Positions 1 through 64,000 of a stretch of DNA of 64,000 nucleotides are shown piece by piece. Source of the DNA: an uncultured Fimbriimonadaceae bacterium (GTDB taxonomy: Bacteria > Armatimonadota > Fimbriimonadia > Fimbriimonadales > Fimbriimonadaceae); NCBI GenBank assembly GCA_965652385.1, contig CBFGUV010000003.1, positions 41,411-105,410 of the forward strand. Direction: 5' to 3'. Position 1 is the stretch's first letter. Every line of letters begins with the position of its first letter. The notes beneath the pieces were generated by a model. That model was not told the DNA's origin and made no database searches. It saw only the letters and a list, made by a program, of their open reading frames with translations. Made by a program: the position numbers and the translations under genes.

Positions 1-196
1 CCTGCTCGATGAGGCCCAGGGCCGCTTCGGTAGAAAACCGCTCCGGGCTCACATAGAGGGCGACCGTCCCGAAGCAGGCAGTGGCCTCCACCAGCCCGTC
101 CAAATTCGCCCCGTTCAGCCGACGCGCGGCATCGGCGGCGCGGCTTCCCAGCCCGCGCAGCAGAAATGCCTCGTCGCCCATCGGTTCAAAACGCAT
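1..196 (-). CDS. 5-oxoprolinase subunit B / allophanate hydrolase subunit 1 (PxpB/KipI)-like protein. N-terminal fragment; the gene runs off the left edge.
   Basis: My own reverse-strand translation from the ATG at 196..194 gives MRFEPMGDEAFLLRGLGSRAADAARRLNGANLDGLVEATACFGTVALYVSPER. This resembles the PxpB/KipI N-terminus (M.i.P.GD.alLv ... gv.E.vp.y.sl.V.y.P). Not in the ORF track because it is truncated. Confidence 0.4.
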   Translation of the reverse strand, partial: MRFEPMGDEAFLLRGLGSRAADAARRLNGANLDGLVEATACFGTVALYVSPERFSTEAALGLIEQ

Positions 197-223
197 GCGA
201 AGGTATAGAATACGCCAACTGTC

Positions 224-667
224 ATGAGCGGCGAGGAAGTGAAGATCGCAGTAGTGCGGGAGGATGACGCCTATCTCCCGGAATACGAAACGTTGGGCGC
301 AGCCGGAATGGATGTCCGGATCATCGAGGATGCCGAGCTGCAGCCGATGGAGAGGGCCCTGATCCGCACCGGATTGAAGATCGCCGTGCCCATCGGATAC
401 GAGGCTCAAATCCGCCCCCGCTCGGGCATGGCGCTCAAGAAAGGCATCGCCATGGCGAACACGCCGGGCACTATCGACAGCGATTACCGAGGCGAAGTCA
501 AGCTAATTGTGATCAATTTCAGCAAAGATGTCGTCAAACTGTCCAAGGGCGAGAGGGTGGCCCAAATGGTGATCGCCCCGGTAGTCCGCGCGGTATGGGA
601 AGAAACCGATTCCCTGCCCGACACAAGCAGAGGAGAGGGAGGCTTTGGCAGCACAGGAACCGCCTAA
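224..667 (+). CDS. dut: dUTP diphosphatase
   Basis: All five dUTPase motifs are present: AAGMD, IRPRSGMALK, GTIDSDYRGEVKLIVIN, RVAQMVI, RGEGGFGSTG. Confidence 0.95.
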   Translation: MSGEEVKIAVVREDDAYLPEYETLGAAGMDVRIIEDAELQPMERALIRTGLKIAVPIGYEAQIRPRSGMALKKGIAMANTPGTIDSDYRGEVKLIVINFSKDVVKLSKGERVAQMVIAPVVRAVWEETDSLPDTSRGEGGFGSTGTA

Positions 668-1757
668 AGAGTTAGTTTGTCCGCAGTGTTTTGAGTTCAA
701 CGCGGCGGGGTCGCCGTTCTGTCAGGAGTGCGGAGCGCCGCTCTCCAACGCGCCCGCCGCAGAAGGCAGCGACCAAGCGGTCTACAAGGACCTGGCGCAG
801 GCCAACCTGCTGCGGATGCGCGGCCAGCACAAGCAGGCGGGCGAGGCGTGCCTCTCCATCCTGAAGCGGTACCCAAACAACGCGACGGCTCATGCCCTGC
901 TGGGGGACATCTACGCCGAAACCAACGATCTGGAGCAGGCGATCCAGTGGTACGAACTGGCCCTGGACCTGCACGAGGATGAGGGTGTCCGCACCAAGCT
1001 CGCCAAAGTCCAGGAGCAGAAGGATTCCGCCGAACAGCAGGCGAGCGTCACCGAGTTGGGCCTGCCGGAAAAGCAGCCGAAGACCGGGCTCTACGCCGGG
1101 TTGATGATCCTGGCCATCGTCGTCATCGGCGGCGCCGCCTTCTTTGCCGGCCGGCAGGTCAGCAATGGGGGCGACAGCCGCAATCCTACGCTCACCAGCA
1201 ATCCCGTCTCCCTCAACCCAGACCAGCAGGAACCCGCGACGGACGGCAACGGCCAGACGGCGGCGGGAGTGCTGCTCGCCGAGCAGGATCGGGAGATGAC
1301 CGAATCGCTCCGCAGCGCAAGCATTCTCGGACAGAACATCCTGTACGTCTTCGCCGTGCCGCGAGGCCCGGCGGCCAACATCACGGCCCATCATGCCTCG
1401 GGCCTCTCGCTGCAGCAGACCGCCGCTCAGGCGGCAGTGGATGGCCTCGCGGCCTTCCCGAACTGCGTCTATGTCACGGTCCGCGTGGTTTCGAATGGAC
1501 AGATCGCCTTTGTGGCGGATGTGCTGAGAAGCCGCACCCAGCAGATGCAGATGCCTTCCGCTGGCGAAGCCGTGACCGAAGAGGCGGCGGCGGGCATTCT
1601 GGAGAGCGTGTGGCCCCCAGAAACGACCGCGCCCCCGGCCGTCCCGGATACCAGCGGAACGACAGGGGGCGAGCAGGCCACCACGGGCTCGACCGATCTC
1701 AACGGAGATCAGGCCGGGCCGCCGATCACGACCACAGAAGGTCGCGGCGGAGAATGA
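645..1757 (+). CDS. Zinc-ribbon and TPR repeat membrane-anchored protein of unknown function
   Basis: CxxC...CxxC zinc ribbon (CPQCFEF..CQECG), a TPR-like repeat (AHALLGDIYAETNDLEQAIQWYELALDL), one hydrophobic helix (GLYAGLMILAIVVIGGAAFFAG) and a low-complexity tail. The TTG start overlaps the dut end, so the start is uncertain. Confidence 0.65.
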   Translation: MAAQEPPKELVCPQCFEFNAAGSPFCQECGAPLSNAPAAEGSDQAVYKDLAQANLLRMRGQHKQAGEACLSILKRYPNNATAHALLGDIYAETNDLEQAIQWYELALDLHEDEGVRTKLAKVQEQKDSAEQQASVTELGLPEKQPKTGLYAGLMILAIVVIGGAAFFAGRQVSNGGDSRNPTLTSNPVSLNPDQQEPATDGNGQTAAGVLLAEQDREMTESLRSASILGQNILYVFAVPRGPAANITAHHASGLSLQQTAAQAAVDGLAAFPNCVYVTVRVVSNGQIAFVADVLRSRTQQMQMPSAGEAVTEEAAAGILESVWPPETTAPPAVPDTSGTTGGEQATTGSTDLNGDQAGPPITTTEGRGGE

Positions 1758-3015
1758 TCGTCTCGTCGCGATCCGGGCCGATGCTCAGGATCGCGGCGGG
1801 AGTCTTCGTATTGTCTTCGATGAACTCAACATAGCGCTGCGCCTCAATCGGAAGATCTTCCTTCCGGCGGACGTCGCTGATCGGGCCTTCCCAGCCCGGC
1901 AGGGTCTCATAGACCGGCTTCGCCTTCGCCCACTCCGTGCTGGAAAGGGGCATGCCTTTCAGCCGCTTGCCGTCCACTTCGTATGCGACGGAAGCCTTCA
2001 CCTCGCTCAGGCCGTTCAGCACGTCGATGCGCGTCACCACCAGGCCGCTCAGTGAGTTGATGCGGCAGGAGGAGCGGAGCGCGGCCAGGTCGAGCCATCC
2101 GCAGCGGCGGGGCCTTCCGGTCGTGGTGCCGAACTCGTGTCCCTGCGTGCGGATTGTGTCGCCGATCTCGTCAAGCAGTTCCGTCGGGAACGGCCCCTCG
2201 CCCACGCGGGTCGAGTACGCCTTGCAGACGCCCAACACGTTCTGGATCGCCCGCGGTCCGACGCCGGTGCCGAGGCACGCGCCGCCCGCCACCGGGTGGC
2301 TGCTGGTCACATAGGGATAGGTGCCGTGGTCCAGGTCGAGGAATGCGCCCTGCGCGCCCTCAAAAAGAACCTGCTTGCCGCCCTCGACCGCCTCCTGGAG
2401 AACCGTCTCGGTGTCGGTGACAAAGGGAGCGAGCTTCTCGGCGTAGCCGCAGAACTCGGTGTACAGTTCGCCGAAGGACATCGGCTCCCCGCCCAGCAGC
2501 TCGATCAGCCGGTTCTTGAATTCCAGAACATGCTGCAGCCGATCGCGAAAGGCGTCCGGATCGACGAACTCGCTCATGCGGATGCCGATGCGCTGCACCT
2601 TGTCCGTGTACATCGGGCCGATGCCGCGCGAGGTGGTGCCGATCTTGTTGTCGCCCCGCGCCGACTCCTCAAGCTGATCCAGCACCCGGTGATACGGCAT
2701 CACGATGTGCGCCGCCGGGCTGATCATCAGCGTGCCGAGTTCCGACTTCTGCTTTTTGGTGGTCTCCAGCTCTTCGATAAGGCTGCGCGGACAGATGGCC
2801 ATTCCCCCGCCCAGAATGGCGGTCACATTCGGGTGAAGGATTCCGGCGGGAAGCAGATGAAACTTGTACGTCTGCCCTCCGGTGATGACGGTATGTCCGG
2901 CATTGTTGCCGCCGCTATAGCGGACAACGACGTCCGATTCGCTGCCCAGGACATCGACCATCTTGCCCTTGGCTTCATCGCCCCATTGGGCGCCTACGAT
3001 TACCAGCGTTGACAT
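1726..3015 (-). CDS. purA: Adenylosuccinate synthase
   Basis: GAQWGDEAKGK P-loop, GGNNAGHTV, TTSRGIGP, GTTTGRPRRCGWLD. Full length, 429 aa. Confidence 0.97.
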   Translation of the reverse strand: MSTLVIVGAQWGDEAKGKMVDVLGSESDVVVRYSGGNNAGHTVITGGQTYKFHLLPAGILHPNVTAILGGGMAICPRSLIEELETTKKQKSELGTLMISPAAHIVMPYHRVLDQLEESARGDNKIGTTSRGIGPMYTDKVQRIGIRMSEFVDPDAFRDRLQHVLEFKNRLIELLGGEPMSFGELYTEFCGYAEKLAPFVTDTETVLQEAVEGGKQVLFEGAQGAFLDLDHGTYPYVTSSHPVAGGACLGTGVGPRAIQNVLGVCKAYSTRVGEGPFPTELLDEIGDTIRTQGHEFGTTTGRPRRCGWLDLAALRSSCRINSLSGLVVTRIDVLNGLSEVKASVAYEVDGKRLKGMPLSSTEWAKAKPVYETLPGWEGPISDVRRKEDLPIEAQRYVEFIEDNTKTPAAILSIGPDRDETIILRRDLLWS

Positions 3016-3048
3016 TCTTGTTGTCTCCCGGCTCGACCTTCCGGCACG

Positions 3049-3089
3049 AAAAAAGCCGGCGGATCGATCCTGTCGAGGATCCGCCGGCT
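3049..3089 (-). terminator. Rho-independent terminator downstream of ribBA
   Basis: Perfect 12-bp stem (AGCCGGCGGATC 3054..3065 and GATCCGCCGGCT 3078..3089). On the minus strand it is followed directly by a T6 run (A-run 3049..3054 on the plus strand). Confidence 0.8.
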
Positions 3090-3175
3090 TTGCAAGACCG
3101 TTTGCCTTATCTCGACGAGCCCATTATAGCAACGGTTCTCTGCCCCGGAGATAAGAGTGGGACCTGGCTGGGCTG

Positions 3176-4375
3176 CTAGGGCAGCTGGTGCCCCATCTTG
3201 TCCTTCTTGGTCTTCAGGTACCGCTCGTTGTATTCGTTCGGCTCAACGACCAGGGGGACATGCTCGACGATCTCCAGACCGTGACCATGCAATCCGGCGA
3301 TCTTGGCGGGGTTGTTGGTCAGCAGGCGCATCTTCTGGATTCCCAGGTCGCGCAGGACCTGCGCGCCCAGACCGTAGTCGCGAAGGTCGGCCTTGAAGCC
3401 GAGCGCCTGATTCGCCTCGACGGTATCCATGCCGCCATCCTGCAGCTCATAGGCGCGCAGCTTGTTCAGGATGCCGATGCCCCGGCCCTCCTGCGAAATG
3501 TACAGCACACAGCCCCGGCCTTCCTTTTCGATTTGGGTCAGCGCGGCCGCAAGCTGGTCCCCGCAGTCGCAGCGCAGCGAGCCGATGATGTCACCGGTGA
3601 GGCAGGAAGAGTGGGTGCGGACCAGCACCGGTTCATCGGTGGTGATATCGCCCTTCACGATGGCCAGGTAAGGCTCGTGATCCACTTCGGTCTCGTAGCC
3701 GTAAATCTCGAAATTGCCGTACTTGGTGGGCAGGCTGATCGGCCCGGCCACGCGGCGCACCAGCTTTTCGTGCTGGCGGCGGTAGGCGATCAGGTCGGCG
3801 ATGGTGATGATCTTCAGCCCGTGCTTTTCGGCATAGGGGATCAGCCCGTCCATGCGCAGCATCTCGCCGTCGTCGCCCACGATCTCAACGCCGACCGCAA
3901 CCGGTTTCATTCCGGCGAGGCGGCACAGATCGACCGAGGCTTCGGTATGTCCCGCGCGGCGCAGGACGCCGCCTTCTTCGGCCCGCAGAGAGAGCATGTG
4001 GCCCGGCCGCATCAGGTCGGTCGGCTTGGCCTTGTCATCGCAGAAGACCTCGACGGTCCTGGCGCGGTCGGAGGCGGAGACGCCGGTGGTGGTGCCGTGG
4101 ACCGCATCCACCGTCTCGCCCATGGCGGTGCCTCGGCGCGCGGTGTTCTGCTTGGTCATCATCGGCACGCCCAGCTCTTCCAGCCGCTCGGGGGTGGTGG
4201 AGATGAAGGGAACGCCCCGGCCATACATGATCATAAAGTTCATGTCGTGGGGGGTGATCTTCTCTCCGGCCATGATGAGGTCGCCCTCGTTTTCACGGTC
4301 GGGATCGTCGACCACGATGAGCATCTGACCCGCCTGGATCAGCTCAATCGCTTCCGGAATCGATGCAAAGGGCAT
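3176..4375 (-). CDS. ribBA: Bifunctional 3,4-dihydroxy-2-butanone-4-phosphate synthase / GTP cyclohydrolase II
   Basis: The DHBP synthase half has DDPDRENEGDL and GHTEASVDL. The GCH II half has HSSCLTGDIIGSLRCDCGDQL and QEGRGIGL.NKLRAYELQD. Confidence 0.97.
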   Translation of the reverse strand: MPFASIPEAIELIQAGQMLIVVDDPDRENEGDLIMAGEKITPHDMNFMIMYGRGVPFISTTPERLEELGVPMMTKQNTARRGTAMGETVDAVHGTTTGVSASDRARTVEVFCDDKAKPTDLMRPGHMLSLRAEEGGVLRRAGHTEASVDLCRLAGMKPVAVGVEIVGDDGEMLRMDGLIPYAEKHGLKIITIADLIAYRRQHEKLVRRVAGPISLPTKYGNFEIYGYETEVDHEPYLAIVKGDITTDEPVLVRTHSSCLTGDIIGSLRCDCGDQLAAALTQIEKEGRGCVLYISQEGRGIGILNKLRAYELQDGGMDTVEANQALGFKADLRDYGLGAQVLRDLGIQKMRLLTNNPAKIAGLHGHGLEIVEHVPLVVEPNEYNERYLKTKKDKMGHQLP

Positions 4376-4571
4376 GGCTCAAGGCCATTCTACGCGGGCG
4401 CGGGCGCGTTCATCTGGGAACCGCTGCGCCTATTGGCCCCCTGCGCCTGAGTCCGGGAAAAAACCGCAGGGGCCTTTGCTCACGGCCACGCTCAAAGGCC
4501 GGAATGCGTCCCGTATAATAGCAAAGGCCCCTGCCGCTGTCTGACGGCTTCGCGAGGCCTCAGGAGCGGCG

Positions 4572-6200
4572 ATGACGAAATTCATTTTTGTAACAGGTGG
4601 CGTTGTAAGCTCGATCGGCAAAGGCATCACCGCCGCGAGCCTTGGCCGACTCCTCCGCAGCCGCGGCTACACCGTGGCCCCCATGAAGCTCGACCCCTAC
4701 ATCAACGTAGACGCGGGCACCATGAACCCTTATCAGCACGGCGAAGTCTTCGTGACCGACGACGGCACCGAGACCGACCTCGACCTGGGGCACTACGAGC
4801 GATTCATCGACGTGAGCTGCTCGGCAGGCAGCAGCATCACCACCGGCAAGGTCTACCAGCGGGTCATCGAAGCCGAGCGGCGCGGCGACTACCTCGGCGC
4901 GACCGTCCAGGTCATCCCGCACATCACCAACGCCATAAAGGACGCCATCGTCAGCGCCTCCAAGGAGCAGGAGGCTGAGATCGTGCTGGCCGAGATCGGC
5001 GGCACCGTGGGCGACATCGAATCGCTTCCCTTCCTTGAGGCGATCCGCCAGGTCCGCAAGGACTTCGGCAAAGAGAACACCCTCTTCATCCACGTCACCT
5101 TCGTCCCGCAGGTCGGACCCTGGGGCGAAATCAAGACCAAGCCGACCCAGCACAGCGTCATCAACCTGCGCGAGATCGGCATCACGCCTGACGTCCTCAT
5201 CTGCCGCACCGAATCGGAGATGCCGGACGACGTGAAGGAGAAGATCAGCCTCTTCTGCGACGTGCCGAAGGAAGCGGTTATCGAGAGCCGCACCGCCAAT
5301 ACGATCTACGAAGTCCCCCTCATGTACGAAGAGGCCGGACTCGGCCGCCTCGCCTGCGACCGCCTGGGCCTGGAAGATCGCCCCTGCGAACTGGACGAGT
5401 GGAAGGCGCTGGTCGGCAAAATCAAAGAGCCGAAGAGCGAGTGCACCGTCGCGGTCATCGGCAAATACACCTCTAACGGCGACGCCTACAAATCCATCGG
5501 CGAAGCCCTGGTTCACGCGGGAATCTCGAACGACTGCAAGGTCAACATCAAGTGGATCGAGAGCGACATTTTTGAGACCAAGCAGACGCCCGAAGAGATT
5601 CTGGCGGGCATGGATGGCGTGATCATCGCCCCCGGCTTTGGTGAGCGCGGCGTGGAGGGCAAGATCGAAGCCCTGCGCTATGTCCGCGAGAACGGCATCC
5701 CGTTCCTCGGCATCTGCCTCGGCCTCCAGATGGCGGTGATCGAGTTCGCCCGCAACATCTGCAATCTCAAGGGAGCCAGCAGCGAGGAATTCGGCACCGA
5801 GAGCGCCTACCCAGTGATCCACACGATGCCGGATCAGCTGGGCATCAAGGAGCTGGGCGGCACGATGCGCCTGGGCGCCTACCCCTGCAACCTCACCGTC
5901 GGCACCGTGGCGCATGAATTGTACGGCTCCACCCGCATCGACGAGCGGCACCGCCACCGGTACGAGGTGAACAACGACTTCCGCGAGCTGCTCATCGAGA
6001 ACGGCATGGTGGTCAGCGGCGTTTCGCCCGACTACCGGCTGGTCGAGATGGTCGAGCTTCCGAGCCATCCGTTCTACGTGGCGACGCAGGCGCATCCAGA
6101 ATTCAAGTCGCGGCCCAATCGTCCGCATCCGCTGTTCACCGGACTGGTGCAGGCGGCGCTAAAAAAAAATCGGACGACGGACAAGGCTAGCGTTCAGTAG
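4572..6200 (+). CDS. pyrG: CTP synthase
   Basis: MTKFIFVTGGVVSSIGKGI N-terminus, and a glutamine amidotransferase half with GICLGLQ and HRHRYEVN. TATAAT at 4514..4519 is a possible -10 box. Confidence 0.98.
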   Translation: MTKFIFVTGGVVSSIGKGITAASLGRLLRSRGYTVAPMKLDPYINVDAGTMNPYQHGEVFVTDDGTETDLDLGHYERFIDVSCSAGSSITTGKVYQRVIEAERRGDYLGATVQVIPHITNAIKDAIVSASKEQEAEIVLAEIGGTVGDIESLPFLEAIRQVRKDFGKENTLFIHVTFVPQVGPWGEIKTKPTQHSVINLREIGITPDVLICRTESEMPDDVKEKISLFCDVPKEAVIESRTANTIYEVPLMYEEAGLGRLACDRLGLEDRPCELDEWKALVGKIKEPKSECTVAVIGKYTSNGDAYKSIGEALVHAGISNDCKVNIKWIESDIFETKQTPEEILAGMDGVIIAPGFGERGVEGKIEALRYVRENGIPFLGICLGLQMAVIEFARNICNLKGASSEEFGTESAYPVIHTMPDQLGIKELGGTMRLGAYPCNLTVGTVAHELYGSTRIDERHRHRYEVNNDFRELLIENGMVVSGVSPDYRLVEMVELPSHPFYVATQAHPEFKSRPNRPHPLFTGLVQAALKKNRTTDKASVQ

Positions 6201-7271
6201 CTAGGCGGCCGCCAACTCGCTCTCATAGATGCGCCGCCGGGTGCGCAGCACGTCGACGCATCCGAGCAGGAGCGTCAGCAGCACCGGCCCGGTCATCAGC
6301 CCAATCGGCCCCATCGCGATCACACCGCCCAATAGGGCAAAGAAGATCGCGATGGTCGGCAGGCTGGTCCGCGCGCCGATGACGAACGGACGCAGCACAA
6401 AATCCACCTGAGACACGATCACCAGGCCGAAGACAAAGACTCCCACCGCCTTCCATGTCTCTCCGCTGAGGACCAGGATGATGGTTATCGGGACGTAGCC
6501 GACCGGAGGCCCGAGCAGTGGAATGAGACAGGCCACAAGCGTCACCAACCCCCACACCGCCCAGCCATCAACCCCCGCAATGGAGTAGCTGAGCGTCGCA
6601 AGCCCCGCCTGGATGAAGGCCACCAGCACGACTCCCACAAAGACGGAGAAGATCGTCCGCCGCATCCGCTCGAGAATCCCCACGGTCTCTTCCCGAGGAA
6701 GAGGCACGAGGTCGCACACCGGATCGAGCAGGCGGTGGCCATCGCGCAGCATGAAGAACATGGTGATCAGCGCAATGACAAAGGTGAGGATCGTTTCGAT
6801 CAGCTTGCGGGCCGCGGTCGTGGCGGGTCCCTGAATCTGACCCTGCAGCTCTTCACGATGCTCTTCGAACCAATTCTCCAGGGAGAACTCTTTGATGCCG
6901 ATGTCGTTGAGAATCGGCTGGACCCGCTTGTCGGCTTCAGCCATGAGGTCCGTGATATTGGTGGGGTGATTGCCGCCATTCGCGGCGGTCGCCTCGGTGA
7001 AGTAGTTGTAGATCTTGATTCCGGCAACGGTTCCGAAGCCCACCAGCGGGCCGATGATGACCAGCATCGTCAGGATCGTCACCGTCGTGGCGGCAAACCA
7101 GGGGCGGGTTTTATTGGCGATGCGCTTGTAGATGGGATAGAGCAACACGCTCAGCACGCCCGCCCACATCAGCGCGCTCATAAAAGGGAGCATCAGGATG
7201 ATCGCCCCCACCAGAACCGCGCCCAGGATCAGCCACAAGATGGGCCGACTCGTCTCATCAAATCGCACCAT
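6201..7271 (-). CDS. AI-2E family transporter (UPF0118/PerM-like permease)
   Basis: Polytopic membrane protein of 356 aa with AI-2E-like segments (FFMLRDGHRL, LIPLLGPPVGYVP). Its stop codon abuts the pyrG stop. Confidence 0.8.
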   Translation of the reverse strand: MVRFDETSRPILWLILGAVLVGAIILMLPFMSALMWAGVLSVLLYPIYKRIANKTRPWFAATTVTILTMLVIIGPLVGFGTVAGIKIYNYFTEATAANGGNHPTNITDLMAEADKRVQPILNDIGIKEFSLENWFEEHREELQGQIQGPATTAARKLIETILTFVIALITMFFMLRDGHRLLDPVCDLVPLPREETVGILERMRRTIFSVFVGVVLVAFIQAGLATLSYSIAGVDGWAVWGLVTLVACLIPLLGPPVGYVPITIILVLSGETWKAVGVFVFGLVIVSQVDFVLRPFVIGARTSLPTIAIFFALLGGVIAMGPIGLMTGPVLLTLLLGCVDVLRTRRRIYESELAAA

Positions 7272-7282
7272 TGCCGTCCGCT

Positions 7283-8536
7283 CTACTCTACTTGACCGTC
7301 CTCTACGTCTGTACGCCCGTCCAGGGTGCGGTAAATCTCGCGGGCCAGTTCCTTAGCCCTTTCGGTGTCTGCCCCGCCCAGTTTTCCGGAGATCACCGCT
7401 TGAGCCAAAGCTTCCTTGATCTTGCCGATCTCCGGCCCTTCGGCCAGTCCGAGCAACGAGCTGATTTCAGTGCCGGAAAGCGGGCTTGCGAAGCGAGTCG
7501 CGAAGCCTTCTTCCCTTGCGGCAGCAGCAAAGATGGTCTCCACTCTCTCCGCATCTTCCGCCTTCCAGCCGGGCCGGGTGAGGGCGAACTGCACGATCCG
7601 TTCGGCCAGCTTGGACAGGTCATGGATGAGACGGCGCATATCCACGAGAGTCATTTCTGGCTTGACATGCTTTTCGCCTTCAAGGATCAGTCGCACATCC
7701 CGCGAGAAATCGCCGGAGAACTTCATCTCCTTGAGAGCCTGCCCCGCCTTCGTCGGGCCGTACGGCAGCAGCAGCGCGGCCATCCGCGAAAGGGAGTCTG
7801 GTTCGCAGGCGCCCAGACGCTCCAAAACCTCATTGCCGATGCCCGGAAACACCTTCTCCATCAAGCCCAGGTCGATGAGATCAGCCACACCCTGACGGGC
7901 TCCATCTGCCGAGATGATCTTGAGCAGCTCATCTTGAATCCGCTCGCGGCTGATGATCTCCAGGCGATAAGCCATCTCACGGATCGCCTCCGGCAACCCC
8001 TCCGCGTATTCCATCTCAAACCGCTGCCGAAACCGCACCGCCCGCAGCATCCGCAGCGGATCGTCATAGAAGGTCATATCCGGAGCGACCGGAGTCCGCA
8101 GAATCCGCTTTTTGAGATCAAAGAGCCCCTGGCCCAGCCGATCTTCAATCTCCCCGGTCCAAGGGTTGAGCAGAAGCGTGTTGATGGTGAAGTCGCGCCG
8201 GTAGAGGTCTTCAGTGACGGTTGCGGGTTCGGTATTCGGCTTGCGGGAATCGTCGCTGTAGGACTCCCGCCTCGCCGTGACCAGTTCAACATCCAGGTCG
8301 CCGAAGCGGACCATTGCGGTTCCGAAGCGGGGATAGACCGCCGGCTCCGTCTTTGCCGCGCCGATTTGATGAAGGTGATGGGCAGCTCTTAGGGCATCGC
8401 CCTGCACGACCAGATCGATATCGTGGCCCAGCGGCTGGCCCAGCAGCTTGTCGCGGACGCATCCGCCGACAAGCCACACCTTGCCTTCCCATTCGGTGCC
8501 GGAGAAGGCCTGAGCGATCCGCTGCTGAATCTCCAC
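7283..8536 (-). CDS. cca: CCA-adding enzyme / poly(A) polymerase family tRNA nucleotidyltransferase
   Basis: GGCVRDKLLG..HDIDLVV nucleotidyltransferase head, RRDFTINTL, DPLRMLRAVRF. Confidence 0.85.
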   Translation of the reverse strand: MEIQQRIAQAFSGTEWEGKVWLVGGCVRDKLLGQPLGHDIDLVVQGDALRAAHHLHQIGAAKTEPAVYPRFGTAMVRFGDLDVELVTARRESYSDDSRKPNTEPATVTEDLYRRDFTINTLLLNPWTGEIEDRLGQGLFDLKKRILRTPVAPDMTFYDDPLRMLRAVRFRQRFEMEYAEGLPEAIREMAYRLEIISRERIQDELLKIISADGARQGVADLIDLGLMEKVFPGIGNEVLERLGACEPDSLSRMAALLLPYGPTKAGQALKEMKFSGDFSRDVRLILEGEKHVKPEMTLVDMRRLIHDLSKLAERIVQFALTRPGWKAEDAERVETIFAAAAREEGFATRFASPLSGTEISSLLGLAEGPEIGKIKEALAQAVISGKLGGADTERAKELAREIYRTLDGRTDVEDGQVE

Positions 8537-8571
8537 TTGCCAGAGATTATGCAGCGGACCGCCGACGGCAG

Positions 8572-10764
8572 CTACTCAAGCGGGTCGATGGCGAGCACTT
8601 GCTCGATCTTGGCGATCTCCAGCAGCTTCTCTGCGTCGGCTTCGCCGAAGACCACCTTGAGGCCCTTGTCCTGCTCAGCCAGCTTGAATCCGGCTTTCTT
8701 GAGTGCTTCCAGGAGTTCGGGAGTGATTTCGTCCACACGGATCATCAGCTCCAACTTGCCGGTTTTGTCATTCAGCTTCTTGGAGATTTTGTCTGCGGGG
8801 GAGCTGTTGCCCATCCTCATTAAGCCGATATCGAAGCCACCGCCTCCGGCGCTCTTCACTGAAGCAGGTCGTGACCCCGCAAAGGTGTTGCCTCGCTGGA
8901 AGCTGCCGAAGACGCCTTCATGACTCACGCCATCGGTCATATCCACCGGAACCTCAACCGTCCGCTGCTTGCCGCCGATGTTCACGACCCGCTTCTCGAC
9001 CGCCACGAAGGAGGTCTGCGAAGTCATGATGCCGTAGGCGAGACCCAACTGAGCGATCTGCTCATTGAAGGCCTTGGTCTGCTCCGGATCAGCGCCATAG
9101 GCTTGGCGGGCGATGTCCGCCACCTGCTGGCGCGCCCAAAGGACCGGCAGCGCTGAGCTATCCTGCCCCCGCGCCGGAAGCGTGACATCCATCGTCTTGG
9201 ACCAAGCCTGGCCGCCCAGCTTGCCGCTGAGCACCAGCTTTGCCCGCCCCGGCCGCTCATAGCGGCCAAAGATGACCACCGGCTTGGACCCGAATACATC
9301 CGGCGTGAATTCCGGAGTGATCTTGGAGAGCCCGCCCTCCGTCTTGATGCTGATGTCGGTCAGCACCGGGTTCCGCATCCGCTTGATGAAGCGTTCGACC
9401 GCCGGGTCGGCGCTCTCGGCGAGGGTGACGATCTCGGCATCGCCGCGTCCTTCCAGACTCATCGACTCGATGAGGTACCGGTTCACGCCGTTGCCGATGC
9501 CGAAGGTGAACATGCGGGCCTGGCCGTTTCGCGCCTGGACCTCTTTCAGCACTTCCGTCTCGTTGCCGATGAAGCCGTCGGTGTTGAAGACGACGATCTT
9601 GAGCCGGCCGCTCTCCGGTGCATCCTTGTAGGCCATCCGCACAGCGGGCAGCATCATCGTGCCGCCATTGGCTTCCAGCCCATCCAGATAGTTGGTCGCT
9701 TCGCGGACGGCCTCGCCATCGGCCATCTGCGGGGAGGCCCACAGTTGGCGCGGCTGATCAGAGAAGGAGATGACGTTGAAGGTGTCCTGCCGGTTGAGCT
9801 GCTGAATCATCTTCTTTGCCAGCTCGCGCGATTTGTCCAGCGGGAAGCCGCGCTGGCTGCCGCTCTGGTCCATCACAAAGGTGACCTCTTTGGGCCGGAT
9901 CACATCCTGCGCGGGCTGCTTGGGCGGCATGAAGACCACGCAGAAGGTGCCCCCGGTGCCCTGCGGGTCGCCCTGGGCATAGAAGCCCGTCTGCACTCCA
10001 TCGCCCGAAGGCCGCCAGCGGCAGATGAAGTCGCGGTTCGGAATCTCGTCCCGGCGGCTCAGGCTGACGGTCGCGCCGTTGGTCTGCCGATCCACCCGCA
10101 CCGCGTGAAGAACGCTCTCCACGGTCTGCAGCGGACCATCCGACTTGATGGCCAGGCTCAGCTCGATGCCTGCGCCAGACCGGGTGCCTTCCGGCGCCAC
10201 GGGCGGGCTGATCTTGTCCGGGTCTTCCACACCGCCCGGAATGAACCGCGGCCCGACCACCATCGGGAAGCTGAATTCAAACAGGCCGTCCTCATAGTCG
10301 AGCACCTCGACGTAGCTGATCTCAACCTCGATCTTCGCCCCCGGCATCACATTTGCCAGCGACTGCGTAAAGATGTTGGGCCGTTCTTGGTCGAGGAGAC
10401 TTGCGGTCTGTCCTGCAGCCTTGGCCGCTTCATAGATGCGCCGGGCCTCTTCCCTGCGCTTGATCTCGCCCTCGATGATGCGGTCGCCGATGCGGATGCG
10501 CATGCGGTCAACCGCCGCCTTCTCCGACATCGGGAAGGTGTAGATCGCCTCAATTGGCGTGGTGCTGGGGTTGGTGAAGGTCTGGACCAGCGTCACGCGC
10601 GCCGCCATGCCTGTGGCTTCTGCGCGCACCGAAGTCTTTTCCAACGGCATCACCGCCTGCGGCTGGCCCTCTTTATCAAGAATCGAAATCTGTCCCGGCG
10701 TCGAACCGGATGGCCCGCCTGCCTGCAGCAGCGCAAAGGCCAGTAGTGCATTCGTGAGCATCAC
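8572..10764 (-). CDS. Secreted VIT-domain and von Willebrand factor type A domain protein
   Basis: Signal-like N-terminus. The VIT-like region has TLVQTFTNPSTTPIEAIYTFP. The vWA MIDAS-like motif is FVMDQSGS, followed by NTDGFIGNE. Confidence 0.8.
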   Translation of the reverse strand: MMLTNALLAFALLQAGGPSGSTPGQISILDKEGQPQAVMPLEKTSVRAEATGMAARVTLVQTFTNPSTTPIEAIYTFPMSEKAAVDRMRIRIGDRIIEGEIKRREEARRIYEAAKAAGQTASLLDQERPNIFTQSLANVMPGAKIEVEISYVEVLDYEDGLFEFSFPMVVGPRFIPGGVEDPDKISPPVAPEGTRSGAGIELSLAIKSDGPLQTVESVLHAVRVDRQTNGATVSLSRRDEIPNRDFICRWRPSGDGVQTGFYAQGDPQGTGGTFCVVFMPPKQPAQDVIRPKEVTFVMDQSGSQRGFPLDKSRELAKKMIQQLNRQDTFNVISFSDQPRQLWASPQMADGEAVREATNYLDGLEANGGTMMLPAVRMAYKDAPESGRLKIVVFNTDGFIGNETEVLKEVQARNGQARMFTFGIGNGVNRYLIESMSLEGRGDAEIVTLAESADPAVERFIKRMRNPVLTDISIKTEGGLSKITPEFTPDVFGSKPVVIFGRYERPGRAKLVLSGKLGGQAWSKTMDVTLPARGQDSSALPVLWARQQVADIARQAYGADPEQTKAFNEQIAQLGLAYGIMTSQTSFVAVEKRVVNIGGKQRTVEVPVDMTDGVSHEGVFGSFQRGNTFAGSRPASVKSAGGGGFDIGLMRMGNSSPADKISKKLNDKTGKLELMIRVDEITPELLEALKKAGFKLAEQDKGLKVVFGEADAEKLLEIAKIEQVLAIDPLE

Positions 10765-10834
10765 ATCTCCCTCTTTGAAGGTTCCGACGCTTCGGCCCCG
10801 CTGGGACTACGCCTATTTGGTCCCGGTCTCCAGC

Positions 10835-10864
10835 TTGACGCCCCGCCCCCCGAAAAGGTTTAAT
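10835..10864 (+). promoter_or_regulatory. Candidate sigma70-type promoter for tRNA-Ala
   Basis: TTGACG (10835..10840), an 18-nt spacer, then TTTAAT (10859..10864). It ends 13 nt upstream of the tRNA 5' end. Confidence 0.35.
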
Positions 10865-10877
10865 ACCGACTCCTCGT

Positions 10878-10953
10878 GGGGCTATAGCTCAGTTGGGAGA
10901 GCGCTTCCATGGCATGGAAGAGGTCAGGGGTTCGAATCCCCTTAGCTCCACCA
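10878..10953 (+). tRNA. tRNA-Ala (anticodon GGC)
   Basis: Hand-folded 76-nt cloverleaf. Acceptor GGGGCTA/TAGCTCC with the G3:U70 alanine identity pair, anticodon loop ATGGCAT, T-loop GGTTCGAATCC, and an encoded CCA. Confidence 0.93.
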
Positions 10954-10973
10954 AACCCCACCCGTTCAGGTTC
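10909..10973 (+). repeat. attL: direct repeat covering the tRNA-Ala 3' half plus 20 nt downstream
   Basis: 10909..10963 is identical to 26093..26147. After one extra C in the right copy, GTTCAGGTTC matches again. The repeat begins at the anticodon loop. Confidence 0.88.
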
Positions 10974-11034
10974 AAAATCGCTCTCTCCCACCTGACCTAT
11001 CGCCCCTTGATTCCTCCGGCACAAGGAAAAAACA

Positions 11035-11988
11035 GTGCCAAAACTCACGATTGACCAATTCCGCGAGGATTCTGGGAAAACACTCAATGAGGCCGTAGAG
11101 TCGTACTTCCTGCACAAGAGAGCAGCGGGACATTCGCCCTCATCCATCAAGCAGTACAAGTGGGCTCTGCGTGGCCTGACCGACTGGCTTGAGGCACATA
11201 AAATAGCCTCGCCAGCCGATATCAGGCCGGACCATCTACGACTGTATATGGAGACCGTGAAACAGCGAGGGCTCGCCTCTTCAACCGTTTTCAGCCACTT
11301 CAAATGCATCCATGCCTGGCTGACCTTCCTGCACTCGGAGGAAGAGATCCCCACCAACCCGATCCAGAAGGTAACGGCACCTAAAGTGATCAAGAGGATT
11401 CATCCAGCCTTGACACAAGATGAGCTAAGAAGGCTGGACACTCATCTTGCTGGAAAGTCTGTCTTCAAGATTCGAGACCGAGCAATCTTCCTTCTGATGC
11501 TGGACACATGCCTTAGGAGGTTTGAAGTAGCCGATATAAGAAACCGTGATATACGGGATGACGGCACGATCCTGGTTCTTGGCAAAGGCGGCAAGGAGCG
11601 CATCGTCAAGATGGGACCTCATACGCTTGCGGCAGTCCGCAAATGGATGCGCGTCCGAGGAGGCAAGCCTGACGACTGGCTGTGGGTCGGCAAGCATGGT
11701 CCTTTGACCAAATGGGGCTTGACCATTCGGTTCGAGCAGATCAGCAGACAGACGGGCATTCACCTACACGCTCACAAGATACGCAGGACCGGAGCTCTCC
11801 TCATGTACCGATCAGGGATGTCACTCTTCACGCTTCAGACAATCTTAGGCCACGCTTCGCCTGAGACAACCCGGATTTACTTGGACATCCGGGAAGAAGA
11901 CATTTGCCGCGAACATGATATGCATAGTCCGGTGGAGTCCTTGAAACGGCAAAGAGGATCAATGCCAAAAAACCGCCAGAGTATGTGA
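11035..11988 (+). CDS. Tyrosine-type site-specific integrase (XerC/D-like)
   Basis: N-terminal SAM-like core-binding domain. Catalytic signatures are DTCLRRFEVADI (Arg I), HAHKIRRTGA (H-x-x-R) and LGHASPETTRIYLD (His and Tyr). GTG start. Confidence 0.9.
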   Translation: MPKLTIDQFREDSGKTLNEAVESYFLHKRAAGHSPSSIKQYKWALRGLTDWLEAHKIASPADIRPDHLRLYMETVKQRGLASSTVFSHFKCIHAWLTFLHSEEEIPTNPIQKVTAPKVIKRIHPALTQDELRRLDTHLAGKSVFKIRDRAIFLLMLDTCLRRFEVADIRNRDIRDDGTILVLGKGGKERIVKMGPHTLAAVRKWMRVRGGKPDDWLWVGKHGPLTKWGLTIRFEQISRQTGIHLHAHKIRRTGALLMYRSGMSLFTLQTILGHASPETTRIYLDIREEDICREHDMHSPVESLKRQRGSMPKNRQSM

Positions 11989-12019
11989 TGGGAATCTGAC
12001 GAGCCTCCCCATCACATAC
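11981..12019 (+). terminator. Hairpin at the integrase stop codon (possible terminator)
   Basis: Perfect 12-bp stem GTATGTGATGGG / CCCATCACATAC with a 15-nt loop. Only a weak T tract (TT) follows. Confidence 0.35.
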
Positions 12020-12439
12020 TTAACGGCAATTAGCCGTGGTCAGTTCTCGTCAGGGCTGACCTTATCATTTGGTTGAACCCATCTGATTGGGTGGTGGCCT
12101 GGTATGGCTGGCTCAGAAACAGCAGCAGATCAGCTCAAAACAGAGCGGAATTGAGCAAAGTATTGCTGCTCCAGATAGGGGGTGGGTTCCAATAATGACC
12201 CCGGGGTCGTTTTCCTGCGGTAGTTCCTGCACCGAGGCGGAGCAGGAGTCCTCAAGACGGGGTGTCTGGACCTAGCGGTCCAGCCTGGAAAACGAGCCCT
12301 CTCATAAAGTCCGATTATCGGTCCGCTTCGCAAGCACTTCGTGCTTCAACGATAATCGTGGTTTATGAAGGTCTCGAATCTCTTGAGACCGGACCTTGTT
12401 CGACCTGTGTGATTCCAGGCGCTTCGAGCCTGAAACGGG

Positions 12440-13294
12440 GTGAGGCATCGACCTCGCTTGGAGACACACATGAACGAACAGATCAATTCCATCACTCAGA
12501 AGGCTCTCAGCGACCTGGCTTCCTCCCTCGCAGAAGGCAGAAGCCACAGACTGGAATGCTTTTTGAAGGCGATGGCGACATTCCACCGCTACAGCTGGCA
12601 GAACACCCTTCTCATCTTCTCCCAGAAGCCGGAAGCCACGCACGTTGCGGGATTCAGGGCCTGGAAGAAGCTGGGCAGATGGGTGAGGAGCGGAGAACGC
12701 GGAATATCGATCCTCGCTCCCTTAATGTTCAAAGCCAAAGACGAGAAGGGGGATGAGGAGCAGATTCTGGGATACAAGGCGGTCCGCGTCTTTGATATCT
12801 CGCAGACCGATGGCCGGCCACTGCCCGACCTTGGAAAGGTGAGGGGTCAGCCGGGAAACCACATCGGCCGACTCATGACATTCGCAAAGAAGGAGGGCAT
12901 CACCATCGAGTGCGTCGAAGATCTCGGCGGAGCCGATGGCGCCTCTGCCGGAGGAGCCATCAAGCTCCTTAGAGGACTTCCACCCGGAGAGATGTTCGCC
13001 GTCCTTGCACACGAACTCGCGCACGAGCTTCTCCATCAGGGAGAGGACTTTGACCGTGGAACGGAGGAGCTGGAGGCAGAGGCCGTTTCGTTTGTCCTCT
13101 GCAGCGCGATCGGTCTTGAAACTCTGGAGAGGAGTTCTGATTACATCGCGCTCTATCGAGGCGACGAAAAGGCGCTGGTCGAATCCTTCACGAGAATCCA
13201 GTCAGCCTGCAGCCGGATGCTTCCGGTCGTGATGGACCGGACGCAAAGGAGGGCGATGCAGAGAGGCCTCTTTTCAGGCTTCGGGCACGGATGA
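12440..13294 (+). CDS. ardC: ArdC-like anti-restriction protein (ssDNA-binding N-domain plus HExxH metalloprotease domain)
   Basis: ArdC-N/DUF1738-type motif YSWQNTLLIFSQ..GFRAWKKLGRWVRSGERGI, and a C-terminal LAHELAHELLH motif. The likely true start is the ATG at 12470 (MNEQINS). Confidence 0.78.
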   Translation: MRHRPRLETHMNEQINSITQKALSDLASSLAEGRSHRLECFLKAMATFHRYSWQNTLLIFSQKPEATHVAGFRAWKKLGRWVRSGERGISILAPLMFKAKDEKGDEEQILGYKAVRVFDISQTDGRPLPDLGKVRGQPGNHIGRLMTFAKKEGITIECVEDLGGADGASAGGAIKLLRGLPPGEMFAVLAHELAHELLHQGEDFDRGTEELEAEAVSFVLCSAIGLETLERSSDYIALYRGDEKALVESFTRIQSACSRMLPVVMDRTQRRAMQRGLFSGFGHG

Positions 13295-13421
13295 TCTGGG
13301 CTGTCACGGCTCATCGGGAGATACTGAGTAGATCAGCATCTCCCGTGATGCCCTTTCTTCAAAAGGGACGCCTACATCCCGCCCATCCGCAAGCCCGGTC
13401 GAGATGGACTATGGACAGAAT

Positions 13422-13748
13422 CTACAAACCCTGATGCCAGAAGCAGTTCAACTCATGACCGCGTTGACGGAGGTCATAAATCTTGTCCTTGATTCTGTCG
13501 CTCTCACGGTCATACCGCGCATAGCTGATGTCCTTGTTGTCATAGTGCCAGTCCAGCTCCGCCCTCTCCTCCGCCGCCTCAAGAATCATTCCTTCGATTG
13601 TGTAACAGGATGTGACTGACTCGTATGGCTTCGCCTGGGCGCAGGATCCGATCACTCCGTAAAGGATGATTCCGGCTCCAAAGAGAATTGATCCCCACAC
13701 GACAACTCTCTGGACGGTCTTGATTTTTATGACGATTACGTCACTCAC
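13422..13748 (-). CDS. Small membrane protein, function unknown
   Basis: 108 aa with one hydrophobic helix (VVVWGSILFGAGIILYGVIG) and a charged C-terminal tail. Overlaps the upstream ORF by 8 nt. Confidence 0.5.
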   Translation of the reverse strand: MSDVIVIKIKTVQRVVVWGSILFGAGIILYGVIGSCAQAKPYESVTSCYTIEGMILEAAEERAELDWHYDNKDISYARYDRESDRIKDKIYDLRQRGHELNCFWHQGL

Positions 13749-14226
13749 TGATCCTTCTCCAAGTCACTGAGAGATTTGGGTTAGCTGAGGAAGTCAGGGT
13801 GAGTTCGGACGGGCTCGCGAAGCTGCACTTCCACGACTCGAATTGGCCGTTGTGCAGGGTGATGATTAGCTTGTCACCCTCCAGTTCGTACCATCCTCTA
13901 ACGGGCTCTGACAAATAGATGATTCGGTTCCTATGACGGCGCACCTCCGGACGTACTCCATCCTTCTGCTGCTGTTCGGAGACAGGCGCAAAGCCAGAAG
14001 TGAACCTTCCGTCAAATTCAAAAAGGAGCCTTGCTGTGAATCCGCCCCGTTCCCCCTCCCAGGCTCCCACCAAGCTGTATATCTTCGGCCTTGGCTCGTT
14101 ACTCGTCACCCGAATAATAAGGCTGGGAAGGAAGAGTATGAGAGCAATCCCTCCAAATAGGGCAGTGAGAAAAGCCAACTCAGTACGCCATGTCCGGGTT
14201 GGTCGGGAATCTATCGTCATACTCAC
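13741..14226 (-). CDS. Membrane-anchored protein, function unknown
   Basis: 161 aa with an N-terminal TM helix (LAFLTALFGGIALILFLPSLII) followed by a beta-rich soluble part. Divergent from the XRE regulator gene. Confidence 0.55.
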   Translation of the reverse strand: MSMTIDSRPTRTWRTELAFLTALFGGIALILFLPSLIIRVTSNEPRPKIYSLVGAWEGERGGFTARLLFEFDGRFTSGFAPVSEQQQKDGVRPEVRRHRNRIIYLSEPVRGWYELEGDKLIITLHNGQFESWKCSFASPSELTLTSSANPNLSVTWRRISE

Positions 14227-14234
14227 AACAGACT

Positions 14235-14257
14235 AATGACTATAACTTATAGTCATT
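14235..14257. promoter_or_regulatory. Perfect 23-bp palindrome, candidate operator for the XRE regulator
   Basis: AATGACTATAA-C-TTATAGTCATT has 11-bp arms with no mismatch. It lies in the 53-nt divergent intergenic region between 14226 and 14280. Confidence 0.6.
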
Positions 14258-14279
14258 TATCAGTGCAAGTCTTGGTGCC

Positions 14280-14546
14280 TTGGGTAAAGAAGGCCGCAAA
14301 TCGCTCAACACGAAGGAGCACGACCTGCTCTTGGCGACACTTCGAGACGCACGGGAAGCGGTCGGACTCTCACAACGGGAAGTCAGTCGTCGCCTTGGAT
14401 TCCAGGAATCGGTCTACGGTGCGATTGAGCGGGGAGAGCGCTCGCTCGACGTAGTTGAATTTGTCTTAGTTGCCCGGGCTCTGGACCGTGAGCCAGTTGA
14501 GCTCTTTGGACGGTTTCTCAACGCCGAGAAATCCAATCCCGCATAG
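14280..14546 (+). CDS. XRE (Cro/CI) family helix-turn-helix transcriptional regulator
   Basis: The HTH_3-type motif is LSQREVSRRLGFQESVYGAIERGERSLDVVEFVLVARAL. TTG start, so the start is uncertain. Confidence 0.78.
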   Translation: MGKEGRKSLNTKEHDLLLATLRDAREAVGLSQREVSRRLGFQESVYGAIERGERSLDVVEFVLVARALDREPVELFGRFLNAEKSNPA

Positions 14547-14818
14547 GTTGAAACCAAGTAGCCATGATAGTCCCGATCTGTAGACCCGATCGGAACCCAG
14601 CCGAATACTGAGACGTTGAATCTATAGAGATCATTTCCACTCACCAGTAGAAATGGCCCTTTGGAGGCCGAATCACGCGCGGTCGCGGTGATGTTGTCCG
14701 AGGGCAGACCTCTCTTCAAGGTTGGACACCACGAAGAAACTTCAGAATCGGCCACTACTTGTTCAAATTCATTTTGGTGTTTTTGAACCGAATCCATATC
14801 GTCCTGGCTAGACATCAT
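14414..14818 (-). CDS. Hypothetical protein (doubtful)
   Basis: 134-aa ORF divergent from the RepA-like gene. Its 3' end overlaps the XRE gene by about 130 nt, and I recognise no motif. Confidence 0.22.
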   Translation of the reverse strand: MMSSQDDMDSVQKHQNEFEQVVADSEVSSWCPTLKRGLPSDNITATARDSASKGPFLLVSGNDLYRFNVSVFGWVPIGSTDRDYHGYLVSTYAGLDFSALRNRPKSSTGSRSRARATKTNSTTSSERSPRSIAP

Positions 14819-14943
14819 TGCATGGTGTCTGGGCCCTAGATATTTATTCGGTTTCTACACCATAAAATGAGAAAACAGAGAACATATAACTCGCAAGAGA
14901 GATTTGGTCGTTTTTGCATCACCAGCATTTCTGGAGGTGCCCA

Positions 14944-16086
14944 ATGAGCTGGACTTACAAAGTCTTTGACTTCGATGATGTCGAACGTCTCCCCGCTCCG
15001 CGGTACATAGTAGACAAGCTCATCACAGAGAAGTCAATCACCCTTCTCTACGGACCACCGAACGTCGGAAAGTCGCTCGTGGCGCTTGACCTCACCCTAG
15101 ATGTCATTCGAGGCAGTTGTCAATTCGCCGATCAATATAAGGTCTGTACGCCGCGCAATGTCATCTACTTCTTCGCGGAAGGTGCGGAGGGCTTAGGCAA
15201 GCGTCTTCGCGCCATGTGGAAACAAAAGACGCATAACGCGACACAAACAGACTGGGCGGAAGCCAAAGGACGATTTAAGGCCGTCAATGGCGTACCGATC
15301 TTCGGGTCAAGGACATTCTGTGAGGAATGGCAAGGCTTCCTAGGGAGCCGTCCTGAGCTTGCGACGAGAGTCGAGGGTGCACTAATCATCATCGATACCT
15401 TGAGCTATACGCTGGCGGACAGAAGCGAATCGGTTTCCAACGATATGGCAGCCCTTCTCGAGAAAGTTCGATATGTGATCGACAAGCACAATTGCAGCGT
15501 CCTTTTGATTCATCACGGCAATAAACAGGAGAACAGAGGGATGAACAATGTCCGTGGCTCCACTGTTCTCCCGGCGATTGTCGAGATGGCATTCAGTCTA
15601 AAGCGTAACAAGAATGTTTATTACATGACACAAGAAAAGGCTCGTGATTCTGCATACGAGACTGGCATCGCTTATCAACTAGCGCTATCGGATCCGAATG
15701 AGCCGAACAATGGTGTGTATCTTAAGTGGTTAAAGGAGGGCGAGATACCACGCTCGAAGGCTACTGCGTCTATACCTCCAGTTGTAAAGGCGATGAATCA
15801 ACACAACATTGATTCTGAGGACTCTGCCAAAACTGCAAGTGAGATCGCGGCGCTGGAAGAAGTGACGAATGCACGATCAACTGTCTCTGGTCAATTGAAG
15901 AGACTGGCTGAGCAAAAATTGGTGCAGACGAAGAACAATGACAGGGGCTACGCGGTCTACTGGGTTCCGGCGAAGGATGGTGCTGCGTCCACTGCTGATG
16001 ATCCATCTTCTCCCAGAGAAAATGCGAATGTCCAATCTCCGCCACAGGTACAGGAGGAAGCACCAAAGAACCCGTTCGATGATTAG
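14944..16086 (+). CDS. RepA-like AAA (AAA_25/RecA-fold) ATPase with a C-terminal winged-helix-like region; island replication or mobilisation protein
   Basis: Walker A GPPNVGKS, Walker B ALIIIDTLS, LLIHHGNK, and a C-terminal STVSGQLKRLAEQKLVQ. The ATG at 14944 is preceded by GGAGG. The track ORF starts 30 nt earlier. Confidence 0.78.
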   Translation: MSWTYKVFDFDDVERLPAPRYIVDKLITEKSITLLYGPPNVGKSLVALDLTLDVIRGSCQFADQYKVCTPRNVIYFFAEGAEGLGKRLRAMWKQKTHNATQTDWAEAKGRFKAVNGVPIFGSRTFCEEWQGFLGSRPELATRVEGALIIIDTLSYTLADRSESVSNDMAALLEKVRYVIDKHNCSVLLIHHGNKQENRGMNNVRGSTVLPAIVEMAFSLKRNKNVYYMTQEKARDSAYETGIAYQLALSDPNEPNNGVYLKWLKEGEIPRSKATASIPPVVKAMNQHNIDSEDSAKTASEIAALEEVTNARSTVSGQLKRLAEQKLVQTKNNDRGYAVYWVPAKDGAASTADDPSSPRENANVQSPPQVQEEAPKNPFDD

Positions 16087-16105
16087 TACTGCTGGCTAAG
16101 TGCTG

Positions 16106-16178
16106 CCTTGGTGTCGTGTCGGTTGTCTGTTGTCTGCCCCTAAAGGGGGCAGGACAAACCGACACTCGACACCAAGGC
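16106..16178 (+). other. Long imperfect hairpin downstream of the RepA-like gene (terminator or origin-like structure)
   Basis: GCCTTGGTGTCG..CTGCCCC / GGGGCAG..CGACACCAAGGC arms around a TAAA(G) loop. The left arm has a tandem TTGTCTG x2 (16123..16136) that forms a bulge. No T tract follows. Confidence 0.4.
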
Positions 16179-16433
16179 CACGAGTCACCCCTGTAAGCAA
16201 GAGCACGCTAAGCCGCTTGGGGTGCCAACTATAAGCTCCTATTAGTTCTGGGAAAGAGGATTAAACTCTAACAGGTATTCAACCGACTAAGGCGCGCTAG
16301 GCTGATACGTGACACCGAAGATCGTGTCACTCAAGCACCTTCGAAAATCCTGGTTGTCAGAAAACTGCTTGAAAGACTCCGTGTCATCGGGCATCCAAGC
16401 TTCTTGATTGCTAGGGAACAGGCTTTGTTGAGA

Positions 16434-16925
16434 TCACTTCATAGACCCAGTTCCCTTCAAGTCATCGAGGAACTCGGACGCATCGCCTCCAGACGTGACC
16501 AGCAGGTAGTCGCGGGCTCGAGTGCAGGCAACGTAGAGCAGATGCCGTTCGGTTTCGTACACAGCCCTCAAATCGGAGTCTTCTCCAGCGTCTTCAAGTC
16601 TGGATTGCAGAGGAATGATGTCGTCGTCACAAGCCATGACCGCTACGGCTCGGAACTCAAGACCCTTCGCGAGATGCATGGTCGACACGGCAATCGCTCC
16701 GGGTTCGGCAGGAGAGTCGGCATCCAGCTCTTGATAGCTCAGTCCAGCTTTTTTAACAACTTTAGTCGCTCGGATAAGCTGGAGAGTGTCTCGCACGATG
16801 ATGCAGGTCTCCTCCGGGGCGATGCCTAAGCCGGACATTCCAAGTACCCCTCGCCAGCGTAAGCGATCACTCAACAACCTCGCGTCCACTCGCTTCCGCC
16901 CTGGCTCCGATGGCATCGAGCTCAA
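16434..16925 (-). pseudogene. Remnant of a UvrD/Rep/PcrA-family helicase (C-terminal domain only)
   Basis: Only the late helicase motifs are present: STMHLAKGLEFRAVAV and LLYVACTRARDYLLV. ATPase motifs I-IV are absent, and only about 220 nt separate it from the hsdR stop. Confidence 0.7.
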
Positions 16926-17148
16926 TATCCAGCCACGCCATCTCTTCCTTGCGTTCCGTGGTGCTCGAATACACCACGGATCAGTGCCGCATTGAAAGTG
17001 AGATCAACGAGCTATTTCAGCAGCTTCGGGCAATCGACTCTATGGTAACGCTCATGCGCCGCGAGGATCGGATTACGCTGCGCCGACTCAGCTCAGAGTA
17101 ATCACGGAGGGGATGGTGGTACTGCTGTGTCGCCACCCCTTTACGCTC

Positions 17149-20100
17149 CTAAACGGTCCCTGCGTCGCCAGCCCTGCGTCGCACTTCGGTAAGAGCCTGA
17201 AGAATCTGATCCAGCTCTTCTCCTGGGAACAGGTCGTCGGCGCCTGTTGGGCTGATGTCGACGAAGGGTGACTCGTAGAGGCGGTGGCCATCGAGGACAC
17301 CATGGTCAGCCAAGTGATCAATGATGAGCTCAACAAACTCTATCTGAGTGCCGCTCAGACTCTGTTCGTTGATGGCCTGACTCAATGCACTCTGTGCCGC
17401 TTGTCGGTCAAGGCCAACCAGCAACCGCACGAATAGCCCGAGGTTCTCTTGCTTGGCCTGGATGAGGAGGTCGGGGGCATTTGACGCAGGCTCTCGTAAG
17501 AGGCTTTCCAGCTCATCCAGATCGGCCGAGGTCAGAGGCTCGTTCATTCGGAGCTTGATGACGGCTGGAGAGTCAAGGTGCTCCCTGAGAAAAGCCCTCG
17601 CTTTCTCCTTGAACCGCTCAAAGCTGGCCCCGCCGCGAAAGGCCGGCAGTTCGATCAACTCCTCTTCTCCCAGCTCATCCTCAAAGTCTGTGTAGACGGG
17701 GCTTCCCTTCGGATGCTGGACGATCGTTACCAGGCCACGAAGGCGCAACCGGAGCTGCTCCAGCATCGGTACTGTCACGTCCTGCCACCATTCCTCTGCC
17801 TGTGCGGCCTTGATCAGTTCGATGTGCTTGCTGATCATCGGGATCGATTTGTGTTCTTCGAGCACAGAACAGATGCCCTGCACCTGTTCACTTAACCGTT
17901 TGAATGAGGAGGCCGAAGTGAGAATCGCAAGCTGCAACCTCAAAACAAGCAGGTCAAACCTCTTCGACTCGACAGGCTCTCTTGGCGTCTCAGCGGGCAA
18001 CCCAGCGATGCTGGTTTGCAGGTTGAGATAATCCTCATCCGAAAGGTTAGTCCAGCGACTGGCGTCTTGGAACCTCTCAACCAAACGGCGTTTTGTTCGG
18101 ACAATGAAGTTGTCAGTGTTCATCGCACCAACTTCGGCATGCAGAAGCTCACGGATTGATGTCAGGACATCACTGTCTGTTTCAGGCTCATCCCCGTACT
18201 GAGCGCTGACTTCTTTCACGACCGTTGTCCCATCGCTCTCCAACAGGGCACTCATCACACGCAGACGAGCAACAAAGAGGTGCTTGCTGAGGGATGCGCC
18301 TACTGAGCCGTCCGTGGAAGGCAGATCTTGGCTGAAGAACTCCAGGTTGCTGAGATAGTCGAAAATGTAGAAGAATTCTTTGTCTTTGCCAGGCCCAAAA
18401 AGATCAGGGCACAAGCGGGTTCCACGGCCAACCATCTGCCAGAACTTGGTCTTTGAATGGACTTGTTTGAAGAAGACCAGATTGACAACTTCCGGTATGT
18501 CAATACCAGTGTCCAACATATCGACAGAAATGGCTATATGGGGGCTTTTAGAAGGATCGCTGAAACTGTCGATCAAACTCTGTGCGTAATCGTTCCGATA
18601 GTCGATGACGCGGGCAAAATGGCCCTTCTCCTTGGGGTAGTTGGCATCGAACCGCTCGGCAATGAACATGGCATGCTCATGGTTCTTGGCGAAGATGATC
18701 GTCTTACCCAGCCTGTCCCCGCCATCAAACTTCTGTCCGCGCTCCATCACATGCTTCAGAACCTTGTCAACGGTGCTCTTGTTGAACAGCCACTTGTTGA
18801 CCGCCTCTGGCTCGATTCGGCCGGCGGCCAAAACGTCTTCTGAGCGCTCCTTCCAGTCGGTTAGCTCGAACTGCTCCTTCTCCTCTTCCGAGAGATTGGC
18901 GTAAGTGATGCCTTCCCGTGGCAGCTTCAGTGGCACGCTGACGGAACGAGCGGGGACAAGGTAGCCATCCGCGACAGCCTCATCCAGCGAATAGGCATCG
19001 GTCGGTACCCCATCTTCCAGATCGAATAGACCGTATGTGTTTCGATCAACCTCATCCTTCGGTGTAGCGGTCAAGCCGACGAGGTAGCTGTCGAAGTAGT
19101 CAAAGATGGCCTTGTACTTGAGGAAGACCGAGCGGTGGGCTTCGTCAATGATGACAAGATCAAAGTGGCCCGGCCCGAAGCGGCGCTTCTCGCCCTTTGT
19201 TTCGTCAATCAGTCCGATCATCGTCGGATAGGTCGAGACGTAGATTCGCCCTTCCGCATTCTTTTCGGTCACCAAGTTTACCGGTGCGCTTTCGGGCAAA
19301 AACCTCTTGAACGCATTGACCGTTTGGTTCACAAGAGCCGTTCTATCGGCAAGGAACAGCACTCGGCGGACCCAGTTGGATCGCATCATCATGTCGGCCA
19401 GTGCGATGACTGTCCTTGTCTTCCCTGCTCCTGTCGCCATAACGAGAAGAGCTTTTCGTTGCCGGTCCTTCTCGAACGACTCGGCAATCCGCCGGATCGC
19501 CCTTGTCTGGTAGTGTCTTTCGACAATCTTAGAACTGATGTCTGCCGCGGCCAAGCTACGGCGTGACTTGCGGCGCTGGATCAGAAGTTGGAGTTCGTCC
19601 TTGGTGTAGAAGCCCTGGATGGCTCTTGGGGGATACATCGAATCATCCCAGATCCAGTGGTCGTATCCGTTTGTGTAGAAGATGATCGGCCGACGACCAA
19701 ACTCCTTCTCAAGGCAGCCGGCATACAGCTTGGCCTGCTGCTGTCCTTTTCGAGAGTCGTGGCGAGTGCATTTGGCTTCGATCAACGCAAGGGGCTTTCC
19801 GTCGTCACCCCACAGCACATAGTCAACATAGCCCTTCTCCTTGCTGTTGGGCATGCCGACCACTTCGTACTCGCGATTCTCATCGGTGATGTTCCAGCCC
19901 GCCTCTTTCAGCAGAAGGTCAATAAAGAGATCGCGGGTTTCGGCTTCTGAGTAGTTGTGGGTATCCGGCGTTGCTTCGTTGGTTGCTTTGATCGCCGCGA
20001 CTTCGGCACGGAGCTTCTTCAGCTCCTCATCCAGATTCTCCTTCTCAGCCAGAACGGAAAGGAGCCGTTCTCGCTCAGCATCCAGCTTTTTGTTCGCTTC

Positions 20101-20565
20101 CTGAAGCTGTTCATACGACTGCTTGGTGACCGTCTTAGTGACAGGCAGCTTGCTTGGATCAAAGGTGAGGCCGGGCTCTGGCTTCTCACCTTTAGCATAG
20201 GTGCGGGCGAGCCAGTAACAGACATGAAACAGCTCCCGAACCGCCGCCGTCGCATCCCCAACACTGATCTGTTTGTGGCTATGGACGGCGTGATTACCGA
20301 GGTTCTTGATCGCTCGGCATTTCTGGAAGACGGCTTGGCCAACAAGCTGCTGAAAGCTCGGCTCATGGATCAAGGCGTTGAGGTCGTTTCGGTATGGGAG
20401 TTGAAGCGATGAGTCAGCCCGATATGCCCAGGTGATGGCCAGTTCTAGTGTTCGACGGGCATAGAACGCAGCAGCACGAGGATCGGAATTCGCCAATGCC
20501 TCCGATCGGTGCGCAGGCTGATGGATTTCATTGAACTCTGACTTGAGATAGTCGAATTGCCCCAC
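17149..20565 (-). CDS. hsdR: Type I restriction enzyme R subunit with an N-terminal DUF4145-like extension
   Basis: PD-(D/E)xK nuclease motif (VDYVLWGDDGKPLALIEAKC), Walker A MATGAGKTRT, DEAH box IIDEAHRS, and an EcoEI_R_C-like tail (RLYESPF). GTG start with AAGGAGG 5 nt upstream. Confidence 0.95.
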   Translation of the reverse strand: MGQFDYLKSEFNEIHQPAHRSEALANSDPRAAAFYARRTLELAITWAYRADSSLQLPYRNDLNALIHEPSFQQLVGQAVFQKCRAIKNLGNHAVHSHKQISVGDATAAVRELFHVCYWLARTYAKGEKPEPGLTFDPSKLPVTKTVTKQSYEQLQEANKKLDAERERLLSVLAEKENLDEELKKLRAEVAAIKATNEATPDTHNYSEAETRDLFIDLLLKEAGWNITDENREYEVVGMPNSKEKGYVDYVLWGDDGKPLALIEAKCTRHDSRKGQQQAKLYAGCLEKEFGRRPIIFYTNGYDHWIWDDSMYPPRAIQGFYTKDELQLLIQRRKSRRSLAAADISSKIVERHYQTRAIRRIAESFEKDRQRKALLVMATGAGKTRTVIALADMMMRSNWVRRVLFLADRTALVNQTVNAFKRFLPESAPVNLVTEKNAEGRIYVSTYPTMIGLIDETKGEKRRFGPGHFDLVIIDEAHRSVFLKYKAIFDYFDSYLVGLTATPKDEVDRNTYGLFDLEDGVPTDAYSLDEAVADGYLVPARSVSVPLKLPREGITYANLSEEEKEQFELTDWKERSEDVLAAGRIEPEAVNKWLFNKSTVDKVLKHVMERGQKFDGGDRLGKTIIFAKNHEHAMFIAERFDANYPKEKGHFARVIDYRNDYAQSLIDSFSDPSKSPHIAISVDMLDTGIDIPEVVNLVFFKQVHSKTKFWQMVGRGTRLCPDLFGPGKDKEFFYIFDYLSNLEFFSQDLPSTDGSVGASLSKHLFVARLRVMSALLESDGTTVVKEVSAQYGDEPETDSDVLTSIRELLHAEVGAMNTDNFIVRTKRRLVERFQDASRWTNLSDEDYLNLQTSIAGLPAETPREPVESKRFDLLVLRLQLAILTSASSFKRLSEQVQGICSVLEEHKSIPMISKHIELIKAAQAEEWWQDVTVPMLEQLRLRLRGLVTIVQHPKGSPVYTDFEDELGEEELIELPAFRGGASFERFKEKARAFLREHLDSPAVIKLRMNEPLTSADLDELESLLREPASNAPDLLIQAKQENLGLFVRLLVGLDRQAAQSALSQAINEQSLSGTQIEFVELIIDHLADHGVLDGHRLYESPFVDISPTGADDLFPGEELDQILQALTEVRRRAGDAGTV

Positions 20566-20597
20566 TTGGTCCTCCTTGCTACTACTTCTGCTACCCC

Positions 20598-21428
20598 TTA
20601 GCCCAGGTATGTCTGTTCACCGTCATACGGATTTGATACATACGCTGCGAGACCGGCCAGGGCTATAGAAACGGCAATCACGTCCTTCACCTCAAGGTTT
20701 CGAATAGCATTTGCGGGAGTACCACCGTGTCGAATCCCTGGGTAGTCAGATGCAAAGCCATACATTTTCTTTAGAGAGTCCTTGACGCCTAAGTGGGGCC
20801 ACGTGCCAACCTCGTCAGCAATTGCTCCCATCGTGTTTGCGGTGACCCCAGGGCAAGCATGTCCCAGCGCTTCCAACAGATTGACTTGCTTCTGAATACA
20901 TGTCTTTAACCTTGCTTCGCTTCGATCCGTTCGCAAGTCTCGCAGGGCCGTTTCAAACTCACCAAGAAGCTGCTGCAAGTGAGCGCTTGTGCTTGCAACT
21001 GTCCGCAAGGCACTCACGTGTTTCGCGAAGAGGCCAGGAAGAGTCGGGCAAAGATGACAGGGTTGTCGCAACTCATAGCGAAGGCTAAAGTGGACCAAGA
21101 ACTCATCAAGCAGTTGAAAATAGTAGTTTGCAACTGGATCTCCCCCTAGGTCATCCAAGACTTCATGGACGCTCTCAAGGAAGCCAACCAGGGCAAGTTC
21201 ATTTTGAATCTGACTTGGCCGGATTCTTCTAAAAGCTCTCATAGCCTGGGCCGGGTTATCCGTGATATCAGCAACTTCCTGGACGCTTTTGGGAGCTACA
21301 AGCACAGGATTCAGTGCTCGAAACAGCTCGCAGTAGATATCAGGATGGACTTCGGCAAACTCTTTCGCCAACCTCGTCCACACATACTCACGCATGTCCC
21401 TCCATACCGGCAACAACTCCCCTTTCAC
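20598..21428 (-). CDS. Hypothetical protein embedded between hsdS and hsdR
   Basis: 276-aa, mostly helical-looking ORF. Its GTG start overlaps the hsdS stop (GTGA). No Walker A and no motif I can assign. The C-terminus has YPGIRHGG. Confidence 0.7.
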   Translation of the reverse strand: MKGELLPVWRDMREYVWTRLAKEFAEVHPDIYCELFRALNPVLVAPKSVQEVADITDNPAQAMRAFRRIRPSQIQNELALVGFLESVHEVLDDLGGDPVANYYFQLLDEFLVHFSLRYELRQPCHLCPTLPGLFAKHVSALRTVASTSAHLQQLLGEFETALRDLRTDRSEARLKTCIQKQVNLLEALGHACPGVTANTMGAIADEVGTWPHLGVKDSLKKMYGFASDYPGIRHGGTPANAIRNLEVKDVIAVSIALAGLAAYVSNPYDGEQTYLG

Positions 21429-22603
21429 TTACCACCTCCTAGCAATCTATGCTGTGTAGCTCTTGAGAAATTATCAAGCATCACCATATGGGATTCGCAT
21501 ATGCGTCTTGTCACCTCCCATAAGGCAATCATTTCTTCGTATTCAATTTGAGCCGCCATTGGTGGAACGGGGATCAGGAATTCTTCGATTTCCTTTTTCG
21601 TAATCGCCTCTCTGGTGGCCCCGCTTCCAGCCACCCTCAACAATCTACGCTTGGTAGACGGCAGCAGAAGCAGGTTCTCTAAGTAAATCGGTGACAACTG
21701 TTCATTACACCTGATGATGCTCACATGCTGGTTAACTCGAGCTGGCAGGACATCAGTCGGAGCCCGACAGACTCTTGCAACGCTTGCACCCGTGATATTT
21801 AAGAGAACATCGTTTGCCTCAACCGTCACACTTCGCATCTTTAGCGCTTGTTGATCATCAATGAACGCAAGGCCCTTCCTCACAAAGGCACCATCGTGAA
21901 CATTCATGCTACGTATAAGTGCAGTTCCACTGGGCACATAGGCTGATTCTCCGCCTCTTGGTGTTGATCCACTACCAATCTTGTTTGTCAAAGATTTAAG
22001 GGGCCGATGCTCCCACTTGTCCTCTTTCGATGCAGGATCACCGAATGTCTCGATGAATAGGGAGTGAGGAACCTTCCAGAGATTATCGAGCGATTCGCAG
22101 CGTTTGGCGCGGAGTTCCTCAACCTGATCCAGGATCGCCGCAATTCGCCGTTGCTCGTTAATAGGCGGGAGCGGGAACTTCAGCGATTGAAGTTTAGGCT
22201 TGTTTAGTGTCAGCCCTTTGGCTGCGCGATCCTGCCCTTGTCTATAGTCGATCTGTTGAAGTGCCCAATACAGATATTCTGGAATGAGAGATTCTGGCTT
22301 CAGGATAGGTAGCGCAGCAATGGCTTCATTCGTGCACATCGGCTTGTGTACGATTCCAACCCTTCCTAGTGATAGCTTAAAGCTGAGCAGAACAGTACCG
22401 GGTTCGACTACCTTGCACCTGCATTTCTTCACTGCAGTATCAGTAATCTTCTCCTTGGTGGCACTCAAATACTTGCCCTGACTCATATCAGAGATCGAGA
22501 GCCACGGAACTCCGCCCCCCCAGTATTCACTCTGCTTGCGGGAAGGTGTTCGTCCGATTTCGACTCGACACACTTCCCCAAGACTCACCGAAGGCCAGCT
22601 CAC
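21425..22603 (-). CDS. hsdS: Type I restriction enzyme S (specificity) subunit
   Basis: Two target-recognition halves (LGEVCRVEIGRTPSR..VPWLSISDM and LTNKIGSGSTPRGGE..LIRSMNV) are separated by conserved helices (LPPINEQRRIAAILDQVEELR and PVPPMAAQIEYEEMI). Confidence 0.9.
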   Translation of the reverse strand: MSWPSVSLGEVCRVEIGRTPSRKQSEYWGGGVPWLSISDMSQGKYLSATKEKITDTAVKKCRCKVVEPGTVLLSFKLSLGRVGIVHKPMCTNEAIAALPILKPESLIPEYLYWALQQIDYRQGQDRAAKGLTLNKPKLQSLKFPLPPINEQRRIAAILDQVEELRAKRCESLDNLWKVPHSLFIETFGDPASKEDKWEHRPLKSLTNKIGSGSTPRGGESAYVPSGTALIRSMNVHDGAFVRKGLAFIDDQQALKMRSVTVEANDVLLNITGASVARVCRAPTDVLPARVNQHVSIIRCNEQLSPIYLENLLLLPSTKRRLLRVAGSGATREAITKKEIEEFLIPVPPMAAQIEYEEMIALWEVTRRICESHMVMLDNFSRATQHRLLGGGK

Positions 22604-23499
22604 AGCTGCCCCTCATATGCCTGACCAATCAATGGCAGTACATGACTCACGTCATCAGCATTCCGAATCCTGACTTCCAGATCCCCAGTCCCCCAGTGGC
22701 CGATGGACCGGACATCCCGCATGCCATCCTTGATCTCAACCAAATCCGGATTGAGATGCAGGAAGAGGAGGAGTTCATCCCGCTTAGCAACGATTGTGGC
22801 GAAGTTGCGGGTTCGTTTGTAGGCGAAGTAGAGCTTGGTTGGCTTCTCAGAGACATCCTCGCCCTGGCTCATGATCGCATGCTTCAGCTTCTCGAAGAGC
22901 GCTTGAGTAGCCGGGCTGGCCTCCTCTAAAACCTGCGTGATCGGCTTGTCTGTGGCAGAAGACCTTGAAGAAGCGACCGTAACGCTGGGCACGACGGCGG
23001 TCTCAGTCGAAGTGATACGCTCCAGAAGAAGCTGAGTCTCTCCAAATCGCCGATACCGGACAAGGTCAATGTTGTTCGGCATCAGTTCGTAGGCCCCCAA
23101 GTCATCCCGCGTGAAGTCGGTGGCGATGCAGATGAGCCGAGTTGAGCTGTGATCTATTGAGTCGGCAGCATCCTGCCCCAGCCTCTCGAAGACGATCTTC
23201 CAGAACTCTGCCTTATGACTTCGAAGCCAGGCCATGTAGGACATGCCCTGGTTGATCACCGTCTTGCTCTTGTCAAGCTTATACTCAATCACGACCGGAA
23301 AGCCGTTCTCATCAATCCCCAGCGTATCAATCCGCCCACCCTGGCCGGTCGAGAACTCCGTGGCCACAAACTTCACCCCAAGAAGGGCCTCAAGGTTCGA
23401 TTCAAAGAAGCTCTGAACTTCACTCTCAAGTCGATATGCCGAAGGAGGACACTCACGGGCCTTGCCGCTCTCAATCGAAAAGAGTCGAAGCTCGCTCAT
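22600..23499 (-). CDS. PD-(D/E)xK (NucS/DUF91-like) nuclease-fold protein with a DUF5655-like C-terminal domain
   Basis: N-terminal ESEVQSFFESNLEALLG..GRIDTLGID..VVIEYK..INQGMSYMAWL gives the D...E-x-K...Q pattern. The C-terminal KLYFAYKR..FATIV..LLLFLHL resembles DUF5655, from memory. ATGA and GTGA overlaps on either side. Confidence 0.72.
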   Translation of the reverse strand: MSELRLFSIESGKARECPPSAYRLESEVQSFFESNLEALLGVKFVATEFSTGQGGRIDTLGIDENGFPVVIEYKLDKSKTVINQGMSYMAWLRSHKAEFWKIVFERLGQDAADSIDHSSTRLICIATDFTRDDLGAYELMPNNIDLVRYRRFGETQLLLERITSTETAVVPSVTVASSRSSATDKPITQVLEEASPATQALFEKLKHAIMSQGEDVSEKPTKLYFAYKRTRNFATIVAKRDELLLFLHLNPDLVEIKDGMRDVRSIGHWGTGDLEVRIRNADDVSHVLPLIGQAYEGQL

Positions 23500-24233
23500 A
23501 TGGATGGATCCCTAAAGAACTCGCGTGCAAGCCGCCTATGCTCAGTGATTCGACCGTATGGGTAGTCGATTTCTTCAGAATGCGCTTCACAATAATCGAG
23601 ATAGCGCGTAAGCAGTTGTTTCAGTGAGCGAAACCAGACTGGCTTCACACGATTTGACCAGTACCGCATTAGCGAGCCCGACCATGGCTTTTCCGGATAG
23701 ACTCTCGCTGACTCATGGACATATATTCCAAAAGGTCCAGTATTACGCTCACCGTGATAGGCATTTACGACCGGCGGCCCAATCAGCATTCTTGAAGCCA
23801 AGTCCATTTGGCTGGCCATAGTATTGCAGGCCGAGGCAGTGAGGTTTACACCCTCGAACACTGGTCCATAAGCTATTGAGGCACGGGCTAAGAACACTTT
23901 TCGCATATCACTACCTGCCCGGACATTTGCCAAGTGAACTCTCTCATAGATTCCTACAACCAAATCCCGAATTCTATGGATATCATCTGCTACAACAAAG
24001 AGGCCATCATTCATCGGATACAGTCCAAGGTCTTCCTGATTACTATCGATTGCAGCAGATTGAATCTTGAGGATGAAGTTGATGGCTGATGGCACTGACC
24101 TAACGAGCATCGGTCCAGTCCCCATAACGTCGATCCAGGCAACGTATCTGGGTTGAGTTTTAATGTGCCTTGTGTCAACCGTAGGAGCTGTTGGCTGTTT
24201 CGCCACAGCAATCAAAGGCGGGTCTTTCGGCAT
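23496..24233 (-). CDS. Class III nucleotidyl cyclase / GGDEF-like palm-domain protein (divergent), embedded in the R-M operon
   Basis: Ordered motifs are YVAWIDVMGTG, LYPMNDGLFVV, ARASIAYGPVFEG and MLIGPPVVNAYHGE. They parallel the cyclase motifs F.DI.GFT / IGDa.m.vF / R.GIh.GpV..G / G..VN.AaR.E. The ATG at 24233 overlaps the hsdM stop (TGATG). The track ORF extends to 24290. Confidence 0.6.
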   Translation of the reverse strand: MPKDPPLIAVAKQPTAPTVDTRHIKTQPRYVAWIDVMGTGPMLVRSVPSAINFILKIQSAAIDSNQEDLGLYPMNDGLFVVADDIHRIRDLVVGIYERVHLANVRAGSDMRKVFLARASIAYGPVFEGVNLTASACNTMASQMDLASRMLIGPPVVNAYHGERNTGPFGIYVHESARVYPEKPWSGSLMRYWSNRVKPVWFRSLKQLLTRYLDYCEAHSEEIDYPYGRITEHRRLAREFFRDPSI

Positions 24234-25759
24234 CACAGCATCGCCTCCAGTTCCTTCATTCCTTTCTGAATCTCCTCTTCCAGCTTCCACAGTTCAGCGA
24301 GAATCTCTTTGGGGTCGCGGTGTTCTATCTCTTCGTACTTGATCTCCTTGTACCGGTTGAGGCTCAGATCGTAGCCGTTCTCCGCGATCTCTGACTTCGA
24401 AACACAGAAGCTCTGGGCAGTACGCGGCCGCTCCAGCTCTTTGCCATCACGATCATCCCAGCGCATAAGGATGTCGGGGAGGTTGTTCTTCTCATGATTC
24501 TCCTCGTTGAACATGGCATCCGGACCAAGCTCACTGTCTGGCAGGAGTGGCTTTCGCTTGTCATCCAGGCTCCACCCATCGGCCCTCACGTCATAGAACC
24601 AGACATGATCCGTGCCGCCTGAGTTGGTCTTCTGGAAGAAGAGGATGGCGGTCGAGACTCCGGCATACGGCTTGAAAGCGCCACTCGGGAGACTCACAAC
24701 TGAATCAAGCTTGTGCTTCTCAACGAGCAACTCACGAAGCTCTTTGTGAGCCTTGCTGCTGCCAAAGAGAACTCCGTCCGGAACGATCACCGCCGCCCGT
24801 CCACCCGGCTTGAGGATTCGCACGAAGAGAGCCAGAAAGAGAAGCTCAGTCTTCTTGGTCTTGACGATCTTGAGCAGGTCCTTGGCGACATTCTCGTAGT
24901 CGAGCGAGCCGGCGAAGGGAGGATTGGCAAGAACGAGGGAGTAGCGATCGGCATCGGCGCTGTGCTCATCGGCCAGGGAGTCCTGATAGCTCACATCCGG
25001 ATTCTCGACACCGTGCAGAAGCATGTTCATGTTTCCGATCCGCAGCATGGTGTTGTCGAAGTCGAACCCATGAAACATGCTGTTGTGAAAGTGCTGCCGG
25101 AGCTTGTCATCACGGAGAGCTTCGGGATGGTTGGCACGAAGATACTCCCCGACAGCCACAAGGAAGCCGCACGTTCCGCAGGCTGGGTCACAGATGACAT
25201 CTTCTGGTGTCGGCTGGGTCAGCTCAACCATGAGCTCGATAATGTGACGAGGAGTTCGGAATTGTCCGTTCTGCCCCGCCGTGGCAATCTTGCTGAGCAT
25301 GTACTCGTATAGGTCGCCTTTGGTATCCCGATCTTCCAGCGGGATCTTGTCCACCATGTCCACGACCCGAGCAATGAGTGACTTCGGGATGGTGAACCGG
25401 GCATCTGCCATGTACTTGGAGAACGTGCCACCATCGCCGCCGAGCTGCTGGAGGAACGGGAAGACATGCTGGCTGATCACCTCATACATCTCTTCAGGAG
25501 CCATGTTCTTGAAGTTTTGCCAGCGCAGGTCCTGGTAGCTCCTTCCTTTGCCATCGTCGCCTTCGGGATAGAACTGGTGTTCGAGGGCTCCGCCAAACCG
25601 CTCCGCCTTGTTCTCGGCCAGCGTTTGGAGCTCATCAAGCCGCCTCAAAAAGAGGAGGTAGGTGATCTGTTCAATGACCTCAAGCGGGTTGGAAATCCCC
25701 CCTGACCAGAACGAATCCCATAGCCGATCAATCTGGTTCCGCAAATCCCCGGTGAGCAT
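24233..25759 (-). CDS. hsdM: Type I restriction enzyme M subunit (N6-adenine DNA methyltransferase)
   Basis: HsdM_N-like N-terminus, SAM motif I VICDPACGTCGF, and catalytic motif IV LANPPFAGS. Confidence 0.95.
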   Translation of the reverse strand: MLTGDLRNQIDRLWDSFWSGGISNPLEVIEQITYLLFLRRLDELQTLAENKAERFGGALEHQFYPEGDDGKGRSYQDLRWQNFKNMAPEEMYEVISQHVFPFLQQLGGDGGTFSKYMADARFTIPKSLIARVVDMVDKIPLEDRDTKGDLYEYMLSKIATAGQNGQFRTPRHIIELMVELTQPTPEDVICDPACGTCGFLVAVGEYLRANHPEALRDDKLRQHFHNSMFHGFDFDNTMLRIGNMNMLLHGVENPDVSYQDSLADEHSADADRYSLVLANPPFAGSLDYENVAKDLLKIVKTKKTELLFLALFVRILKPGGRAAVIVPDGVLFGSSKAHKELRELLVEKHKLDSVVSLPSGAFKPYAGVSTAILFFQKTNSGGTDHVWFYDVRADGWSLDDKRKPLLPDSELGPDAMFNEENHEKNNLPDILMRWDDRDGKELERPRTAQSFCVSKSEIAENGYDLSLNRYKEIKYEEIEHRDPKEILAELWKLEEEIQKGMKELEAML

Positions 25760-26092
25760 GTGTCAGGCCAGTCTACACTGGGCCGGAGTCAAGATTGAAC
25801 TCTGCGTTTATGTCGGAACGGACTGATTTAGGCCCCTGGCACGTGAGGTGGAGAAACTCAATGCCAGAAGCGACCTTCTCGCTGGCACCGTGGAGTTCTC
25901 CGAATGAATAGTGTTCGCATTGACCGACGCAACCTCACGCTCACGGTAAGCAACGTTTATCACTGGTGATCGTGAAGGGATTGATTGCCACAACTTGACA
26001 TAAGTTCACACTAGCTGCTACTATTGACCAGTTCCGGAAGGCAAGTAAAGGCTATATGCCAGGTTGAAGGAAGTTTGATAAGTCCTGATCTG

Positions 26093-26158
26093 ATGGCATG
26101 GAAGAGGTCAGGGGTTCGAATCCCCTTAGCTCCACCAAACCCCACCCCGTTCAGGTTC
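26093..26158 (+). repeat. attR: duplicated 3' half of tRNA-Ala (not a functional tRNA)
   Basis: Matches 10909..10973 with a single 1-nt insertion (C at 26148). It lacks the acceptor 5' strand and the D-arm. Confidence 0.88.
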
Positions 26159-26246
26159 TGGACTTCTGCTGTTGCTCGACGCGCTTTCCTCTGTGGAAAC
26201 TGCCCCACCGCGTCGCCTTCGCAGTAGTATCTAAACAGCAGGCGAG

Positions 26247-27701
26247 ATGCGGACAGGATTGCAGACACTAGCAGTTGCGGCGTTGGCGGTCGCGATCACC
26301 GGATGCGGCGGAGGTGCGGGCGGCAACGCGACCACTCCGACCGGAGGCGGCTCTGCTCCAATCCTCACTCAGAAAGACTTTGACGCCATCCGTGAGATCG
26401 GGCGCAAGGCAGTTGAGGAGGATGGGATTGTCGGAATCTCCATTGCTGTATCCAGGAATGGGCAGACGGTATTTGCCGAGGGCTTTGGTCATGCGGATGT
26501 AGAGCGGACCGTTCCGGTCGATGAGGACACCATCTTCGACATCGCCTCGGCAGGCAAGCAGTTCACGGCGGTGGCGATCCTAAAGCTGGCGGAACAGGGA
26601 AAGATTGATCTTGACCAGCGCGTGCGGGAGTTTGTGCCGGAATTGCCGGAGCACTTCCCCAACGCCACGATCCGAGAGCTGCTCTCGATGACCTCCGGTT
26701 TCGTAAGCGGCGACCTGAATGAGCAGGAGCCTCCCGAAGACTACAAGCGCAAACGCTACGGTCTGGAGCTTCTCACGGATCTTGGTCTCCAGACCGGCAA
26801 GGCAAAATTCCGGCCGGCCGAGACGTTCGTGTATGCCAATGCTGGCTATCTCGTGCTGGGAATTGTGGTGGAGGCGGCGAGCGGCAAGAGATACGACCAA
26901 TACATCCGCGAGGAGCTGCTGGCTCCGAACGGAATGGGAGAGATCACGGTGTGCGAGCGTGCGGAGGGAGACCCGATGGCGCAGGGAATCCAGCGCCGGG
27001 AGAGCGACTATTCCGAAGTCGATTTCATCGACATGACCGCGTACAGCGGTCAGGGTTCGATCTGCGCCAGCGTCGTTGATCTGCTCAAGTGGTCTCAAGC
27101 GCTGAACAGCGGAAAACTGATCTCTCAGAACTCACTGAAAGCGATGCGGACCGGCGCAACCGTGCGCGGTGATGAGGCCAGCGCGGAGATGCCTTATGGC
27201 TATGCGCAGCGGCTAAGCCAGTTCTTTGGACACCGAAAGGTCGGCCACACGGGCACCTTCGATGGCGGCTCGGCGGCCCTTTACATCTATCCGGAAGACG
27301 GCTTGGAGATCGCCGTAATTTCAAACACCTACGGCAGCGGCACACCCCACGCCCTCAAGCATGAGCAGGCGGTCGCGCGCCATCTGCTCAAGGTAGAGCT
27401 GCCCGATATCGAGAAGATGGTTCAGCCGCTGACCGAGCAGCAGAAGCAGGCCGTGGCGGGCGAATACACAACGGGCAGCAACACTTTCACCGCTTCATTC
27501 GATGGCGACACGCTCGTCGCAGTCAGCAATGGGAAGGAGCAGGAGCGGCTGGTGCATGTCGGCGGTCTAGAGTTCCGCCGCGCGGACCGGCCGGAGATTA
27601 TCGAGCGGTTCCTGATGGACGGCGACAAGTGCGGCTGGTGGATCTACGATGTCAGCGGCAGCTATATGGAAGTCCTGCGGCGGGTCGAAGGCAAATCGTA
27701 G
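26247..27701 (+). CDS. Serine hydrolase of the beta-lactamase/transpeptidase-like family; lipoprotein
   Basis: Lipobox AITGCGG and the S-x-x-K motif ASAGKQFTA. 484 aa. Confidence 0.82.
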   Translation: MRTGLQTLAVAALAVAITGCGGGAGGNATTPTGGGSAPILTQKDFDAIREIGRKAVEEDGIVGISIAVSRNGQTVFAEGFGHADVERTVPVDEDTIFDIASAGKQFTAVAILKLAEQGKIDLDQRVREFVPELPEHFPNATIRELLSMTSGFVSGDLNEQEPPEDYKRKRYGLELLTDLGLQTGKAKFRPAETFVYANAGYLVLGIVVEAASGKRYDQYIREELLAPNGMGEITVCERAEGDPMAQGIQRRESDYSEVDFIDMTAYSGQGSICASVVDLLKWSQALNSGKLISQNSLKAMRTGATVRGDEASAEMPYGYAQRLSQFFGHRKVGHTGTFDGGSAALYIYPEDGLEIAVISNTYGSGTPHALKHEQAVARHLLKVELPDIEKMVQPLTEQQKQAVAGEYTTGSNTFTASFDGDTLVAVSNGKEQERLVHVGGLEFRRADRPEIIERFLMDGDKCGWWIYDVSGSYMEVLRRVEGKS

Positions 27702-27766
27702 AGCTATCTGAAATTTGCACCAAACGCACGACACGTCTTGCGGCTGAGATTGGAATATCATGAGAC

Positions 27767-28672
27767 ATGCTGAGCGGTCTCTCCCTACTTGCCCTCTCCA
27801 TTGCCGCTGTCGGGCCGGCAATCAACCAAAGCCCTGAGCTGACGGCGCTCAACGGAGAATGGATCTATGTGGAAGACCGCACGGAGGGTCGGCCTCTGGA
27901 GCAGCAGGGACCGCCGATGAGCTCCAAGTTCTCGCTGCGCGCTGAGGAGGATGCGGTCATTCTGGTGAGCGGACATGGCTCGGGAAACACCAATGTGCGC
28001 GTCCGGCTAGACGGCTCTCTCACAGAAATCCCCGGCACCACCGAAGGCGCGGTCGCCCGATACCGCGGCGGATGGAAGGATGGCGCCTTCACCTATGAAA
28101 CCGACTTCATCCGCGCGGCAGGTCAAGAGCCGCAAGGGCTGATTCGGAAAGAATTCCGACCGACGGAAGACGGGCTGCTGGTCCGCGTGGAGATCGGGTC
28201 GCCCGTGATGATGGAGTCGGTCGGCCTCTACCGCCACGCCGAAGACATTCCGATGCCCGCTCCCGCCAAAGCCACCATCGGCGACATGGATTGGCTGGTC
28301 GGCGCTTGGAAGGGCTCACGAGGAACGGGCGGAACGACCTCCATTGAAGAGCGATGGAGCCCGGCGCTGGGCGGCGCGATGCTCGCCGTGTCACGCACCG
28401 TCTCCCGCGATCGGATGTCGGCCTTCGAATACCTGCGCATCGTCGAGCGCGATGGCGGGCTGGTGTACATCGCCCAGCCCAACGGAGGCACTGCCACCGA
28501 GTTTGTGCTGAGCGAGTTGGGAGAAAAGCGCGCCGTCTTCGATAATCCGCGGCACGACTACCCCAAGCGGATCGTATACGAGCTGTCGGCCGAAGGCGTC
28601 CTGACCGCCACCATCGGCTTTTCGGTAGGCGGCACTCCACGGCGCTTCGAATTCAAGCGAGAGGGACAATGA
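27767..28672 (+). CDS. Secreted protein of unknown function (DUF6265-like C-terminal half, from memory)
   Basis: Signal-like N-terminus. The C-terminal segment reads DWLVGAWKG...IEERWSPALGGAMLAV..YLRIVERDG..YPKRIVY. Confidence 0.6.
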   Translation: MLSGLSLLALSIAAVGPAINQSPELTALNGEWIYVEDRTEGRPLEQQGPPMSSKFSLRAEEDAVILVSGHGSGNTNVRVRLDGSLTEIPGTTEGAVARYRGGWKDGAFTYETDFIRAAGQEPQGLIRKEFRPTEDGLLVRVEIGSPVMMESVGLYRHAEDIPMPAPAKATIGDMDWLVGAWKGSRGTGGTTSIEERWSPALGGAMLAVSRTVSRDRMSAFEYLRIVERDGGLVYIAQPNGGTATEFVLSELGEKRAVFDNPRHDYPKRIVYELSAEGVLTATIGFSVGGTPRRFEFKREGQ

Positions 28673-29454
28673 AAGAGATTGCCGCAGGGCTGATCGCAGC
28701 GGGTGCCATCGGCACCACTTGGGTCAGCATAGATAGCCAGGACATCAAGCCGCCCTTCAAGAACTCGGTCGCATCCACCGATTTCGACTACATCAAGGCC
28801 GACGACCCCGACGCCTTTGAGTCGATTCGCTTTGTGGGCCGGGAGAGGACTGAGATGCCGGACAAGCGGAACGATGAGCTGATGTCTGACAACACCTTTG
28901 TCTTCGAGGCGAAGTTCCGTGATGGCAAGCTGATCCCCATCTGGGCGCACAACTCCTTCGGCGACGTACAGACCGCCCAGCGATACGCGACGATGGTCAC
29001 CGGCCCGCTCGGAAAGCTGCCCGAACCCATGCGCAAGATCCTCACCCGCGTGGTCATCCACAAGGGCAACGAAACCGCATTCGCCGAGGACGGAGGGCAC
29101 TTCTTTGTGCTCTACTCCGAGAACATGGAGACGCGGGTCAAGAACCACGATCTTGAAGAGACCGTGTTCCACGAATCGGTCCACGCCACCCTGGACCAGA
29201 AGCACGCGAAGACCGAAGCTTGGCTCTCCGCGCAGAAGGCCGATGGCGCATTCATCACCGAGTACGGCGCGAACAATGCCGGCAAAGAAGACATGGCCGA
29301 ATCGGCCCTCTTCGCCTACACGATGCTGAAGTATCCGGGGCGGCTCCCGGCCGAGGTCGAGGATTGGGTTCGCAAGAACACCCCCAACCGTCTGGCCTTT
29401 TTCAAGAAGATCTTTGCCGAGATGGAGAAGAAGCCGGGCAACCCTGAGCGGTAA
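28669..29454 (+). CDS. Hypothetical protein with an HExxH motif (possible metallopeptidase)
   Basis: VFHESVHATLD contains HExxH. An ATGA overlap couples it to the upstream ORF. Confidence 0.55.
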   Translation: MKEIAAGLIAAGAIGTTWVSIDSQDIKPPFKNSVASTDFDYIKADDPDAFESIRFVGRERTEMPDKRNDELMSDNTFVFEAKFRDGKLIPIWAHNSFGDVQTAQRYATMVTGPLGKLPEPMRKILTRVVIHKGNETAFAEDGGHFFVLYSENMETRVKNHDLEETVFHESVHATLDQKHAKTEAWLSAQKADGAFITEYGANNAGKEDMAESALFAYTMLKYPGRLPAEVEDWVRKNTPNRLAFFKKIFAEMEKKPGNPER

Positions 29455-29463
29455 AGTCGGGCC

Positions 29464-32265
29464 GTGCTGGCTGTCTCCCTTCTCGCTGTCCTTTCCGCTC
29501 AGCAGAGCCCCTTTGCCGGGGCCGACTGGCTGACCATCCCGCAGACCGCCTCGCCCATCGAGAGTGCGGATTGGGTGTGGGTTCAGCTGCCGGGGCAGGC
29601 CGCGCCGACGGCCCAGAATGCCTCGGTCGGTACGGTGCGATTCTCGCGTCAGTGGCGTTTGGATGAAGCTCCGACACAGGCCACGATCTGGTTCACGGCC
29701 GACAACAGCAGCCGGGTCAGGGTCAACGGCCATGCCGTCGGCAGCTCAGAGCGATGGGAAGAGATCGTTTCGGCGGAAGTCGCCCAGCACCTGAAGAGGG
29801 GCGACAACCTTATCGAGATCGAAGCCACCAACGGTCAGGGCACCGGTGCGACCAATCCCGGCGGTCTGATCTTTGCCGCGCAGGCTGCCTTTGCCGATGG
29901 CCGCCTAGAAACTCTCCACAGCAACGAGAGCTGGCAGAGCCCAGACGGGCGGGTGGTGCGGCTGGGCGACTACTCCTCGCCCCCCTGGAACAAGGGCGGA
30001 ACCGAGGTGCCGCCTCCCGTCTTCGAAGGAAGTTTCGCGGCATCCAAACAGGTGAAGAAGGCGGTCGCCCGCGTCGTCGGGCTGGGCCACTTCGATCTGG
30101 TCATCAATGGAGAGCGGCAGGGCGAGGGGCTGCTCAACCAGCCGTGGTCGCAGTTCGATAAGACCATCTACTGGCACGAATTCGATGTCACTCAATCCGT
30201 CAAGCGGGGAGAGAACAAGGTCGAGGCGCTGATGGGCAACAGCTTCTACCGCGTCGCCCAGACCCCCGGCCGCTTCGCCAAGGGAGACGCCATGCCGGAC
30301 TTCAGCAAGGGCGCGCCTTACCTCTTCTGCATGGCCCTGGAGATCACCTACTCCGACGGCACCAAAGCGAAAATCCTCACCAATAAAGACTGGCGGTGGA
30401 AGAAGAGCCCCTTCACCTACAGCCACGTCTACGGCGGCGAAGATTATGATGCCCGCATCGTCCGCCAGATGCAGACGCTACACCCGGTCGCCATCGCCCC
30501 GGCTCCGCAGGCCGAACTCCTCCCCATCACCTGGCCGGCCTTTCGCGAGGTCGAGGCATTCACGCCGACGCGGGTCTTTGAATACAAGCCCGGAGTCTGG
30601 ACGTACGTTTTTCCGCAGAACGCCATGGCCACGATCCGGCTTCGAGTGCGTGGAGCGACGGGGCAGCGGATCGAGCTGACTCCTTCCGAAGTCATGTCGC
30701 CCGAGGGCGAAGTGCAGCAGCTCAACCTATGGGGCGGCCACTCCTACGCCAGCTACACCCTGGCGGGTGGCGGAGCCGAAGAGCATGAGTGGCGCTTCTT
30801 CTACCACGGATTCCAATTTGTCCAGATGAAGGGCGGAGTTCCGGCGGGCCAGCCAAACCCCGATGGTCTTCCGGTGGTCGAGTCGCTGGAACTGGTCCAC
30901 GTCCGCACCGACAACCCGGAGACCGGCCAATTCACCACGAACAAAGAGCTTCTCAATCAGACCCACAGCCTGATCGATTGGGCCATGCGCTCGAACATGG
31001 GCTACTCGCTCACCGACTGTCCGCACCGCGAAAAGCTGGGCTGGCTGGAATGCAGTCATCTGCTCTTCCGCAGCTTCGCCTATCGCTACGACACGCAGGA
31101 TTGGTTCCACAAGATTGCGCGCGACATGCGCGATATCCAGCTTCCGGATGGCCGCATCACCACCGTCGCGCCGGACTACCTGATGCTGCCGACCACGAGC
31201 CCGTACAAGTTCACCATCGAGTGGGGAGCGGCGGGGGTTCTGCTGCCGTGGCAGGCTTACGAGTGGTACGGCGACAAGCGATTCCTCACCGAGAACTACG
31301 CGATGATGAAGGGCTATGTCGACTGGATCGCGGCCAACGCAAAGGACGGCATCGGCCCCGCCGGGCTGGGCGACTGGTACGACTACGGCCATGGTCAGCC
31401 TCCCGGACCGAGCCGCTTCACCCCCACCGATGAGACCGCCACCGCAATGTGGGCGATGTGCGCCCAGGCCATGGCCCGCGCCGCTGCCGTGCTCGGCAAG
31501 ACCGAAGACGCGGACAGATACACCGCCATGCACGGCGAGATCCGCACCTCGTTCCAGCGGCACTTCTACAATCCGCAGACCAAGATCGTGAAGAACAACG
31601 GCAGCTGCCAGACCGCCAACGCGATGGCGCTCTACGCCGACCTGCTTCTCTACGAGGACCGCGAAGCCGCCCTCAACGCGATCATCGCCGACCTGGAATC
31701 CCGCGACTACCAGCAGACTTCCGGCGACGTTGGCCACCTCTTCCTCATCCGCGCCCTCGCCGAGGGCGGCCGCTCCGATGTGCTGCACAAGGTGTATGGC
31801 CGCACGGGGCTCGGCTCCTACGGCGGCATCATCGCCAAGGGCCTGACCACCCTCCCCGAAACCTGGGACGCCATCACCGTCGGCAGCAACTCCCTCAACC
31901 ACTGCATGCTCGGCCACGCAATGGAGTGGCTCTACGGCTACGTCCTCGGCATCCGCCAAGCGCCCGGGTTTGTGGGGTGGGATTTCATTGTCATTGCCCC
32001 GGAGATCGGCGGACTGACTTCTGCGGCAGGCAAGACGATGACGCCTAAAGGCGAAGTCGCCGTGAAATGGTGGCGCAACGGAGATCGGTTCACGGCAGAA
32101 GTGACCGTGCCCAAGGGGGCAGTGAGCGAGTTCGTCATCCCGGTTCCGTGCGAGCAGTTCACCGTGGACGGTGAGACGATGACCGGGAGAGAGGGTCTGT
32201 TCGGTCGGCGGACGGTGAGTTTGTCGGCGGGGCGGTATTGGATCAAGGTGAATTCTCAAGACTAA
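29464..32265 (+). CDS. Alpha-L-rhamnosidase (glycoside hydrolase family 78)
   Basis: The GH78 signature is TDCPHREKLGWLE, with (alpha/alpha)6-type segments (GDWYDYG, ETWD). 933 aa. Confidence 0.88.
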   Translation: MLAVSLLAVLSAQQSPFAGADWLTIPQTASPIESADWVWVQLPGQAAPTAQNASVGTVRFSRQWRLDEAPTQATIWFTADNSSRVRVNGHAVGSSERWEEIVSAEVAQHLKRGDNLIEIEATNGQGTGATNPGGLIFAAQAAFADGRLETLHSNESWQSPDGRVVRLGDYSSPPWNKGGTEVPPPVFEGSFAASKQVKKAVARVVGLGHFDLVINGERQGEGLLNQPWSQFDKTIYWHEFDVTQSVKRGENKVEALMGNSFYRVAQTPGRFAKGDAMPDFSKGAPYLFCMALEITYSDGTKAKILTNKDWRWKKSPFTYSHVYGGEDYDARIVRQMQTLHPVAIAPAPQAELLPITWPAFREVEAFTPTRVFEYKPGVWTYVFPQNAMATIRLRVRGATGQRIELTPSEVMSPEGEVQQLNLWGGHSYASYTLAGGGAEEHEWRFFYHGFQFVQMKGGVPAGQPNPDGLPVVESLELVHVRTDNPETGQFTTNKELLNQTHSLIDWAMRSNMGYSLTDCPHREKLGWLECSHLLFRSFAYRYDTQDWFHKIARDMRDIQLPDGRITTVAPDYLMLPTTSPYKFTIEWGAAGVLLPWQAYEWYGDKRFLTENYAMMKGYVDWIAANAKDGIGPAGLGDWYDYGHGQPPGPSRFTPTDETATAMWAMCAQAMARAAAVLGKTEDADRYTAMHGEIRTSFQRHFYNPQTKIVKNNGSCQTANAMALYADLLLYEDREAALNAIIADLESRDYQQTSGDVGHLFLIRALAEGGRSDVLHKVYGRTGLGSYGGIIAKGLTTLPETWDAITVGSNSLNHCMLGHAMEWLYGYVLGIRQAPGFVGWDFIVIAPEIGGLTSAAGKTMTPKGEVAVKWWRNGDRFTAEVTVPKGAVSEFVIPVPCEQFTVDGETMTGREGLFGRRTVSLSAGRYWIKVNSQD

Positions 32266-32302
32266 CGCGATGCGCAACAGGCGCCGATGCGTCACCTAAC
32301 TG

Positions 32303-33352
32303 ATGGTTCCGGCACTCCTCGCCCTTTCGGTCACACAGTTGCCGCAGGCAATTCCAGGTCTGGGCAAAGTCGAGCCCTTTGATCTGCCGCCGGGAGCCTT
32401 TCGACAAGAAGATGGCGGGCCGCTTCTGTTCACTGTGTCCAACTCCGGTGACAGGGTTTACCAATTCTCCAATGGCCGTCCAACCGAACTGAGAACCTGG
32501 CCGACGGACCGGCCCTATGTTTGGCAGACCCGTATTGGTGCCAGTTACGACACCGCCGATAAGCGAGCGCGCATCGACTGGCAGGGCATGCCCTCTCGCC
32601 GCCAGTCTTCCACCTCTCTTTGGCTGAATCTGTCCGACAATATGGCAGGGCTCTGGGATGACTCCACTCCAATCTTCTGGCGCAGTGGAAGCGGAGAAAA
32701 CGGCATCACGGCATCCGCCTTGTGCTGGCTGGACGTGGAAGGCGAGCCGACGGGCGGGATCGCATTCTTCAACCGAAAGAACACCTACTTCGTCGGCATC
32801 AACCCCGAAGAAGGTTTCTTGGCAGTGCGTGATTATGAAAAAAATGTGCCCGGCAAGCTCCATATCTTCTCTCTCAACCGCGACTACCGTCTTTCGAAGG
32901 AGCTGCCGTTGACAAAGGAGATGAAGCGGTTGGATGCGCTGGGTGGCGCGCAGGCTTCCCGAGTCTATAGAACCATCTCCGCAAACTGGCGGTGGGCAGT
33001 GGATGAGGGAACGGCGGAAGTTGATCTCAAGACCGGCAAGAGAACACCCATTCCAAAGCCCTCTAACACCAGCCGATATCTCTTCTACCTAGGCAATGAC
33101 CTCTTTTTCATTCAAGAGATCGACGTGCTGGATAAAGATGGAGCCCCAGCGACCAACTCCATGGGAGATCGCATCAAGATGCAGGAGCTTTGGATGTATG
33201 TGCGCGAGGAGCAGAAGATCACGCTTATCGGAGGATACGAGGTTCTAGGTTCCAGTCCAAACGGAAGGTACGTGGTCATCCGGCCCTCCCATCCTGATCA
33301 CCGAACAAACTACGCCCTGCTTGTGACCCGCCCTAATCTGCCTACGGACTGA
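32303..33352 (+). CDS. Hypothetical protein
   Basis: 349-aa ORF with ordinary composition and no motif I recognise. Confidence 0.55.
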   Translation: MVPALLALSVTQLPQAIPGLGKVEPFDLPPGAFRQEDGGPLLFTVSNSGDRVYQFSNGRPTELRTWPTDRPYVWQTRIGASYDTADKRARIDWQGMPSRRQSSTSLWLNLSDNMAGLWDDSTPIFWRSGSGENGITASALCWLDVEGEPTGGIAFFNRKNTYFVGINPEEGFLAVRDYEKNVPGKLHIFSLNRDYRLSKELPLTKEMKRLDALGGAQASRVYRTISANWRWAVDEGTAEVDLKTGKRTPIPKPSNTSRYLFYLGNDLFFIQEIDVLDKDGAPATNSMGDRIKMQELWMYVREEQKITLIGGYEVLGSSPNGRYVVIRPSHPDHRTNYALLVTRPNLPTD

Positions 33353-33704
33353 TCTTTGTCATGTGGAACTTCTGGTCTCCGGCATCAAGCAGGTAGGCGT
33401 TCGGGCCTTGGGGAACCAGCTTCACCCGCATGGTGCCTCCGGTAGGGCTTGCGCTGCCGCCAGGGCCGGTAACGGTGGGGGGCTGCATCTCGAGCACATC
33501 CCCCTTCAAACTATAGGAGCCGGAAGCCTGGCCGGAGCCGCCCGCGCCGATCAGAGTGCCCGTGTACTGGCCATTTGAACCGAACTCGACCTGCATATTG
33601 GTCGCTCCCATCACCAGGTTCCAGCGGCCCGAAAGGTCGGGCGAGCTGCCTTTGCAGCCGAACAGCAACAGTACGCCAAACAACGCGAAGGGAGCGATTT
33701 TCAC
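33342..33704 (-). CDS. Small lipoprotein, function unknown
   Basis: Signal peptide with the lipobox LLLFGCKG. 120 aa. Confidence 0.6.
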   Translation of the reverse strand: MKIAPFALFGVLLLFGCKGSSPDLSGRWNLVMGATNMQVEFGSNGQYTGTLIGAGGSGQASGSYSLKGDVLEMQPPTVTGPGGSASPTGGTMRVKLVPQGPNAYLLDAGDQKFHMTKISP

Positions 33705-33925
33705 CCGGATATTCTGGCCAATTCTGCGCCTCTCTGCCTAGATGTTAAGATGCGTGAGCGGGGTATTCTGAAATTCTTCTGGCGCGTGAGCGCCAAATTC
33801 GGCGGGAGGTTCAAAAGAAAAATGACTGTGCGCTCAGCTCTGCAAAACTCGAACTCCGCCGTCCACCCTGCCTGACCCTTTGGTTTAAGGCTTCCCTACT
33901 TCAGCGCCGGAGTTCGTCCGGTCGT

Positions 33926-35014
33926 TTGCGGGGCTTTGCCCTGCCTGAACCTTGGGAACCCCAGGCATTGAAGAACACACTCTCGAACAAACTGAATCAA
34001 GAACTCGCGCACCTCAGCGCCGACCAGATCGAAAGCCTGATCAAGCAGGCGCAGCACATGAAGCAGCGTTCCGGCAAGAAGGGCGGCACCCTGGACGAAT
34101 GGGTGCGCCGCGCCCTGAGCCGCGCCGAACGCCAGATCCGCAAAGCCACCGACCGGCAGGAAGGCATCGTCGCGAGCGTGGTCGCCCGCGACGTTCTGCT
34201 GGAAGTGGGCGACGAACTCGTTCACACCCCGCTCGGCGGCGTACAGGTGGTGGTCGGCGACCGGGTGACGGTCGGGCTGCTGGATGGCGAGCTCACCATC
34301 CTCGAAGTCCACGAACGCCGCACCAAGCTCTCCCGCCCCGACGTGAACAACGCCAACCAGGAGCAGCTCATCGTGGCGAATGTCGATGTCGTGGTGATCG
34401 TGGTCTCCGTGGTCAGCCCGCCCCTGCACCCGCGGCTGATCGACCGCTACCTGGTCGCCATCCAGAACGGCGGAGCGGAAGCCGCGCTCTGCGTGAACAA
34501 GATCGACCTGCTGCAAGACCGATCCGAACTCGAAAAGCTGGAGCCCTACCGCCGGCTCGGCATCCCCACCTTCGAATGCTCCACGCTGCAGGGGCGGGGG
34601 ATTCAGGAAGTGCGGAGTCACTTGGCCGGGCGAGTCGTCGCCTTCGTCGGACACTCCGGAGTCGGCAAATCTTCCCTGGCGAACGCCATCACCCCGGAGC
34701 TTGGCCTCAAGACCGGCGGCATCAGCGAAGGCTGCGGCCGAGGCACCCACACCACCACGACCAGCTCCCTGCACCGCCTCGAAGACGGCACCACCCTCAT
34801 CGACACCCCCGGCATCCGCAGCTTCGGCCTATGGGATTCCGGCCAAGAAGAAATCACCGCCTCATTCCACGAGTTCGCCCAATACACCTGCCGATTCCGA
34901 AACTGCCGCCACCTCACCGAGCCCGACTGCGGAGTCATCAAAGCCGTCGAACAAGGCGAAATCTCGCAGGAACGCTACGACACCTACTGCCGGATGCTAG
35001 AGGAGGCAAATTGA
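33926..35014 (+). CDS. rsgA: Ribosome small-subunit-dependent GTPase A
   Basis: Circularly permuted GTPase order VNKIDLL then GHSGVGKSSL then DTPG, and a Zn-knuckle CRFRNCRHLTEPDCGV. The TTG start is uncertain. Confidence 0.9.
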   Translation: MRGFALPEPWEPQALKNTLSNKLNQELAHLSADQIESLIKQAQHMKQRSGKKGGTLDEWVRRALSRAERQIRKATDRQEGIVASVVARDVLLEVGDELVHTPLGGVQVVVGDRVTVGLLDGELTILEVHERRTKLSRPDVNNANQEQLIVANVDVVVIVVSVVSPPLHPRLIDRYLVAIQNGGAEAALCVNKIDLLQDRSELEKLEPYRRLGIPTFECSTLQGRGIQEVRSHLAGRVVAFVGHSGVGKSSLANAITPELGLKTGGISEGCGRGTHTTTTSSLHRLEDGTTLIDTPGIRSFGLWDSGQEEITASFHEFAQYTCRFRNCRHLTEPDCGVIKAVEQGEISQERYDTYCRMLEEAN

Positions 35015-35015
35015 T

Positions 35016-35043
35016 TTGGTGTAGACATTTGTCTGTGTATAAT
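35016..35043 (+). promoter_or_regulatory. Candidate promoter with an embedded palindromic operator upstream of the PE-imuB-dnaE2 operon
   Basis: TTGGTG (35016..35021), a 16-nt spacer, then TATAAT (35038..35043). The spacer contains the 12-bp palindrome AGACATTTGTCT (35023..35034). Confidence 0.35.
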
Positions 35044-35062
35044 AAAGCCTCGCCGTAATGGC

Positions 35063-35578
35063 ATGGAGTTGTTTATGAGCTACCAGTTGAACCTGTTTCA
35101 GCACGAACCGCACTTGCAGTTTGTCGTCAAGCATCACCAGGCGAAAACCCTGCATGACGACTTTCGCCTGGAAGTATTCGGGGCCTTGGCCTCATGGGTG
35201 CTCCCCACACACCCAAGCCTAGACCCCACCGACAGCCTGCGGGCATGGCGCACGCCCGATCACAAGATCAAGTGGATGCTTTCCGAGCGCTGCATCCCTG
35301 AAGGGCAGATCGGCACAGGCCCCATGCTCGTTTGGGATAAGGGGCTGTATCGTCCCATTGCTCCCGGCGATGAGACAGATGATGTGAAGGCTGCGGTTGG
35401 CATTTTGCGCGGAGAGCTTGACGTTGAACTCTCGGGCGAACGCTTGTCAGGACGATTCCGTCTGCGTCGTGCGGGCCGGGATTGGAAGCTGAGCAAGCTG
35501 CCGGATGAGCATGTACGAATCGGACACTGGTGGGATGACCGATCCATCTTGACTGGGCGCACGCTGAGCCAAATCTGA
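35063..35578 (+). CDS. Stand-alone LigD-type 3'-phosphoesterase (PE / LigD_N) domain protein
   Basis: FVVKHHQAKTLHDDFRLEVFGALASWVLP aligns to the LigD PE signature FV.Q.H.A..LHYDFRLE..GVL.SWAVP. The later DHK..W and GELDVELSGERLSGRFRL segments match the PE beta-barrel. Confidence 0.72.
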   Translation: MELFMSYQLNLFQHEPHLQFVVKHHQAKTLHDDFRLEVFGALASWVLPTHPSLDPTDSLRAWRTPDHKIKWMLSERCIPEGQIGTGPMLVWDKGLYRPIAPGDETDDVKAAVGILRGELDVELSGERLSGRFRLRRAGRDWKLSKLPDEHVRIGHWWDDRSILTGRTLSQI

Positions 35579-35582
35579 AATC

Positions 35583-36725
35583 GTGAGCTGGATTCTATGG
35601 CTTGCTTGGCGGGGGTTCTATTGCTCTCGCGATGTCTCCACTCCTCAAATTGTTGTCCGGGACAAGAAAGTGCTCGACCTGAATCCTGCGGCCTCAGACC
35701 ACGGAATTCAGGTTGGCATGACTCAATCTGAAGCCCGGAACATCTTGCCAGGCTGTCTCATCCAGCCTTGGCACCCGGATCAGTTTAAAGATGCCCAGGA
35801 GAATTGGCTGAAACTCTGCCTGCCGTATACCGGCCGCATCCAGCCCCTCGACGATCATATCGCCGCACTCGATTTAGGCCAGCACCCGGTTCCATACGAT
35901 ATCGCAGTTGCCCTCATTGATGAGTTGATGGCCGCTGTCAAACTTCCATTGAGATATGGAGCTGGCCCAACCAAATGGGTGTCGCGGTTGGCATCAGAAC
36001 ATTTCGAGTTGGTGCGCTCTGTGGCTGATCCGCCTGCCTTCGTTGCTCCTTACCCCATCGAAGAGCTGGCGCCTGTCTCGGCAGCGTCAAAATCCCGCCT
36101 CAAAGATTTCGGTTACCACACCATTGGTACAGCCGCTCATATCCCGTTCTCAGTCCTGCAGCAGCAGTTTCAGGCGGAGGCTCTAACCGTCCGCAATGCC
36201 TGCCTTGGAGGGGGGCTTGATCCCGTTCAGCCTCTCTATCCGCGAGGAGTGCTGCACGAGTCTATTCGCTTTGAGGGGGAGGTTGAAAACGCCGAGGTTA
36301 TCAATGATGCCTTGAGGAGGCTCGCGAGTTTGTTGGGAGAAAGACTTTCTGGCCAGCAAGCGGGTCAGATTGATCTCGTACTGGATTTTGAAGAATCGCG
36401 TTCTTTTACAATCAATCGTCGGCTTCCCCGTCCAATCGCGGCTACTTACGGCATCTACTCGATTCTGCGCATCCTTGTCGAACCTGCGTTGAAGCAATCA
36501 ACCGCCCCTATCGCCGGAATTCAGTGCCGCTTGGCCGATTTAACTCCGGCTGGATATCGACAGAAACAGCTCTTCACTACCGAATCAAAGATCGCATCAG
36601 AATTTGCCACTCGAAGTGTGCGAATGGCCTTGGGGAATGACTCTGTTGTGCTGGGGAGGCACATCAAGCAATCAAGGCGAGCCCTTGTCCTGCAGGAGTG
36701 GAAGAATGCCACCGGATGGCGCTGA
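35583..36725 (+). CDS. imuB: ImuB-like Y-family polymerase homologue (mutasome accessory protein)
   Basis: N-terminus ILWLAWRGF...NPAASDHGIQVGMTQSEARNILP is Y-family/ImuB-like, without an obvious catalytic acidic triad. It starts 4 nt after the PE gene and sits directly upstream of dnaE2. Confidence 0.75.
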   Translation: MSWILWLAWRGFYCSRDVSTPQIVVRDKKVLDLNPAASDHGIQVGMTQSEARNILPGCLIQPWHPDQFKDAQENWLKLCLPYTGRIQPLDDHIAALDLGQHPVPYDIAVALIDELMAAVKLPLRYGAGPTKWVSRLASEHFELVRSVADPPAFVAPYPIEELAPVSAASKSRLKDFGYHTIGTAAHIPFSVLQQQFQAEALTVRNACLGGGLDPVQPLYPRGVLHESIRFEGEVENAEVINDALRRLASLLGERLSGQQAGQIDLVLDFEESRSFTINRRLPRPIAATYGIYSILRILVEPALKQSTAPIAGIQCRLADLTPAGYRQKQLFTTESKIASEFATRSVRMALGNDSVVLGRHIKQSRRALVLQEWKNATGWR

Positions 36726-39700
36726 GCTTCTTGCTCATTGGCGCGAAGCAGGCGAGTGGTGGTGTGGCGCGCCTGAGCGAGAAGTCCACCGCTGGCTGGA
36801 TAAAAAGGGGGTTCTTCGCGAGGAGATTCAGCCCTATCACCGAAAATCTGCAGGCGGCTCCAGCTCAGTGCGAGTGCGCCGGGTCAGAGACGAAAAAGTG
36901 AGCCTCGCATGCGGGATGGCAGTCCCAGACAACTATGGCAATGCGAAAGCCCAGGCCAAGAAAGGCGTGCTCCTCCACGCCATGAGCGGATGCGCCTTTG
37001 GCCGCAGCACGATGATCGCGGCTGAAATCCCGGCGATGGCGGCCGAGCAGGGCTACCACTCTGCACTCCTCGCAGATCCCTTCGCCTTGACTGGCGCCTA
37101 CGAGTTTCAGAAAACAGCCGGAATCGTCGGAATCAAGCCTCTCATCGGAGCAACGATAGAGATGGAAGAAGGCGGAGAGCTCGTGCTGATTGCCAAAGAT
37201 GCCGAGGGATACCGCACTCTTTCCCGCCTTATTACCGAATGTCATCTGTCAGAGCCGCGAGGTTATCCGCTATGCAATCCTGCTCGCCTCGCAAAGCACA
37301 CCAAAGGGTTGATCTGCCTGACTGGCGGAAACAACGGGCCCCTGGATCGCATGCTGATGCGTCGAGAGTGGCATGCGGCTGAAGATCTGCTGAAGAATCT
37401 CATCCGCATTTATAATTCAAGAGTCTATGTGCAGGTGGAGAGATCCTTTCTTCCGTGGAGCATCTCGGTAGAAAAGAGACTCCTTGAGCTCTGTGAACGG
37501 CACAAGGTCACTCCGGTGGCTGGTGGTCCAGTGCTGCATCAGCACCCAGAGCATTTCCCTGCCCAAGACGTTCTGACCTGCATCCATACGCTGTGTCTCA
37601 TTGAGGAGATTGATGGCCGCAAACCCCGACGTGATTCCACTCAAGCAAACCCACATCTCCCTCCTCGCAGGGAACTTAATGCAGAACGCCACCTCCGATC
37701 TGCCCAAAGCCTGAGAAAGATCTACGCGGATCAGTCACAGCTGATAGAAAATGCCGAGCAGATAGCAGAGCAGTGCGAAGACTGGGTGCTTCCTGGCCGC
37801 ATCAATCCTCCACAATTCTGCAAAGACGAAGGCTCTCTGCTGACTCGGCTAGTGGAGGCGGGCGCACATCTGCGCTACCCAAGACAATCCCCAAAACTGC
37901 GCGCCAGACTCAAAATAGAACTTGATCGAATCATTCGATTGGGCTACTCAAGGCACTTTCTGATTGCCTGGGATATGTGTAATTGGGCTCAAGAACAAGG
38001 CATCCTGCATAGCGGACGAGGTTCCGTTGTTGATTCGCGGGTCGCTTATTGTCTTGGTTTAAGCCGTATTGATGCTGACAAATTCAAGCTTCATTTCGAC
38101 CGCTTTCTGCCCGCAGATGGGAGCAAGCGCCCTGACATAGATATTGACTTTGAGGCGGCAAGGCGGGAGGACGTCAGACAGTATCTTGTCCGCAAATACG
38201 GGGACGAACATGTGGCGACCGTAGCCGCAATTGGAACATACGGATCTCGAGGCATAGTCCGCGAAGCTGGGAAAGTATTGGGAATACCCATAGAGAGCAT
38301 CAGCTATCTAACCAAAAGGCTGCATGGGAGCGTGACACCAGAGCGCTTAGAAACGGCCCTTGACGCGCGCCCCGAGCTGCGCGACAGTCAGATTCCCCGA
38401 GAAAAGTTTCACTGGATTTTCAAGCTGTCAGAACAGTTGATGGACCTTCCCCGCAGCCTGAGGGCTCATTCATCTGGCGTGATCGTCTCTGAGGTCCCGA
38501 TTGCAGATGTTGTTCCGGTCGTCCACTCAGGGGTGGAGGGAGTAAAGATCATCCAGTGGGATAAGCGAAGCGCCAAACACTGTTTTGATAAGTTTGATGT
38601 GCTCTGTCTGCGGGGCAACGATGTTCTGGGTGGCGCGGTCCGCAATGCCGATCACCAATTCAATGTCACTGACCTCCCTCTAGATGATCCTGAGACTTAC
38701 CGAGCCATGCGGGCCGGCGAATTGATTGGAATACCCCAATCGGCCTCTCCCGCCATGCGGCAGGCTCATATCCGCATCGGCACGAGTGACCTGAAAGAAG
38801 CGGGCATTGTCCAAGCCGGCATTCGCCCTGGAGTGGGGGGAGCCGTCAAGCTGAATGAATACATCGCTCGGCGACAAGGAAAGCGATTCAACTTGGTGCA
38901 TCCGAAGATGGAGCGAATCCTAGGGCCGACCCTGGGAATTGTAGTGTTTCAAGAACAGATTGACCAACTCCTTCAAACATTTGGTGGATACAGCGGAGAT
39001 GACGCAGAGAGGATTCGAGAAGGAATTCACAAGGACAGGCATGATTTCGCCAGCAAGATCAAAGATGACGTGGTATCCAAGATCATTGAGAAGGGGTTCA
39101 ATCGCCTGGTTGCTGAAGAGGTTTATACGCTCGTCTCGGGATTCAAAGGCTATGGATTTGCCGAAGGACACGCGCTCTCTTTTGCCGAAGTTTCTATCCG
39201 CTCAATATGGTGTCAGCAGAACTACCCGGCACCCTATTTTGCCGCTCTCCTTGATGCCCAACCCGCAGGCTACTATGGCCCGGCAACGATTGCAAACGAA
39301 GCTCGCGGTCGTGGAGTGAAGGTTCTGCCTCCCTGCGTGAATAGAAGCGGTCTGAAATATACGGTGGAGGACGTCAAGTCTGATGAAGACCCGATCCTCA
39401 CCTTCCCCCAGGGCGGAATCCGCGTATCGCTTGAACAGATCAGCGGCATCAGCAAAGAGATTGCCCGCAGAATCATAGAATGCCAACCTTTTGGTTCCTT
39501 TTTTGATTTCGTAGCCCGTGTGCGCCCGGCTCGTGATGAATTGGAGCAGATCATAAACTGTGGAGCTTGTGATGACATGACATCCAATCGTCGGTCTCTG
39601 CTCTGGGCCATGGAAAGCGCGATGAGCTACGCCGATACAGTGAAGAGCAGGCCAGACACCCTGCCCCTTACATACCCCGAACCCCAACTGCCGACTGTTG

Positions 39701-40161
39701 CTGACTTCACGGAGACCGAGAAGGCAATCGCTGAGCGGCGAATTCTCGGACTTGATGTAAAGCGTCATCTTATGGGCTTTGAAAGAGACCGCATCTCAGC
39801 GCGAGGCGGTTTGACTTCAGCGGAAGCCTCACGCTACCTTGGAAGCGAGAAAATCTTCGTCGTTGGCAATCCCATCCGCCTTCGCTTCCCTCCCACTCAG
39901 AGCGGTCGACGCGTCATGTTCTTCGACTTGGAGGATGAGACTGGCCTGCTCAATGTCACCTGCTTTGATGATGTCTATCAGCGCGATGGGCACAAGGTGA
40001 TCTGCAATCCCTACATCACGGTTTGGGGGCAAACGCAGAATCGCGACGGACACATTGCCTTCATGGCCAAAACGATACACCCCTATACGCCGGAGCATGT
40101 GAAGCAGGGAGAGATCGTGGATCCCCTTCCACTGGTGACTGCCGATTTCCTAGTCAGCTGA
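36706..40161 (+). CDS. dnaE2: Error-prone DNA polymerase III alpha-type subunit
   Basis: PHP-like start LLHAMSGCAFGRSTM, polymerase core (DIDIDF, RAHSSGVIVS, FEQIDQLL-type segments), and a C-terminal OB fold. I chose the start at M35 of the track ORF (MPPDGAELL), which overlaps imuB by 20 nt. Confidence 0.92.
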   Translation: MPPDGAELLAHWREAGEWWCGAPEREVHRWLDKKGVLREEIQPYHRKSAGGSSSVRVRRVRDEKVSLACGMAVPDNYGNAKAQAKKGVLLHAMSGCAFGRSTMIAAEIPAMAAEQGYHSALLADPFALTGAYEFQKTAGIVGIKPLIGATIEMEEGGELVLIAKDAEGYRTLSRLITECHLSEPRGYPLCNPARLAKHTKGLICLTGGNNGPLDRMLMRREWHAAEDLLKNLIRIYNSRVYVQVERSFLPWSISVEKRLLELCERHKVTPVAGGPVLHQHPEHFPAQDVLTCIHTLCLIEEIDGRKPRRDSTQANPHLPPRRELNAERHLRSAQSLRKIYADQSQLIENAEQIAEQCEDWVLPGRINPPQFCKDEGSLLTRLVEAGAHLRYPRQSPKLRARLKIELDRIIRLGYSRHFLIAWDMCNWAQEQGILHSGRGSVVDSRVAYCLGLSRIDADKFKLHFDRFLPADGSKRPDIDIDFEAARREDVRQYLVRKYGDEHVATVAAIGTYGSRGIVREAGKVLGIPIESISYLTKRLHGSVTPERLETALDARPELRDSQIPREKFHWIFKLSEQLMDLPRSLRAHSSGVIVSEVPIADVVPVVHSGVEGVKIIQWDKRSAKHCFDKFDVLCLRGNDVLGGAVRNADHQFNVTDLPLDDPETYRAMRAGELIGIPQSASPAMRQAHIRIGTSDLKEAGIVQAGIRPGVGGAVKLNEYIARRQGKRFNLVHPKMERILGPTLGIVVFQEQIDQLLQTFGGYSGDDAERIREGIHKDRHDFASKIKDDVVSKIIEKGFNRLVAEEVYTLVSGFKGYGFAEGHALSFAEVSIRSIWCQQNYPAPYFAALLDAQPAGYYGPATIANEARGRGVKVLPPCVNRSGLKYTVEDVKSDEDPILTFPQGGIRVSLEQISGISKEIARRIIECQPFGSFFDFVARVRPARDELEQIINCGACDDMTSNRRSLLWAMESAMSYADTVKSRPDTLPLTYPEPQLPTVADFTETEKAIAERRILGLDVKRHLMGFERDRISARGGLTSAEASRYLGSEKIFVVGNPIRLRFPPTQSGRRVMFFDLEDETGLLNVTCFDDVYQRDGHKVICNPYITVWGQTQNRDGHIAFMAKTIHPYTPEHVKQGEIVDPLPLVTADFLVS

Positions 40162-40800
40162 TTTCACCAACCCATCCGGCGTCTCGCAGAGGGCGTCGGC
40201 TCCGGCTTCGGTGAGTTCTTTGCGGGTGCCGTAGCCGTAGAGGACGCCGAGGGAGTGCAGGCCATTGGCCTTCGCGCCAAGCACGTCGTGCTTGCGATCG
40301 CCGATCATGGTGGCGGTGGTGGGGGCGATATTTTCCTGTTCAACCAGGTGTCCCAGGAGGTCTGCTTTATTGGAGCGCGTCCCGTCGAGTTCGCTGCCGT
40401 AGATGCCTTTGAAATGCGGCGACAGCCCAAAGTGGTCCAGGATTCGGGAGGCGTAGGTCAGCGGCTTTGAGGTGGCGACGTAGAGGCTGCACCCTTGAAC
40501 GGCAAGCTCGGCCAGCGCCTCGGGAATGCCTGCGTACACCTCGTTCTCGTAGAGACCGACATCGGCGAAGCGCTCTCGATACAGGGCCACCGCTTGCGCC
40601 ACATCCTCGGCATCATCCCTGCCCAGCAGCTTTGGAAAAGAGTCAGGCAGAGGCGGGCCGATGCACCAGGTGAGGGTCTCCAGTTCGGGCACGGCGCATC
40701 CCATCTTTTCCAGCGCGTAGGCGATGCAGCGGGTGATGCCGGGCTTGGGGTCGGTCAGGGTTCCGTCGAGATCGAAGATGACATGCGCCGACCGAATCAC
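40150..40800 (-). CDS. HAD-superfamily hydrolase (phosphoglycolate phosphatase-like)
   Basis: Motif I VIFDLDGTLTD, motif II ATSK, motif III/IV K...GDRKHDV. Confidence 0.85.
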   Translation of the reverse strand: MIRSAHVIFDLDGTLTDPKPGITRCIAYALEKMGCAVPELETLTWCIGPPLPDSFPKLLGRDDAEDVAQAVALYRERFADVGLYENEVYAGIPEALAELAVQGCSLYVATSKPLTYASRILDHFGLSPHFKGIYGSELDGTRSNKADLLGHLVEQENIAPTTATMIGDRKHDVLGAKANGLHSLGVLYGYGTRKELTEAGADALCETPDGLVKSAD

Positions 40801-40810
40801 GGCCAGAGTA

Positions 40811-41608
40811 TTACCGAAACTCGGCCGATGTCACTTCCGCCCGGAAGAACTCACCCTCCGACTCGAACCGATCCGAGCCAAAGAACCAACCCACCCTCAC
40901 GTGGCTGGGCATTGTATAGCCGCCGAATGCCCTCTCCTCTTCGACCACACCACCAAAAGGTTGGTCCCTATATGACTCTCCGCCAAAGTCGCTCCATCTC
41001 TCCAGCGAAACAGACTCCAACCGCCCACTCTCTGCGATCCCGAACTCGACGTCCATCCCTTTTACATGTGCGCGATTCTCGTTCCAAGGGGATTCGCAAA
41101 GCATCGAGGGCAGCCAGATCGACTCTGCCGCCAGCCGCCCCTTCGCCGACCGGGTGACATCTCCTCCAGTGGCCGACATCACCGGAATCAGCCCCAGCAG
41201 CTTCCACTTCATCTCTCCCGCTCCATCCAGCAGGCGGTCATAGCCGCTGATCGGCAGTCCGCCCATCCGGGCGGTGGCGCGCCAGATCATTTCGTGATTG
41301 ATCGTGATCACCTGCTCCGCGCGGAAAGGAGCCCAATTCTTCAGCTTGATCTCCCCCTCCATCCGCAGCCGCACCGCGCGCGCCAGCACAGTGCCTTCCG
41401 CAATCGCGTGGCTCAGATACCGCTGCGCATCTGCGGACAGCGAAGCAATCCGATCTGCCGTAAAAATTTCGCGCCCGGGCTCCACCGATTCCCACAGGCG
41501 ATCCAGGTCACCCATGCCTGCTAGTATAGGGTCCCCGGGCAGCAGACCCGCGCCCTCCACATGCTCGGGCTGGATCGCATCGAAACCGGATGCAACCTGG
41601 ACACCCAC
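40811..41608 (-). CDS. Hypothetical protein
   Basis: 265-aa ORF with ordinary composition. No motif assigned. Confidence 0.55.
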   Translation of the reverse strand: MGVQVASGFDAIQPEHVEGAGLLPGDPILAGMGDLDRLWESVEPGREIFTADRIASLSADAQRYLSHAIAEGTVLARAVRLRMEGEIKLKNWAPFRAEQVITINHEMIWRATARMGGLPISGYDRLLDGAGEMKWKLLGLIPVMSATGGDVTRSAKGRLAAESIWLPSMLCESPWNENRAHVKGMDVEFGIAESGRLESVSLERWSDFGGESYRDQPFGGVVEEERAFGGYTMPSHVRVGWFFGSDRFESEGEFFRAEVTSAEFR

Positions 41609-41637
41609 GCCTCGAAGCGATCCACCGAACTGCTGAT

Positions 41638-42762
41638 CTAGTAGCGGAAGATTGCCGCCGCCGGTGCTTCGGAGAGCATCATCTCTGGATCAAGGGTGCA
41701 GACTTCGCCGCTCTTGAGCAGGGTCGCGATGGCCGCTTCATTGACCTTCTCGCCATCCTTCCCCGTCGGCGGGGTGCCATCCATCGAAATCAGCAGGGTT
41801 TCGACCCGCCCCGCCTCGGCGGCATCATTGATCTCGCTGATGATCGAGGAGGCGACGCCTTTCGCATTCAGTTCGCGGAAGCGCTCTAGCGTCTCCTTTT
41901 CTCGCTTGTCGAACTTCGGCGCGATCTTCTCCCAGGCTTCCCGGTGAAGCTCCTCTATCGGCCGATGCTCCTGGTTGCCGTGGATCTCGGCTTCGATCAG
42001 CTCTGCGGACTGGTTGGCTTCTCGATAGATCGGCAGAAGATAGTCCACGCCTGCCAAAACCACCGGACCCGGCACGTTGTTGAAGACCGGATGCAGGCCC
42101 TTGTCCACCATATCGAAGTAGCGCTTCAGATTCACCTTGTGCTCCTCCATGCCCGTCTTGTCGCCCGTGCCGTGGAACATGGCCGCCCGACCCGCGCCGC
42201 TGGGATTGTTGCCGGCTCTGGTGTGCCATTGCAGCTGCTTCTGGTTGTCGTCGGCAAAAAGGGCCTCGGCCATGCTGGTGGGCACACCCTGCAGCCGGAC
42301 TTCATACAGGCTGAAGCGGTTGGCATCATACAGCTTCACTTCGTCTTCGCTGAGCGCGAGAATGTAGAAGCGTCCGTTGCGGCTGAGCAGAGGCATCAGC
42401 GGAAGAATGTGAAACCGCTTGTTGACAGACTGCATCTCGGGGGCATCGATGGGCAGCCGATAGATCTTGGTCATGCCCGGCGCGATGAAGAGCGCGAGCC
42501 CCTCTTCCTGATTCGTCCAGAACTCCTGATCTTCACGGAGCTTGTCGGCTTCTGCCAGGAGTTCGTCGATCTCTCGCTGGTCCCGGCCCTGCTGCGAAAG
42601 CTCTTCTCGCACGGACTTCAGCAGGTTCTTCAGCCGGATGGGATCCTGAGCGGTCTCGCTGCCCTTGCGGTGGGTGGGCATATAGATTGAAATGGCCGGC
42701 TCGTGCGCTTGGCCGACCAGCTCTTCCACTTCCTTTCGAGTTGGCACATCGGGATGACGCAT
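41638..42762 (-). CDS. Bacterial eRF1-like (baeRF family) domain protein; assignment from memory of family features
   Basis: The N-terminus ISIYMPTHRKGSETAQDPIRLKNLL and central MFHGTGD loop resemble what I recall of baeRF-type proteins. 374 aa. Confidence 0.5.
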   Translation of the reverse strand: MRHPDVPTRKEVEELVGQAHEPAISIYMPTHRKGSETAQDPIRLKNLLKSVREELSQQGRDQREIDELLAEADKLREDQEFWTNQEEGLALFIAPGMTKIYRLPIDAPEMQSVNKRFHILPLMPLLSRNGRFYILALSEDEVKLYDANRFSLYEVRLQGVPTSMAEALFADDNQKQLQWHTRAGNNPSGAGRAAMFHGTGDKTGMEEHKVNLKRYFDMVDKGLHPVFNNVPGPVVLAGVDYLLPIYREANQSAELIEAEIHGNQEHRPIEELHREAWEKIAPKFDKREKETLERFRELNAKGVASSIISEINDAAEAGRVETLLISMDGTPPTGKDGEKVNEAAIATLLKSGEVCTLDPEMMLSEAPAAAIFRY

Positions 42763-42799
42763 GCCCTTTCCTACGCCGGGCGCGTCCTTGGTCTGTGCC

Positions 42800-43249
42800 C
42801 TATTTCTGACCGCAGCAGCCGTCCGAATCCGTGCGGAAGCCGGGCACCATCTGCATCGGGCGGTTCTGGAAATCGACGCCGATCATGTCGTCGAGCAGGA
42901 TGTACACCTCCCAGGAGTGGCCATCGGGGTCGGTGACCCATATCTTGTCCTGCTTGGCGTAGCAGCACTCGACCTCCTCTTCGGCGAAAGTGGTCAAACC
43001 GGCCTCGACCATGCGGGTCTTGATCAGGTCCAGCCTGTCTGCCGATTCCAGCAGAATGCCCAGATGGTCCAGGCTTCCCTTCCCTGCAGCTTCACCCTGA
43101 GTGAGAGCCAGCTTGAGGGGAGGCTCAGCCACATCGAAGTTGGCGTAATCGGGCTGCACCTTATGCGGCGGCTGGCCGAAGAAGGCTTCGTAGAATCGGA
43201 TTGAAGCCTCCAGGTCGCGCACGATCAGCGAGAGGTGCATCTTGACCAT
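42800..43249 (-). CDS. ArsI/CadI-family VOC (glyoxalase-fold) metalloenzyme
   Basis: MHLSLIVRDLEASIRFYEAFFG, DHLGILLES, and the family-typical ECCYAKQDKIWVTDPDGHSWEVY with vicinal cysteines. Its ATG overlaps the gdx stop (TGATG). Confidence 0.78.
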   Translation of the reverse strand: MVKMHLSLIVRDLEASIRFYEAFFGQPPHKVQPDYANFDVAEPPLKLALTQGEAAGKGSLDHLGILLESADRLDLIKTRMVEAGLTTFAEEEVECCYAKQDKIWVTDPDGHSWEVYILLDDMIGVDFQNRPMQMVPGFRTDSDGCCGQK

Positions 43250-43599
43250 CAGGCTTCTATCCTACTCTCGTTGGGCGCTTCGTGAGACGCGCTGATCTTG
43301 AGCCCCGCCACGCCGCACAGAATCAAAGCGATGCAGAGGAGCCGGGCGAGCGATGCCGATTCTCCGAAGAGGATGATTCCGGCGATCGCCGTGCCGGACA
43401 TGCCGATTCCCGTCCAGATGGCAAAGGCGGTGCCGATAGGCAGGGAGCGCACGGAGAACGCCAGCAGAATGACGCTTGCCGCCATGAAGATGACGGTGCT
43501 GACCGAAGGCCAAAGTCGAGTGAAGCCCTCAGAATTCTTGAGGCAGACCGCCCAGACGATTTCGAGAAGGCCCGCGATGAGGAGGAGTGTCCAGTTCAT
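43249..43599 (-). CDS. sugE: SMR-family guanidinium exporter (Gdx/SugE)
   Basis: [26 protein letters not shown], four TM helices, 116 aa. A guanidine-II riboswitch lies directly upstream. Confidence 0.9.
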
Positions 43600-43618
43600 T
43601 TTGCTTTCAGGAGTTGAG

Positions 43619-43669
43619 AGGGGCCGTCCCCTGAAAGGCGAAAGAAGAGCCGGGTCGTCCCGACTCTTC
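43619..43669 (-). promoter_or_regulatory. Guanidine-II (mini-ykkC) riboswitch
   Basis: On the minus strand there are two tandem hairpins, each with an ACGR tetraloop closed by G-C pairs. P1 is GAAGAGUCGGG-ACGA-CCCGGCUCUUC (43644..43669). P2 is AGGGG-ACGG-CCCCU (43619..43632). The linker is about 11 nt, and P2 ends 19 nt before the sugE AUG. Confidence 0.85.
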
Positions 43670-43697
43670 TCAAGCTACCTGAACCGATATCGAAGGC

Positions 43698-44429
43698 CTA
43701 GGGTTTGGTGGCGACAAATTCCTTCCAAAGCTCCGCCGGCTCTTTGCCGGTCAGCTCTTTGAACACCGGCATCGGGTCTTCCCGCTTCCGCATGGCGCGG
43801 TCGAGGGCGGGAACCAGGCCCATGTTGTACTTGCGCGACGTCCAGGCCAGGAAGTACGCGGTGGTCCGGTAAGAGTTGTCGTAGTTGTTGCGCTCGGGGT
43901 CGATGCGCGGCCGGGGCGCTTCCGGCTCATACCGCCACCAGCGGATGTAGTCGGCGATGCCCTCTACCAGCCAGCCCGGTTTGGTGCGGCTGTTGGGGTA
44001 CTGCTGGATGACGTGGGTCATCTCGTGGATCACCACACCAAGGTCATCCGGATGCTCGGTGATCCACTTTCCGCTGATCGTGATGTCGCCGCCACTGGCC
44101 CATGCCGGGGCGCTGATCTCCTTCTTGATGATGAGGCGTATCTGGTCAGGCGCCTTGTAGTCTTCGGTCGCCAGCAGGGTGGTCACGGTGCTGAACCACT
44201 TCTCCACCAGCGCCTTGGCCGCATTGCCCCAGGCCTCTCCTTCGGGAAAGTCGGTCGCATCCACCACGACGGGCGGACACTCGATCGGCTTGGCCAGCGG
44301 ATAGACGTAGCGGTCCAGGTCATCGGACTGCGGCGAGCCGATCAGGCTGGCGGCAAGCAGAAGCAGGGCGGATGAAGGCATGATTCCAAGATAGCACGGC
44401 AAAAACGAAAACGGCCCCCCAACCTTCAT
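43698..44429 (-). CDS. Basic secretory protein-like peptidase (peptidase of plants and bacteria, BSP family)
   Basis: Signal peptide, then VIHEMTHVIQQY...GWLVEGIADYIRW (HExxH plus EGxADY). Confidence 0.75.
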   Translation of the reverse strand: MKVGGPFSFLPCYLGIMPSSALLLLAASLIGSPQSDDLDRYVYPLAKPIECPPVVVDATDFPEGEAWGNAAKALVEKWFSTVTTLLATEDYKAPDQIRLIIKKEISAPAWASGGDITISGKWITEHPDDLGVVIHEMTHVIQQYPNSRTKPGWLVEGIADYIRWWRYEPEAPRPRIDPERNNYDNSYRTTAYFLAWTSRKYNMGLVPALDRAMRKREDPMPVFKELTGKEPAELWKEFVATKP

Positions 44430-44463
44430 GGGCGGGGAGGCCGCGACGCAAATTTCTCCGTGA

Positions 44464-45273
44464 CTAGCGGAATCGCCAGATGACGGTGCCGAAGTTGTTC
44501 AGCGCCTTGGCGGAGTAGATCTTGCAGTGGCCGTCGGCAAAGATGACCGGCGTCATGCCGTTGTTCTTTCCGTCCGAGCCATAGCGGGCATAGACCGGCT
44601 TGAGCGCGCCCGGGCTCAGGCTGGGCGAGTTCGGATAGTTGGCATCGTTCGCATCATCGACCAGATCGCGGTCGCTGATCATCGGCAGGCCCTTGTAGTA
44701 GTCGCCGTCGGGCGAATTCATGCCGTTGTACGGGTTGAACACATAGCCTCGGTGCTTCGAGGTGGTGTCGCCTGCAGGGCCGTTCGGCGTCACGGTGAAG
44801 AGGCCGACTCGGGCGACTTCCTCAGCGGCGCTGAAGTTGGCAGCGGAGGGGAAGCCCTCGGTTCCCGGAGGGGCGTTGCCCGGAACGGCGGTCGTGTTCG
44901 GATCGACGCCCGTGGCATCGTTGTAGCCGATGCTCTGCGTGCGGCGGGTTGCCCAGTTCTTGGCGGCCTCGCCATCAGCGTCAACCGCGACCAGCATCTG
45001 CTCGTTCTTGATGTACGGCATCAAGCCCTGCGGCCAGATGATGGGATCGACGGTGCCGGTGCTTTCGCGCATCGAGGCAGGGATGAAGTAGTCGTCGTAA
45101 TCGGCCGCATACATCATCACCGAGATCGAGAGCTGCCGCATCTGGGCGAGCGCTTTGGTCTTCTTCGCGGCGAGCTTCGCCTGCGCAAAGACCGGGAAGA
45201 GGATGGCCGCCAGAATCGCAATGATCGCGATGACAACCAGCAGTTCAATAAGGGTGAAAGCCTTCTTTCTCAT
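44464..45273 (-). CDS. Prepilin-type N-terminal cleavage/methylation domain protein (DUF1559-like)
   Basis: KKAFTLIELLVVIAIIAILAAILFPVFAQAK N-terminus and a C-terminal FADGHCK. Confidence 0.85.
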   Translation of the reverse strand: MRKKAFTLIELLVVIAIIAILAAILFPVFAQAKLAAKKTKALAQMRQLSISVMMYAADYDDYFIPASMRESTGTVDPIIWPQGLMPYIKNEQMLVAVDADGEAAKNWATRRTQSIGYNDATGVDPNTTAVPGNAPPGTEGFPSAANFSAAEEVARVGLFTVTPNGPAGDTTSKHRGYVFNPYNGMNSPDGDYYKGLPMISDRDLVDDANDANYPNSPSLSPGALKPVYARYGSDGKNNGMTPVIFADGHCKIYSAKALNNFGTVIWRFR

Positions 45274-45375
45274 TTCTTAATCCAGTCCAGAGACGGCAGG
45301 CGCATCGTCGCCTGCCGTCAGGATTGACGTGCAACGTTCTTAAAGATTACTTCGAAGCGATAGATCGTTCGAAAA

Positions 45376-46905
45376 TTATTCGGCAGGCACCAGGCGGATC
45401 ACCTTGTCCGGCTGATTCAACACGATATAGAGGTGTCCCTCCGGCCCGGTCACCACGTCGCGAACGCGGCCCATGCCGTGCACCAGCTCTTCACGCTCGG
45501 TCATTTTTCCGTTGACCACGCGGATGCGGTCCACGTTGTTGCCGGCGAGACCGCCCGCCATCAGGTCGCCCTGCCACCGCGGGAAGGCCGTGCCCTTCAT
45601 GGTCGAAAGCCCGCAGGCGCCAATGGACGGAAGCCAGCGGAAGACCGGCTGGGTCACGTCGAGGCCATCCTTCGGCCACGGCGTGCGGTACGGCGAATCG
45701 TTGTAGTTGATGCTCCAGGCGACCACGGGCCAGCCGTAGTTCGCGCCCTTCTTGATCAGGTTCACTTCGTCGCCGCCGCGCGGACCGTGCTCGGTCACAA
45801 AGACATTGCCCTTGAGGTCGATGGTCAGGCCCTGCTGATTGCGATGGCCGTATGTCCAGATCGCCGCGATGTGCCCCTTCTCCTTGTCGGAGGCCGAGTT
45901 GAACGGATTGTCCGCCGGGATGGTGCCGTCCTCGTTGGTGCGGTACGTCTTGCCGACGGGACTGCTCAGGCTCTGGGCGGGCATGTTCTGCCCGCGCTCG
46001 CCGATGGTGAAGTAGATGTGGCCCTTGCCATCGAACTCGATCCGCGAACCGAAGTGGACTCCAGCGGTGAAGTAATCCTTCTGGTCCGCCTGGAAGATCG
46101 TCTGCTGGCCTATCCAAGCTGCGTCATTGCCGGTCCAGCGGAGCTTGCCGCGCACGATCTTGGTCATGCCCGCCCGCGCATTGTCTTCCGCAGGATCGGT
46201 GAAGGAGAGGTAGACCCAGCCGTTGGCCGCGTAGTCCGGATGGACCGCGACATCCATCAGGCCGCCCTGTCCCATATGCCGCACTTCCGGCAGGCCGGTC
46301 ACTTCACCGACCACCTTCCCATCCTGGGCAACCTTCATGCTTCCCGGCCGGTTGGTGATGAGCATTCGGCCATCCGGCAGCCAATCCAGCGCCCACGGAA
46401 TCTCGAGTTCCTGATCCTGGTCCACCGCCGTCTCGATGCGATAGCGGTGATGGTCGGAGCTGTAGACGCCATCCACGGCCTTCGGCGATCCGTTCCGCTG
46501 CCGCAGAGCGCGGGCCTGCAGCTCGCGGATATGCACGACGAGCGCCCAAATCTGCTCGTCGGTCATGGTCGATCCGTATTCCGGCATCGCCGCATCCGGC
46601 ACGCCGTTCTTGATCGCATCAAAGAAGTGGCGGTCGTGATCCTGCTTGAACAGTTCCTCGGTCAGCAGAGTCTGGGTTCCGGCTCCGCCGCCCTGTCCAT
46701 CTTCCCCGTGGCAGTTGCCGCAGTTCTGGATGTAGAGCTGGGTGACGTTCACCGCCCGCTGGGCATCGACAAACTCGGCAATGCCCTTCTCCGGAGCATC
46801 CGGTTGGGCAGCTTTCGGAGCAGCCGGACGCACCGCCATGGCGATGGTGACCGACGCAAGGGCCGATGCGGTCAAGACGGGAAGCCACTTAAACATATCG
46901 GCCAA
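45376..46905 (-). CDS. PQQ-dependent sugar dehydrogenase (soluble glucose/sorbosone dehydrogenase-like) with an N-terminal cytochrome c domain
   Basis: Haem motif CGNCHG, then beta-propeller segments (LDWLPDGRMLITNRPG, GGLMDVAVHPDY, YGHRNQQGL, GPRGGDEVN). Confidence 0.83.
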   Translation of the reverse strand: MADMFKWLPVLTASALASVTIAMAVRPAAPKAAQPDAPEKGIAEFVDAQRAVNVTQLYIQNCGNCHGEDGQGGGAGTQTLLTEELFKQDHDRHFFDAIKNGVPDAAMPEYGSTMTDEQIWALVVHIRELQARALRQRNGSPKAVDGVYSSDHHRYRIETAVDQDQELEIPWALDWLPDGRMLITNRPGSMKVAQDGKVVGEVTGLPEVRHMGQGGLMDVAVHPDYAANGWVYLSFTDPAEDNARAGMTKIVRGKLRWTGNDAAWIGQQTIFQADQKDYFTAGVHFGSRIEFDGKGHIYFTIGERGQNMPAQSLSSPVGKTYRTNEDGTIPADNPFNSASDKEKGHIAAIWTYGHRNQQGLTIDLKGNVFVTEHGPRGGDEVNLIKKGANYGWPVVAWSINYNDSPYRTPWPKDGLDVTQPVFRWLPSIGACGLSTMKGTAFPRWQGDLMAGGLAGNNVDRIRVVNGKMTEREELVHGMGRVRDVVTGPEGHLYIVLNQPDKVIRLVPAE

Positions 46906-46938
46906 TTTACCTGCGCCGCACCGGCAATGAGCCCCTGA

Positions 46939-48741
46939 CTATCCAGCCAGCCGCTCCGCCGCCTTCTTGGCCAGCTCGGCTTCCGCCCGATCCGTGGAGT
47001 GGATATTCATCTGGAAGTTGCCCAGCTTGCCCTTCAACCGATCATCCCTGCCCTTGGTCTTTTCGAGCATCTCCAGCACGCCCCGCCGCACCTCCACTTG
47101 GCTGCAGCCGAGCATGGCCCGAATCAGGCGAATCGGATGATTCGTGTCCAGCTCGTCGCGGGGAGAGGTGATCAACGTCATCAGTTCGGCAGGAGCCGAC
47201 TTGAGCCACTCCGCGGTTTCGCGCGGAGACTGCTCGGCGACATGCAGCGCAAACCAATGGAACGCCTCATCCGAGGCTGAAGCCGATGCCAGCAGTTTGG
47301 GGTCGAAGAGCTTGTTGTTCTGCAGATCGCTCTTGTTGAAACCCGCCACCGAGGCGATGTCGCGAAGGTTGTTCACATACTGCCCGGTGGTCACACCGGG
47401 CGAGATGACTTTGTTGATCTCGTCAAGAGACGCCTTGTTGGTGTAGATCCAGGTGCGCGCCTGATCCCAGGGACCGCGAAAGAGGCTCTTTTCCGCCATC
47501 TTCGCCAGGTCGGTGATCGTCTCGTCGGCGGGCATATACGGGTAGTACTTCACGCCCGGCGCGGGCTCTTTGAGATTCATGGAAAGGCAGTGCGTACGAC
47601 CGGTCGCCGTGGGCACCTGCAGCATTTCAATGCCGACACCCGCCTGCACGAACATCATCCGCAGCTGGATCGGCTGGTAATTGGTCATCGCCTGGTATCC
47701 GGGAGTGCCCGGAATCCACATCGTGCCGGAAGGAAAGTACATTTCCGAGCCGCAGTTCGGCCAATCCATATCCGGGATGCCCGGCACCTGAAGGGCGTTC
47801 ATGCTCTCACCCTGACCCGCCATGCCGTCGATGTATCGCATCACATCTGCCGGCTTGTAGCCGGCACCCAGATAGGCATCGCTCAGCTTGGGGGCCGGAA
47901 ACAGGCGCGTGGCGTCGCGCAGGTAGTTCGCCGTGCTGCCGACCGGGAAGCCCTCCTGAAAATAGTTGACCATCGGGTCAAGCCGCGGCAGCGGGACGTA
48001 CCCCAGCCCGGCAAGCTCGGCATTTTCCGGCGTGAACTGGATGCCGCCGATGGCGTTCTTCAGATCGTCCGGCTTGTCGTCCGGAGTGAATGTTGACCGG
48101 ATAAGGGGATCGGCGGCCGGAACCCGAATCGAGCCCATGGCCTGGAAGCCAAGGCGTTCCTTTACCTCCGTCGGCTCTGCTTCGCCTGCCGTGTAGATGC
48201 GGCGGACCAGCTCGTAGTGGATATTGATGCGCTGCTCCTGCATCCCATACTCCCGAGTGGTCCAGCCGCCTGGCTGAAGGTTCTCGTTTGGATTCACCTC
48301 CTGAGAACGGGTGGTCCGCAGTATGTTTTGGATGGCCTCTCGGCCTTTCTGAAGCCCTTTGAAAAGCTCAGGGCCGATCTCTTCCGCCACCCCTTCCACC
48401 TGACTCTTGAGAAAGATTTGATCCAGGGCGGCCTCATTGTCTTTCGCGTCTGGCGCCTTGATCAGTTCAGGAACAAGCGTAAAGGCCCGCGCGGGAGATT
48501 CCGGTCGAGTCCGGACGGTCTTGACCAACACCTTCTCGTCGTCCACGATGCGGGTGGTGGACTCCACATAGTATTCAACCCGCGTCGCCACGAGGTTGCC
48601 GCTGGCATCGGGGTGATTCTCCCGAACCTCTTCGAGCACAGGAGAACGGCTGGTGCTGAGGATCGACTTATCCGGCTGAACGGGCTGCCGACCACCCTGC
48701 ATAACGAGCACTGCAGAAACCATACAAAGTGAAGCAATCAT
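46939..48741 (-). CDS. Large secreted hypothetical protein
   Basis: 600-aa ORF with a signal-like N-terminus and ordinary composition. No motif assigned. Confidence 0.6.
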   Translation of the reverse strand: MIASLCMVSAVLVMQGGRQPVQPDKSILSTSRSPVLEEVRENHPDASGNLVATRVEYYVESTTRIVDDEKVLVKTVRTRPESPARAFTLVPELIKAPDAKDNEAALDQIFLKSQVEGVAEEIGPELFKGLQKGREAIQNILRTTRSQEVNPNENLQPGGWTTREYGMQEQRINIHYELVRRIYTAGEAEPTEVKERLGFQAMGSIRVPAADPLIRSTFTPDDKPDDLKNAIGGIQFTPENAELAGLGYVPLPRLDPMVNYFQEGFPVGSTANYLRDATRLFPAPKLSDAYLGAGYKPADVMRYIDGMAGQGESMNALQVPGIPDMDWPNCGSEMYFPSGTMWIPGTPGYQAMTNYQPIQLRMMFVQAGVGIEMLQVPTATGRTHCLSMNLKEPAPGVKYYPYMPADETITDLAKMAEKSLFRGPWDQARTWIYTNKASLDEINKVISPGVTTGQYVNNLRDIASVAGFNKSDLQNNKLFDPKLLASASASDEAFHWFALHVAEQSPRETAEWLKSAPAELMTLITSPRDELDTNHPIRLIRAMLGCSQVEVRRGVLEMLEKTKGRDDRLKGKLGNFQMNIHSTDRAEAELAKKAAERLAG

Positions 48742-48771
48742 TGATTTAGCCCTCGCTAATCCCTTATTAAC

Positions 48772-49884
48772 TTACAGCATGATTACCGACCGGATCACAT
48801 TTCCGGTCTCCATCTCGTGGAAAGCATCCTCGACGTCTTCCAGGCTGATCTTGCGAGTGACCATCTGGTCAAGCTGAAGCTGCCCCTTGAGATAGAGGTC
48901 CGCCAGCAGCGGGAAATCGTGCGAGGGCAGCGCGTCGCCGCAGTGGCAGACATTGAGCCCCGCCTTGTTCCAATAGACGCCGGTGGCGAAGTCGCCCAGA
49001 TTCAGATTCACCGCATCGTTCTCCGCCGGAAAGCCGATGGTCGTCGCCCGCCCGCCATAGGCGAGCATCTTGATCGCCTGCTCCGTGCAGGCGGGGATTC
49101 CGGTGGCTTCGTAGGCGAACTCCACTCCGCCGTCCCAGCCGTCGTCGGTGATCTTCCGCACCTCAGCGACCGGATCGACTTCCGCCGCGTTGACGGTATG
49201 CGTCGCGCCGAAGTCCTTTGCCCACTGCAGCTTCACCGGGTTCACATCCACGCCGATAATCTGCCGCGCATTCTGCAGCTTGGCTCCCTGAATCACGCTC
49301 AGGCCGACGCCGCCGCACCCGATCACCGCCACCCGCGAACCGGGAAAGACGGGCGTGGTGTTCATCGCTGCGCCAACGCCCGTGATCACGCCGCAGGCCA
49401 GCAGACACGCCTTGTCGAGCGGCATCGCCTCCGGCATCTTGATGGCCGCCTTGCTATGGACCACGGTATGCGTGGCAAAGGTGCCGCAGCGCAGCACCTG
49501 CGAACAGAGCGCGCCGTCGCTCTTCCGCTTGATCCGCTGCCCAGGCCGCAGCGCCATATAACACCGGCGCGGGTCGCCTCGGCGGCAGGCCGGGCACTGT
49601 TCGCACGGGGCGCGGTAGGCCAGCACCACCGGGTCGCCCTTCTTGAGATGGGTGACGCCCTCGCCGACCTCCTCGACATAGCCCGCTCCTTCGTGCCCCA
49701 GCACGATCGGGAACGCCATGCCGCTGCCGTTCAGGTTCTTCACCGTGAGGTCGGTGTGGCAGACGCCGCTGGCGACCAGCTTGACCAGCACCTCGTTCGG
49801 ACCTGGAGAATCAACGACAATATCGCGCACCACTGCGGGCTCACCCGGCGCTTCCAAAATCGAGGCACGGCCTTCGTAGGACAT
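48772..49884 (-). CDS. Zinc-dependent alcohol dehydrogenase family protein (class III-like)
   Basis: GVCHTDL, GHEGAGYVEEVG, structural zinc cysteines C..C..C......C, and the Rossmann motif GCGGVG. Confidence 0.9.
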   Translation of the reverse strand: MSYEGRASILEAPGEPAVVRDIVVDSPGPNEVLVKLVASGVCHTDLTVKNLNGSGMAFPIVLGHEGAGYVEEVGEGVTHLKKGDPVVLAYRAPCEQCPACRRGDPRRCYMALRPGQRIKRKSDGALCSQVLRCGTFATHTVVHSKAAIKMPEAMPLDKACLLACGVITGVGAAMNTTPVFPGSRVAVIGCGGVGLSVIQGAKLQNARQIIGVDVNPVKLQWAKDFGATHTVNAAEVDPVAEVRKITDDGWDGGVEFAYEATGIPACTEQAIKMLAYGGRATTIGFPAENDAVNLNLGDFATGVYWNKAGLNVCHCGDALPSHDFPLLADLYLKGQLQLDQMVTRKISLEDVEDAFHEMETGNVIRSVIML

Positions 49885-49913
49885 GCTTTTCAGCGTAGCA
49901 GACTCGCCCTGTT

Positions 49914-50501
49914 TTGTGGGTTAAAGAGAATCGGGTATGCCCCTGGTCGTTGAAGTTCTTCACTCCGAAAGCCGTCCGGCAATTTCACAGCTTCGGCCCC
50001 TTCTCGAAGGTCTACGCTGAATACAAACGGCATCTAGAAAGCCTCAAAGACAGGCTCTCCGACCACGTCTACGAGCTGTCAAAGCCCTCGGGCATGGAGA
50101 ACGGGCTGATCGTGCGCGTGGATCATGACCGCAGCCGCCGAGTGCTCAAGCTGACCCTCCGCTGCGGCGATATGCGGATGGGCTACTACAACCTGGAGCT
50201 GACGTATCTGGACGCTCATATCCTGCCGAAGCACAACCGCACCCTCGCGAAGATCGCCCGGAGCACCGTCACCCAAAAGCAGCATGACTGCGACTTCGGC
50301 TATCAGGAAATCGACCTGAGTAACGACGGGCGCATTCAGCACCGAATGATCTTCTTGAACCGCTGGCAAAAACTGGATGCCAACCGCGCCTCCCGCTGGT
50401 TTGAAATCGACTGCCGAGAACTGCGCTGGCGCAGGGTGCCGCGCCGGACCCGTCGGCTGCCGCCGATGCAGGACCGATATCCCAACGGGCCAAGCCTTTA
50501 G
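49914..50501 (+). CDS. Hypothetical protein
   Basis: 195-aa ORF with a TTG start. No motif assigned and the start is uncertain. Confidence 0.45.
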   Translation: MWVKENRVCPWSLKFFTPKAVRQFHSFGPFSKVYAEYKRHLESLKDRLSDHVYELSKPSGMENGLIVRVDHDRSRRVLKLTLRCGDMRMGYYNLELTYLDAHILPKHNRTLAKIARSTVTQKQHDCDFGYQEIDLSNDGRIQHRMIFLNRWQKLDANRASRWFEIDCRELRWRRVPRRTRRLPPMQDRYPNGPSL

Positions 50502-50537
50502 CCAAAAAACCGGAACCAACCCGCCACACGCTCCCTT

Positions 50538-51182
50538 ATGAAAACCATGAACGCGAAAATGCTGGTGCTGGCCGGGGCAACGGGCCTTGCCATGATGGCC
50601 GTCGCTCAGAACAAGACGGTCGTCGCCGCCAAGCCGGAAGAAGTGAAGCCGGTCAAAGTCGGCGCGATGGCCCCGAATGCCGACATCGTGAACCTGATGG
50701 GCCAGAAAACCACGGTCCACGAAGCTCTGGGCGGAAAGAAGACGGTCATGATCTTCTACCGAGGGGGATGGTGCCCCTACTGCAACCGTCACCTCGCCGA
50801 CATCGCCAAGATCGAAGGCGACCTGAAGGCGATGGGCTACCAGATTATCGCGCTCAGCATGGATTTGCCCGCCGAGCTGAAGAAGACCACCGAGAAGGAG
50901 AAGCTCGCCTACCAGCTCTATTCCGACTCCAAGGCCAACGCCTCCAAAGCCTTTGGCCTCGCGTTCAAGGTGGACGATGAACTGGTGAAGACCTACAAGG
51001 AGAAGTACGGCATCGACATCGAAGCCGCCTCCGGCGAAACCCACCACGTCCTTCCCGCTCCGGCCCTCTACATCATCGACCAGAACAAGAAGATCCAGTA
51101 CGAGCACTTCAATCCCGACTACCGGGTGCGCCTCAAGGCGGACGAAGTCCTAGAAGCCGCGAAGAAGATCGCCGCGAATTAG
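50538..51182 (+). CDS. Peroxiredoxin-like (AhpC/TSA, thioredoxin-fold) protein, secreted
   Basis: Signal peptide, then FYRGGWCPYCNRHL. Confidence 0.83.
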   Translation: MKTMNAKMLVLAGATGLAMMAVAQNKTVVAAKPEEVKPVKVGAMAPNADIVNLMGQKTTVHEALGGKKTVMIFYRGGWCPYCNRHLADIAKIEGDLKAMGYQIIALSMDLPAELKKTTEKEKLAYQLYSDSKANASKAFGLAFKVDDELVKTYKEKYGIDIEAASGETHHVLPAPALYIIDQNKKIQYEHFNPDYRVRLKADEVLEAAKKIAAN

Positions 51183-51206
51183 CTCCCCATCCACCCAACC
51201 CAAGAG

Positions 51207-51240
51207 AAAGGCGGTCCCAAGCGGCTGCCTTTTCTCGTTT
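51207..51240 (+). terminator. Probable rho-independent terminator
   Basis: AAAGGCGG..loop..CTGCCTTT stem followed by TTTTCTCGTTT. Confidence 0.45.
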
Positions 51241-51311
51241 GTAAAGCGTCTGACAATTGTCCCGCTGGCTCAAAGACGCGTCATGGCCGGAACGTAAGGA
51301 AATATATACTT

Positions 51312-53735
51312 ATGCTCGGATTGCTGCTTATGAGCCTGCACCTGGATGATCAAGTCACCATCGTCGACAGGCTTCCCTCGGCCCCTGCCAACACCCAGTA
51401 CGTCGGAAACCGCGCTCCCCTCGCGCCCAGCCCTTTCGCCAAGCTTCCGGTCGGAGCGGTCAAGCCGGATGGCTGGCTGCGCACCCAGCTTGAGCTTCAG
51501 CGCGATGGATTCAGCGGGCAGCTCGACGAGATCAGCCAGTTTCTGGACGACTCCAACAACGCCTGGCTGACCGGAGAGTCGGCGGGCCGCGCTGGCTGGG
51601 AAGAGCTTCCCTACTGGCTCAAGGGACAGATTTCGCTCGGGTATCTGCTCGATGACAAGGAGATTATCGCCCAGTCCAAGAAATGGGTGGAGGGCGCTCT
51701 GAAGAGTTCCCGCGAGGACGGCTGGTTCGGCCCGGAATCAAATCTGGTCACCCGCCACGGCACACCCGACCTCTGGCCGAACATGATCATGCAGAACGTT
51801 CTGCAGACCTACTACGAGGCCACCGGCGACAAGCGCGTGCTGGACGTGATGACCAAGTACGCCCACTGGCTGCTCAAGCTTCCGGATGAGCAGATGCTGG
51901 ACCCTGACCACTACTGGCACTACCACCGCGAAGGCGACCAGCTCGCCTCCGTCGTCTGGCTCTACGGCCACACGGGCGACCCCGAGCTGCTCAAGCTGGC
52001 CGACAGGCTGCACGCCAACGGCGCCCCATGGGTTGCCGGAGTGCAGAACGTGCACGGCGTCAACTTCGCCCAAGCCTTCCGCGAGCCCGCCACCTATTCC
52101 CTCTTCAGCGGCAATCGCGGCGACGTCGCGGCCACCGAGCAGAACCTAAAGGAATTCACCGACAAGTGGGGCCAGATGCCCGGCGGCATGTATGGCGCAG
52201 ACGAGAACGCCCGCGAGGGCTTCACCGACCCGCGCCAGGCCGCAGAGACCTGCGCCGTGGTCGAGATGATGCTCTCGCACGAGATGCTTCTCCGCATGAC
52301 CGGCGACCCGACCTGGGCCGACCGAGCGGAAGATGTCGCCTTCAACTGGATGCCGCCGACCATGACGCCGGACCTGAAGGGCCTGCGCTATCTGTTCGGG
52401 GCAAACATGGCCGTCTCCGACGCCCGCAACCACAATCCGGGCATCCAGAACGGTGGACCGATGTTCTTGATGGACCCGAATGACCACCGCTGCTGCCAGC
52501 ACAACGTCAGCCACGGCTGGCCGTACTTTGCCGAGCATCTTTGGATGGCGACCGCAGGGGATGGCTTGGCGGCGGTCATCTATTCGCCCAGCACCGTGAC
52601 CGCCAAGGTCGCGGGCGGAAAGACGGTCACCATCAAGGAAGAGACCGACTACCCCTTCAGCGAATCCATCACCTTCCGCATCATGGAAGGCGGCGGCAAA
52701 TTCCCGCTTTCGCTCCGCATGCCGGGCTGGGCGCGCGCCGCATTCATTGAAATCAATGGCGAAACGATCGATGACATCGAGCCGCAGGCCGGACAGTTCA
52801 TCCGCATCGACCGCGACTGGAAGAAGGGCGACGTGGTCGTCATGCGCATGCCCATGCGGGTGCAGACCATTGGCTGGAGCCAGCGCCCCAACACCACCAG
52901 CGTCTACTACGGTCCCCTCGCCTACTCGCTGAAGATCGGCGAAAAATATGTGCGGCACGGCGGAACCGATGAGTGGCCCGCCTACGAGATTCATCCGACC
53001 ACCGATTGGAACTACGGCCTGGTCGAGAATCCCCGGTTCGAGATCCACACCAAGGAGATCACTCCGGGCGAACAGCCCTGGACCCCGGACAACGTCCCCG
53101 TGTGGCTGACCACCCGCGCCCGCAAGATTCCGAACTGGAAGCTCGACTACAACGGGCTCGTTTCGCCGCTGCAGGCATCGCCCGCCAAAACGGACGAAGA
53201 GATCGAGGAAGTGCAGCTCATTCCGATGGGCGCAGCCCGGCTGCGCATCACGGTCTTCCCGACCGTCACCACCGGAGCCCGCGGCCACGAGTGGGAGCCC
53301 CCCATGCAGCCCGCCGATCCGCTGCCGACCCGCGTCTCGCACTGCTACAGCGGCGACACGCCCAACGCGCTGAGCGACCAGCTCATCCCGACCTCATCCA
53401 ACGATCACCTGGTTCCCCGACTCACCTGGTGGAACCATAAGGGCACGGAAGAGTGGGTGGAGTACTACTTCGACCAGCCGCGCTCCTTCAGCCGGGTCGA
53501 GGTGTACTGGTTCGACGACAGCGCCAGTGGCGGATGCAACCTGCCTGCCTCCTGGAAGGCGCAGGTCTGGAAGGATGGCGCTTGGCAGGACGTCGAGACC
53601 CGCCAGCCTTACGGCACTGAGGCGGACAAGTTCAACGTCACGGAGTTCAAGCCCGAAACCACCACGCGCATCCGCATAGTGGTCCAGCTTCAAGAAGACT
53701 GGTCCGGCGGCATCCTCGAGTGGCGCGCTAGCTAG
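51312..53735 (+). CDS. GH127-like beta-L-arabinofuranosidase family protein (DUF1680) with a C-terminal discoidin-like module
   Basis: E-x-C motif AAETCAVVEMM and a Cys-Cys motif HRCCQHNVSHGW, as in the GH127 zinc/cysteine site. 807 aa. Confidence 0.8.
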   Translation: MLGLLLMSLHLDDQVTIVDRLPSAPANTQYVGNRAPLAPSPFAKLPVGAVKPDGWLRTQLELQRDGFSGQLDEISQFLDDSNNAWLTGESAGRAGWEELPYWLKGQISLGYLLDDKEIIAQSKKWVEGALKSSREDGWFGPESNLVTRHGTPDLWPNMIMQNVLQTYYEATGDKRVLDVMTKYAHWLLKLPDEQMLDPDHYWHYHREGDQLASVVWLYGHTGDPELLKLADRLHANGAPWVAGVQNVHGVNFAQAFREPATYSLFSGNRGDVAATEQNLKEFTDKWGQMPGGMYGADENAREGFTDPRQAAETCAVVEMMLSHEMLLRMTGDPTWADRAEDVAFNWMPPTMTPDLKGLRYLFGANMAVSDARNHNPGIQNGGPMFLMDPNDHRCCQHNVSHGWPYFAEHLWMATAGDGLAAVIYSPSTVTAKVAGGKTVTIKEETDYPFSESITFRIMEGGGKFPLSLRMPGWARAAFIEINGETIDDIEPQAGQFIRIDRDWKKGDVVVMRMPMRVQTIGWSQRPNTTSVYYGPLAYSLKIGEKYVRHGGTDEWPAYEIHPTTDWNYGLVENPRFEIHTKEITPGEQPWTPDNVPVWLTTRARKIPNWKLDYNGLVSPLQASPAKTDEEIEEVQLIPMGAARLRITVFPTVTTGARGHEWEPPMQPADPLPTRVSHCYSGDTPNALSDQLIPTSSNDHLVPRLTWWNHKGTEEWVEYYFDQPRSFSRVEVYWFDDSASGGCNLPASWKAQVWKDGAWQDVETRQPYGTEADKFNVTEFKPETTTRIRIVVQLQEDWSGGILEWRAS

Positions 53736-53744
53736 GTCGCACCG

Positions 53745-53778
53745 GCCCTGATTTCCCTCATCGCAGGGAAATCAGGGC
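53745..53778. terminator. Bidirectional terminator hairpin between convergent genes
   Basis: Perfect 14-bp stem GCCCTGATTTCCCT / AGGGAAATCAGGGC with a 6-nt loop. The right arm overlaps the stop codon of the minus-strand gene. Confidence 0.55.
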
Positions 53779-54959
53779 TTGGGCAGATAGACCTCGTGCT
53801 TCAGGGTCGCCATCTTCTTTTCTCCCTCGTGCATCCAGGTGACGGTCAACTCTTGATCTGAATCAAGCATGTGCCGAAGCGTCATGTATGTCTTGACCGG
53901 ATCACCGGCTAAGTCGAGATCGTTCACCCTTAGCAGCACATCATTGGGCTTCAGACCGGCCTTCTCAGCAGCAGAGCCGACCACGAGATTTGCCACCACT
54001 ATCCTGCCTTCGCTGATGCGTGGCCGCCAGCCGTAGCCAGAGTAGACGCCCAGACCCATCTTGTCCGTGTCCCTGAGATAAACCTTGTTCGCCGCCCAGT
54101 CGAAGGTGATGACGCCCTCGCCGAAAAAGCGATTGCCGACAATAGGGTCATCCTGTCCCACAAAAGTGACAATGGTCGCCGGAGCTTGATGGTCGCCCAA
54201 CGCTGATTTATCAAACCAACCGATCACAGTTCCTGACCCCACCGTGCCGAAGAGCGCCTGCGAATCGGTGCCGATCCGGCGGATATGCGGGAATTTCGGG
54301 TTTCCGTCGGGCGCGATGGCCTGCAGATACATGCTGGGCAGGTCAAGCCCTCCGCTGTTGCCTGTATCGAGCATCACTGACGTGATCGTCAGCTTTCCAA
54401 CGCTCATCCGAATATAAGGGGTGCCCGATGCAGAGGGTTGGAACGCAACCGGCTTGTCGTCGGGCTTTTTAAGACTGTCGATCTGATTGCTGAATCTCAG
54501 CCGCGCCTTGCCGTAGTCCACCTGGAACTTAGCGTGGCGCATGAGATTCGCGCCGATCACGGCCTGGACGCCCATCGCCTTGATTTCTGGGACATCAAGG
54601 TCGGAAACCACGGCGGCAATCTTGCTGAAGGTGGCTCCGCCCAGCTTTACCCGGTCGAGCATAACCACGGGCTGCTGCACCGAGTTTCCCGCCACATCGG
54701 TCACGCTGACATAGCCGATCGGCTTCAGGTTCAGCTGCTTCATCAGGGATGTTGGGATGATGCACGGCGCGCCTGTGTCAAACATTGCCGTCACCTTGGC
54801 GCTGCCGATCTCCACCCCGATCACCACTTCGTCCGCCGTCCGACTGAAGGCGATATCCTCGTTGAAAACGGTCGGACTGACCGCGCCAGACTGCAGCGCC
54901 TCCAGCGGATTGAACGGCTGCTGAGCGGTGGCCGCAAGAACCCATAAAAGCGAAAGCAT
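53772..54959 (-). CDS. Retropepsin-like aspartyl protease with a C-terminal PDZ domain
   Basis: Two D-T-G sites (MFDTGAPCII and MLDTGNSGGL) and a PDZ domain (VVGSAAEKAGLKPNDVLLRVND). Confidence 0.78.
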   Translation of the reverse strand: MLSLLWVLAATAQQPFNPLEALQSGAVSPTVFNEDIAFSRTADEVVIGVEIGSAKVTAMFDTGAPCIIPTSLMKQLNLKPIGYVSVTDVAGNSVQQPVVMLDRVKLGGATFSKIAAVVSDLDVPEIKAMGVQAVIGANLMRHAKFQVDYGKARLRFSNQIDSLKKPDDKPVAFQPSASGTPYIRMSVGKLTITSVMLDTGNSGGLDLPSMYLQAIAPDGNPKFPHIRRIGTDSQALFGTVGSGTVIGWFDKSALGDHQAPATIVTFVGQDDPIVGNRFFGEGVITFDWAANKVYLRDTDKMGLGVYSGYGWRPRISEGRIVVANLVVGSAAEKAGLKPNDVLLRVNDLDLAGDPVKTYMTLRHMLDSDQELTVTWMHEGEKKMATLKHEVYLPKP

Positions 54960-54994
54960 CGCCCAGTCTACGCTGGGCGATGCTTTGCGGTTCC

Positions 54995-57313
54995 CTACGG
55001 ATTGCGCCGGATCGTGCGGACGCCGAAGACTCCGCCAGCAAAGTTGCTCGGATGCGCTTCGAAGCGGATCGTCACCTTCTCCTTGCCTGCGGTCAGCGAC
55101 TCCGGAATCTGGTAAGTCACATCCATGAACTCATTCGGCTTCTTGCCGGTGAGCTGTTCGGTGGCGATCTTCTCGCCATCCACCAGAATGTCGAAGGTGC
55201 GGCCGCCGCTGTCGCTGCCCCAGTAGGTGCAGATCAGGTCGACGGGAACGCTGCCATCCACCTTCATCTCGAATGAGAACCAGCCGCCGTTGGTGGCATG
55301 GCGATACTTGCGGCCGAAGGCGTCGCCGGTGCCGGTGTTGCGCCCCTCCAGGTTGTGGTCGCGCTCCGGCTGCATTTCGCCGATGTGGAGCACGTCCAGA
55401 CTGTTCCGCTCCAGCGCCGCCTTCCGCTCTTCTTGGGCGCGGTATTCGGCTTCGTAGGCCTCCCACTGCTCCTCGGTGAATAGATCCCAATACACCGCCT
55501 GTCGCCGCTCCTGAAGTTCATAGAAAGGCACCAGCTTGAACTGTTCGGGCCTGCCCGCGCGGGTCGTGAAGCTGAGCGGTCGTCCCGCCACCGGCTCCAG
55601 CCAATCCTCGGGGTTCCGGCTCTCGGTCACCAGCACGGGAGTGATGCCCATCGGCCGATCCTCCGGCCCGAGATCGCCCGCCAGAACGATGGGGCCGTAC
55701 ATGATTGCAGTACGGTTCGGGTTGTCGGGCATCGGGTCTAAGTGCAGGTTCATCGGCAGCGTCAAGGCCACGATGTCCCCGTCTCTCCACTCCCGGCGAA
55801 GGCTGAGATAGCCGTCCGCATCCACCTCCGCAGAGAGGGCAGAGCCGTTCACCGTCACCCCTGGGTTTCCTGCCAGCCAGTACGGCTTGCGAATCTTCAG
55901 CTCAAAGGTTGTCGGCTGGTCAAGCCGCAGGCTCAGCTTCACCGCTTCGCTCTCCGGAAATTCGGTCTCCAGCCGCAAGTTCAGTCCCTTCTCCACCCAG
56001 CTCAGCTCGCTCGGAATGAAGAGGTTGACGTAGAGTCGGCTGTCGTCGTGAAAATAGATGCTGTCCGGGTACTTCGTGTGGTTCTCCATGCCGCTGCCGT
56101 GGCAGCAGGAGAAGTCGTGCGTGCGGTCGCCGAACCGCTTCACGGTGCCCGTCGCCAGCGGCATGTAGTAGGTGACCATCCCCGTCTCTTGGCTCTGCGA
56201 GGCGAGGATGTGGTTGTACAGTCCCCGCTCGTAATAGTCCATCAGCTCGGCATTCGGCTCCCACTCAAAGAGGTGGCGGGTCAGCTTGAGCTGGTTGTAG
56301 GTTTTGCAGGTTTCGGCGGTGTTGGTCGAGAGCCGCTCGCTCAGCACATCCGGCGGACCGAAGTACTCGCGATCGGTGAAACCGCCAATGGCGTAGGCAT
56401 GGTGATGCACAACCCGATCCCAGAAGAACTCGGACATGGTCTTGTACCGATCCTCTTGGGTGATCTCGTAAAGTCGGGCCGCGCCCAGCACCTTGGGAAT
56501 CTGCGTGTTGCCGTGCAGGCCGCGCAAGCGGTCCTGCTCATTCGCCAGCGGGTCCATCACGGTGTGGTGATAGAACTTCTCTGAGAGCGTCAGATACTGC
56601 TCTTCTCCGGTGAGATCGTACAGATCAGCGAGCACCTCGTTCATGCCGCCGTATTCGCAGTTGAGCATTCTCTGCCACTGATCATCAGTAAGATTTTTGG
56701 TGACATCCACCGCCCAGTTGCCCAGCTTCTTCGCCACCACCAGCGCGCGGGCATTGCCGCAGAGCTGAAAGGCGTGAATGAGGCCATCAAAGAGCTTGTG
56801 CTGCGTGTACCACGGCACCCAGATTCCGTTGAGGTCGAAGCCCTGCGACCGGATTTCGCCCGCCCGGATTTCCGCCCACAGGCGGTCACCTTCCGGAAAG
56901 CCCGCCACATAGCCATCCGTCCGTTGCGCCTGGCACTCGGCCAGTTCGTCGACAATGTAATCGACCTTCTGTTTGAACCGCTCATCGCCCGTCGCCTTGT
57001 ACTGCTGACTAACGGCCACAAGGTAGTGGCCCAGCGAATGGCCGGAGATCGTCATCTGCTCCCAGCCGCCGTACTCTTCGCCCTTCGGCTCCAGGCCCGC
57101 GTTCTCTCGGAAGCGGTGCAGCAGGCGGTCCGGCTCCAGCCACAGCAGATAATCGGCCGTGCGCTCCCGCGCATCCAGAAACGGGCTCGGCAGCAGCTTG
57201 ACGTCAGAGAGGGAGAAGGGTTCTACGGTCTTCACATCGCCTCCGTGCGAGGCCAGCGCTGCCGCGCCTGCGGCGAGCACAGGCAGAAGGGCGGATAGGC
57301 GATAACCATTCAC
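54995..57313 (-). CDS. GH127 beta-L-arabinofuranosidase family protein (DUF1680)
   Basis: TAETCKTYNQL (E-x-C) and FSCCHGSGMENH (Cys-Cys), with a signal peptide. 772 aa. Confidence 0.87.
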   Translation of the reverse strand: MNGYRLSALLPVLAAGAAALASHGGDVKTVEPFSLSDVKLLPSPFLDARERTADYLLWLEPDRLLHRFRENAGLEPKGEEYGGWEQMTISGHSLGHYLVAVSQQYKATGDERFKQKVDYIVDELAECQAQRTDGYVAGFPEGDRLWAEIRAGEIRSQGFDLNGIWVPWYTQHKLFDGLIHAFQLCGNARALVVAKKLGNWAVDVTKNLTDDQWQRMLNCEYGGMNEVLADLYDLTGEEQYLTLSEKFYHHTVMDPLANEQDRLRGLHGNTQIPKVLGAARLYEITQEDRYKTMSEFFWDRVVHHHAYAIGGFTDREYFGPPDVLSERLSTNTAETCKTYNQLKLTRHLFEWEPNAELMDYYERGLYNHILASQSQETGMVTYYMPLATGTVKRFGDRTHDFSCCHGSGMENHTKYPDSIYFHDDSRLYVNLFIPSELSWVEKGLNLRLETEFPESEAVKLSLRLDQPTTFELKIRKPYWLAGNPGVTVNGSALSAEVDADGYLSLRREWRDGDIVALTLPMNLHLDPMPDNPNRTAIMYGPIVLAGDLGPEDRPMGITPVLVTESRNPEDWLEPVAGRPLSFTTRAGRPEQFKLVPFYELQERRQAVYWDLFTEEQWEAYEAEYRAQEERKAALERNSLDVLHIGEMQPERDHNLEGRNTGTGDAFGRKYRHATNGGWFSFEMKVDGSVPVDLICTYWGSDSGGRTFDILVDGEKIATEQLTGKKPNEFMDVTYQIPESLTAGKEKVTIRFEAHPSNFAGGVFGVRTIRRNP

Positions 57314-57328
57314 ACAGCAATACTACAG

Positions 57329-58186
57329 CTATTGGGCGATGGCCGTCACGCCGTACGCTGCCGGAGCGCGCTTGACCGACTTGAATCCCGCTTCCTGCAG
57401 CCGCCCCATCACGCCGGGATAGATGCGCTTGCCCAGTCCGCTGGTCGGGTCGCCGATGTAGTGGAAGAGGATTCCGTCTCGCTTCATCACCCGCCGCAGT
57501 TCTGCATAGAACGCGAGCGAATAAAGCTCTCCCGCCAGCGACATTGTCGGAGGGTCGTGGATCACGCCGGAAAACTCCGCCGAGGGCAGCTGCGGAACCA
57601 CCTTGAATGAATCGCCCATCAGCTGCTCGATGCGGTCGGACTCGAACACCGCCCGCGACCAGGGGTTCATCCGCATCAGCTCCACTCCAGCGGGATCAAG
57701 CTCGATGGTGACCACGCGCTTCGACTTGCGGGCGGCTTCAATTGCCGTGTATCCGAGTCCGGTCGCGGTATCGAGCACGGCCCCTCGAACCGGACCAAGC
57801 GCCTTCATCTTCTCCCGCGTATCCGCCACCGGGTCGGTGTCCTTGATGCGGTGCATCGGAAAGCCGGAGACCAGGGCCGTCGGCGCGGTCTTGGTCGCGG
57901 CCAGAACGCGCATCCAGCCGGTCTTTTCGCTGAAGACCTGAGCCACCCGCATCTCTCCGCCCTCGATGAGAAAGACCTTATGCCCCGATTGGGCGGCCTC
58001 CTCGATCTGCGCCCAGGTGAGGCCCGCGGCACCCTCTGCGGTCAGCGGGATCGCCTCCTGCGTACGGCCGAGGTCGAGCGAGCTTCTGATCTCCGTCCGC
58101 TCTTGGGCGCGGCCCTCCAGCAGCCTCTTTGCCCACTTGGCCGAAAGCACGGGAAGCATCATTGGTCCGAGTCTATCCCGTCGCAT
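57329..58186 (-). CDS. Class I SAM-dependent methyltransferase (DPPT motif)
   Basis: SAM motif I VLDTATGLGYTAIEAA and VIHDPPT. Confidence 0.72.
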   Translation of the reverse strand: MRRDRLGPMMLPVLSAKWAKRLLEGRAQERTEIRSSLDLGRTQEAIPLTAEGAAGLTWAQIEEAAQSGHKVFLIEGGEMRVAQVFSEKTGWMRVLAATKTAPTALVSGFPMHRIKDTDPVADTREKMKALGPVRGAVLDTATGLGYTAIEAARKSKRVVTIELDPAGVELMRMNPWSRAVFESDRIEQLMGDSFKVVPQLPSAEFSGVIHDPPTMSLAGELYSLAFYAELRRVMKRDGILFHYIGDPTSGLGKRIYPGVMGRLQEAGFKSVKRAPAAYGVTAIAQ

Positions 58187-58216
58187 CCCGCGCCGGGTTT
58201 GGGGTACGAAGCGTTC

Positions 58217-59206
58217 ATGCGCTGGTTGACGCTATTGTGCGCGGCATTTGCCCTTTTTGCCATCGGCTGCAACAAAGGAGGCGGCACCGCCTCGGGTAGC
58301 AGCGGAACCGGAGGCGGAGACTCGCTCAAGATCGCGGTCATCCCCAAGGGCACCACCCACGTTTTCTGGAAATCCGTGGAAGCCGGAGCCAAGCGCGCGG
58401 GCGATGAGTTGGGCGTAGAGGTCATCTGGAAGGGTCCGCTGAAGGAAGACGACCGCGAAGCGCAGATCAAGGTGGTCGAAGACTTCATCACCACCCAAGT
58501 GGACGGCATCGTCCTCGCTCCGCTGGACGACACCGCCCTGGTCCCCTATGTAAAGGACGCGCAGAGCCAGGACATCCCGGTCGTCATCTTCGACTCCGCG
58601 CTCAACCATGACGACATCGTCAGCTTTGTGGCCACCGACAACTACCAGGCGGGCCGGATGGCCGGCGAGAAGATGGTGGAACTGCTGGGAGGCAGCGGCA
58701 AGGTGATCGTCCTGCGATATGTGGAGGGCTCGAACAGCACCGCCCAGCGCGAAGAGGGCTTCATTGATGCGGTCAAAGAGGCCGGAATCGAAGTGCTGAG
58801 CGACACTCAATACGGCGGCGCAACCACCGAAGAGGCGCAGACCGTTGCCGAGAACCTGATCGCCCGATTCAAGAAAGGCGACACTCCCGATTTCACCGGC
58901 GTCTACGCTCCGAACGAGTCCTCCACCTTCGGCATGCTGCGCGCGCTGCAGAATGCAGGGATCGCGGGCAAGGTCAAGTTTGTCGGATTCGATTCTTCCG
59001 AGCCTCTGGTAAGTGCGGTTGAGGCGGGCGAGATCAACGCTCTGGTCGTTCAGAACCCGGAGATGATGGGCTACCTCGCGGTGAAGACCCTGGTCGCCAA
59101 GCTGCGGGGTGAGAGCCTGGAGAAGCGCGTGGATACCGGCGCGGCCGTGGTCGATGCGGAGAACCTGAAGACCGAAGAGATTCAGAAGCTGGTCAACCCC
59201 GGCTAG
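58217..59206 (+). CDS. Sugar ABC transporter substrate-binding lipoprotein (RbsB-like, periplasmic binding protein type I)
   Basis: The real start is MRWLTLLCAAFALFAIGCNKG (lipobox) at 58217, in frame with the longer track ORF. The body is PBP1-like (KIAVIPKGTTHVFW..., DGIVLAPLD). Confidence 0.87.
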   Translation: MRWLTLLCAAFALFAIGCNKGGGTASGSSGTGGGDSLKIAVIPKGTTHVFWKSVEAGAKRAGDELGVEVIWKGPLKEDDREAQIKVVEDFITTQVDGIVLAPLDDTALVPYVKDAQSQDIPVVIFDSALNHDDIVSFVATDNYQAGRMAGEKMVELLGGSGKVIVLRYVEGSNSTAQREEGFIDAVKEAGIEVLSDTQYGGATTEEAQTVAENLIARFKKGDTPDFTGVYAPNESSTFGMLRALQNAGIAGKVKFVGFDSSEPLVSAVEAGEINALVVQNPEMMGYLAVKTLVAKLRGESLEKRVDTGAAVVDAENLKTEEIQKLVNPG

Positions 59207-59213
59207 TCAGGGA

Positions 59214-60170
59214 ATGAAGAACGCTCTCCAGGTGGTCGGGCTGGTCGGCGCATGGCTGGCCCTGTTCGTGCTTTTCAGCATCCTCGCCCCGGAGAGCTTC
59301 CCCACCCTCCGCAATGTCGAGACCCTGATGCGGCAGCTCGTCATTGTCGGCTTTGCCAGCGTCGGCATGACCTACATCATCGCGCGGGGTGCCATCGACC
59401 TTTCGGTGGGATCGGTCGTTGCACTGGTGACCGTCGTCATCGCATTGGCCCTCCAGAAGGGGATGCCCCCAATTCCGGCGGCGCTCATTGGCATCGCCGC
59501 GGGCGGAGTGTGCGGGCTGGTGAATGGCACGTTGACCTCCTCCCTGCGGGTCGGCTCCTTTATCGTGACGCTCGCCTCGATGCTCGTCTTTCGCGGCATC
59601 GCCAAGGGGCTGGCCGATGAGAAGACCGTCGTCGCGCCGGAGAACTTCCTGAGCAACTTGACCAAGGCGCTGGGCGATGGCGAGCGATGGATGCTGCTGC
59701 CCCGGGGAGCCTGGCTGCTCATTCTGGTCGCCGCCCTGGCCAGTTGGGCGATGCAGCACACCGTCTTCGGCCGCAAGGTGATCGCCACCGGTTCGAATGA
59801 AGAGGCGGCCCGCCTGGTCGGAATCAGTCCGGGCCGCATGACGCTGTCGGTGTTTCTGATCGGAGGGCTCGCCGCCGGGCTGGCGGGGCTGCTTCAGTTC
59901 TCACGCCTTGCCATCGGCGATCCCACGGTCGCAGGCGGGCTTGAGCTGAATGTCATCGCCGCCGTCGTCATCGGCGGAGCCAGTCTGACGGGCGGGACGG
60001 GCTCTATTGTCGGCAGCCTGCTGGGCGCGCTCATCATGGTGACCATCAGCAGCGGCAGCAGTCAGGTCGGCCTGCCGAACTGGATTCAGGAGATCGTCAC
60101 CGGCGCGATCATCGTCGGCGCGGTGGGCATCGACCGCTGGCGCGCGCACCGCCGAGGACTGAAAGAGTGA
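59214..60170 (+). CDS. Sugar ABC transporter permease (RbsC-like)
   Basis: Polytopic, with TGGTGSIVGSLLGALIM and the branched-chain/ribose permease family layout. Confidence 0.87.
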   Translation: MKNALQVVGLVGAWLALFVLFSILAPESFPTLRNVETLMRQLVIVGFASVGMTYIIARGAIDLSVGSVVALVTVVIALALQKGMPPIPAALIGIAAGGVCGLVNGTLTSSLRVGSFIVTLASMLVFRGIAKGLADEKTVVAPENFLSNLTKALGDGERWMLLPRGAWLLILVAALASWAMQHTVFGRKVIATGSNEEAARLVGISPGRMTLSVFLIGGLAAGLAGLLQFSRLAIGDPTVAGGLELNVIAAVVIGGASLTGGTGSIVGSLLGALIMVTISSGSSQVGLPNWIQEIVTGAIIVGAVGIDRWRAHRRGLKE

Positions 60171-60991
60171 GGATCGACGCCCACCAGCATTTCTGGAAGT
60201 ACAACGACGCCGAATTCGGCTGGATCAACGACGCCATGTCGGTGATGCGGCGCGACTACTTCCCCTCCGATCTTGCCCCAGAGCTGGACCGATTTGGCTT
60301 TGCGGGAAGCATTGCGGTGCAGGCCCTGCAGAACGAAGATGAGAACCGCTTTCTGCTCGACCAGTCGCCGCTTGGTGTGGTCGGCTGGGTTGATCTGTGC
60401 GCCGAGAGCGTCGGAGACCGCCTCGACTACTGGTGCGGATTCCGGGGCTTCTGCGGTGTCCGCCACGTCGTCCAGAGCGAGCCCTCCGGCTTCCTCGCCC
60501 GCAGCGACTTCCGGCGGGGCGTCGGCATGCTGGCCGAGCGCGGCCTGACCTACGACATCCTGATCTACCACCACCAGCTAGAAGAGGCCATCGACTTCGC
60601 CCGCGCCTTTCCGAATCAGCCCTTCGTGGTGGACCACGGGGCAAAGCCGGACATCCGCTCCGGCGCTTATGAGAAGTGGGCGATGGACATGGGGGCAATG
60701 GCGGAAATGGAGAACGTCAGCTGCAAGATTTCCGGCCTCGCATTTGAAGACGACTGGTCCACATGGTCGACCGACACCCTGCGCCCGTATGTTGATCATC
60801 TGCTGAAGTGCTTCGGTCCGCAGCGGCTGATGATCGGATCAGACTGGCCAGTCTGTTTGGCTGCCGGGTCTTACGAGCAGGTGATGGGCGCGCTGATTGA
60901 TCTGCTGAGCGAACTCAGTACCAGCGAACAGGAAGCGATTCTCGGCGGCACCGCCGCCCGCTTCTACGGCATCGAGCCCGAAGCGCGGTAG
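60167..60991 (+). CDS. Amidohydrolase-2 family lactonase (L-fucono/rhamnono-lactonase-like)
   Basis: MRIDAHQHFWKY N-terminus, HVV, DHGAKPD, IGSDWPV. Confidence 0.82.
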   Translation: MRIDAHQHFWKYNDAEFGWINDAMSVMRRDYFPSDLAPELDRFGFAGSIAVQALQNEDENRFLLDQSPLGVVGWVDLCAESVGDRLDYWCGFRGFCGVRHVVQSEPSGFLARSDFRRGVGMLAERGLTYDILIYHHQLEEAIDFARAFPNQPFVVDHGAKPDIRSGAYEKWAMDMGAMAEMENVSCKISGLAFEDDWSTWSTDTLRPYVDHLLKCFGPQRLMIGSDWPVCLAAGSYEQVMGALIDLLSELSTSEQEAILGGTAARFYGIEPEAR

Positions 60992-61974
60992 CAGTCTTCC
61001 ACCAGCGCCATCGTCTCGTGCGCGTCGTGAATCTCGCTCTCGGGCCGTTCGCCTGAATCGGCCCACCGCATCATCTGCGACATGGTGCCGCGGAAGGCAT
61101 GGGGGAACCAGCTGCCTTCAAAGGCGACCTCTGCCCATCCATCTCCTCGATTCAGACGAAGCCAGTCCGATTCACCATCTGGATAGTTCATGTTGAGCCC
61201 CATCTGGAACTTCAAGCACCCTTCCGTTCCCTCGATGCGGAAGTAGCTCTCCTGTTCATCCGGCCCCCACTTGTGGCCGTGATAGGTGGTCACCGTGGCT
61301 CCCAGCCAATCGCCGTAGTCAAGAACGATGGAAGAGCGGCTCGAGTGCAGGTCGGGCGAAGACGGATGCTTGATAGTCTTGGCCTGCACTCCGGCCGGCT
61401 CACCGAGCAGGCAGCGGATGAGGTCGAGATAGTGGATGGAGTGGTAGACGATCTCCATGCGCGGCGACTTCGCCAGGAAATCCCAATCCTGCCACGGCAT
61501 ATAGACGCAGACCCGGCAATCGACTTGGAGGACTTCACCGATGGCCTTCTCGGCCAGCAGGCGTCTCGCTTCCAGCACATAAGGCGCAAAGCGAAGCTGA
61601 AAATTGACGGCCGCCCGCAGGTTCCGCTCTTCGCATATCCTCAGAATCTCATCCGCATCCGCCAGGGTCTCACCCATCGGCTTCTGCAGCAGCACGAAGC
61701 TGCCTTGGGGCAGCTGGCGCAGCGTCTCGGCATGTCTTGAAGCGGGCAGGGCGACATCAAAGATCGCCTCCGGCTGACGCGCAATCAACTCGTCGAGCGA
61801 TTCGCAGACATAAACGCCGTATTCCCCGGCCAGCGACTCTGCGGCTTCCCGATTGAGATCATAAACGCAATCGACTTCGTATCCCGCCATCCGGTAGGCG
61901 GGCCAGTGGGCGTGTTTGACGACCGCACCCGCTCCGATGGCGGCGATGGGCCTAACCTGATGGTGGGGCATCAT
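60964..61974 (-). CDS. Gfo/Idh/MocA family oxidoreductase
   Basis: N-terminal Rossmann-like segment IAAIGAGAVVKHAHWPAY, LLQKPM, C-terminal alpha/beta domain. Confidence 0.83.
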   Translation of the reverse strand: MMPHHQVRPIAAIGAGAVVKHAHWPAYRMAGYEVDCVYDLNREAAESLAGEYGVYVCESLDELIARQPEAIFDVALPASRHAETLRQLPQGSFVLLQKPMGETLADADEILRICEERNLRAAVNFQLRFAPYVLEARRLLAEKAIGEVLQVDCRVCVYMPWQDWDFLAKSPRMEIVYHSIHYLDLIRCLLGEPAGVQAKTIKHPSSPDLHSSRSSIVLDYGDWLGATVTTYHGHKWGPDEQESYFRIEGTEGCLKFQMGLNMNYPDGESDWLRLNRGDGWAEVAFEGSWFPHAFRGTMSQMMRWADSGERPESEIHDAHETMALVEDCYRASGSMP

Positions 61975-62486
61975 GGCTTCTTGATTTCTTGGCCATCGAC
62001 ACTACCCCAAATCCGACCTGGAGGAGGCTGCTGCATCTCGAGCGTAATGTCATCGGGGTCGAGGAAGTAGACCGTGTAGCCGCCCTTGTTCACTCCGGCT
62101 TCGATGGCGATGGGTTCGGGTGCGCGGAAGCGCACGCCTGCCGCCGCAAGCCGTTCGTATTCCGAATAAATATCCTCCACGACGAAGCATAGGTGCGGCG
62201 CGCCCGGTCGGTTGGTTGAGACATCCGTCTTCTCTCCCCGAGGATGAATGTACTCCACCAATTCGAGATGATGATTGGAGGGGCCGACGAAGGCGCCAGG
62301 TATCCGCAGCATCGCCACTTTGAGGTGCGCGTCGGCAAAGCCGACCAGCCGCGACGTGTACTCATTCTGCTGCACCTGCTGGTGGACAATCTCCATGCCG
62401 AGCAGGCCAGAGTAGAAGGCCAGCGACGCATCCATATCGCTGACGGTAAAGCTGGTGTGCCAGATTCCGCTGAAGCTCGTCTTCAT
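61971..62486 (-). CDS. VOC family (glyoxalase/dioxygenase-fold) protein
   Basis: HTSFTVSDMDASLAFYSGLLGMEIV and HLCFVVEDI. Overlaps both neighbours by 4 nt. Confidence 0.8.
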   Translation of the reverse strand: MKTSFSGIWHTSFTVSDMDASLAFYSGLLGMEIVHQQVQQNEYTSRLVGFADAHLKVAMLRIPGAFVGPSNHHLELVEYIHPRGEKTDVSTNRPGAPHLCFVVEDIYSEYERLAAAGVRFRAPEPIAIEAGVNKGGYTVYFLDPDDITLEMQQPPPGRIWGSVDGQEIKKP

Positions 62487-63244
62487 CGCATCAACTGTCC
62501 TCCGCAGACCGGGATCACCTGGCCGGTGATGAAGCTCGACTCGTCGCTCGCCAAAAAGACGGCGGCATCCGCCACCTCGTCCGGGCTGGCCATGCGGTTC
62601 ATTGGCGCGAGTGCGGCCGCTCTCTCCAAAAGCTCTTCTGCCGGGACGCCCATGATTTCAGATCGGTGCTGCGCGATGCCCCGCGTCATTTCCGTATCCA
62701 CGACTCCCGGCGCGATGGCGTTGACCCGAATCCCCCGTTCGGCATAGACCAGCGCCGCCGACCGCGTAATGCTCACCAGCGCCGCCTTCGACGCCCCGTA
62801 ATCCGCCTGATCCCGCTTGGGCAAAAACGCCGAAACCGAAGCGATATTCACCACCGCTCCCCCTTCCTTCATCAGCCCCGCGCAGTCCTGGATCAGCTGC
62901 GCCGCCCCAAAGACATTCACCGCGAATGTCTCCTGCCACTCCTGCCACTCCAGTTCGGCCATCGGCTTGGTGCGGCAGATCCCCGCGCTATTGACGAGGA
63001 TATTCAGGCTTCCATACTGTTCGGAGACCTGCTCACACAGTTCGCCCAAGTGGAAGGGATTGCCGAGATTGCAGACCAGGGGGGTGCCGTTGACCGCTTC
63101 CGCCATCGCCTGCGCCTGAGCTTCATTGCGGTCTACGACCAAGACGGAGGCTCCCTCCCGGGCAAAGGCTTTGCAGATGGCCGCTCCAATTCCGGAAGCG
63201 CCGCCCGTGACCAGAGCCACCCTGTCCTGCAGCCGCCCCTTCAT
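62483..63244 (-). CDS. SDR family oxidoreductase
   Basis: TGGASGIG, NSAG, YGASKAAL (Y-x-x-x-K). Confidence 0.92.
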   Translation of the reverse strand: MKGRLQDRVALVTGGASGIGAAICKAFAREGASVLVVDRNEAQAQAMAEAVNGTPLVCNLGNPFHLGELCEQVSEQYGSLNILVNSAGICRTKPMAELEWQEWQETFAVNVFGAAQLIQDCAGLMKEGGAVVNIASVSAFLPKRDQADYGASKAALVSITRSAALVYAERGIRVNAIAPGVVDTEMTRGIAQHRSEIMGVPAEELLERAAALAPMNRMASPDEVADAAVFLASDESSFITGQVIPVCGGQLMR

Positions 63245-63247
63245 CGA

Positions 63248-64000
63248 CTACTCCACGGTTCCGTGGATGGCATGGACGATCCGCGGAACGCTCGGCAGGG
63301 AGAAGGCTTCCAGGTTCTGCGCGAAGGGCAGCGGCGCATCTTCAGCGCAGACGCGCGCAATGGGCGCATCGAGTTCGTCGAAAAGCCCCTCTTGAATCTG
63401 CGCCACCAGGTCGGCTCCCACACCGCATCGGGCGTGAGCCTCATGCACCACAACCACTCGGTGCGTTTTTCGCAGCGAGCCGCCGATGACGGCGTAATCG
63501 AGCGGGTTGAGGGTGCGGAGATCCACCACCTCGACCGAAATCTCATCCGCCAGCTGCTCCGCCGCCTCCAGCGCCAGGTGGGTGGCATACGAGTAGGTGA
63601 AGACCGAAACATCGCTTCCCTCCCGCACCACGCGCGCCCGGTTCAGGTCATCCGACAGGTCCAAGTCCACTTCGCCCTTCATGCCATAGAGCTGCTTGTG
63701 CTCGACAAAGAGGACCGGGTTGGGGTCCTTGATCGCCGCGCGCAGCAGCGAATAGGCTTCCTGCGGCGTGCTCGGGCAGACCACCTTGAGGCCGGGGATA
63801 TGCAGAAAGAGTGCTTCCAGCATCTGCGAGTGCTGCGCCGCCGCTCCTTTGTATCCGCCGCCCTGCGTGCGGATGACCAGCGGAATGTTCACCGTTCCGC
63901 CCGACATCGCTGTGGTCTTGGCCAATTGGTTAAGGAGCTGGTCCATCGCCACCAGGCTGAAGTCGAAGAACATCAGCTCCACGATCGGCTTCAGCCCGCG
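63248..64000 (-). CDS. Alpha-ketoacid dehydrogenase E1 component beta subunit (pyruvate/acetoin dehydrogenase-like). C-terminal part; the gene runs off the right edge.
   Basis: GLKPIVELMFFDF, RTQGGGYKGAAAQHSQ, PGLKVVCPSTPQEAYSLL, and a transketolase C-terminal domain. The reading frame stays open to position 64000. Confidence 0.87.
   Translation of the reverse strand, partial: RGLKPIVELMFFDFSLVAMDQLLNQLAKTTAMSGGTVNIPLVIRTQGGGYKGAAAQHSQMLEALFLHIPGLKVVCPSTPQEAYSLLRAAIKDPNPVLFVEHKQLYGMKGEVDLDLSDDLNRARVVREGSDVSVFTYSYATHLALEAAEQLADEISVEVVDLRTLNPLDYAVIGGSLRKTHRVVVVHEAHARCGVGADLVAQIQEGLFDELDAPIARVCAEDAPLPFAQNLEAFSLPSVPRIVHAIHGTVE

Follow-up and report, generated by a model that had tools for sequence, protein, structure and literature searches.

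Three guest genes, probable interchangeable slot cargo, in a type I restriction-modification operon on a tRNA-Ala island

The operon and its island

Why do three additional genes lie between the subunit genes of a type I restriction-modification (R-M) operon, and do they form a system with it or with each other? The operon that raises this question lies in the window, i.e., the whole stretch of 64,000 nucleotides analyzed here, where its minus-strand order, read directly from the sequence, is hsdM, ORF-A, ORF-B, hsdS, ORF-C, hsdR. The first gene, hsdM (24233..25759, minus strand; 508 aa), encodes the N6-adenine methyltransferase (MTase) subunit (Pfam N6_Mtase, 1e-61, and HsdM_N, 2e-16; PADLOC MTase_I, 3e-191). 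It is joined by hsdS (21425..22603, minus strand; 392 aa) for a specificity subunit with two target-recognition domains (Methylase_S, 3e-27, in two stretches; PADLOC Specificity_I), and by hsdR (17149..20565, minus strand; 1138 aa) for the restriction subunit, with an N-terminal DUF4145, HSDR_N, ResIII, Helicase_C and a C-terminal EcoEI_R_C in Pfam, and REase_I (5e-175) in PADLOC. At the level of sequence the assignment of all three as type I R-M subunits is solid, and HsdR is of the EcoAI/EcoEI-like kind.

The guests are ORF-A (23496..24233, minus strand; 245 aa from its ATG, as also in the public gene call P0001, with a GTG extension to 264 aa possible), ORF-B (22600..23499, minus strand; 299 aa) and ORF-C (20598..21428, minus strand; 276 aa). 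Gene order and junctions as claimed in an earlier note on this DNA were borne out, with all six ORFs found in place and the junctions re-read directly: consecutive genes overlap at TGATG (hsdM/ORF-A), ATGA (ORF-A/ORF-B), GTGA (ORF-B/hsdS) and GTGA (hsdS/ORF-C), and a 32-nt gap containing AAGGAGG then separates ORF-C from the GTG start of hsdR. Shine-Dalgarno-like purine runs precede ORF-A (GGAGG), hsdS (GAGGGG) and ORF-C (AGGAGGTG). Since 4-nt gene overlaps are commonplace in operons, we take the junctions as evidence for co-transcription and coupling, and for nothing beyond that; when the operon was scanned for promoters and terminators, the counts were not above those of shuffled sequence.

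The operon is carried within a 15.2-kb integrative island, as indicated by a tRNA gene, 55-bp perfect direct repeats, an integrase and a drop in G+C content. The integration target is a tRNA-Ala(GGC) gene (10878..10953, plus strand; ARAGORN), the 3' part of which falls inside the left copy of the direct repeat (10909-10963); the right repeat (26093..26147, plus strand), a duplicate of the tRNA-Ala 3' end, marks the other boundary, at which G+C returns from ~53% to ~60%. Besides the operon, the island encodes a tyrosine integrase (11035..11988, plus strand; Pfam Phage_integrase, 6e-29), an ORF with an ArdC_N-like anti-restriction domain (12440..13294, plus strand; Pfam ArdcN, 3e-12) that also gave a weak M78-like metallopeptidase match (Peptidase_M78, 0.0045, below cut-off) and PHROG matches to anti-restriction and metallo-protease families, and an AAA_25 (RepA/primase-helicase-like) ATPase (14914..16086, plus strand; Pfam AAA_25, 7e-26; PHROG primase/helicase). 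A UvrD_C-only ORF of 163 aa (16434..16925, minus strand; Pfam UvrD_C, 1e-15) lies 3' of hsdR on the same strand; in one related operon (L023) hsdR is likewise followed by a 170-aa UvrD_C ORF. Close homologues are annotated as Fimbriimonadaceae/Armatimonadota.

Guests in the junctions of the operon

PrrC sits in the EcoprrI type I R-M system. Operons of type I R-M, BREX, DISARM and Hma systems have been mined systematically for embedded genes by "guilt-by-embedding" (Payne, Hughes, Fineran, Jackson 2024, bioRxiv 10.1101/2024.01.29.577857), DarTG2 is embedded in an enteropathogenic E. coli (EPEC) type I R-M system (PMC12255303), and TgvAB lies between hsd genes in V. cholerae VPI-2 (PMC11411939). 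The hsdS-hsdR junction has been described as a recombination hotspot. The arrangement that the earlier note had singled out as an undescribed system is therefore already published (bioRxiv 10.1101/2024.01.29.577857; PMC12255303; PMC11411939), and ORF-B is PDC-S18 and ORF-C a relative of PDC-S32, both of which are candidates only in the embedding survey (bioRxiv 10.1101/2024.01.29.577857). As in that survey, the guests are same-strand genes nested between hsd genes; put to PADLOC, the expectation of novelty failed for ORF-B, which matches PDC-S18 end to end, and in part for ORF-C, which fits PDC-S32 over only part of its length, whereas it held for ORF-A, whose family has no PADLOC model. PrrC, DarTG2 and TgvAB are similar in being defence modules that lie between hsd genes and are co-transcribed with them, but no ABC ATPase head, HEPN, DarT/DarG or GmrSD was matched in the guests of the window by Pfam and PADLOC, in agreement with the earlier view that the three bear no resemblance to PrrC or RloC.

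The content of the junctions varies among operons of the same lineage. In the window, two guests follow hsdM and one follows hsdS, with a slot before hsdR filled only in relatives. One relative carries B alone as its cargo (L019), another has Ymh ahead of C (L020), and a third (L023) holds RhuM, B and a 184-aa ORF, with a further ORF of 489 aa just ahead of hsdR. The closest R-M relative (L115; HsdM 79% and HsdR 75% identical to those of the window) carries A', RhuM, B and TIR, followed by Abi_alpha and a 490-aa ORF that replace C. This interchangeability contradicts the argument that the inserts are not passengers, and we consider it likely that the R-M operon of the island carries its guests as interchangeable slot cargo, without obligate linkage.

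We propose a model in which the inter-gene junctions of the operon would serve as slots for cargo. The slot that follows hsdM (slot 1) would hold two independent single-gene modules, ORF-A and ORF-B, and the one that follows hsdS (slot 2) would hold ORF-C, which fills it more often than any other gene in this lineage. Transcription would run through all six genes from the hsdM end, with their translation coupled, and the guests would profit from being regulated and transferred together with the R-M system, as PrrC, DarTG2 and TgvAB do. The guests themselves are probably accessory modules of the second-line defence or abortive-infection type. The locus, where a small mobile island bears a single type I operon with three cargo slots, is a clean, compact case from nature, and yields three concrete, clonable candidates.

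ORF-A and its methyltransferase neighbours

The reading of ORF-A as a palm/cyclase-like protein was upheld by structure prediction. All of the top 50 Foldseek matches of its AF2 model (pLDDT 92.3) in the PDB are class III cyclase domains (probability 1.0; target-normalised TM 0.5-0.65), and the model lets us assign with confidence a stand-alone class III nucleotidyl-cyclase fold, to which a C-terminal extension with helices at residues 201-217 and 226-240 is added. D35 and D76 are invariant among 45 diverse family members. D76 aligns with the GD aspartate of cyclases in an hhalign comparison with three real cyclase sequences (E = 0.088, non-significant, and used for register only), motif and strand position suggest D35 as a metal-binding Asp, and the two are presumed to form the metal-binding pair; ORF-A probably performs two-metal nucleotidyl transfer. 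It shares the catalytic-domain fold and two invariant Asp with class III cyclases (CyaC 1wc1, Cya2 2w01, Rv1625c) and PycC, but differs from them in its extra C-terminal helices and in lacking both a sequence-level match and the canonical Asn/Arg/Lys/Asp positions. In the hhalign register the Asn and Arg of VNxAxR correspond to V156 and H160, both variable family-wide, N157 is found only in a close subfamily, and neither the transition-state Asn/Arg nor the base-specifying Lys/Asp positions are conserved in the family.

Library searches gave ORF-A no name: together with 44 sampled relatives it matched no Pfam family (Guanylate_cyc and mCpol included) and no PADLOC 2.0.0 model (the Pycsar cyclase included), and ORF-A itself found nothing in NCBIfam or PHROGs. 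A PDB profile search found no cyclase, and its EGFR match was rejected as spurious. Panoptes/mCpol, whose minimal palm enzyme is Cas10-like and whose signal is inhibitory (PMC12657230), is comparable in that ORF-A, too, is small, stands alone, is a nucleotide-transferase of the palm type and occurs in a defence context, but Foldseek placed class III cyclases first for ORF-A, the top 50 matches included neither Cas10 nor mCpol, and no conserved membrane-effector neighbour was seen. Pycsar differs in its turn, as no conserved two-gene operon with a cyclic-nucleotide-binding effector is found beside ORF-A.

The family comprises ~517 clusters from bacteria and archaea. Its genomic contexts were read from ~21 independent loci in at least eight phyla, one haloarchaeon included, a small sample against 517 representative clusters; the loci were gathered with the narrow A2 alignment, which biases them toward members with the PFG[IV]xVHES motif, and Hsd neighbours were sought by tblastn with the proteins of the window, a search insensitive to distant systems. 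Within these bounds, nine of the ~21 loci lie within or beside MTase-containing restriction systems of differing types. At six independent loci the A-family gene is immediately downstream of an N6-adenine MTase gene; depending on the locus, that MTase belongs to one of two unrelated type I lineages (their HsdM proteins are 30% identical), to an HsdM-S fusion or to the Eco57I-like kind. Elsewhere an SNF2 helicase and an MmeI-like MTase flank it (L014), or other MTases are nearby (L009, L013). The genes 3' of ORF-A change in nearly every locus, and we found neither a conserved effector partner across the loci nor a sensor domain in ORF-A. A second ORF (235 aa) at one locus (L005) was ruled out as an A paralogue at 17% identity. 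What is new here is this family, whose genes often lie directly 3' of DNA methyltransferase genes of several R-M types.

ORF-A might be functionally coupled to the DNA methyltransferase, much as PrrC is to EcoprrI; as a guard or regulator it would monitor the state of the R-M methylase, or its inhibition, and answer by nucleotide synthesis or depletion. The recurrence behind N6-adenine MTase genes at six independent loci of several types would fit such a role, as would the wedged position between SNF2 and the MmeI-like MTase and the MTases nearby at two further loci. However, at roughly half of the A loci no R-M neighbour was detected and the surroundings consist of STAND ATPases, an integrase with AAA_15, or metabolic and phage-like genes instead, and the position after an MTase may simply mark a preferred insertion point, which leaves the guard role doubtful. 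A broader and similarly tentative proposal, to which we give a low probability, is that ORF-A is the founding member of a family of immune enzymes, each small, stand-alone and with a cyclase fold. These would be wired preferentially to MTase genes of several restriction types and would need no dedicated effector; for example, they might make a nucleotide signal that host or R-M components read, or guard the methylase against phage anti-restriction proteins. Should ORF-A turn out to work in defence or as a guard, nucleotide-based immunity would come to include a format that has no partner and is linked to R-M. With its confident fold, its invariant metal ligands (presumed as such), the absence of a library entry and its recurrent post-MTase position in unrelated restriction systems, we regard ORF-A as the most useful of the three candidates.

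ORF-C, ORF-B and the linkage of the guests

ORF-C is a predicted all-helical protein that matches PDC-S32 in PADLOC only partially, over residues 138-242 (E = 8e-8). All 35 sampled relatives match the same model over their C-terminal half (E 1e-7 to 1e-11, best 1.4e-11), and on this sequence evidence we place ORF-C as a divergent relative of that candidate. Neither Foldseek against the PDB and BFVD, with nothing below E = 0.4 and a model of low confidence in its C-terminal half, nor a relaxed Pfam scan of 35 members, with no consistent match, added to this; Hypoth_Ymh, Abi_alpha and the DUF4145 of HsdR were each rejected as relatives by non-significant hhalign scores.

The ORF-C family is large (1446 clusters; 417 confirmed metagenome stretches), uniform in length and rich in invariant residues, DYPGIRHGG among them. 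We read its contexts from 80 unbiased metagenomic loci, taking as denominators those with enough flank. Directly 5' of C lies hsdS in 48 of 54 (median gap 11 nt), and hsdR is 3' of C in 53 of 61, with more than 500 nt of extra sequence between the two in 19 of those 53. Cargo between hsdM and hsdS was present in 0 of 45, and across all 80 loci A was found in none and a B-like gene in two; A and C are not obligately linked. That C is almost always present, and at a fixed distance of 11 nt from hsdS, could reflect a real accessory role of ORF-C in R-M. Taken further, these data, with the size, uniform length and invariant residues of the family, might make ORF-C a real fourth component of this type I lineage, for example a factor for assembly, regulation or restriction alleviation that acts on the HsdS/HsdR complex, and not a separate defence gene. 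We consider this unlikely: in L115, the closest R-M relative, C is missing and the slot is taken by Abi_alpha and the 490-aa gene, the contig P0002 has a gene of at least 522 aa after hsdS, too long for C, and the sole database relative of C is an embedded-gene defence candidate. Furthermore, C does not co-diverge with the subunits, its identity correlating with that of HsdM/HsdR at rho ~0.27 (not significant), against rho 0.76 (p = 4.5e-5) for HsdM versus HsdR. As slot cargo or otherwise, ORF-C is very abundant and confined to the hsdS-hsdR slot, and is either an overlooked R-M accessory factor or among the commonest embedded candidate defence genes.

ORF-B matches PDC-S18 (PDLC04946) over residues 1-297 at 3.3e-112. 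Its earlier description as a PD-(D/E)xK plus DUF5655 protein proved correct: the NucS-like N-terminal part (Pfam NucS_C, weak) retains an intact PD-(D/E)xK core with invariant E25, D58, E72-x-K74 and Q84, and DUF5655, the only other Pfam match, occupies the C-terminal part. ORF-B probably cleaves nucleic acid; a text search of the literature and supplements returned no functional data for PDC-S18, PDC-S32 or DUF5655. The family is embedded in four distinct type I lineages at differing positions.

That ORF-A and ORF-B form a two-gene nucleotide-signalling module of Pycsar-like logic, in which A would make a (cyclic) nucleotide on infection that the DUF5655 of B would sense, switching on its nuclease, draws on the cyclase fold of A with both presumed metal-binding Asp invariant, on the nuclease core of B and a C-terminal domain that could bind ligand, on the ATGA overlap found here and in a 73%-identical relative, and on the presence of both genes in L115, but is very unlikely, as no B lies within 10 kb of A at 18 of the ~21 independent loci, B shares the operon at only three, all of one R-M lineage and one (L115) with RhuM in between, A is absent from all 22 viral-contig B loci, the loci L019, L023, L108 and L112 carry B without A, Pfam detects no cNMP-binding, CARF, SAVED or other known sensor domain in B, and neither protein matches any PADLOC Pycsar model. 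In L115, A' is 35% and B 68% identical to their counterparts in the window, which indicates that A and B are not co-evolving. Though a functional link limited to this lineage may exist, the cyclase-nuclease signalling layer suggested earlier is unsupported, and A and B are not obligately linked.

An embedded-gene operon in an integrative island

The six minus-strand ORFs lie in the window where the earlier note had placed them (hsdM, ORF-A, ORF-B, hsdS, ORF-C, hsdR), and its junctions were recovered when read from the sequence: the hsdM stop and ORF-A start share TGATG, ORF-A and ORF-B meet at ATGA, the ORF-B/hsdS and hsdS/ORF-C overlaps are both GTGA, and the GTG of hsdR is preceded by a 32-nt spacer containing AAGGAGG. 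Shine-Dalgarno-like runs also occur 5' of ORF-A, hsdS, and ORF-C. The identities of HsdM, HsdS, and HsdR are unambiguous; HsdR is a long, EcoAI/EcoEI-like subunit with DUF4145 at its N terminus and EcoEI_R_C at its C terminus. Its residues 3-214 (window 20206-20565) combine DUF4145 with a match to the PADLOC candidate PDC-M16A (5e-19), a module that stands ahead of the nuclease domain.

With this locus, an already known architecture gains a further case. Payne et al. (bioRxiv 10.1101/2024.01.29.577857) mined embedded genes from type I R-M, BREX, and DISARM operons, found 96.7% of them in the orientation of their host system, and released 145 experimentally untried PDC candidates, from which the models for PDC-S18 and PDC-S32 derive; the guest genes of the window are exactly the same phenomenon. 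Experimentally validated embedded cases include TgvAB (PMC11411939) and DarTG2, which sits between hsdS and hsdR at a site termed a potential recombination hotspot (PMC12255303); both papers also cite PrrC.

G+C content is ~53% at roughly 11-26 kb of the window versus ~62% in the flanks. The tRNA-Ala(GGC) gene at 10878-10953 is the integration site, and a perfect 55-bp direct repeat of its 3' part at 26093-26147 forms the island boundary; between the repeats lie a tyrosine integrase, an ArdC_N-like ORF, an HTH protein, an AAA_25 ATPase, a UvrD_C-only ORF, and the R-M operon. By the G+C drop, the tRNA gene, the repeats, and the integrase, this is a 15.2-kb integrative island seated in tRNA-Ala(GGC) (window 10878-26147), and the operon is its main cargo.

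The island that carries the R-M system also encodes an ArdC_N-like anti-restriction domain (12440-13294, plus strand; its match to an M78-like metallopeptidase is weak and below cut-off), and at L015 (11113-12045, from an Acidobacteriota MAG) a 48%-identical homologue adjoins a member of the ORF-A family. The UvrD_C-only ORF (16434-16925, minus strand, 163 aa, without a helicase core) lies just 3' of hsdR and may be either a remnant or a small, recurring accessory gene; a similar 170-aa UvrD_C ORF follows hsdR in a related locus (L023, 15427-15939). Separate from the R-M finding, a second lower-G+C stretch (about 54-56%; 35063-40161, plus strand) is an imuB-dnaE2-type mutagenesis cassette with a LigD_N phosphoesterase ORF, an ImuB-like (IMS) ORF, and a DnaE2-like Pol III alpha subunit (1185 aa).

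A cyclase-fold family and its neighborhoods

ORF-A (245 aa) matched nothing in the Pfam, NCBIfam, PADLOC, or PHROG models. Word-indexed searching returned only 16 clusters of relatives; a full profile search of 1.84 billion representatives returned 517, 260 of them below 1e-30. Nearly all members are stand-alone proteins of 225-260 aa, and 45 diverse members gave no Pfam or PADLOC match (0/45). An AlphaFold2 model built on the family alignment was confident (pLDDT 92.3, pTM 0.86), and its top 50 Foldseek matches in the PDB were all catalytic domains of class III adenylyl/guanylyl cyclases (probability 1.0, E about 1e-6, target-normalized TM 0.5-0.65). In the cyclase register, where WIDVMG of ORF-A pairs with FxDIxGFT and YPMNDG with xxGDG, the residues invariant in the 45 members (D35, G38, D76, G77, G123, E162, P167, and G169) fall at the two presumed metal-binding aspartates and the glycine-rich strands. 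Alignment with three real cyclase sequences by hhalign gave the same register at D76, G123, G128, G152, and E162, with a nonsignificant E value of 0.088. Neither the canonical transition-state Asn/Arg nor the base-specifying positions are kept across the family. The "palm/cyclase-like" call of the earlier note is therefore correct as to fold, with cyclase-family membership and cyclase chemistry putative. ORF-A represents a cyclase-fold family covered by none of the libraries searched.

Genomic context was sampled at about 21 independent loci from Armatimonadota, Chloroflexota, Thermotogae, Planctomycetota, Acidobacteriota, Myxococcota, Betaproteobacteria, and one haloarchaeon. At nine of these the ORF-A-family gene lies in or beside a methyltransferase-containing restriction system, of varied kinds, and at six of the nine it directly follows the methyltransferase gene. 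Besides the window and L115, a related type I operon discussed below, the nine comprise the contig of a 73%-identical relative (P0002; hsdM-A-DUF5655-hsdS, every junction a 4-nt overlap), a type I lineage whose HsdM is only 30% identical (L105; hsdM-A-75aa-hsdS), an HsdM-S fusion followed by A (L005), an Eco57I-like methyltransferase followed by A and an M78 peptidase (L001), a SNF2 helicase, A, and MmeI-like methyltransferase in that order with A overlapping both neighbors (L014), a helicase-methyltransferase-AIPR-A series (L009), and an A gene 1.1 kb from a type IIG enzyme (L013). The other loci have STAND/NACHT ATPases, an integrase with AAA_15, or unremarkable neighbors. The lead of greatest interest is this repeated placement of A just after a methyltransferase gene.

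In a Fimbriimonadaceae MAG (L001/L007, 6647-15730), two MNT/HepT toxin-antitoxin pairs are scattered through an MmeI/Eco57I-like restriction locus, one of them between two methyltransferase ORFs that may be a split gene; the ORF-A homologue there is followed by the M78 peptidase with DUF4411 and then by a T5orf172-ResIII protein.

ORF-B, ORF-C, and the proposed three-gene system

ORF-B (299 aa) matches PDC-S18 end to end (3.3e-112), with DUF5655 at its C terminus and a weak NucS_C match at its N terminus. Its family exceeds 7,500 clusters, annotated as DUF5655, DUF91, or "predicted transport protein," and the invariant residues E25, D58, E72-x-K74, and Q84 form an intact PD-(D/E)xK core. The relatives sampled sit inside type I operons that differ in lineage, and their position differs too, between hsdM and hsdS (L019, L023, and L115) or between hsdS and hsdR, in one case with an EcoR124_C-type HsdR (L108) and in another followed by SLFN_AlbA_2 (L112). 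No A-family neighbor was present on the 22 IMG/VR contigs that carry remoter relatives, and hsd genes were detectable on only some of these contigs.

From the palm enzyme next to a nuclease-fold protein, the earlier note had suggested a second-line, possibly nucleotide-signaling, defense layer. Signaling from ORF-A to ORF-B is not supported, as ORF-B accompanies ORF-A at only three of the about 21 loci (the window, P0002, and L115), all in one R-M lineage. In L115, RhuM separates the two genes, and identity to the window is only 35% for the ORF-A homologue, against 79% for hsdM and 68% for ORF-B. Pycsar, the known cyclase-based defense, pairs a cyclase with a cyclic-pyrimidine receptor (PMC11224242); neither of these defining features was found in the window operon.

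ORF-C (276 aa) had no Pfam or NCBIfam match; its C-terminal half matches PDC-S32, as in all 35 sampled relatives (best 1.4e-11). The family numbers 1,446 clusters that vary very little in length, and a metagenome pattern scan confirmed 417 stretches. In the best 80 loci, gene order is hsdM-hsdS-C-hsdR: hsdS lies directly 5' of C in 48/54 with enough flank (median gap, 11 nt) and hsdR 3' of it in 53/61, an additional 0.5-4.7 kb separates C from hsdR in 19/53, and there is no insert between hsdM and hsdS (0/45). HsdM and HsdR identities track each other, and C identity tracks neither. L115, the closest R-M relative of the window, is without C and has Abi_alpha and a 490-aa gene in that slot. We read ORF-C as a gene that has been very successful in occupying the hsdS-hsdR slot; an essential fourth subunit, for which no support was found, is the less likely reading. 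The AlphaFold2 model is all-helical and confident in its N-terminal half alone, with the invariant DYPGIRHGG motif in the poorly modeled part; Foldseek against PDB and BFVD returned nothing. Comparison with Ymh, Abi_alpha, and DUF4145 by hhalign gave no significant alignment in any case.

Judged by these profile matches, ORF-B is the already-listed candidate PDC-S18 and ORF-C a divergent relative of the listed PDC-S32; all functional statements on the three guest genes are ones that we infer. The observation and fold calls of the earlier note stand; a single dedicated and undescribed system, whether of three genes or of signaling from ORF-A to ORF-B, is not supported.

L115 (3800-14903, a Fimbriimonadaceae UBA2387 contig) shows slot loading strikingly, its single type I operon holding six guest genes (hsdM, the ORF-A homologue, RhuM, DUF5655, TIR_2, hsdS, Abi_alpha, the 490-aa ORF, and hsdR). 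At another locus (L020, 1571-13231), a CBASS-like pair (DncV-like NTase and patatin) and a BrxR-family regulator lie directly 5' of an hsdM-hsdS-Ymh-C-hsdR operon, and an integrase adjoins.

Follow-up and report, generated by a model that had tools for sequence, protein, structure and literature searches.

The closest described relatives of the locus analyzed here are the putative ImuA-less iPolY-DnaE2(-RecA) mutasomes (Timinskas & Venclovas 2019, PMC6511836; NAR 2026, PMC12926913), for which the types DnaE2B-iPolY-RecA and DnaE2X-iPolY-ImuB-C-RecA are given in PMC12926913. In the absence of ImuA, this class is predicted to use RecA via a RecA-NT motif (PMC6511836; PMC12926913), which is known in Y-family proteins (PMC6511836). 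Neither of these papers nor the 2026 supplementary text mentions a LigD or 3'-phosphoesterase (PE) partner, and our literature search found no description of a linkage between PE and a mutasome. A second point of reference is the canonical imuA-imuB-dnaE2 cassette of Caulobacter, Pseudomonas and Mycobacterium. The third is the PE family itself, comprising the PE of LigD, which is paired with the POL domain, and archaeal PEs; in PaePE, CkoPE and MbaPE the side chains of His42, His48, Asp50, Arg52 and His84 are essential, and in PaePE that of Tyr88 is counted with them (PMC3082917).

Our window, a stretch of 64,000 nucleotides from a rhizosphere (soil) Armatimonadota genome whose nearest named relatives are Fimbriimonadaceae, carries a predicted three-gene operon of PE (35063 or 35075 to 35578), iPolY (35583-36725) and DnaE2 (36706-40161). 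As read from the window sequence, the PE stop codon and the iPolY start are separated by 4 nt, and iPolY and DnaE2 overlap by 20 nt. The PE ORF, the 4-nt gap, the gene starts, the promoter and the palindrome reported in a first-pass annotation were rechecked and all were correct. We favor, with a probability of about 0.6, the reading that this operator-controlled operon encodes an ImuA-less mutasome in which PE would heal 3' ends for DnaE2. The features are as follows.

35016..35043, + strand: promoter, with a -35-like TTGGTG (35016-35021), a 16-nt spacer and a perfect -10 TATAAT (35038-35043)
35020..35039, no strand assigned: operator-like inverted repeat GTGTAGACATTTGTCTGTGT, the window's version of a 20-bp element found across the family
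35063..35578, + strand: stand-alone LigD-type 3'-phosphoesterase (PE), 171 aa (ATG 35063, TGA 35578; PF13298, TIGR02777)
35583..36725, + strand: inactive Y-family polymerase homologue (iPolY; imuB in the first-pass annotation), 380 aa, GTG start (PF00817, PF11799)
36561..36575, + strand: beta-clamp-binding-type motif QKQLF, iPolY residues 327-331
36594..36656, + strand: RecA-NT-like motif ALxQ[IV]RxVFGexS[IV], iPolY residues 338-358
36675..36722, + strand: C-terminal iPolY tail RRxxVLQEWKNATGWR, its last codons overlapping the DnaE2 start
36706..40161, + strand: DnaE2-type error-prone C-family polymerase, 1151 aa (NF004225; Pfam PHP, DNA_pol3_alpha, finger, HHH_6 and OB domains)

The Y-family protein, whose start and length are backed by homologues of 380-386 aa, proved not to be the canonical ImuB that its first name implied. 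Only about 22 residues follow its RecA-NT-like motif, leaving it without an ImuB-C domain, whereas the proteobacterial ImuB proteins used for comparison measure 487-555 aa and close with an approximately 100-aa domain. Throughout its family, no conserved acidic residues occupy the N-terminal DxD position, and the Asp-Glu pair of active enzymes such as DinB is replaced by an invariant ALDL; judged from these residues, iPolY is catalytically dead. Gln327 and Leu330 of QKQLF are invariant in our alignment (A1), and we take this QxxL[FM] pattern to be a beta-clamp motif. The profile of the RecA-NT-like segment aligned in register with residues 10-28 of E. coli RecA, but at an E-value of 4.3 the alignment of such a short segment lacks statistical significance. 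The C-terminal tail was present in nearly all of the 38 family members. The missing ImuB-C, the beta-clamp motif and the RecA-NT-like motif place the cassette, as judged from the 64-kb window, in the published ImuA-less iPolY-DnaE2 class.

The assignment of the last gene to DnaE2 was supported by its best annotated tblastn matches, which are "error-prone DNA polymerase" genes, and by its top NCBIfam model, NF004225 (error-prone DNA polymerase), at a score of 571 bits that lies below the subfamily cut-off of 939. By eye, the PHP motif of the protein is degenerate and its polymerase motif, PDIDIDF, is intact. Its ATG at 36706 is backed by the N-terminus MPPxG..WREAGEWW conserved in relatives, and the protein has a conserved N-terminal extension of about 90 aa (WREAGEWW..KGIRRE..RDEKVxxACG).

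As in the iPolY-DnaE2-RecA systems, an inactive Y-family gene with beta-clamp and RecA-NT-like motifs lies directly upstream of, and overlaps, dnaE2, with no imuA in the operon and no ImuB-C on the Y-family protein. Unlike those systems, the operon places PE first, or in relatives fuses it to iPolY, and its DnaE2 and iPolY bear the N-terminal extension and the EWKNATGW tail, respectively. With the canonical cassette it shares three genes, an operator, a dead Y-family scaffold with DnaE2 last, and a small accessory gene in first place; that gene, however, encodes a phosphoesterase and not a RecA/SulA-like ImuA, and the scaffold has no ImuB-C. Neither the window nor the family loci read contained a RecA-like ORF. 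The proposal that PE stands in place of ImuA had to be abandoned, since the iPolY class has no ImuA to replace and since cassettes with neither protein exist. ImuA and PE adjoined iPolY-DnaE2 neither in the 13 full-length cassettes of this family from our genome-collection scan nor in three further loci (L004, L050, L056), in which no PE lay upstream of iPolY; PE was missing within 6 kb of all 13, a sample that gives biased linkage frequencies because most of the fusion and linked subclades escape the C-tail patterns with which the scan was run. These cassettes indicate that PE is an optional add-on rather than a substitute, dispensable for the core machine.

The first gene itself, containing FVVKHHQAKTLHDDFRLE..SWVLP, encodes a PE homologue rather than a diverged ImuA, as the first-pass annotation had held. 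It exceeded the family threshold of Pfam LigD_N (PF13298; 2.5e-26, 92.4 bits, cut-off 31.1), scored 101.7 against TIGR02777 LigD_PE_dom (3e-29), below the equivalog cut-off of 144, and matched the PDB entries 5dmp (8.8e-24), 3n9b (2.3e-21), 3p43 and 3p4h, with no RecA or ImuA family match in the profile search. ATG 35075 may be the true start (167 aa), given a GGAG 6 nt upstream and its agreement with the 167-aa gene call P0001. In the 171-aa numbering, five of the six essential side chains are kept (His25, His31, Asp33, Arg35 and His67), and the equivalent of Tyr88 is Trp71, a Tyr in most relatives; a Tyr-to-Ala mutant of the known enzymes leaves partial activity (PMC3082917). The protein thus resembles LigD and archaeal PEs (PaePE, 3n9b; CkoPE, 3p4h; MbaPE, 3p43; chain 5dmp_A) in its PF13298 domain, its metal-binding His-His-Asp and its phosphate-binding Arg and His, and shares the C-terminal S-[IV]-L-[TS]-G-R motif with 5dmp. 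It differs from them at four positions that do not vary among LigD-type PEs: Gln40, Lys66, Arg76 and Glu82 are lost, together with Gly67, in the cassette PE clade, and in the window these four read Lys, Thr, Leu and Pro, respectively. Also gone is the N-peptide (KRDF), whose Arg14, Asp15 and Glu21 are needed for vigorous 3'-phosphomonoesterase activity in PaePE (PMC3082917): the stretch ahead of the first core strand is only about 13-17 residues long and has no KRDF-type motif. The core-only CkoPE likewise has no N-peptide, yet is a family member (PMC3082917). An AlphaFold2 model built from four sequences was too poor for reading the fold (mean pLDDT, 49.7). On its profile matches and retained residues, the window protein is a member of the LigD 3'-phosphoesterase superfamily with predicted activity.

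Linkage of PE to the cassette is not confined to this genome and recurs both as operons and as gene fusions. PE-iPolY-DnaE2 operons were found in three other lineages: L002, with all three genes together; L052/L053, with a PE/iPolY overlap of 4 nt; and L054, with PE 3 nt ahead of iPolY and an additional PE gene that converges on DnaE2. Relative to conserved flanks, PE, iPolY and DnaE2 of the window lie in the opposite orientation to those of L002, the whole block being inverted as a unit. PE is fused to the iPolY N-terminus, through a linker of about 4-14 residues, in at least six protein clusters (P0012, P0015, P0018, P0165, P0166 and P0169; 554-569 aa) and in the partial P0010, which were drawn from JGI, Logan, ENA and GEM. 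Both in L049 and on the P0012 contig, the gene after the fusion is a DnaE2 gene. The PE of P0165 is of the canonical LigD type, whereas the other fusions carry PEs of the Lys40-type clade, which implies at least two independent fusion events. PE therefore occurs in three states: unlinked behind the same operator, as the first gene of the operon, and fused to iPolY. Since related bacteria fuse PE to the polymerase scaffold, it looks like a real part of the mutagenesis machine, and on this pattern we regard PE as truly coupled to the iPolY-DnaE2 cassette.

The promoter begins 2 nt past the rsgA stop codon (35012-35014); a promoter scan of the window did not list it because its -35 hexamer fits just three of the six consensus bases. 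The palindrome pointed out earlier, AGACATTTGTCT (AGACA-TT-TGTCT, 35023-35034), turned out to be the core of a conserved, promoter-overlapping operator-like element with the 20-bp family-wide consensus of approximately TAGTAGAC-N4-GTCTACTA, common to other DNA-repair genes. By itself the palindrome is not beyond chance, with two matches in the window at up to one mismatch versus 1.2 expected, and its significance comes only from its conservation in orthologous promoters. At 9.6 bits, the copy in the window fits the family matrix only weakly because its outer bases differ; the inner TAGAC-N4-GTCT is intact. Wherever the upstream sequence of a locus could be read, the operator sits immediately ahead of the first cassette gene, and in L052, L054 and L056 it is followed by GTATAAT, as in the window. 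It precedes all of the iPolY-DnaE2 cassettes, the L049 fusion gene, the unlinked PE genes of L001 (28.4 bits) and L048, and three photoproduct-lyase-like radical-SAM genes; the uvrB promoter of L065 has a partial match only. All matches above 15 bits were at cassette or PE-gene promoters, except two other sites in L007 (317 kb, both strands). Its position relative to the -10 box varies (upstream, overlapping, or between the -10 box and the start codon), as would be expected of an operator and not of a promoter element. Like LexA operators, the element is an inverted repeat, lies over the core promoters of damage-response genes and recurs in orthologous promoters. The locus is probably an operator-controlled operon induced by DNA damage.

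The role of PE could be conceived otherwise. PE might be merely co-regulated with the polymerase genes and not a subunit, serving as a general healer of 3'-blocked breaks for which the operon is a convenient way of sharing an operator; the PE genes that stand alone behind their own operator (L001, L048), the majority of sampled cassettes without an adjacent PE, and the ability of archaeal stand-alone PEs to work unaided (PMC3082917) would all fit this. Against it, however, stand the fusions, with their very short linkers and repeated origin, the inversion of PE, iPolY and DnaE2 as one block, and the grouping of the cassette-associated PEs in a clade of their own, in which substrate-side residues are altered, so that we consider mere co-regulation unlikely. 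More doubtful still is a non-catalytic PE, a phosphoesterase fold that has degenerated and now serves as an adaptor, for instance to DNA ends or proteins, in the manner of the inactivated ImuA (RecA) and ImuB (polymerase). Inactivated enzymes do recur in mutasomes (PMC12926913), Gln40, Lys66, Gly67, Arg76, Glu82 and the N-peptide are gone across the clade, and even essential residues have changed in two proteins: His48 is Pro in the fusion P0012, and His84 is Arg in the second PE of L054. The equivalents of His42, His48, Asp50, Arg52 and His84 are nevertheless all present in 20 of the 22 tabulated cassette-associated or Lys40-type PEs, a residue pattern that is hard to account for unless PE is catalytic or at least binds metal and phosphate.

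A separate question is which protein binds the operator. A non-LexA repressor, such as a lineage-specific HTH protein, would make this a damage or stress regulon other than the classical RecA/LexA SOS response. To our knowledge, TAGTAGAC-N4-GTCTACTA is unlike any LexA box (CTGT-N8-ACAG, GAAC-N4-GTTC, GTTC-N7-GTTC), which also sets the window apart from the canonical cassette; no LexA-like ORF was seen near any operator site in the loci read, and the uvrB promoter of L065 holds just a partial site. Two proteins recur behind perfect operator sites, one of about 140 aa that ends in an HTH and an uncharacterized one of about 80 aa, a placement frequent for autoregulated repressors. Conversely, an inverted repeat with a 4-bp spacer and a varying register over the core promoter is LexA-like and recalls GAAC-N4-GTTC. 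Our literature search found no paper on LexA in Armatimonadota. DnaE2 cassettes have been described as LexA-regulated (PMC6511836), and we hold a non-LexA repressor to be a tentative alternative, slightly less probable than not. It touches the regulator only and is compatible with PE acting as a 3'-end healer within the mutasome.

Under the 3'-end-healing reading, DNA damage would remove the repressor from the operator, and PE, iPolY and DnaE2 would be made together. iPolY would serve as the dead scaffold, with its beta-clamp motif, its conserved tail and a RecA-NT-like motif predicted to recruit RecA itself, and DnaE2 would be its active polymerase partner. By forming a complex with PE even where the two are not fused, iPolY could hold PE at the primer terminus, where the retained Mn2+- and phosphate-binding center may clear 3'-phosphate-type blocks or 3'-terminal ribonucleotides. 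The healed 3'-OH would then be extendable by DnaE2, which works without a proofreader. The logic resembles that of the PE plus POL of LigD, in which a repair polymerase is likewise paired with a 3'-end healer; unlike in LigD, PE would work here with a C-family polymerase and its Y-family scaffold and not with an AEP polymerase, ligase and Ku, and no Ku or ligase gene was found in any locus read. Collectively, the operons, fusions and shared operator suggest that PE recurs as an optional accessory module in the iPolY-DnaE2 mutasome family and is, as it looks, a so far undescribed component of the iPolY-DnaE2 machine.

Downstream of rsgA, the window sequence contains three closely packed plus-strand genes, referred to here as the cassette and laid out, with their surroundings, as follows.

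33926-35014, rsgA (RsgA_GTPase match), with the cassette downstream
35063-35578, +, PE (LigD-type 3'-phosphoesterase), ORF of 171 aa
35583-36725, +, iPolY (inactive Y-family polymerase homologue), ORF of 380 aa, GTG start 4 nt past the PE stop
36706-40161, +, DnaE2, ORF with conserved ATG start, overlapping the iPolY gene by 20 nt
40811-41608, DUF6920/DUF6544 protein adjoining the cassette, syntenic in the related locus L002
41638-42762, baeRF (bacterial eRF1-like) family protein adjoining the cassette, syntenic in L002
11035-25759, stretch resembling an integrated mobile island, with a tyrosine integrase, an ArdC-N-like protein, an AAA_25 ATPase and a C-terminal piece of UvrD, plus a type I restriction-modification system that is complete (hsdR 17149-20565, hsdS 21425-22603, hsdM 24233-25759)

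The assignment of the small ORF as a LigD PE homologue by the first-pass annotation was borne out by matches to PF13298 (92.4 bits; cut-off, 31.1), TIGR02777 (3e-29), and the solved PE structures 5dmp, 3n9b, 3p43, and 3p4h. An alternative PE start, ATG 35075, has GGAG 6 nt upstream and agrees with the 167-aa gene call (P0001). The second protein carries the IMS and IMS_C domains of the Y-family, and the third has the full DnaE architecture, with 'error-prone DNA polymerase' as its best NCBIfam model. The DnaE2 gene and a HAD gene are convergent, with a 12-nt overlap. The whole stretch was present only in two rhizosphere DNA metagenomes, and no RNA runs containing it were listed.

Linkage of PE to the cassette is not restricted to this genome. 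The gene order PE-iPolY-DnaE2 recurs in L002, in L052/L053 (an unfused operon with a 4-nt PE/iPolY overlap), and in L054, where the PE stop lies 3 nt before iPolY. Between the window (35016-40161) and its closest relative, L002 (8001-13101), the promoter-PE-iPolY-DnaE2 block is inverted as a unit against a conserved flank (HAD, DUF6544/6920, baeRF, glyoxalase, BSP, N_methyl, and GSDH). An exhaustive representative search with the PE protein revealed that its nearest relatives include several proteins of 554-569 aa, made up of a PE domain, a linker of about 4-14 residues, and a complete iPolY including its tail. These PE-iPolY fusions (P0012, P0015, P0018, P0165, P0166, and P0169; partial, P0010) stem from differing sources (JGI, Logan, ENA, and GEM); the DNA of P0166 translates to the fusion, and in L049 and on the P0012 contig a DnaE2 gene overlaps the end of the fusion gene. 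PE is absent from the L050 and L056 cassettes, a Fimbriimonadaceae metagenome-assembled genome (MAG; L003/L006) has iPolY-DnaE2 without PE, and another MAG (L001) has a PE gene on its own. A scan of one genome per species, based on C-tail peptide patterns that make only the EWK[ND]ATGW subclade visible, recovered 13 full-length cassettes, all from Armatimonadota and none with a PE within 6 kb.

In a rough neighbour-joining tree of the iPolY domain, PE-linked and fused forms fell into one large clade with unlinked forms interspersed. The PE domains of all fusions except P0165 formed a clade of their own; the P0165 PE is of the canonical LigD type (SWAVPKGPS, Arg76), which points to at least two origins of the PE-iPolY fusion. 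L054 also carries a second PE paralogue (11744-12280, minus strand), convergent to DnaE2, in which Gln40 is kept and His84 is replaced by Arg. On two proteobacterial plasmids, chosen solely as sources of ImuB sequences, a full-length ligD was found about 2 kb or less from imuA-imuB-dnaE2, together with an SRAP peptidase gene (Cupriavidus necator pENH92, L059 8424-9934; Rhizobium sp. pHM2, L060 1-558); the neighbourhood of PE-containing LigD with mutasome genes may be more general.

In the characterized enzymes PaePE, CkoPE, and MbaPE, the Mn2+ site requires two histidines and one aspartate and the phosphate site an arginine plus a third histidine, with a contribution from a tyrosine (PMC3082917). 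The window PE keeps five of these six active-site residues, Tyr88 being replaced by Trp (PaePE numbering). All five core positions are intact in 20 of the 22 tabulated PEs that are cassette associated or belong to the clade with Lys for Gln40, the exceptions being P0012, with Pro for His48, and the second PE of L054, with Arg for His84. Across the clade, Gln40 (to Lys), Lys66, Gly67, Arg76, and Glu82 are lost, all of them invariant among the LigD-fused PEs sampled, and the KRDF N-peptide, a booster of 3'-phosphatase activity, is absent. From this pattern of residues, we conclude that the catalytic centre is under selection and the substrate-side surface altered, as would be expected if PE works within a different complex. 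Four aligned sequences gave an AlphaFold2 model of PE with a pLDDT of 49.7, and it was set aside.

The first-pass annotation had named the second gene imuB and had placed PE in the position of ImuA. The Y-family part of the name stands; canonical ImuB does not, as the 380-aa protein leaves no room for an ImuB-C domain (~100 aa in the proteobacterial ImuB proteins compared). In the alignment of this protein with its homologues, no acidic residue is conserved where the N-terminal DxD would be, and an invariant ALDL occupies the place of the catalytic Asp-Glu pair. A β-clamp-type motif QxxL[FM] (QKQLF, residues 327-331) is followed by the segment ALxQ[IV]RxVFGexS[IV], in register with RecA residues 10-28 although not significant alone, and the protein ends in a short, strongly conserved tail, RRxxVLQEWKNATGWR. 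This anatomy agrees with the ImuA-less systems of Timinskas and Venclovas, in which a Y-family protein, active or inactive, bears a RecA-NT motif and is paired with DnaE2, RecA being the proposed stand-in for ImuA (PMC6511836; PMC12926913). A PE acting instead of ImuA is therefore the wrong frame, and we rejected this replacement because sister cassettes have neither PE nor ImuA.

The DnaE2 protein begins with a conserved extension of about 90 aa (window 36706-36975) before a degenerate PHP domain, with the consensus MPPxGxExLxxWREAGEWWxxEPxRE..D.KGIRRE ... RDEKVxxACG. The extension is also found in L002, L006-L018, L049, L052, L054, and L056. It matched no Pfam family even at E = 10, gave no tblastn match against plasmids, and was not significant against three ImuB-type proteins in hmmsearch. 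With hhalign, its REAGEWW aligned with RIxGEWW of the ImuB-C of six proteobacterial ImuB proteins in the expected register, but at only 24% probability (P = 8e-4); if this likeness is real, ImuB-C would have moved onto DnaE2, which we offer as a lead only. At 36706-36725, the invariant iPolY KNATGWR and the conserved DnaE2 MPPDGAE are encoded on the same 20 nt in two frames, and the conservation of the iPolY C-terminus and the DnaE2 N-terminus may partly come from dual coding.

The promoter elements and the palindrome (35023-35034) in their spacer were found exactly where the first-pass annotation had put them. The palindrome by itself is not statistically unusual in the window, and its promoter copy is the only exact one there; TAGTAGAC-like and matrix matches at 15008, 52902, 62065, and 19094 were all intragenic and were dismissed as chance. 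Comparison across loci revealed TAGTAGACA with a variable second half upstream of the first cassette gene at every locus with readable upstream sequence, the best sites (for example, AAGTAGATGTATGTCTACTA in L007, TAGTAGACATATGTCTTGTA in L054, and TAGTAGAAATTTGTCTGCTA in L002) being near the 20-bp inverted repeat TAGTAGAC-N4-GTCTACTA. In the window copy (35020-35039; GTGTAGACATTTGTCTGTGT), the inner TAGAC-N4-GTCT is intact and the outer bases differ, so that it scores only 9.6 bits. A matrix trained on 17 sites recovered untrained sites each where expected, in L001 (28.4 bits), L054 (23.7 bits), L052 (18.9 bits), L049/L065 (18.5 bits), L050 (17.6 bits), and L056 (12.6 bits). Across 317 kb on both strands, all matches above 15 bits lay at cassette or PE-gene promoters, except two further L007 sites. 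L007 has a near-perfect palindromic site (4628-4647; AAGTAGATGTATGTCTACTA; 25.4 bits, opposite strand) at 1.3 kb from its cassette and 66 nt ahead of a gene for a 403-aa AAA-type ATPase. The second PE of L054 carries its own weaker site, TAGTATACAAACTTATACTT (14.8 bits).

The position of the element relative to the -10 box varies: it lies within the promoter spacer in the window, L052, L054, and L056, supplies the first TATAAT bases in L001, L004, and L009, and falls between the -10 box and the start codon, or even over the ATG, in L008 and L011-L018. This varying register fits a candidate repressor operator, not a promoter element.

A search of metagenome contigs for the exact form TAGTAGACANATATATACTA returned 28 loci, with the following neighbouring genes.

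Genes beside TAGTAGACANATATATACTA
iPolY, 3 loci
stand-alone PE, site in opposite orientation, 1 locus (L048)
radical-SAM, spore-photoproduct-lyase-like, 3 loci
unknown protein of ~80 aa, 6 loci
~140-aa protein with C-terminal HTH, 2 loci
singletons and AT-rich, probably chance matches, remaining loci

For many of these genes, the start lies about 7 nt beyond a TATAAT formed at the site edge, which suggests leaderless transcripts. A conserved protein of 79-84 aa (MTPDEQVKDVLRFFADHTRNRPLVYEEIAKTANRWDDL...), matching no Pfam family, is encoded directly behind perfect sites in L021, L022, L024, L027, L033, and L045 (for example, L045 4650-4904, minus strand), with its ATG 7 nt past the edge TATAAT, and may either belong to the regulon or regulate it. 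The operator also accompanies radical-SAM genes of the 'DNA repair photolyase' type, like spore photoproduct lyase, in L025, L044, and L042, the last with its start codon inside the operator. In L065, a PE-iPolY-fusion genome, uvrB has TAGTAACATGTAGACAG directly 5' of its ATG (10257-10285); it was left out of the regulon with a partial site below 11 bits. The gene content linked to the operator fits a DNA-damage regulon, and shows PE and iPolY-DnaE2 to be in the same putative regulon even when unlinked. LexA is the most likely repressor, by analogy, because DnaE2 cassettes have been described as LexA-regulated (PMC6511836). The ~140-aa proteins beside perfect sites in L032 and L036, with a weak sigma-70 region-4/LuxR-like C-terminal HTH, are candidates for a non-LexA regulator. 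With E. coli queries, phmmer matched neither LexA nor RecA among ORFs from all six frames of the window and L001-L048, and we found no paper on LexA in Armatimonadota.

We propose that DNA damage would relieve repression and yield one transcript for PE, iPolY, and DnaE2, with iPolY acting as the hub through its clamp motif, RecA-NT-like motif, and tail, and DnaE2 as the polymerase. The tether of PE would be covalent in some lineages and, presumably, non-covalent in the window. From 3' ends that are blocked or end in a ribonucleotide, PE would make a 3'-OH that the proofreader-less DnaE2 can extend. The logic parallels that of LigD, whose PE trims the ends that its POL domain extends (PMC3082917), and fits the 'ribo patch' idea of repair in non-growing cells (PMC4176160). 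We give roughly even odds (about 0.5) to the reading that PE is a physical subunit of a mutasome type not described before, PE-iPolY-DnaE2(-RecA-β clamp), performing 3'-healing or editing at the primer terminus under a new operator, and that selection favoured the coupling on at least two independent occasions, given that iPolY is joined to PEs of two distinct lineages.

ImuA-less iPolY-DnaE2 systems are already known; a phosphoesterase partner goes unmentioned in PMC6511836, in PMC12926913 and in the accessible supplementary text of the latter, and open-access text yielded no paper tying PF13298 or LigD PE to imuB, dnaE2, or the Y-family. The proposed PE-coupled mutasome has a plausible and testable mechanism, and with it comes a candidate operator that is new for this uncharacterised phylum.

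DnaE2-based mutasomes are behind damage-induced mutagenesis, which in mycobacteria includes drug resistance, and it is, to our knowledge, not understood how a polymerase without proofreading deals with primer ends that are damaged or blocked. A scaffold-linked or fused phosphoesterase offers a concrete, testable answer, namely end healing before mutagenic extension, and would widen the biology of the LigD PE superfamily past end-joining. The common operator offers a starting point for the study of DNA-damage regulation in Armatimonadota, with a matrix that can be scanned across complete genomes. If the PE-mutasome reading is true, the operator would define the damage regulon of this phylum and, if LexA binds it, would be its LexA box.

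Follow-up and report, generated by a model that had tools for sequence, protein, structure and literature searches.

Does an ArsI/CadI-family enzyme that is encoded directly behind a guanidine riboswitch and its exporter-type gene act in guanidine metabolism, or has a metalloid enzyme been caught in a guanidine-controlled unit? The question is raised by a locus in a 64,000-nucleotide stretch of contig CBFGUV010000003.1 (the window) from an uncultured Fimbriimonadaceae bacterium of the phylum Armatimonadota. On the minus strand, a guanidine-II riboswitch precedes a gdx/sugE-type gene of the SMR family, and the stop codon of gdx overlaps the start codon of a VOC (glyoxalase-fold) gene (Table 1). 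The reading we favor, with a probability of about 60%, is that the locus combines a genuine guanidine-II translational ON switch with a translationally coupled two-gene unit, and that the second gene is an ArsI/CadI metalloenzyme captured behind gdx.

Table 1. Features of the riboswitch-gdx-VOC locus (positions in the window)
Feature	Position	Strand	Sequence or detail	Evidence
Guanidine-II P1, sequence-read form	43644-43669	-	GAAGAGUCGGG-ACGA-CCCGGCUCUUC	
Guanidine-II P1, extended 13-bp stem	43642..43671	-	ACGA tetraloop 43655-43658; Rfam core 43647-43666	Rfam alignment and MFE fold
Pyrimidine-rich stretch, extended P1 to P2	43633..43641	-	UCGCCUUUC	Sequence and fold
Guanidine-II P2	43619..43632	-	AGGGG-ACGG-CCCCU	Rfam alignment
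Alternative 'OFF' helix	43604..43637	-	CUUUCAGGGG (43628-43637) with CUCCUGAAAG (43604-43613)	MFE fold
gdx/sugE-type SMR gene	43249..43599	-	116 aa	Pfam PF00893, 102 bits; NCBIfam SugE (NF008512, equivalog), 136 bits, cut-off 126
Stop/start overlap, gdx/VOC	43247..43251	-	TGATG	Sequence
ArsI/CadI-family VOC (glyoxalase-fold) metalloenzyme gene	42800..43249	-	149 aa	NCBIfam NF041414 (ArsI_CadI_VOC), 153.2 bits, cut-off 116
baeRF / ribosome-hibernation-factor-like gene	41638..42762	-		Pfam baeRF_family3, 139 bits

The riboswitch and its expression platform

The Rfam Guanidine-II model (RF01068) matches positions 43619-43666 of the minus strand with 43.5 bits, where the gathering score is 32 (E = 2.5e-5 in the window scan), and a scan of the 3.5-Mb genome finds the element as a single copy (E = 3.1e-7). 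A first-pass annotation, made from the letters of the window alone, had assigned the leader to the mini-ykkC class, and the covariance model bears this out; its description of two tandem hairpins with ACGA and ACGG loops, their positions and the 19 nt between P2 and the gdx AUG (43599-43597) also proved accurate. The loops are closed as GGG-ACGA-CCC in P1 and GGGG-ACGG-CCCC in P2, which is the two-hairpin ACGR arrangement, and the Rfam linker between them measures 14 nt (43633-43646, minus strand). In its ACGR hairpin pair closed by G-C, its 14-nt linker, its place directly 5' of an SMR-Gdx gene and its predicted translational ON response by release of the ribosome-binding site, the element resembles the E. 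coli sugE/gdx leader (RF01068). It departs from the class in a P1 lengthened to 13 bp, in an occluded region that is A-rich and not a clear Shine-Dalgarno sequence, and in preceding an apparently coupled two-gene unit whose second gene is not known to be guanidine-associated. The class is described as mostly proteobacterial (PMC12186494), whereas the present element comes from a phylum in which 8 of 301 genomes have a Guanidine-II match.

The arrangement of riboswitch, gdx and VOC gene is found in three metagenomic relatives (L081, L196 and L088), and the full riboswitch sequence is present in the window, L196 and L081. The L081 and L196 orthologues reach 43.6 and 43.5 bits, respectively, and both occupy the same place 5' of the orthologous gdx. 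Across these three sequences P2 is identical, and P1 shows three compensatory pairs and two one-sided changes. Within the P1 and anti-P2 helices 98-100% of cells are paired, compared with 37-74% once the pairing is offset by 1 to 3 columns. The anti-P2 helix is paired in 100% of cells and shows one compensatory change, from C-G to U-A, and one G-U that has become G-C. The covariation evidence is thin, because there are only three full riboswitch sequences and all are close kin.

Guanidine-II riboswitches are described as translational switches that free the Shine-Dalgarno sequence (PMC12186494), and the predicted folds at this locus are of the same kind. A 10-bp anti-P2 helix is predicted to be mutually exclusive with P2 and to mask positions -14 to -5 relative to the gdx AUG; this anti-P2/RBS helix is both the MFE and the centroid structure in the window and in L081. 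The anti-P2 strand takes its first half from the 3' part of the linker stretch UCGCCUUUC (CUUUC). In the ligand-free RNA, linker and 5' strand of P2 (CUUUCAGGGG) would pair with CUCCUGAAAG directly 5' of the gdx AUG, which would block P2 and hide the ribosome landing site. Binding of guanidinium in both tetraloops (ACGA and ACGG) would steady a loop-loop complex of P1 and P2, whereupon P2 would fold, the ribosome-binding region would be freed and gdx translation would be turned on. This ligand response is a prediction from sequence and fold. The ribosome-binding region of gdx reads GAAAG in the window and AAAAG in L081, and because both are poor Shine-Dalgarno matches, the identity of the occluded element is uncertain.

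The exporter-type gene

The first-pass annotation placed a sugE/gdx exporter gene behind the riboswitch, and the SugE equivalog model agrees as to family (Table 1). The protein aligns with Gdx-Clo (PDB 6WK8, 6WK5) without a gap over residues 1-104 (phmmer E = 8e-27), and like Gdx-Clo and E. coli Gdx (SugE) it has the central E13 and the binding-site residues W16, S42 and W62, all invariant across the SMR alignment, together with G10, A17, M39 and K101; riboswitch control of the gene is a further likeness. At the six positions that discriminate Gdx from Qac proteins, namely G10, W16, A17, M39, A67 and K101 (PMC11194549), five residues are of the Gdx type, and the sixth is Met67, at a position where Gdx has Ala and Qac has Ile. 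Asn22 replaces a Tyr. The protein also carries about 11 additional C-terminal residues that Gdx-Clo and E. coli Gdx do not share, and this tail overlaps the putative ribosome-binding site of the VOC gene.

A further difference is at position 59, where Phe (codon TTT) stands in place of Tyr in the window, L196 and L081. Tyr59 has been described as absolutely conserved among SMR proteins, structural studies regard it as a switch that the SMR transport cycle cannot do without, and its hydrogen bond to Glu13 is held to be essential; the Y59F mutation abolishes exchange in Gdx-Clo (PMC7695847). Since Phe occupies this mechanistically essential position and Y59F is inactive in Gdx-Clo, we file the protein as Gdx-like and do not assume that it exports guanidinium or transports as a standard Gdx does. 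Indeed, a plain 'guanidinium exporter' label may be wrong, to judge by the analogy with the Gdx-Clo mutant. Searching 185,579 species genomes for F59 within the Gdx motif context gave no SMR match, and the Tyr59 version was abundant among the matches listed; in this survey of position 59, the Phe59 form of Gdx is known only from the riboswitch-gdx-VOC lineage. The gene is under purifying selection (dN/dS = 0.14 over 116 codons, dS 1.1), and its frame is intact in three relatives. A Phe59 in a riboswitch-controlled Gdx under purifying selection is a new finding. If the protein transports, the proposed mechanism of competition between Tyr59 and Glu13 needs a bypass, and if it does not, the gene must have another role. 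The nearest Tyr59 homologues, from Verrucomicrobia, have 69% identity and are monocistronic; Rfam found no riboswitch at their gdx loci, so no donor cassette was identified.

The gdx-VOC junction

As the first-pass annotation noted, the stop codon of gdx (TGA, 43251-43249) and the start codon of the VOC gene (ATG, 43249-43247) overlap, with base 43249 of the minus strand in common. The overlap is kept in the relatives, where the ATG has been retained although the stop codon changed (TGATG in L196, TAATG in L081, ATGA in L088). The last 17 nt or so of gdx (GAGAGTAGNATAGAAGC) are near-invariant although they code for the non-canonical tail, as expected of a ribosome-binding site for the VOC gene. 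These features suggest that the two genes are translationally coupled. Ribosomes finishing at the gdx UGA would re-initiate on the overlapping AUG, and the output of VOC protein would therefore stay in step with that of Gdx.

It could be argued instead that a promoter inside gdx drives the VOC gene independently of guanidine and that the overlap reflects compact packing only. Compact genomes often have overlapping genes, and because the promoter types of Armatimonadota are poorly known, a negative promoter scan is weak evidence; our scan found neither a promoter nor a terminator between gdx and the VOC gene, using a sigma-70 consensus that may not be this phylum's. However, an ATG that survives three different stop contexts and a nearly unchanged gdx terminus that fits a ribosome-binding site speak against packing alone, and the scan, for what it is worth, points the same way. 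We consider independent expression of the VOC gene unlikely.

The VOC enzyme

The assignment of the second gene to the ArsI/CadI family, with a vicinal-Cys CCYAKQDK motif, was likewise correct: the family model scores well above its cut-off (Table 1) and the motif lies at residues 95-102. Compared with TcArsI, the ArsI C-As lyase of Thermomonospora curvata (PDB 5C4P/5CB9), the protein gives E = 1e-34 (entry 5c4p). H5, H62 and E114 align with Gln8, His65 and Glu117 of TcArsI, and C95 and C96 with Cys98 and Cys99; in TcArsI the first three form the metal triad and the Cys98-Cys99 pair binds trivalent arsenicals (PMC6138428). The first metal ligand is thus His and not Gln. Across 27 sequences H62 and E114 do not vary, and the C95-C96 pair is likewise invariant in the family alignment. 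With TcArsI, the ArsI of Bacillus sp. MD1 and the CadI of M. tuberculosis, the enzyme has in common the fold and family (NF041414), the equivalent metal-triad positions, the CCYA(K/V)QDK substrate-binding loop and a C-terminal Cys pair. Because it keeps every catalytic residue of ArsI, including the thiophilic Cys-Cys site, its chemistry points to a soft metal or metalloid rather than to guanidine. Judged from its vicinal Cys pair and its His/His/Glu site of the Fe(II) type, the protein looks like an ordinary ArsI/CadI metalloenzyme, and it most likely retains a thiophilic chemistry on metalloids like that of C-As lyases.

The gene is under purifying selection (dN/dS = 0.09). Its product ends in a ...MQMVPGFR... 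tail and a terminal CC, and a conserved ...R.MQM.PGFR tail sets its subclade apart from other ArsI/CadI proteins. The nearest subclade (60-66% identity) shares the PGFR tail and has neither gdx nor the riboswitch. We found neither ArsR nor ars neighbors in it, and its neighboring genes (GNAT, nitroreductase and two unknown proteins) gave no specific match to arsenic families such as ArsN. Because this subclade lacks ArsR and ars neighbors, the substrate is less certain than the family name implies. An ars/cad neighborhood is a contextual and not a structural criterion of ArsI/CadI membership.

Distribution and origin of the gene pair

The usual setting of the family is different. Among 160 other ArsI/CadI loci (80 from genomes and 80 from metagenomes), an aquaglyceroporin (MIP) gene is present in 65 and ArsR in 44, and in genomes of the same family ArsR-like genes adjoin the VOC gene. 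At the present locus we found no ArsR, MIP, Acr3 or other ars gene near the VOC gene, which instead follows gdx and the guanidine riboswitch; the ars cluster of the genome (Acr3, ArsC, ArsH) is on a separate contig, C83. Only one narrow lineage, of four contigs, has the gdx-VOC pairing, with VOC identity of at least 79% in the two relatives that have the whole gene. Of 12 close loci scanned with Rfam, L081 alone has the riboswitch, and the VOC gene is missing from another genome of the same genus, which is 77% complete.

We suggest that the VOC gene was captured behind gdx within one small Armatimonadota lineage of soil bacteria, and that in the process the ArsR control usual in the family would have given way to control by guanidine. 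A riboswitch with its exporter gene is a textbook arrangement and would by itself just add a guanidine-II case to a phylum that has few of them. Here, an ArsI/CadI enzyme has apparently exchanged a metal-sensing repressor for guanidine control by way of translational coupling, which would amount to a natural regulon capture. The guanidine link may be adaptive, or it may have arisen by chance from the order of the genes.

A second possibility, which we think quite unlikely, is that the Phe59 SMR protein works together with the ArsI-like enzyme as a new functional module, in which the mechanism or substrate of the transporter has perhaps shifted towards the substrate or product of the enzyme, still under the control of guanidine or a substituted guanidine. 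Phe59, Asn22, Met67, the C-terminal extension and the VOC pairing do co-occur, in this lineage only; the F59 form is without a match in the species genomes searched, selection maintains gdx, and position 67 is one of the six Gdx/Qac discriminators (PMC11194549). However, the co-occurrence could be a historical accident of one lineage, as the four contigs in effect record a single evolutionary event. E13, W16, S42 and W62 are retained, and five of the six discriminators are of the Gdx type. We know of no chemical connection between guanidinium and the As/Cd-thiol chemistry of ArsI, which also counts against such a module. In its most ambitious form, the two proteins would have co-evolved into a new guanidine-responsive detoxification module, with an exporter that either works free of the Tyr59 switch or is not a guanidinium/H+ antiporter, and with a Cys-pair dioxygenase whose substrate is connected with guanidine stress. 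This is speculative and we doubt it, but if true, a single adaptation would account both for the odd residue of the exporter and for the unique pairing of the genes.

The first-pass annotation went further than the capture that we favor, and suggested that the VOC enzyme, if co-regulated by guanidine, may act on a guanidino compound rather than on organoarsenicals or cadmium, as a new member of the guanidine regulon; we extend this reading to guanidine itself as a substrate. The enzyme is tightly coupled, as far as we can judge, to a guanidine-controlled gene and has been kept under purifying selection on four contigs; it stands apart from the ars cluster of its genome, and its subclade is without ArsR and ars neighbors. 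The distribution of the pairing tells against this claim. When the 160 other ArsI/CadI loci were searched by tblastn with Gdx, none had an SMR gene adjoining the VOC gene, the sole match being 2.6 kb off on the opposite strand, and a regular-expression search showed that none has a guanidine-II motif upstream of the VOC gene. (A guanidine-II pattern match in L178 lies inside a pseudouridine-synthase-like ORF and was rejected as a chance match.) An ArsI/CadI VOC gene was beside gdx at none of 119 sampled gdx loci, and at none of the seven other Guanidine-II matches in the 301 Armatimonadota genomes; of those seven, six have gdx, and one then has DoxX. The parts of the guanidine-IV paper's supplementary lists of genes near candidate riboswitches that were available to us contain no glyoxalase/VOC or COG0346 entry, and our literature search found no link between guanidine riboswitches and glyoxalase, VOC or ArsI. 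With the catalytic and substrate-binding residues of ArsI invariant, including the As(III)-binding vicinal Cys pair, and with a nearest subclade free of both gdx and riboswitch, we regard a guanidino substrate as very improbable. The case is also a caution against inferring function from an operon that is confined to one lineage.

Finally, the idea that Y59F has inactivated a now decaying exporter, so that the riboswitch effectively serves the downstream gene or genes alone, is hardly tenable given the dN/dS of gdx, its intact frame in three relatives and the conserved TTT codon at position 59.

The downstream gene

A baeRF-like gene lies on the same strand 37 nt downstream of the VOC gene, with a ribosome-binding site of its own (GGAAAGGG). 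We found no terminator-like site between the two genes, and the baeRF-like gene may be co-transcribed with the gdx-VOC unit. It is syntenic in L081 and L088, whereas the baeRF homologues of the taxonomic family have only 31-41% identity and are not syntenic.

The riboswitch and the gdx-VOC operon

The assignment of a guanidine-II riboswitch upstream of gdx is right, and it is an ordinary one. The two hairpins are joined by a pyrimidine-rich linker, and the covariance-model scan that the first-pass annotation had proposed returned an end-to-end match to the Rfam Guanidine-II model (mini-ykkC, RF01068) at 43.5 bits (gathering score 32; E = 2.5e-5 for the window), the only one in the genome (3.49 Mb, 99.5% complete). 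The same arrangement was seen on three metagenomic contigs: L081 (BSP peptidase, riboswitch, gdx, VOC gene and baeRF; 87% identity in the VOC protein and 77% in Gdx), L196 (riboswitch, gdx and the start of the VOC gene; Gdx identity 96%) and L088 (gdx tail, VOC gene and the start of baeRF; VOC identity 79%). Against the same Rfam model, the riboswitch copies of L081 and L196 score 43.6 and 43.5 bits.

Features of the gdx-VOC locus (window positions)
Feature	Position	Strand	Remarks
BSP-family peptidase gene	43698-44429	-	3' end 26 nt from the extended P1 stem and 31 nt from the Rfam P1 core
Hairpin P1	43644-43669	-	GAAGAGUCGGG-ACGA-CCCGGCUCUUC, read from the sequence
Hairpin P2	43619-43632	-	AGGGG-ACGG-CCCCU, read from the sequence; 19 nt from the gdx AUG
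Rfam Guanidine-II match	43619-43666		
gdx start codon (AUG)	43599-43597	-	
gdx	43249-43599	-	116 codons
gdx codon 59 (Tyr to Phe)	43423-43425	-	
gdx 3' end	43249-43284	-	C-terminal extension, about 11 aa beyond the usual length
VOC gene	42800-43249	-	149 codons
VOC C-terminus	42800-42880	-	R.MQM.PGFR tail motif, then a Cys pair
baeRF-like gene	41638-42762	-	37 nt downstream of the VOC gene

In an alignment of the window, L196 and L081, P1 can be extended to 13 bp, with changes on both sides at three pairs (one G-C to A-U, two A-U to G-C) and on one side at two more; P2 is invariant. When the leader is folded thermodynamically in the absence of ligand, in the window and L081 alike, P2 does not form; the predicted structure instead has a 10-bp helix in which CUUUCAGGGG, comprising the linker and the entire 5' strand of P2, pairs with CUCCUGAAAG, whose end lies 5 nt upstream of the gdx AUG. 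All three sequences can form every pair of this helix (100%), in which one C-G pair is exchanged for U-A, a compensatory change, and one G-U pair for G-C; the stretch that the helix would occlude (GAAAG/AAAAG) is a weak Shine-Dalgarno match. Guanidine-II is described as a translational switch that opens up the ribosome-binding site once the ligand binds (PMC12186494), and the predicted helix is what would be expected under that mechanism. Covariation among three such close relatives is suggestive, short of conclusive.

The gdx-VOC operon layout, with its TGATG overlap, also held up. The A at 43249 is common to the gdx stop codon TGA and the VOC ATG, and the overlap is retained in the relatives in differing letters (TGATG in the window and L196, TAATG in L081, ATGA in L088). 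Across the relatives, the DNA sequence of the final 17 nt of the gdx tail, GAGAGTAGNATAGAAGC, hardly varies, and these nucleotides probably form the ribosome-binding site of the VOC gene. Scans for sigma-70-like promoters and terminator-like hairpins, a weak test in this phylum, found none between gdx and the VOC gene and none between the latter and the gene that follows it. From the retained overlap, the near-invariance of GAGAGTAGNATAGAAGC and the lack of such signals, we infer that VOC translation is coupled to that of gdx by termination-reinitiation, which would place the VOC gene, too, under the riboswitch's translational control. The baeRF-like gene may be on the same transcript; it has its own GGAAAGGG site and so would not be coupled. 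A baeRF-family gene lies downstream of the VOC gene in the window, L081 and L088; the best NCBIfam match of the window's protein is to the AOC03_06830 ribosome-hibernation-factor family, at 157 bits far under the 330-bit cut-off. Upstream, because the gap between the BSP peptidase gene and P1 is tiny and contains no terminator-like site, the gdx promoter may be inside the peptidase gene, or the riboswitch may be part of a longer read-through transcript.

The pairing is confined to one lineage

The riboswitch-gdx-VOC pairing is not general across the ArsI/CadI, gdx or guanidine-II loci surveyed. None of the 160 nearest ArsI/CadI loci (80 from 185,579 species genomes and 80 from JGI metagenomes) has an adjacent SMR gene, and a guanidine-II-like regular expression gave no credible match over them; its sole match was rejected, lying within an unrelated ORF. 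Clustering of the neighbours yielded instead an MIP aquaglyceroporin at 65 of the 160 and an ArsR-family repressor at 44, which is the classical ars context. Within the window's own family, 8 of 61 genomes carry a VOC homologue, several adjoining ArsR-like genes or MIP and none adjoining gdx. At the nearest non-syntenic homologues whose loci were accessible (61-67% identity, tblastn), there is no riboswitch, and upstream lies a GNAT gene, a gene for an unknown 249-aa protein, or no same-strand gene directly. No VOC gene accompanies the other seven guanidine-II matches in 301 Armatimonadota genomes (six are upstream of gdx), no ArsI/CadI gene occurs within the 8-kb locus of any of 119 gdx genes sampled across prokaryotes, and the guanidine-IV paper's supplementary files, in the part available to us, hold no glyoxalase/COG0346 entry among genes near candidate riboswitches. 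The survey suggested by the first-pass annotation thus gave no recurrence outside this lineage.

This distribution is most simply read as one capture event, in which an ArsI/CadI gene from a subclade already without ArsR control would have landed behind gdx and been retained there.

In two different metagenomic lineages, a protein of about 250 aa without a Pfam or NCBIfam match is encoded directly upstream of the VOC homologue (L082, 3242-3991; L089, 2-766), on the same strand and with a gap of 10-13 nt, and could be a genuine partner for VOC proteins of this subclade. Elsewhere in the window's genome, a 3.9-kb contig, C83, carries a separate, compact ars cluster encoding an LMW-PTP-type ArsC, an OsmC-like protein, Acr3 (368 bits, cut-off 283), a Grx-type ArsC and ArsH; arsI is not in it. 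The contig is so short that it may represent a repeat or mobile region.

An arsenic-type active site

The VOC protein has the glyoxalase fold and scores 153.2 bits against the NCBIfam ArsI/CadI family (cut-off 116), and in the PDB it matches best the ArsI C-As lyase of Thermomonospora curvata (E = 1e-34; 5c4p and related entries). The Fe(II) ligands of ArsI are Gln8, His65 and Glu117, and Cys98-Cys99 bind the organoarsenical (PMC6138428); the VOC residues H5, H62 and E114 align with the former and C95-C96 with the latter. H62, E114, C95, C96 and the CCYAxQDK-W loop around them are invariant in a 27-member family alignment, and the gene has a dN/dS of 0.09. By sequence, the active site is indistinguishable from that of ArsI, and its vicinal dithiol suggests soft metal or metalloid ligands rather than guanidinium. 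The earlier proposal that the enzyme acts on a guanidino compound was not borne out: it rests on one lineage's gene order, contrary to an intact arsenic-type site, and a guanidine-pathway role is at most weakly suggested. The eight closest listed homologues (62-87% identity), including six non-syntenic ones (62-69%), share a C-terminal R.MQM.PGFR motif that is missing from canonical ArsI structures.

A Gdx-like protein with Phe59

The first ORF encodes a Small Multidrug Resistance protein (PF00893, 102 bits) that scores 136 against the NCBIfam SugE equivalog cut-off of 126. In a gap-free alignment with Gdx-Clo (6wk5/6wk8) it retains E13, W16, S42 and W62; position 59, however, is Phe (GTAFAIW, where Gdx-Clo reads GTAYAIW). 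Tyr59 is reported to be absolutely conserved, and Y59F is transport-dead in Gdx-Clo (PMC7695847). Since this defining residue is missing, we call the protein Gdx-like, and guanidinium export should not be taken for granted. Phe59, encoded by TTT, is found in the window, L196 and L081; neither the remaining 118 nearest homologues nor Gdx-Clo has it, nor do any of the five riboswitch-linked Gdx proteins from this phylum that were aligned. Across all representative genomes the motif GT[AG]F-A[IVM]WTG has 19 matches, none in an SMR protein; its Tyr version has at least 120, with gdx accounting for 119 among the matches listed. The gene is under purifying selection and not decaying (dN/dS 0.14 at dS 1.1). 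Phe59, the tail extension and the VOC pairing are found together in this one lineage, by either coincidence or co-adaptation. Of the six positions reported to separate the Gdx and Qac subtypes (PMC11194549), five carry Gdx-type residues and the sixth, position 67, has Met; this Met67 and an Asn22 stand alongside the Phe59 change.
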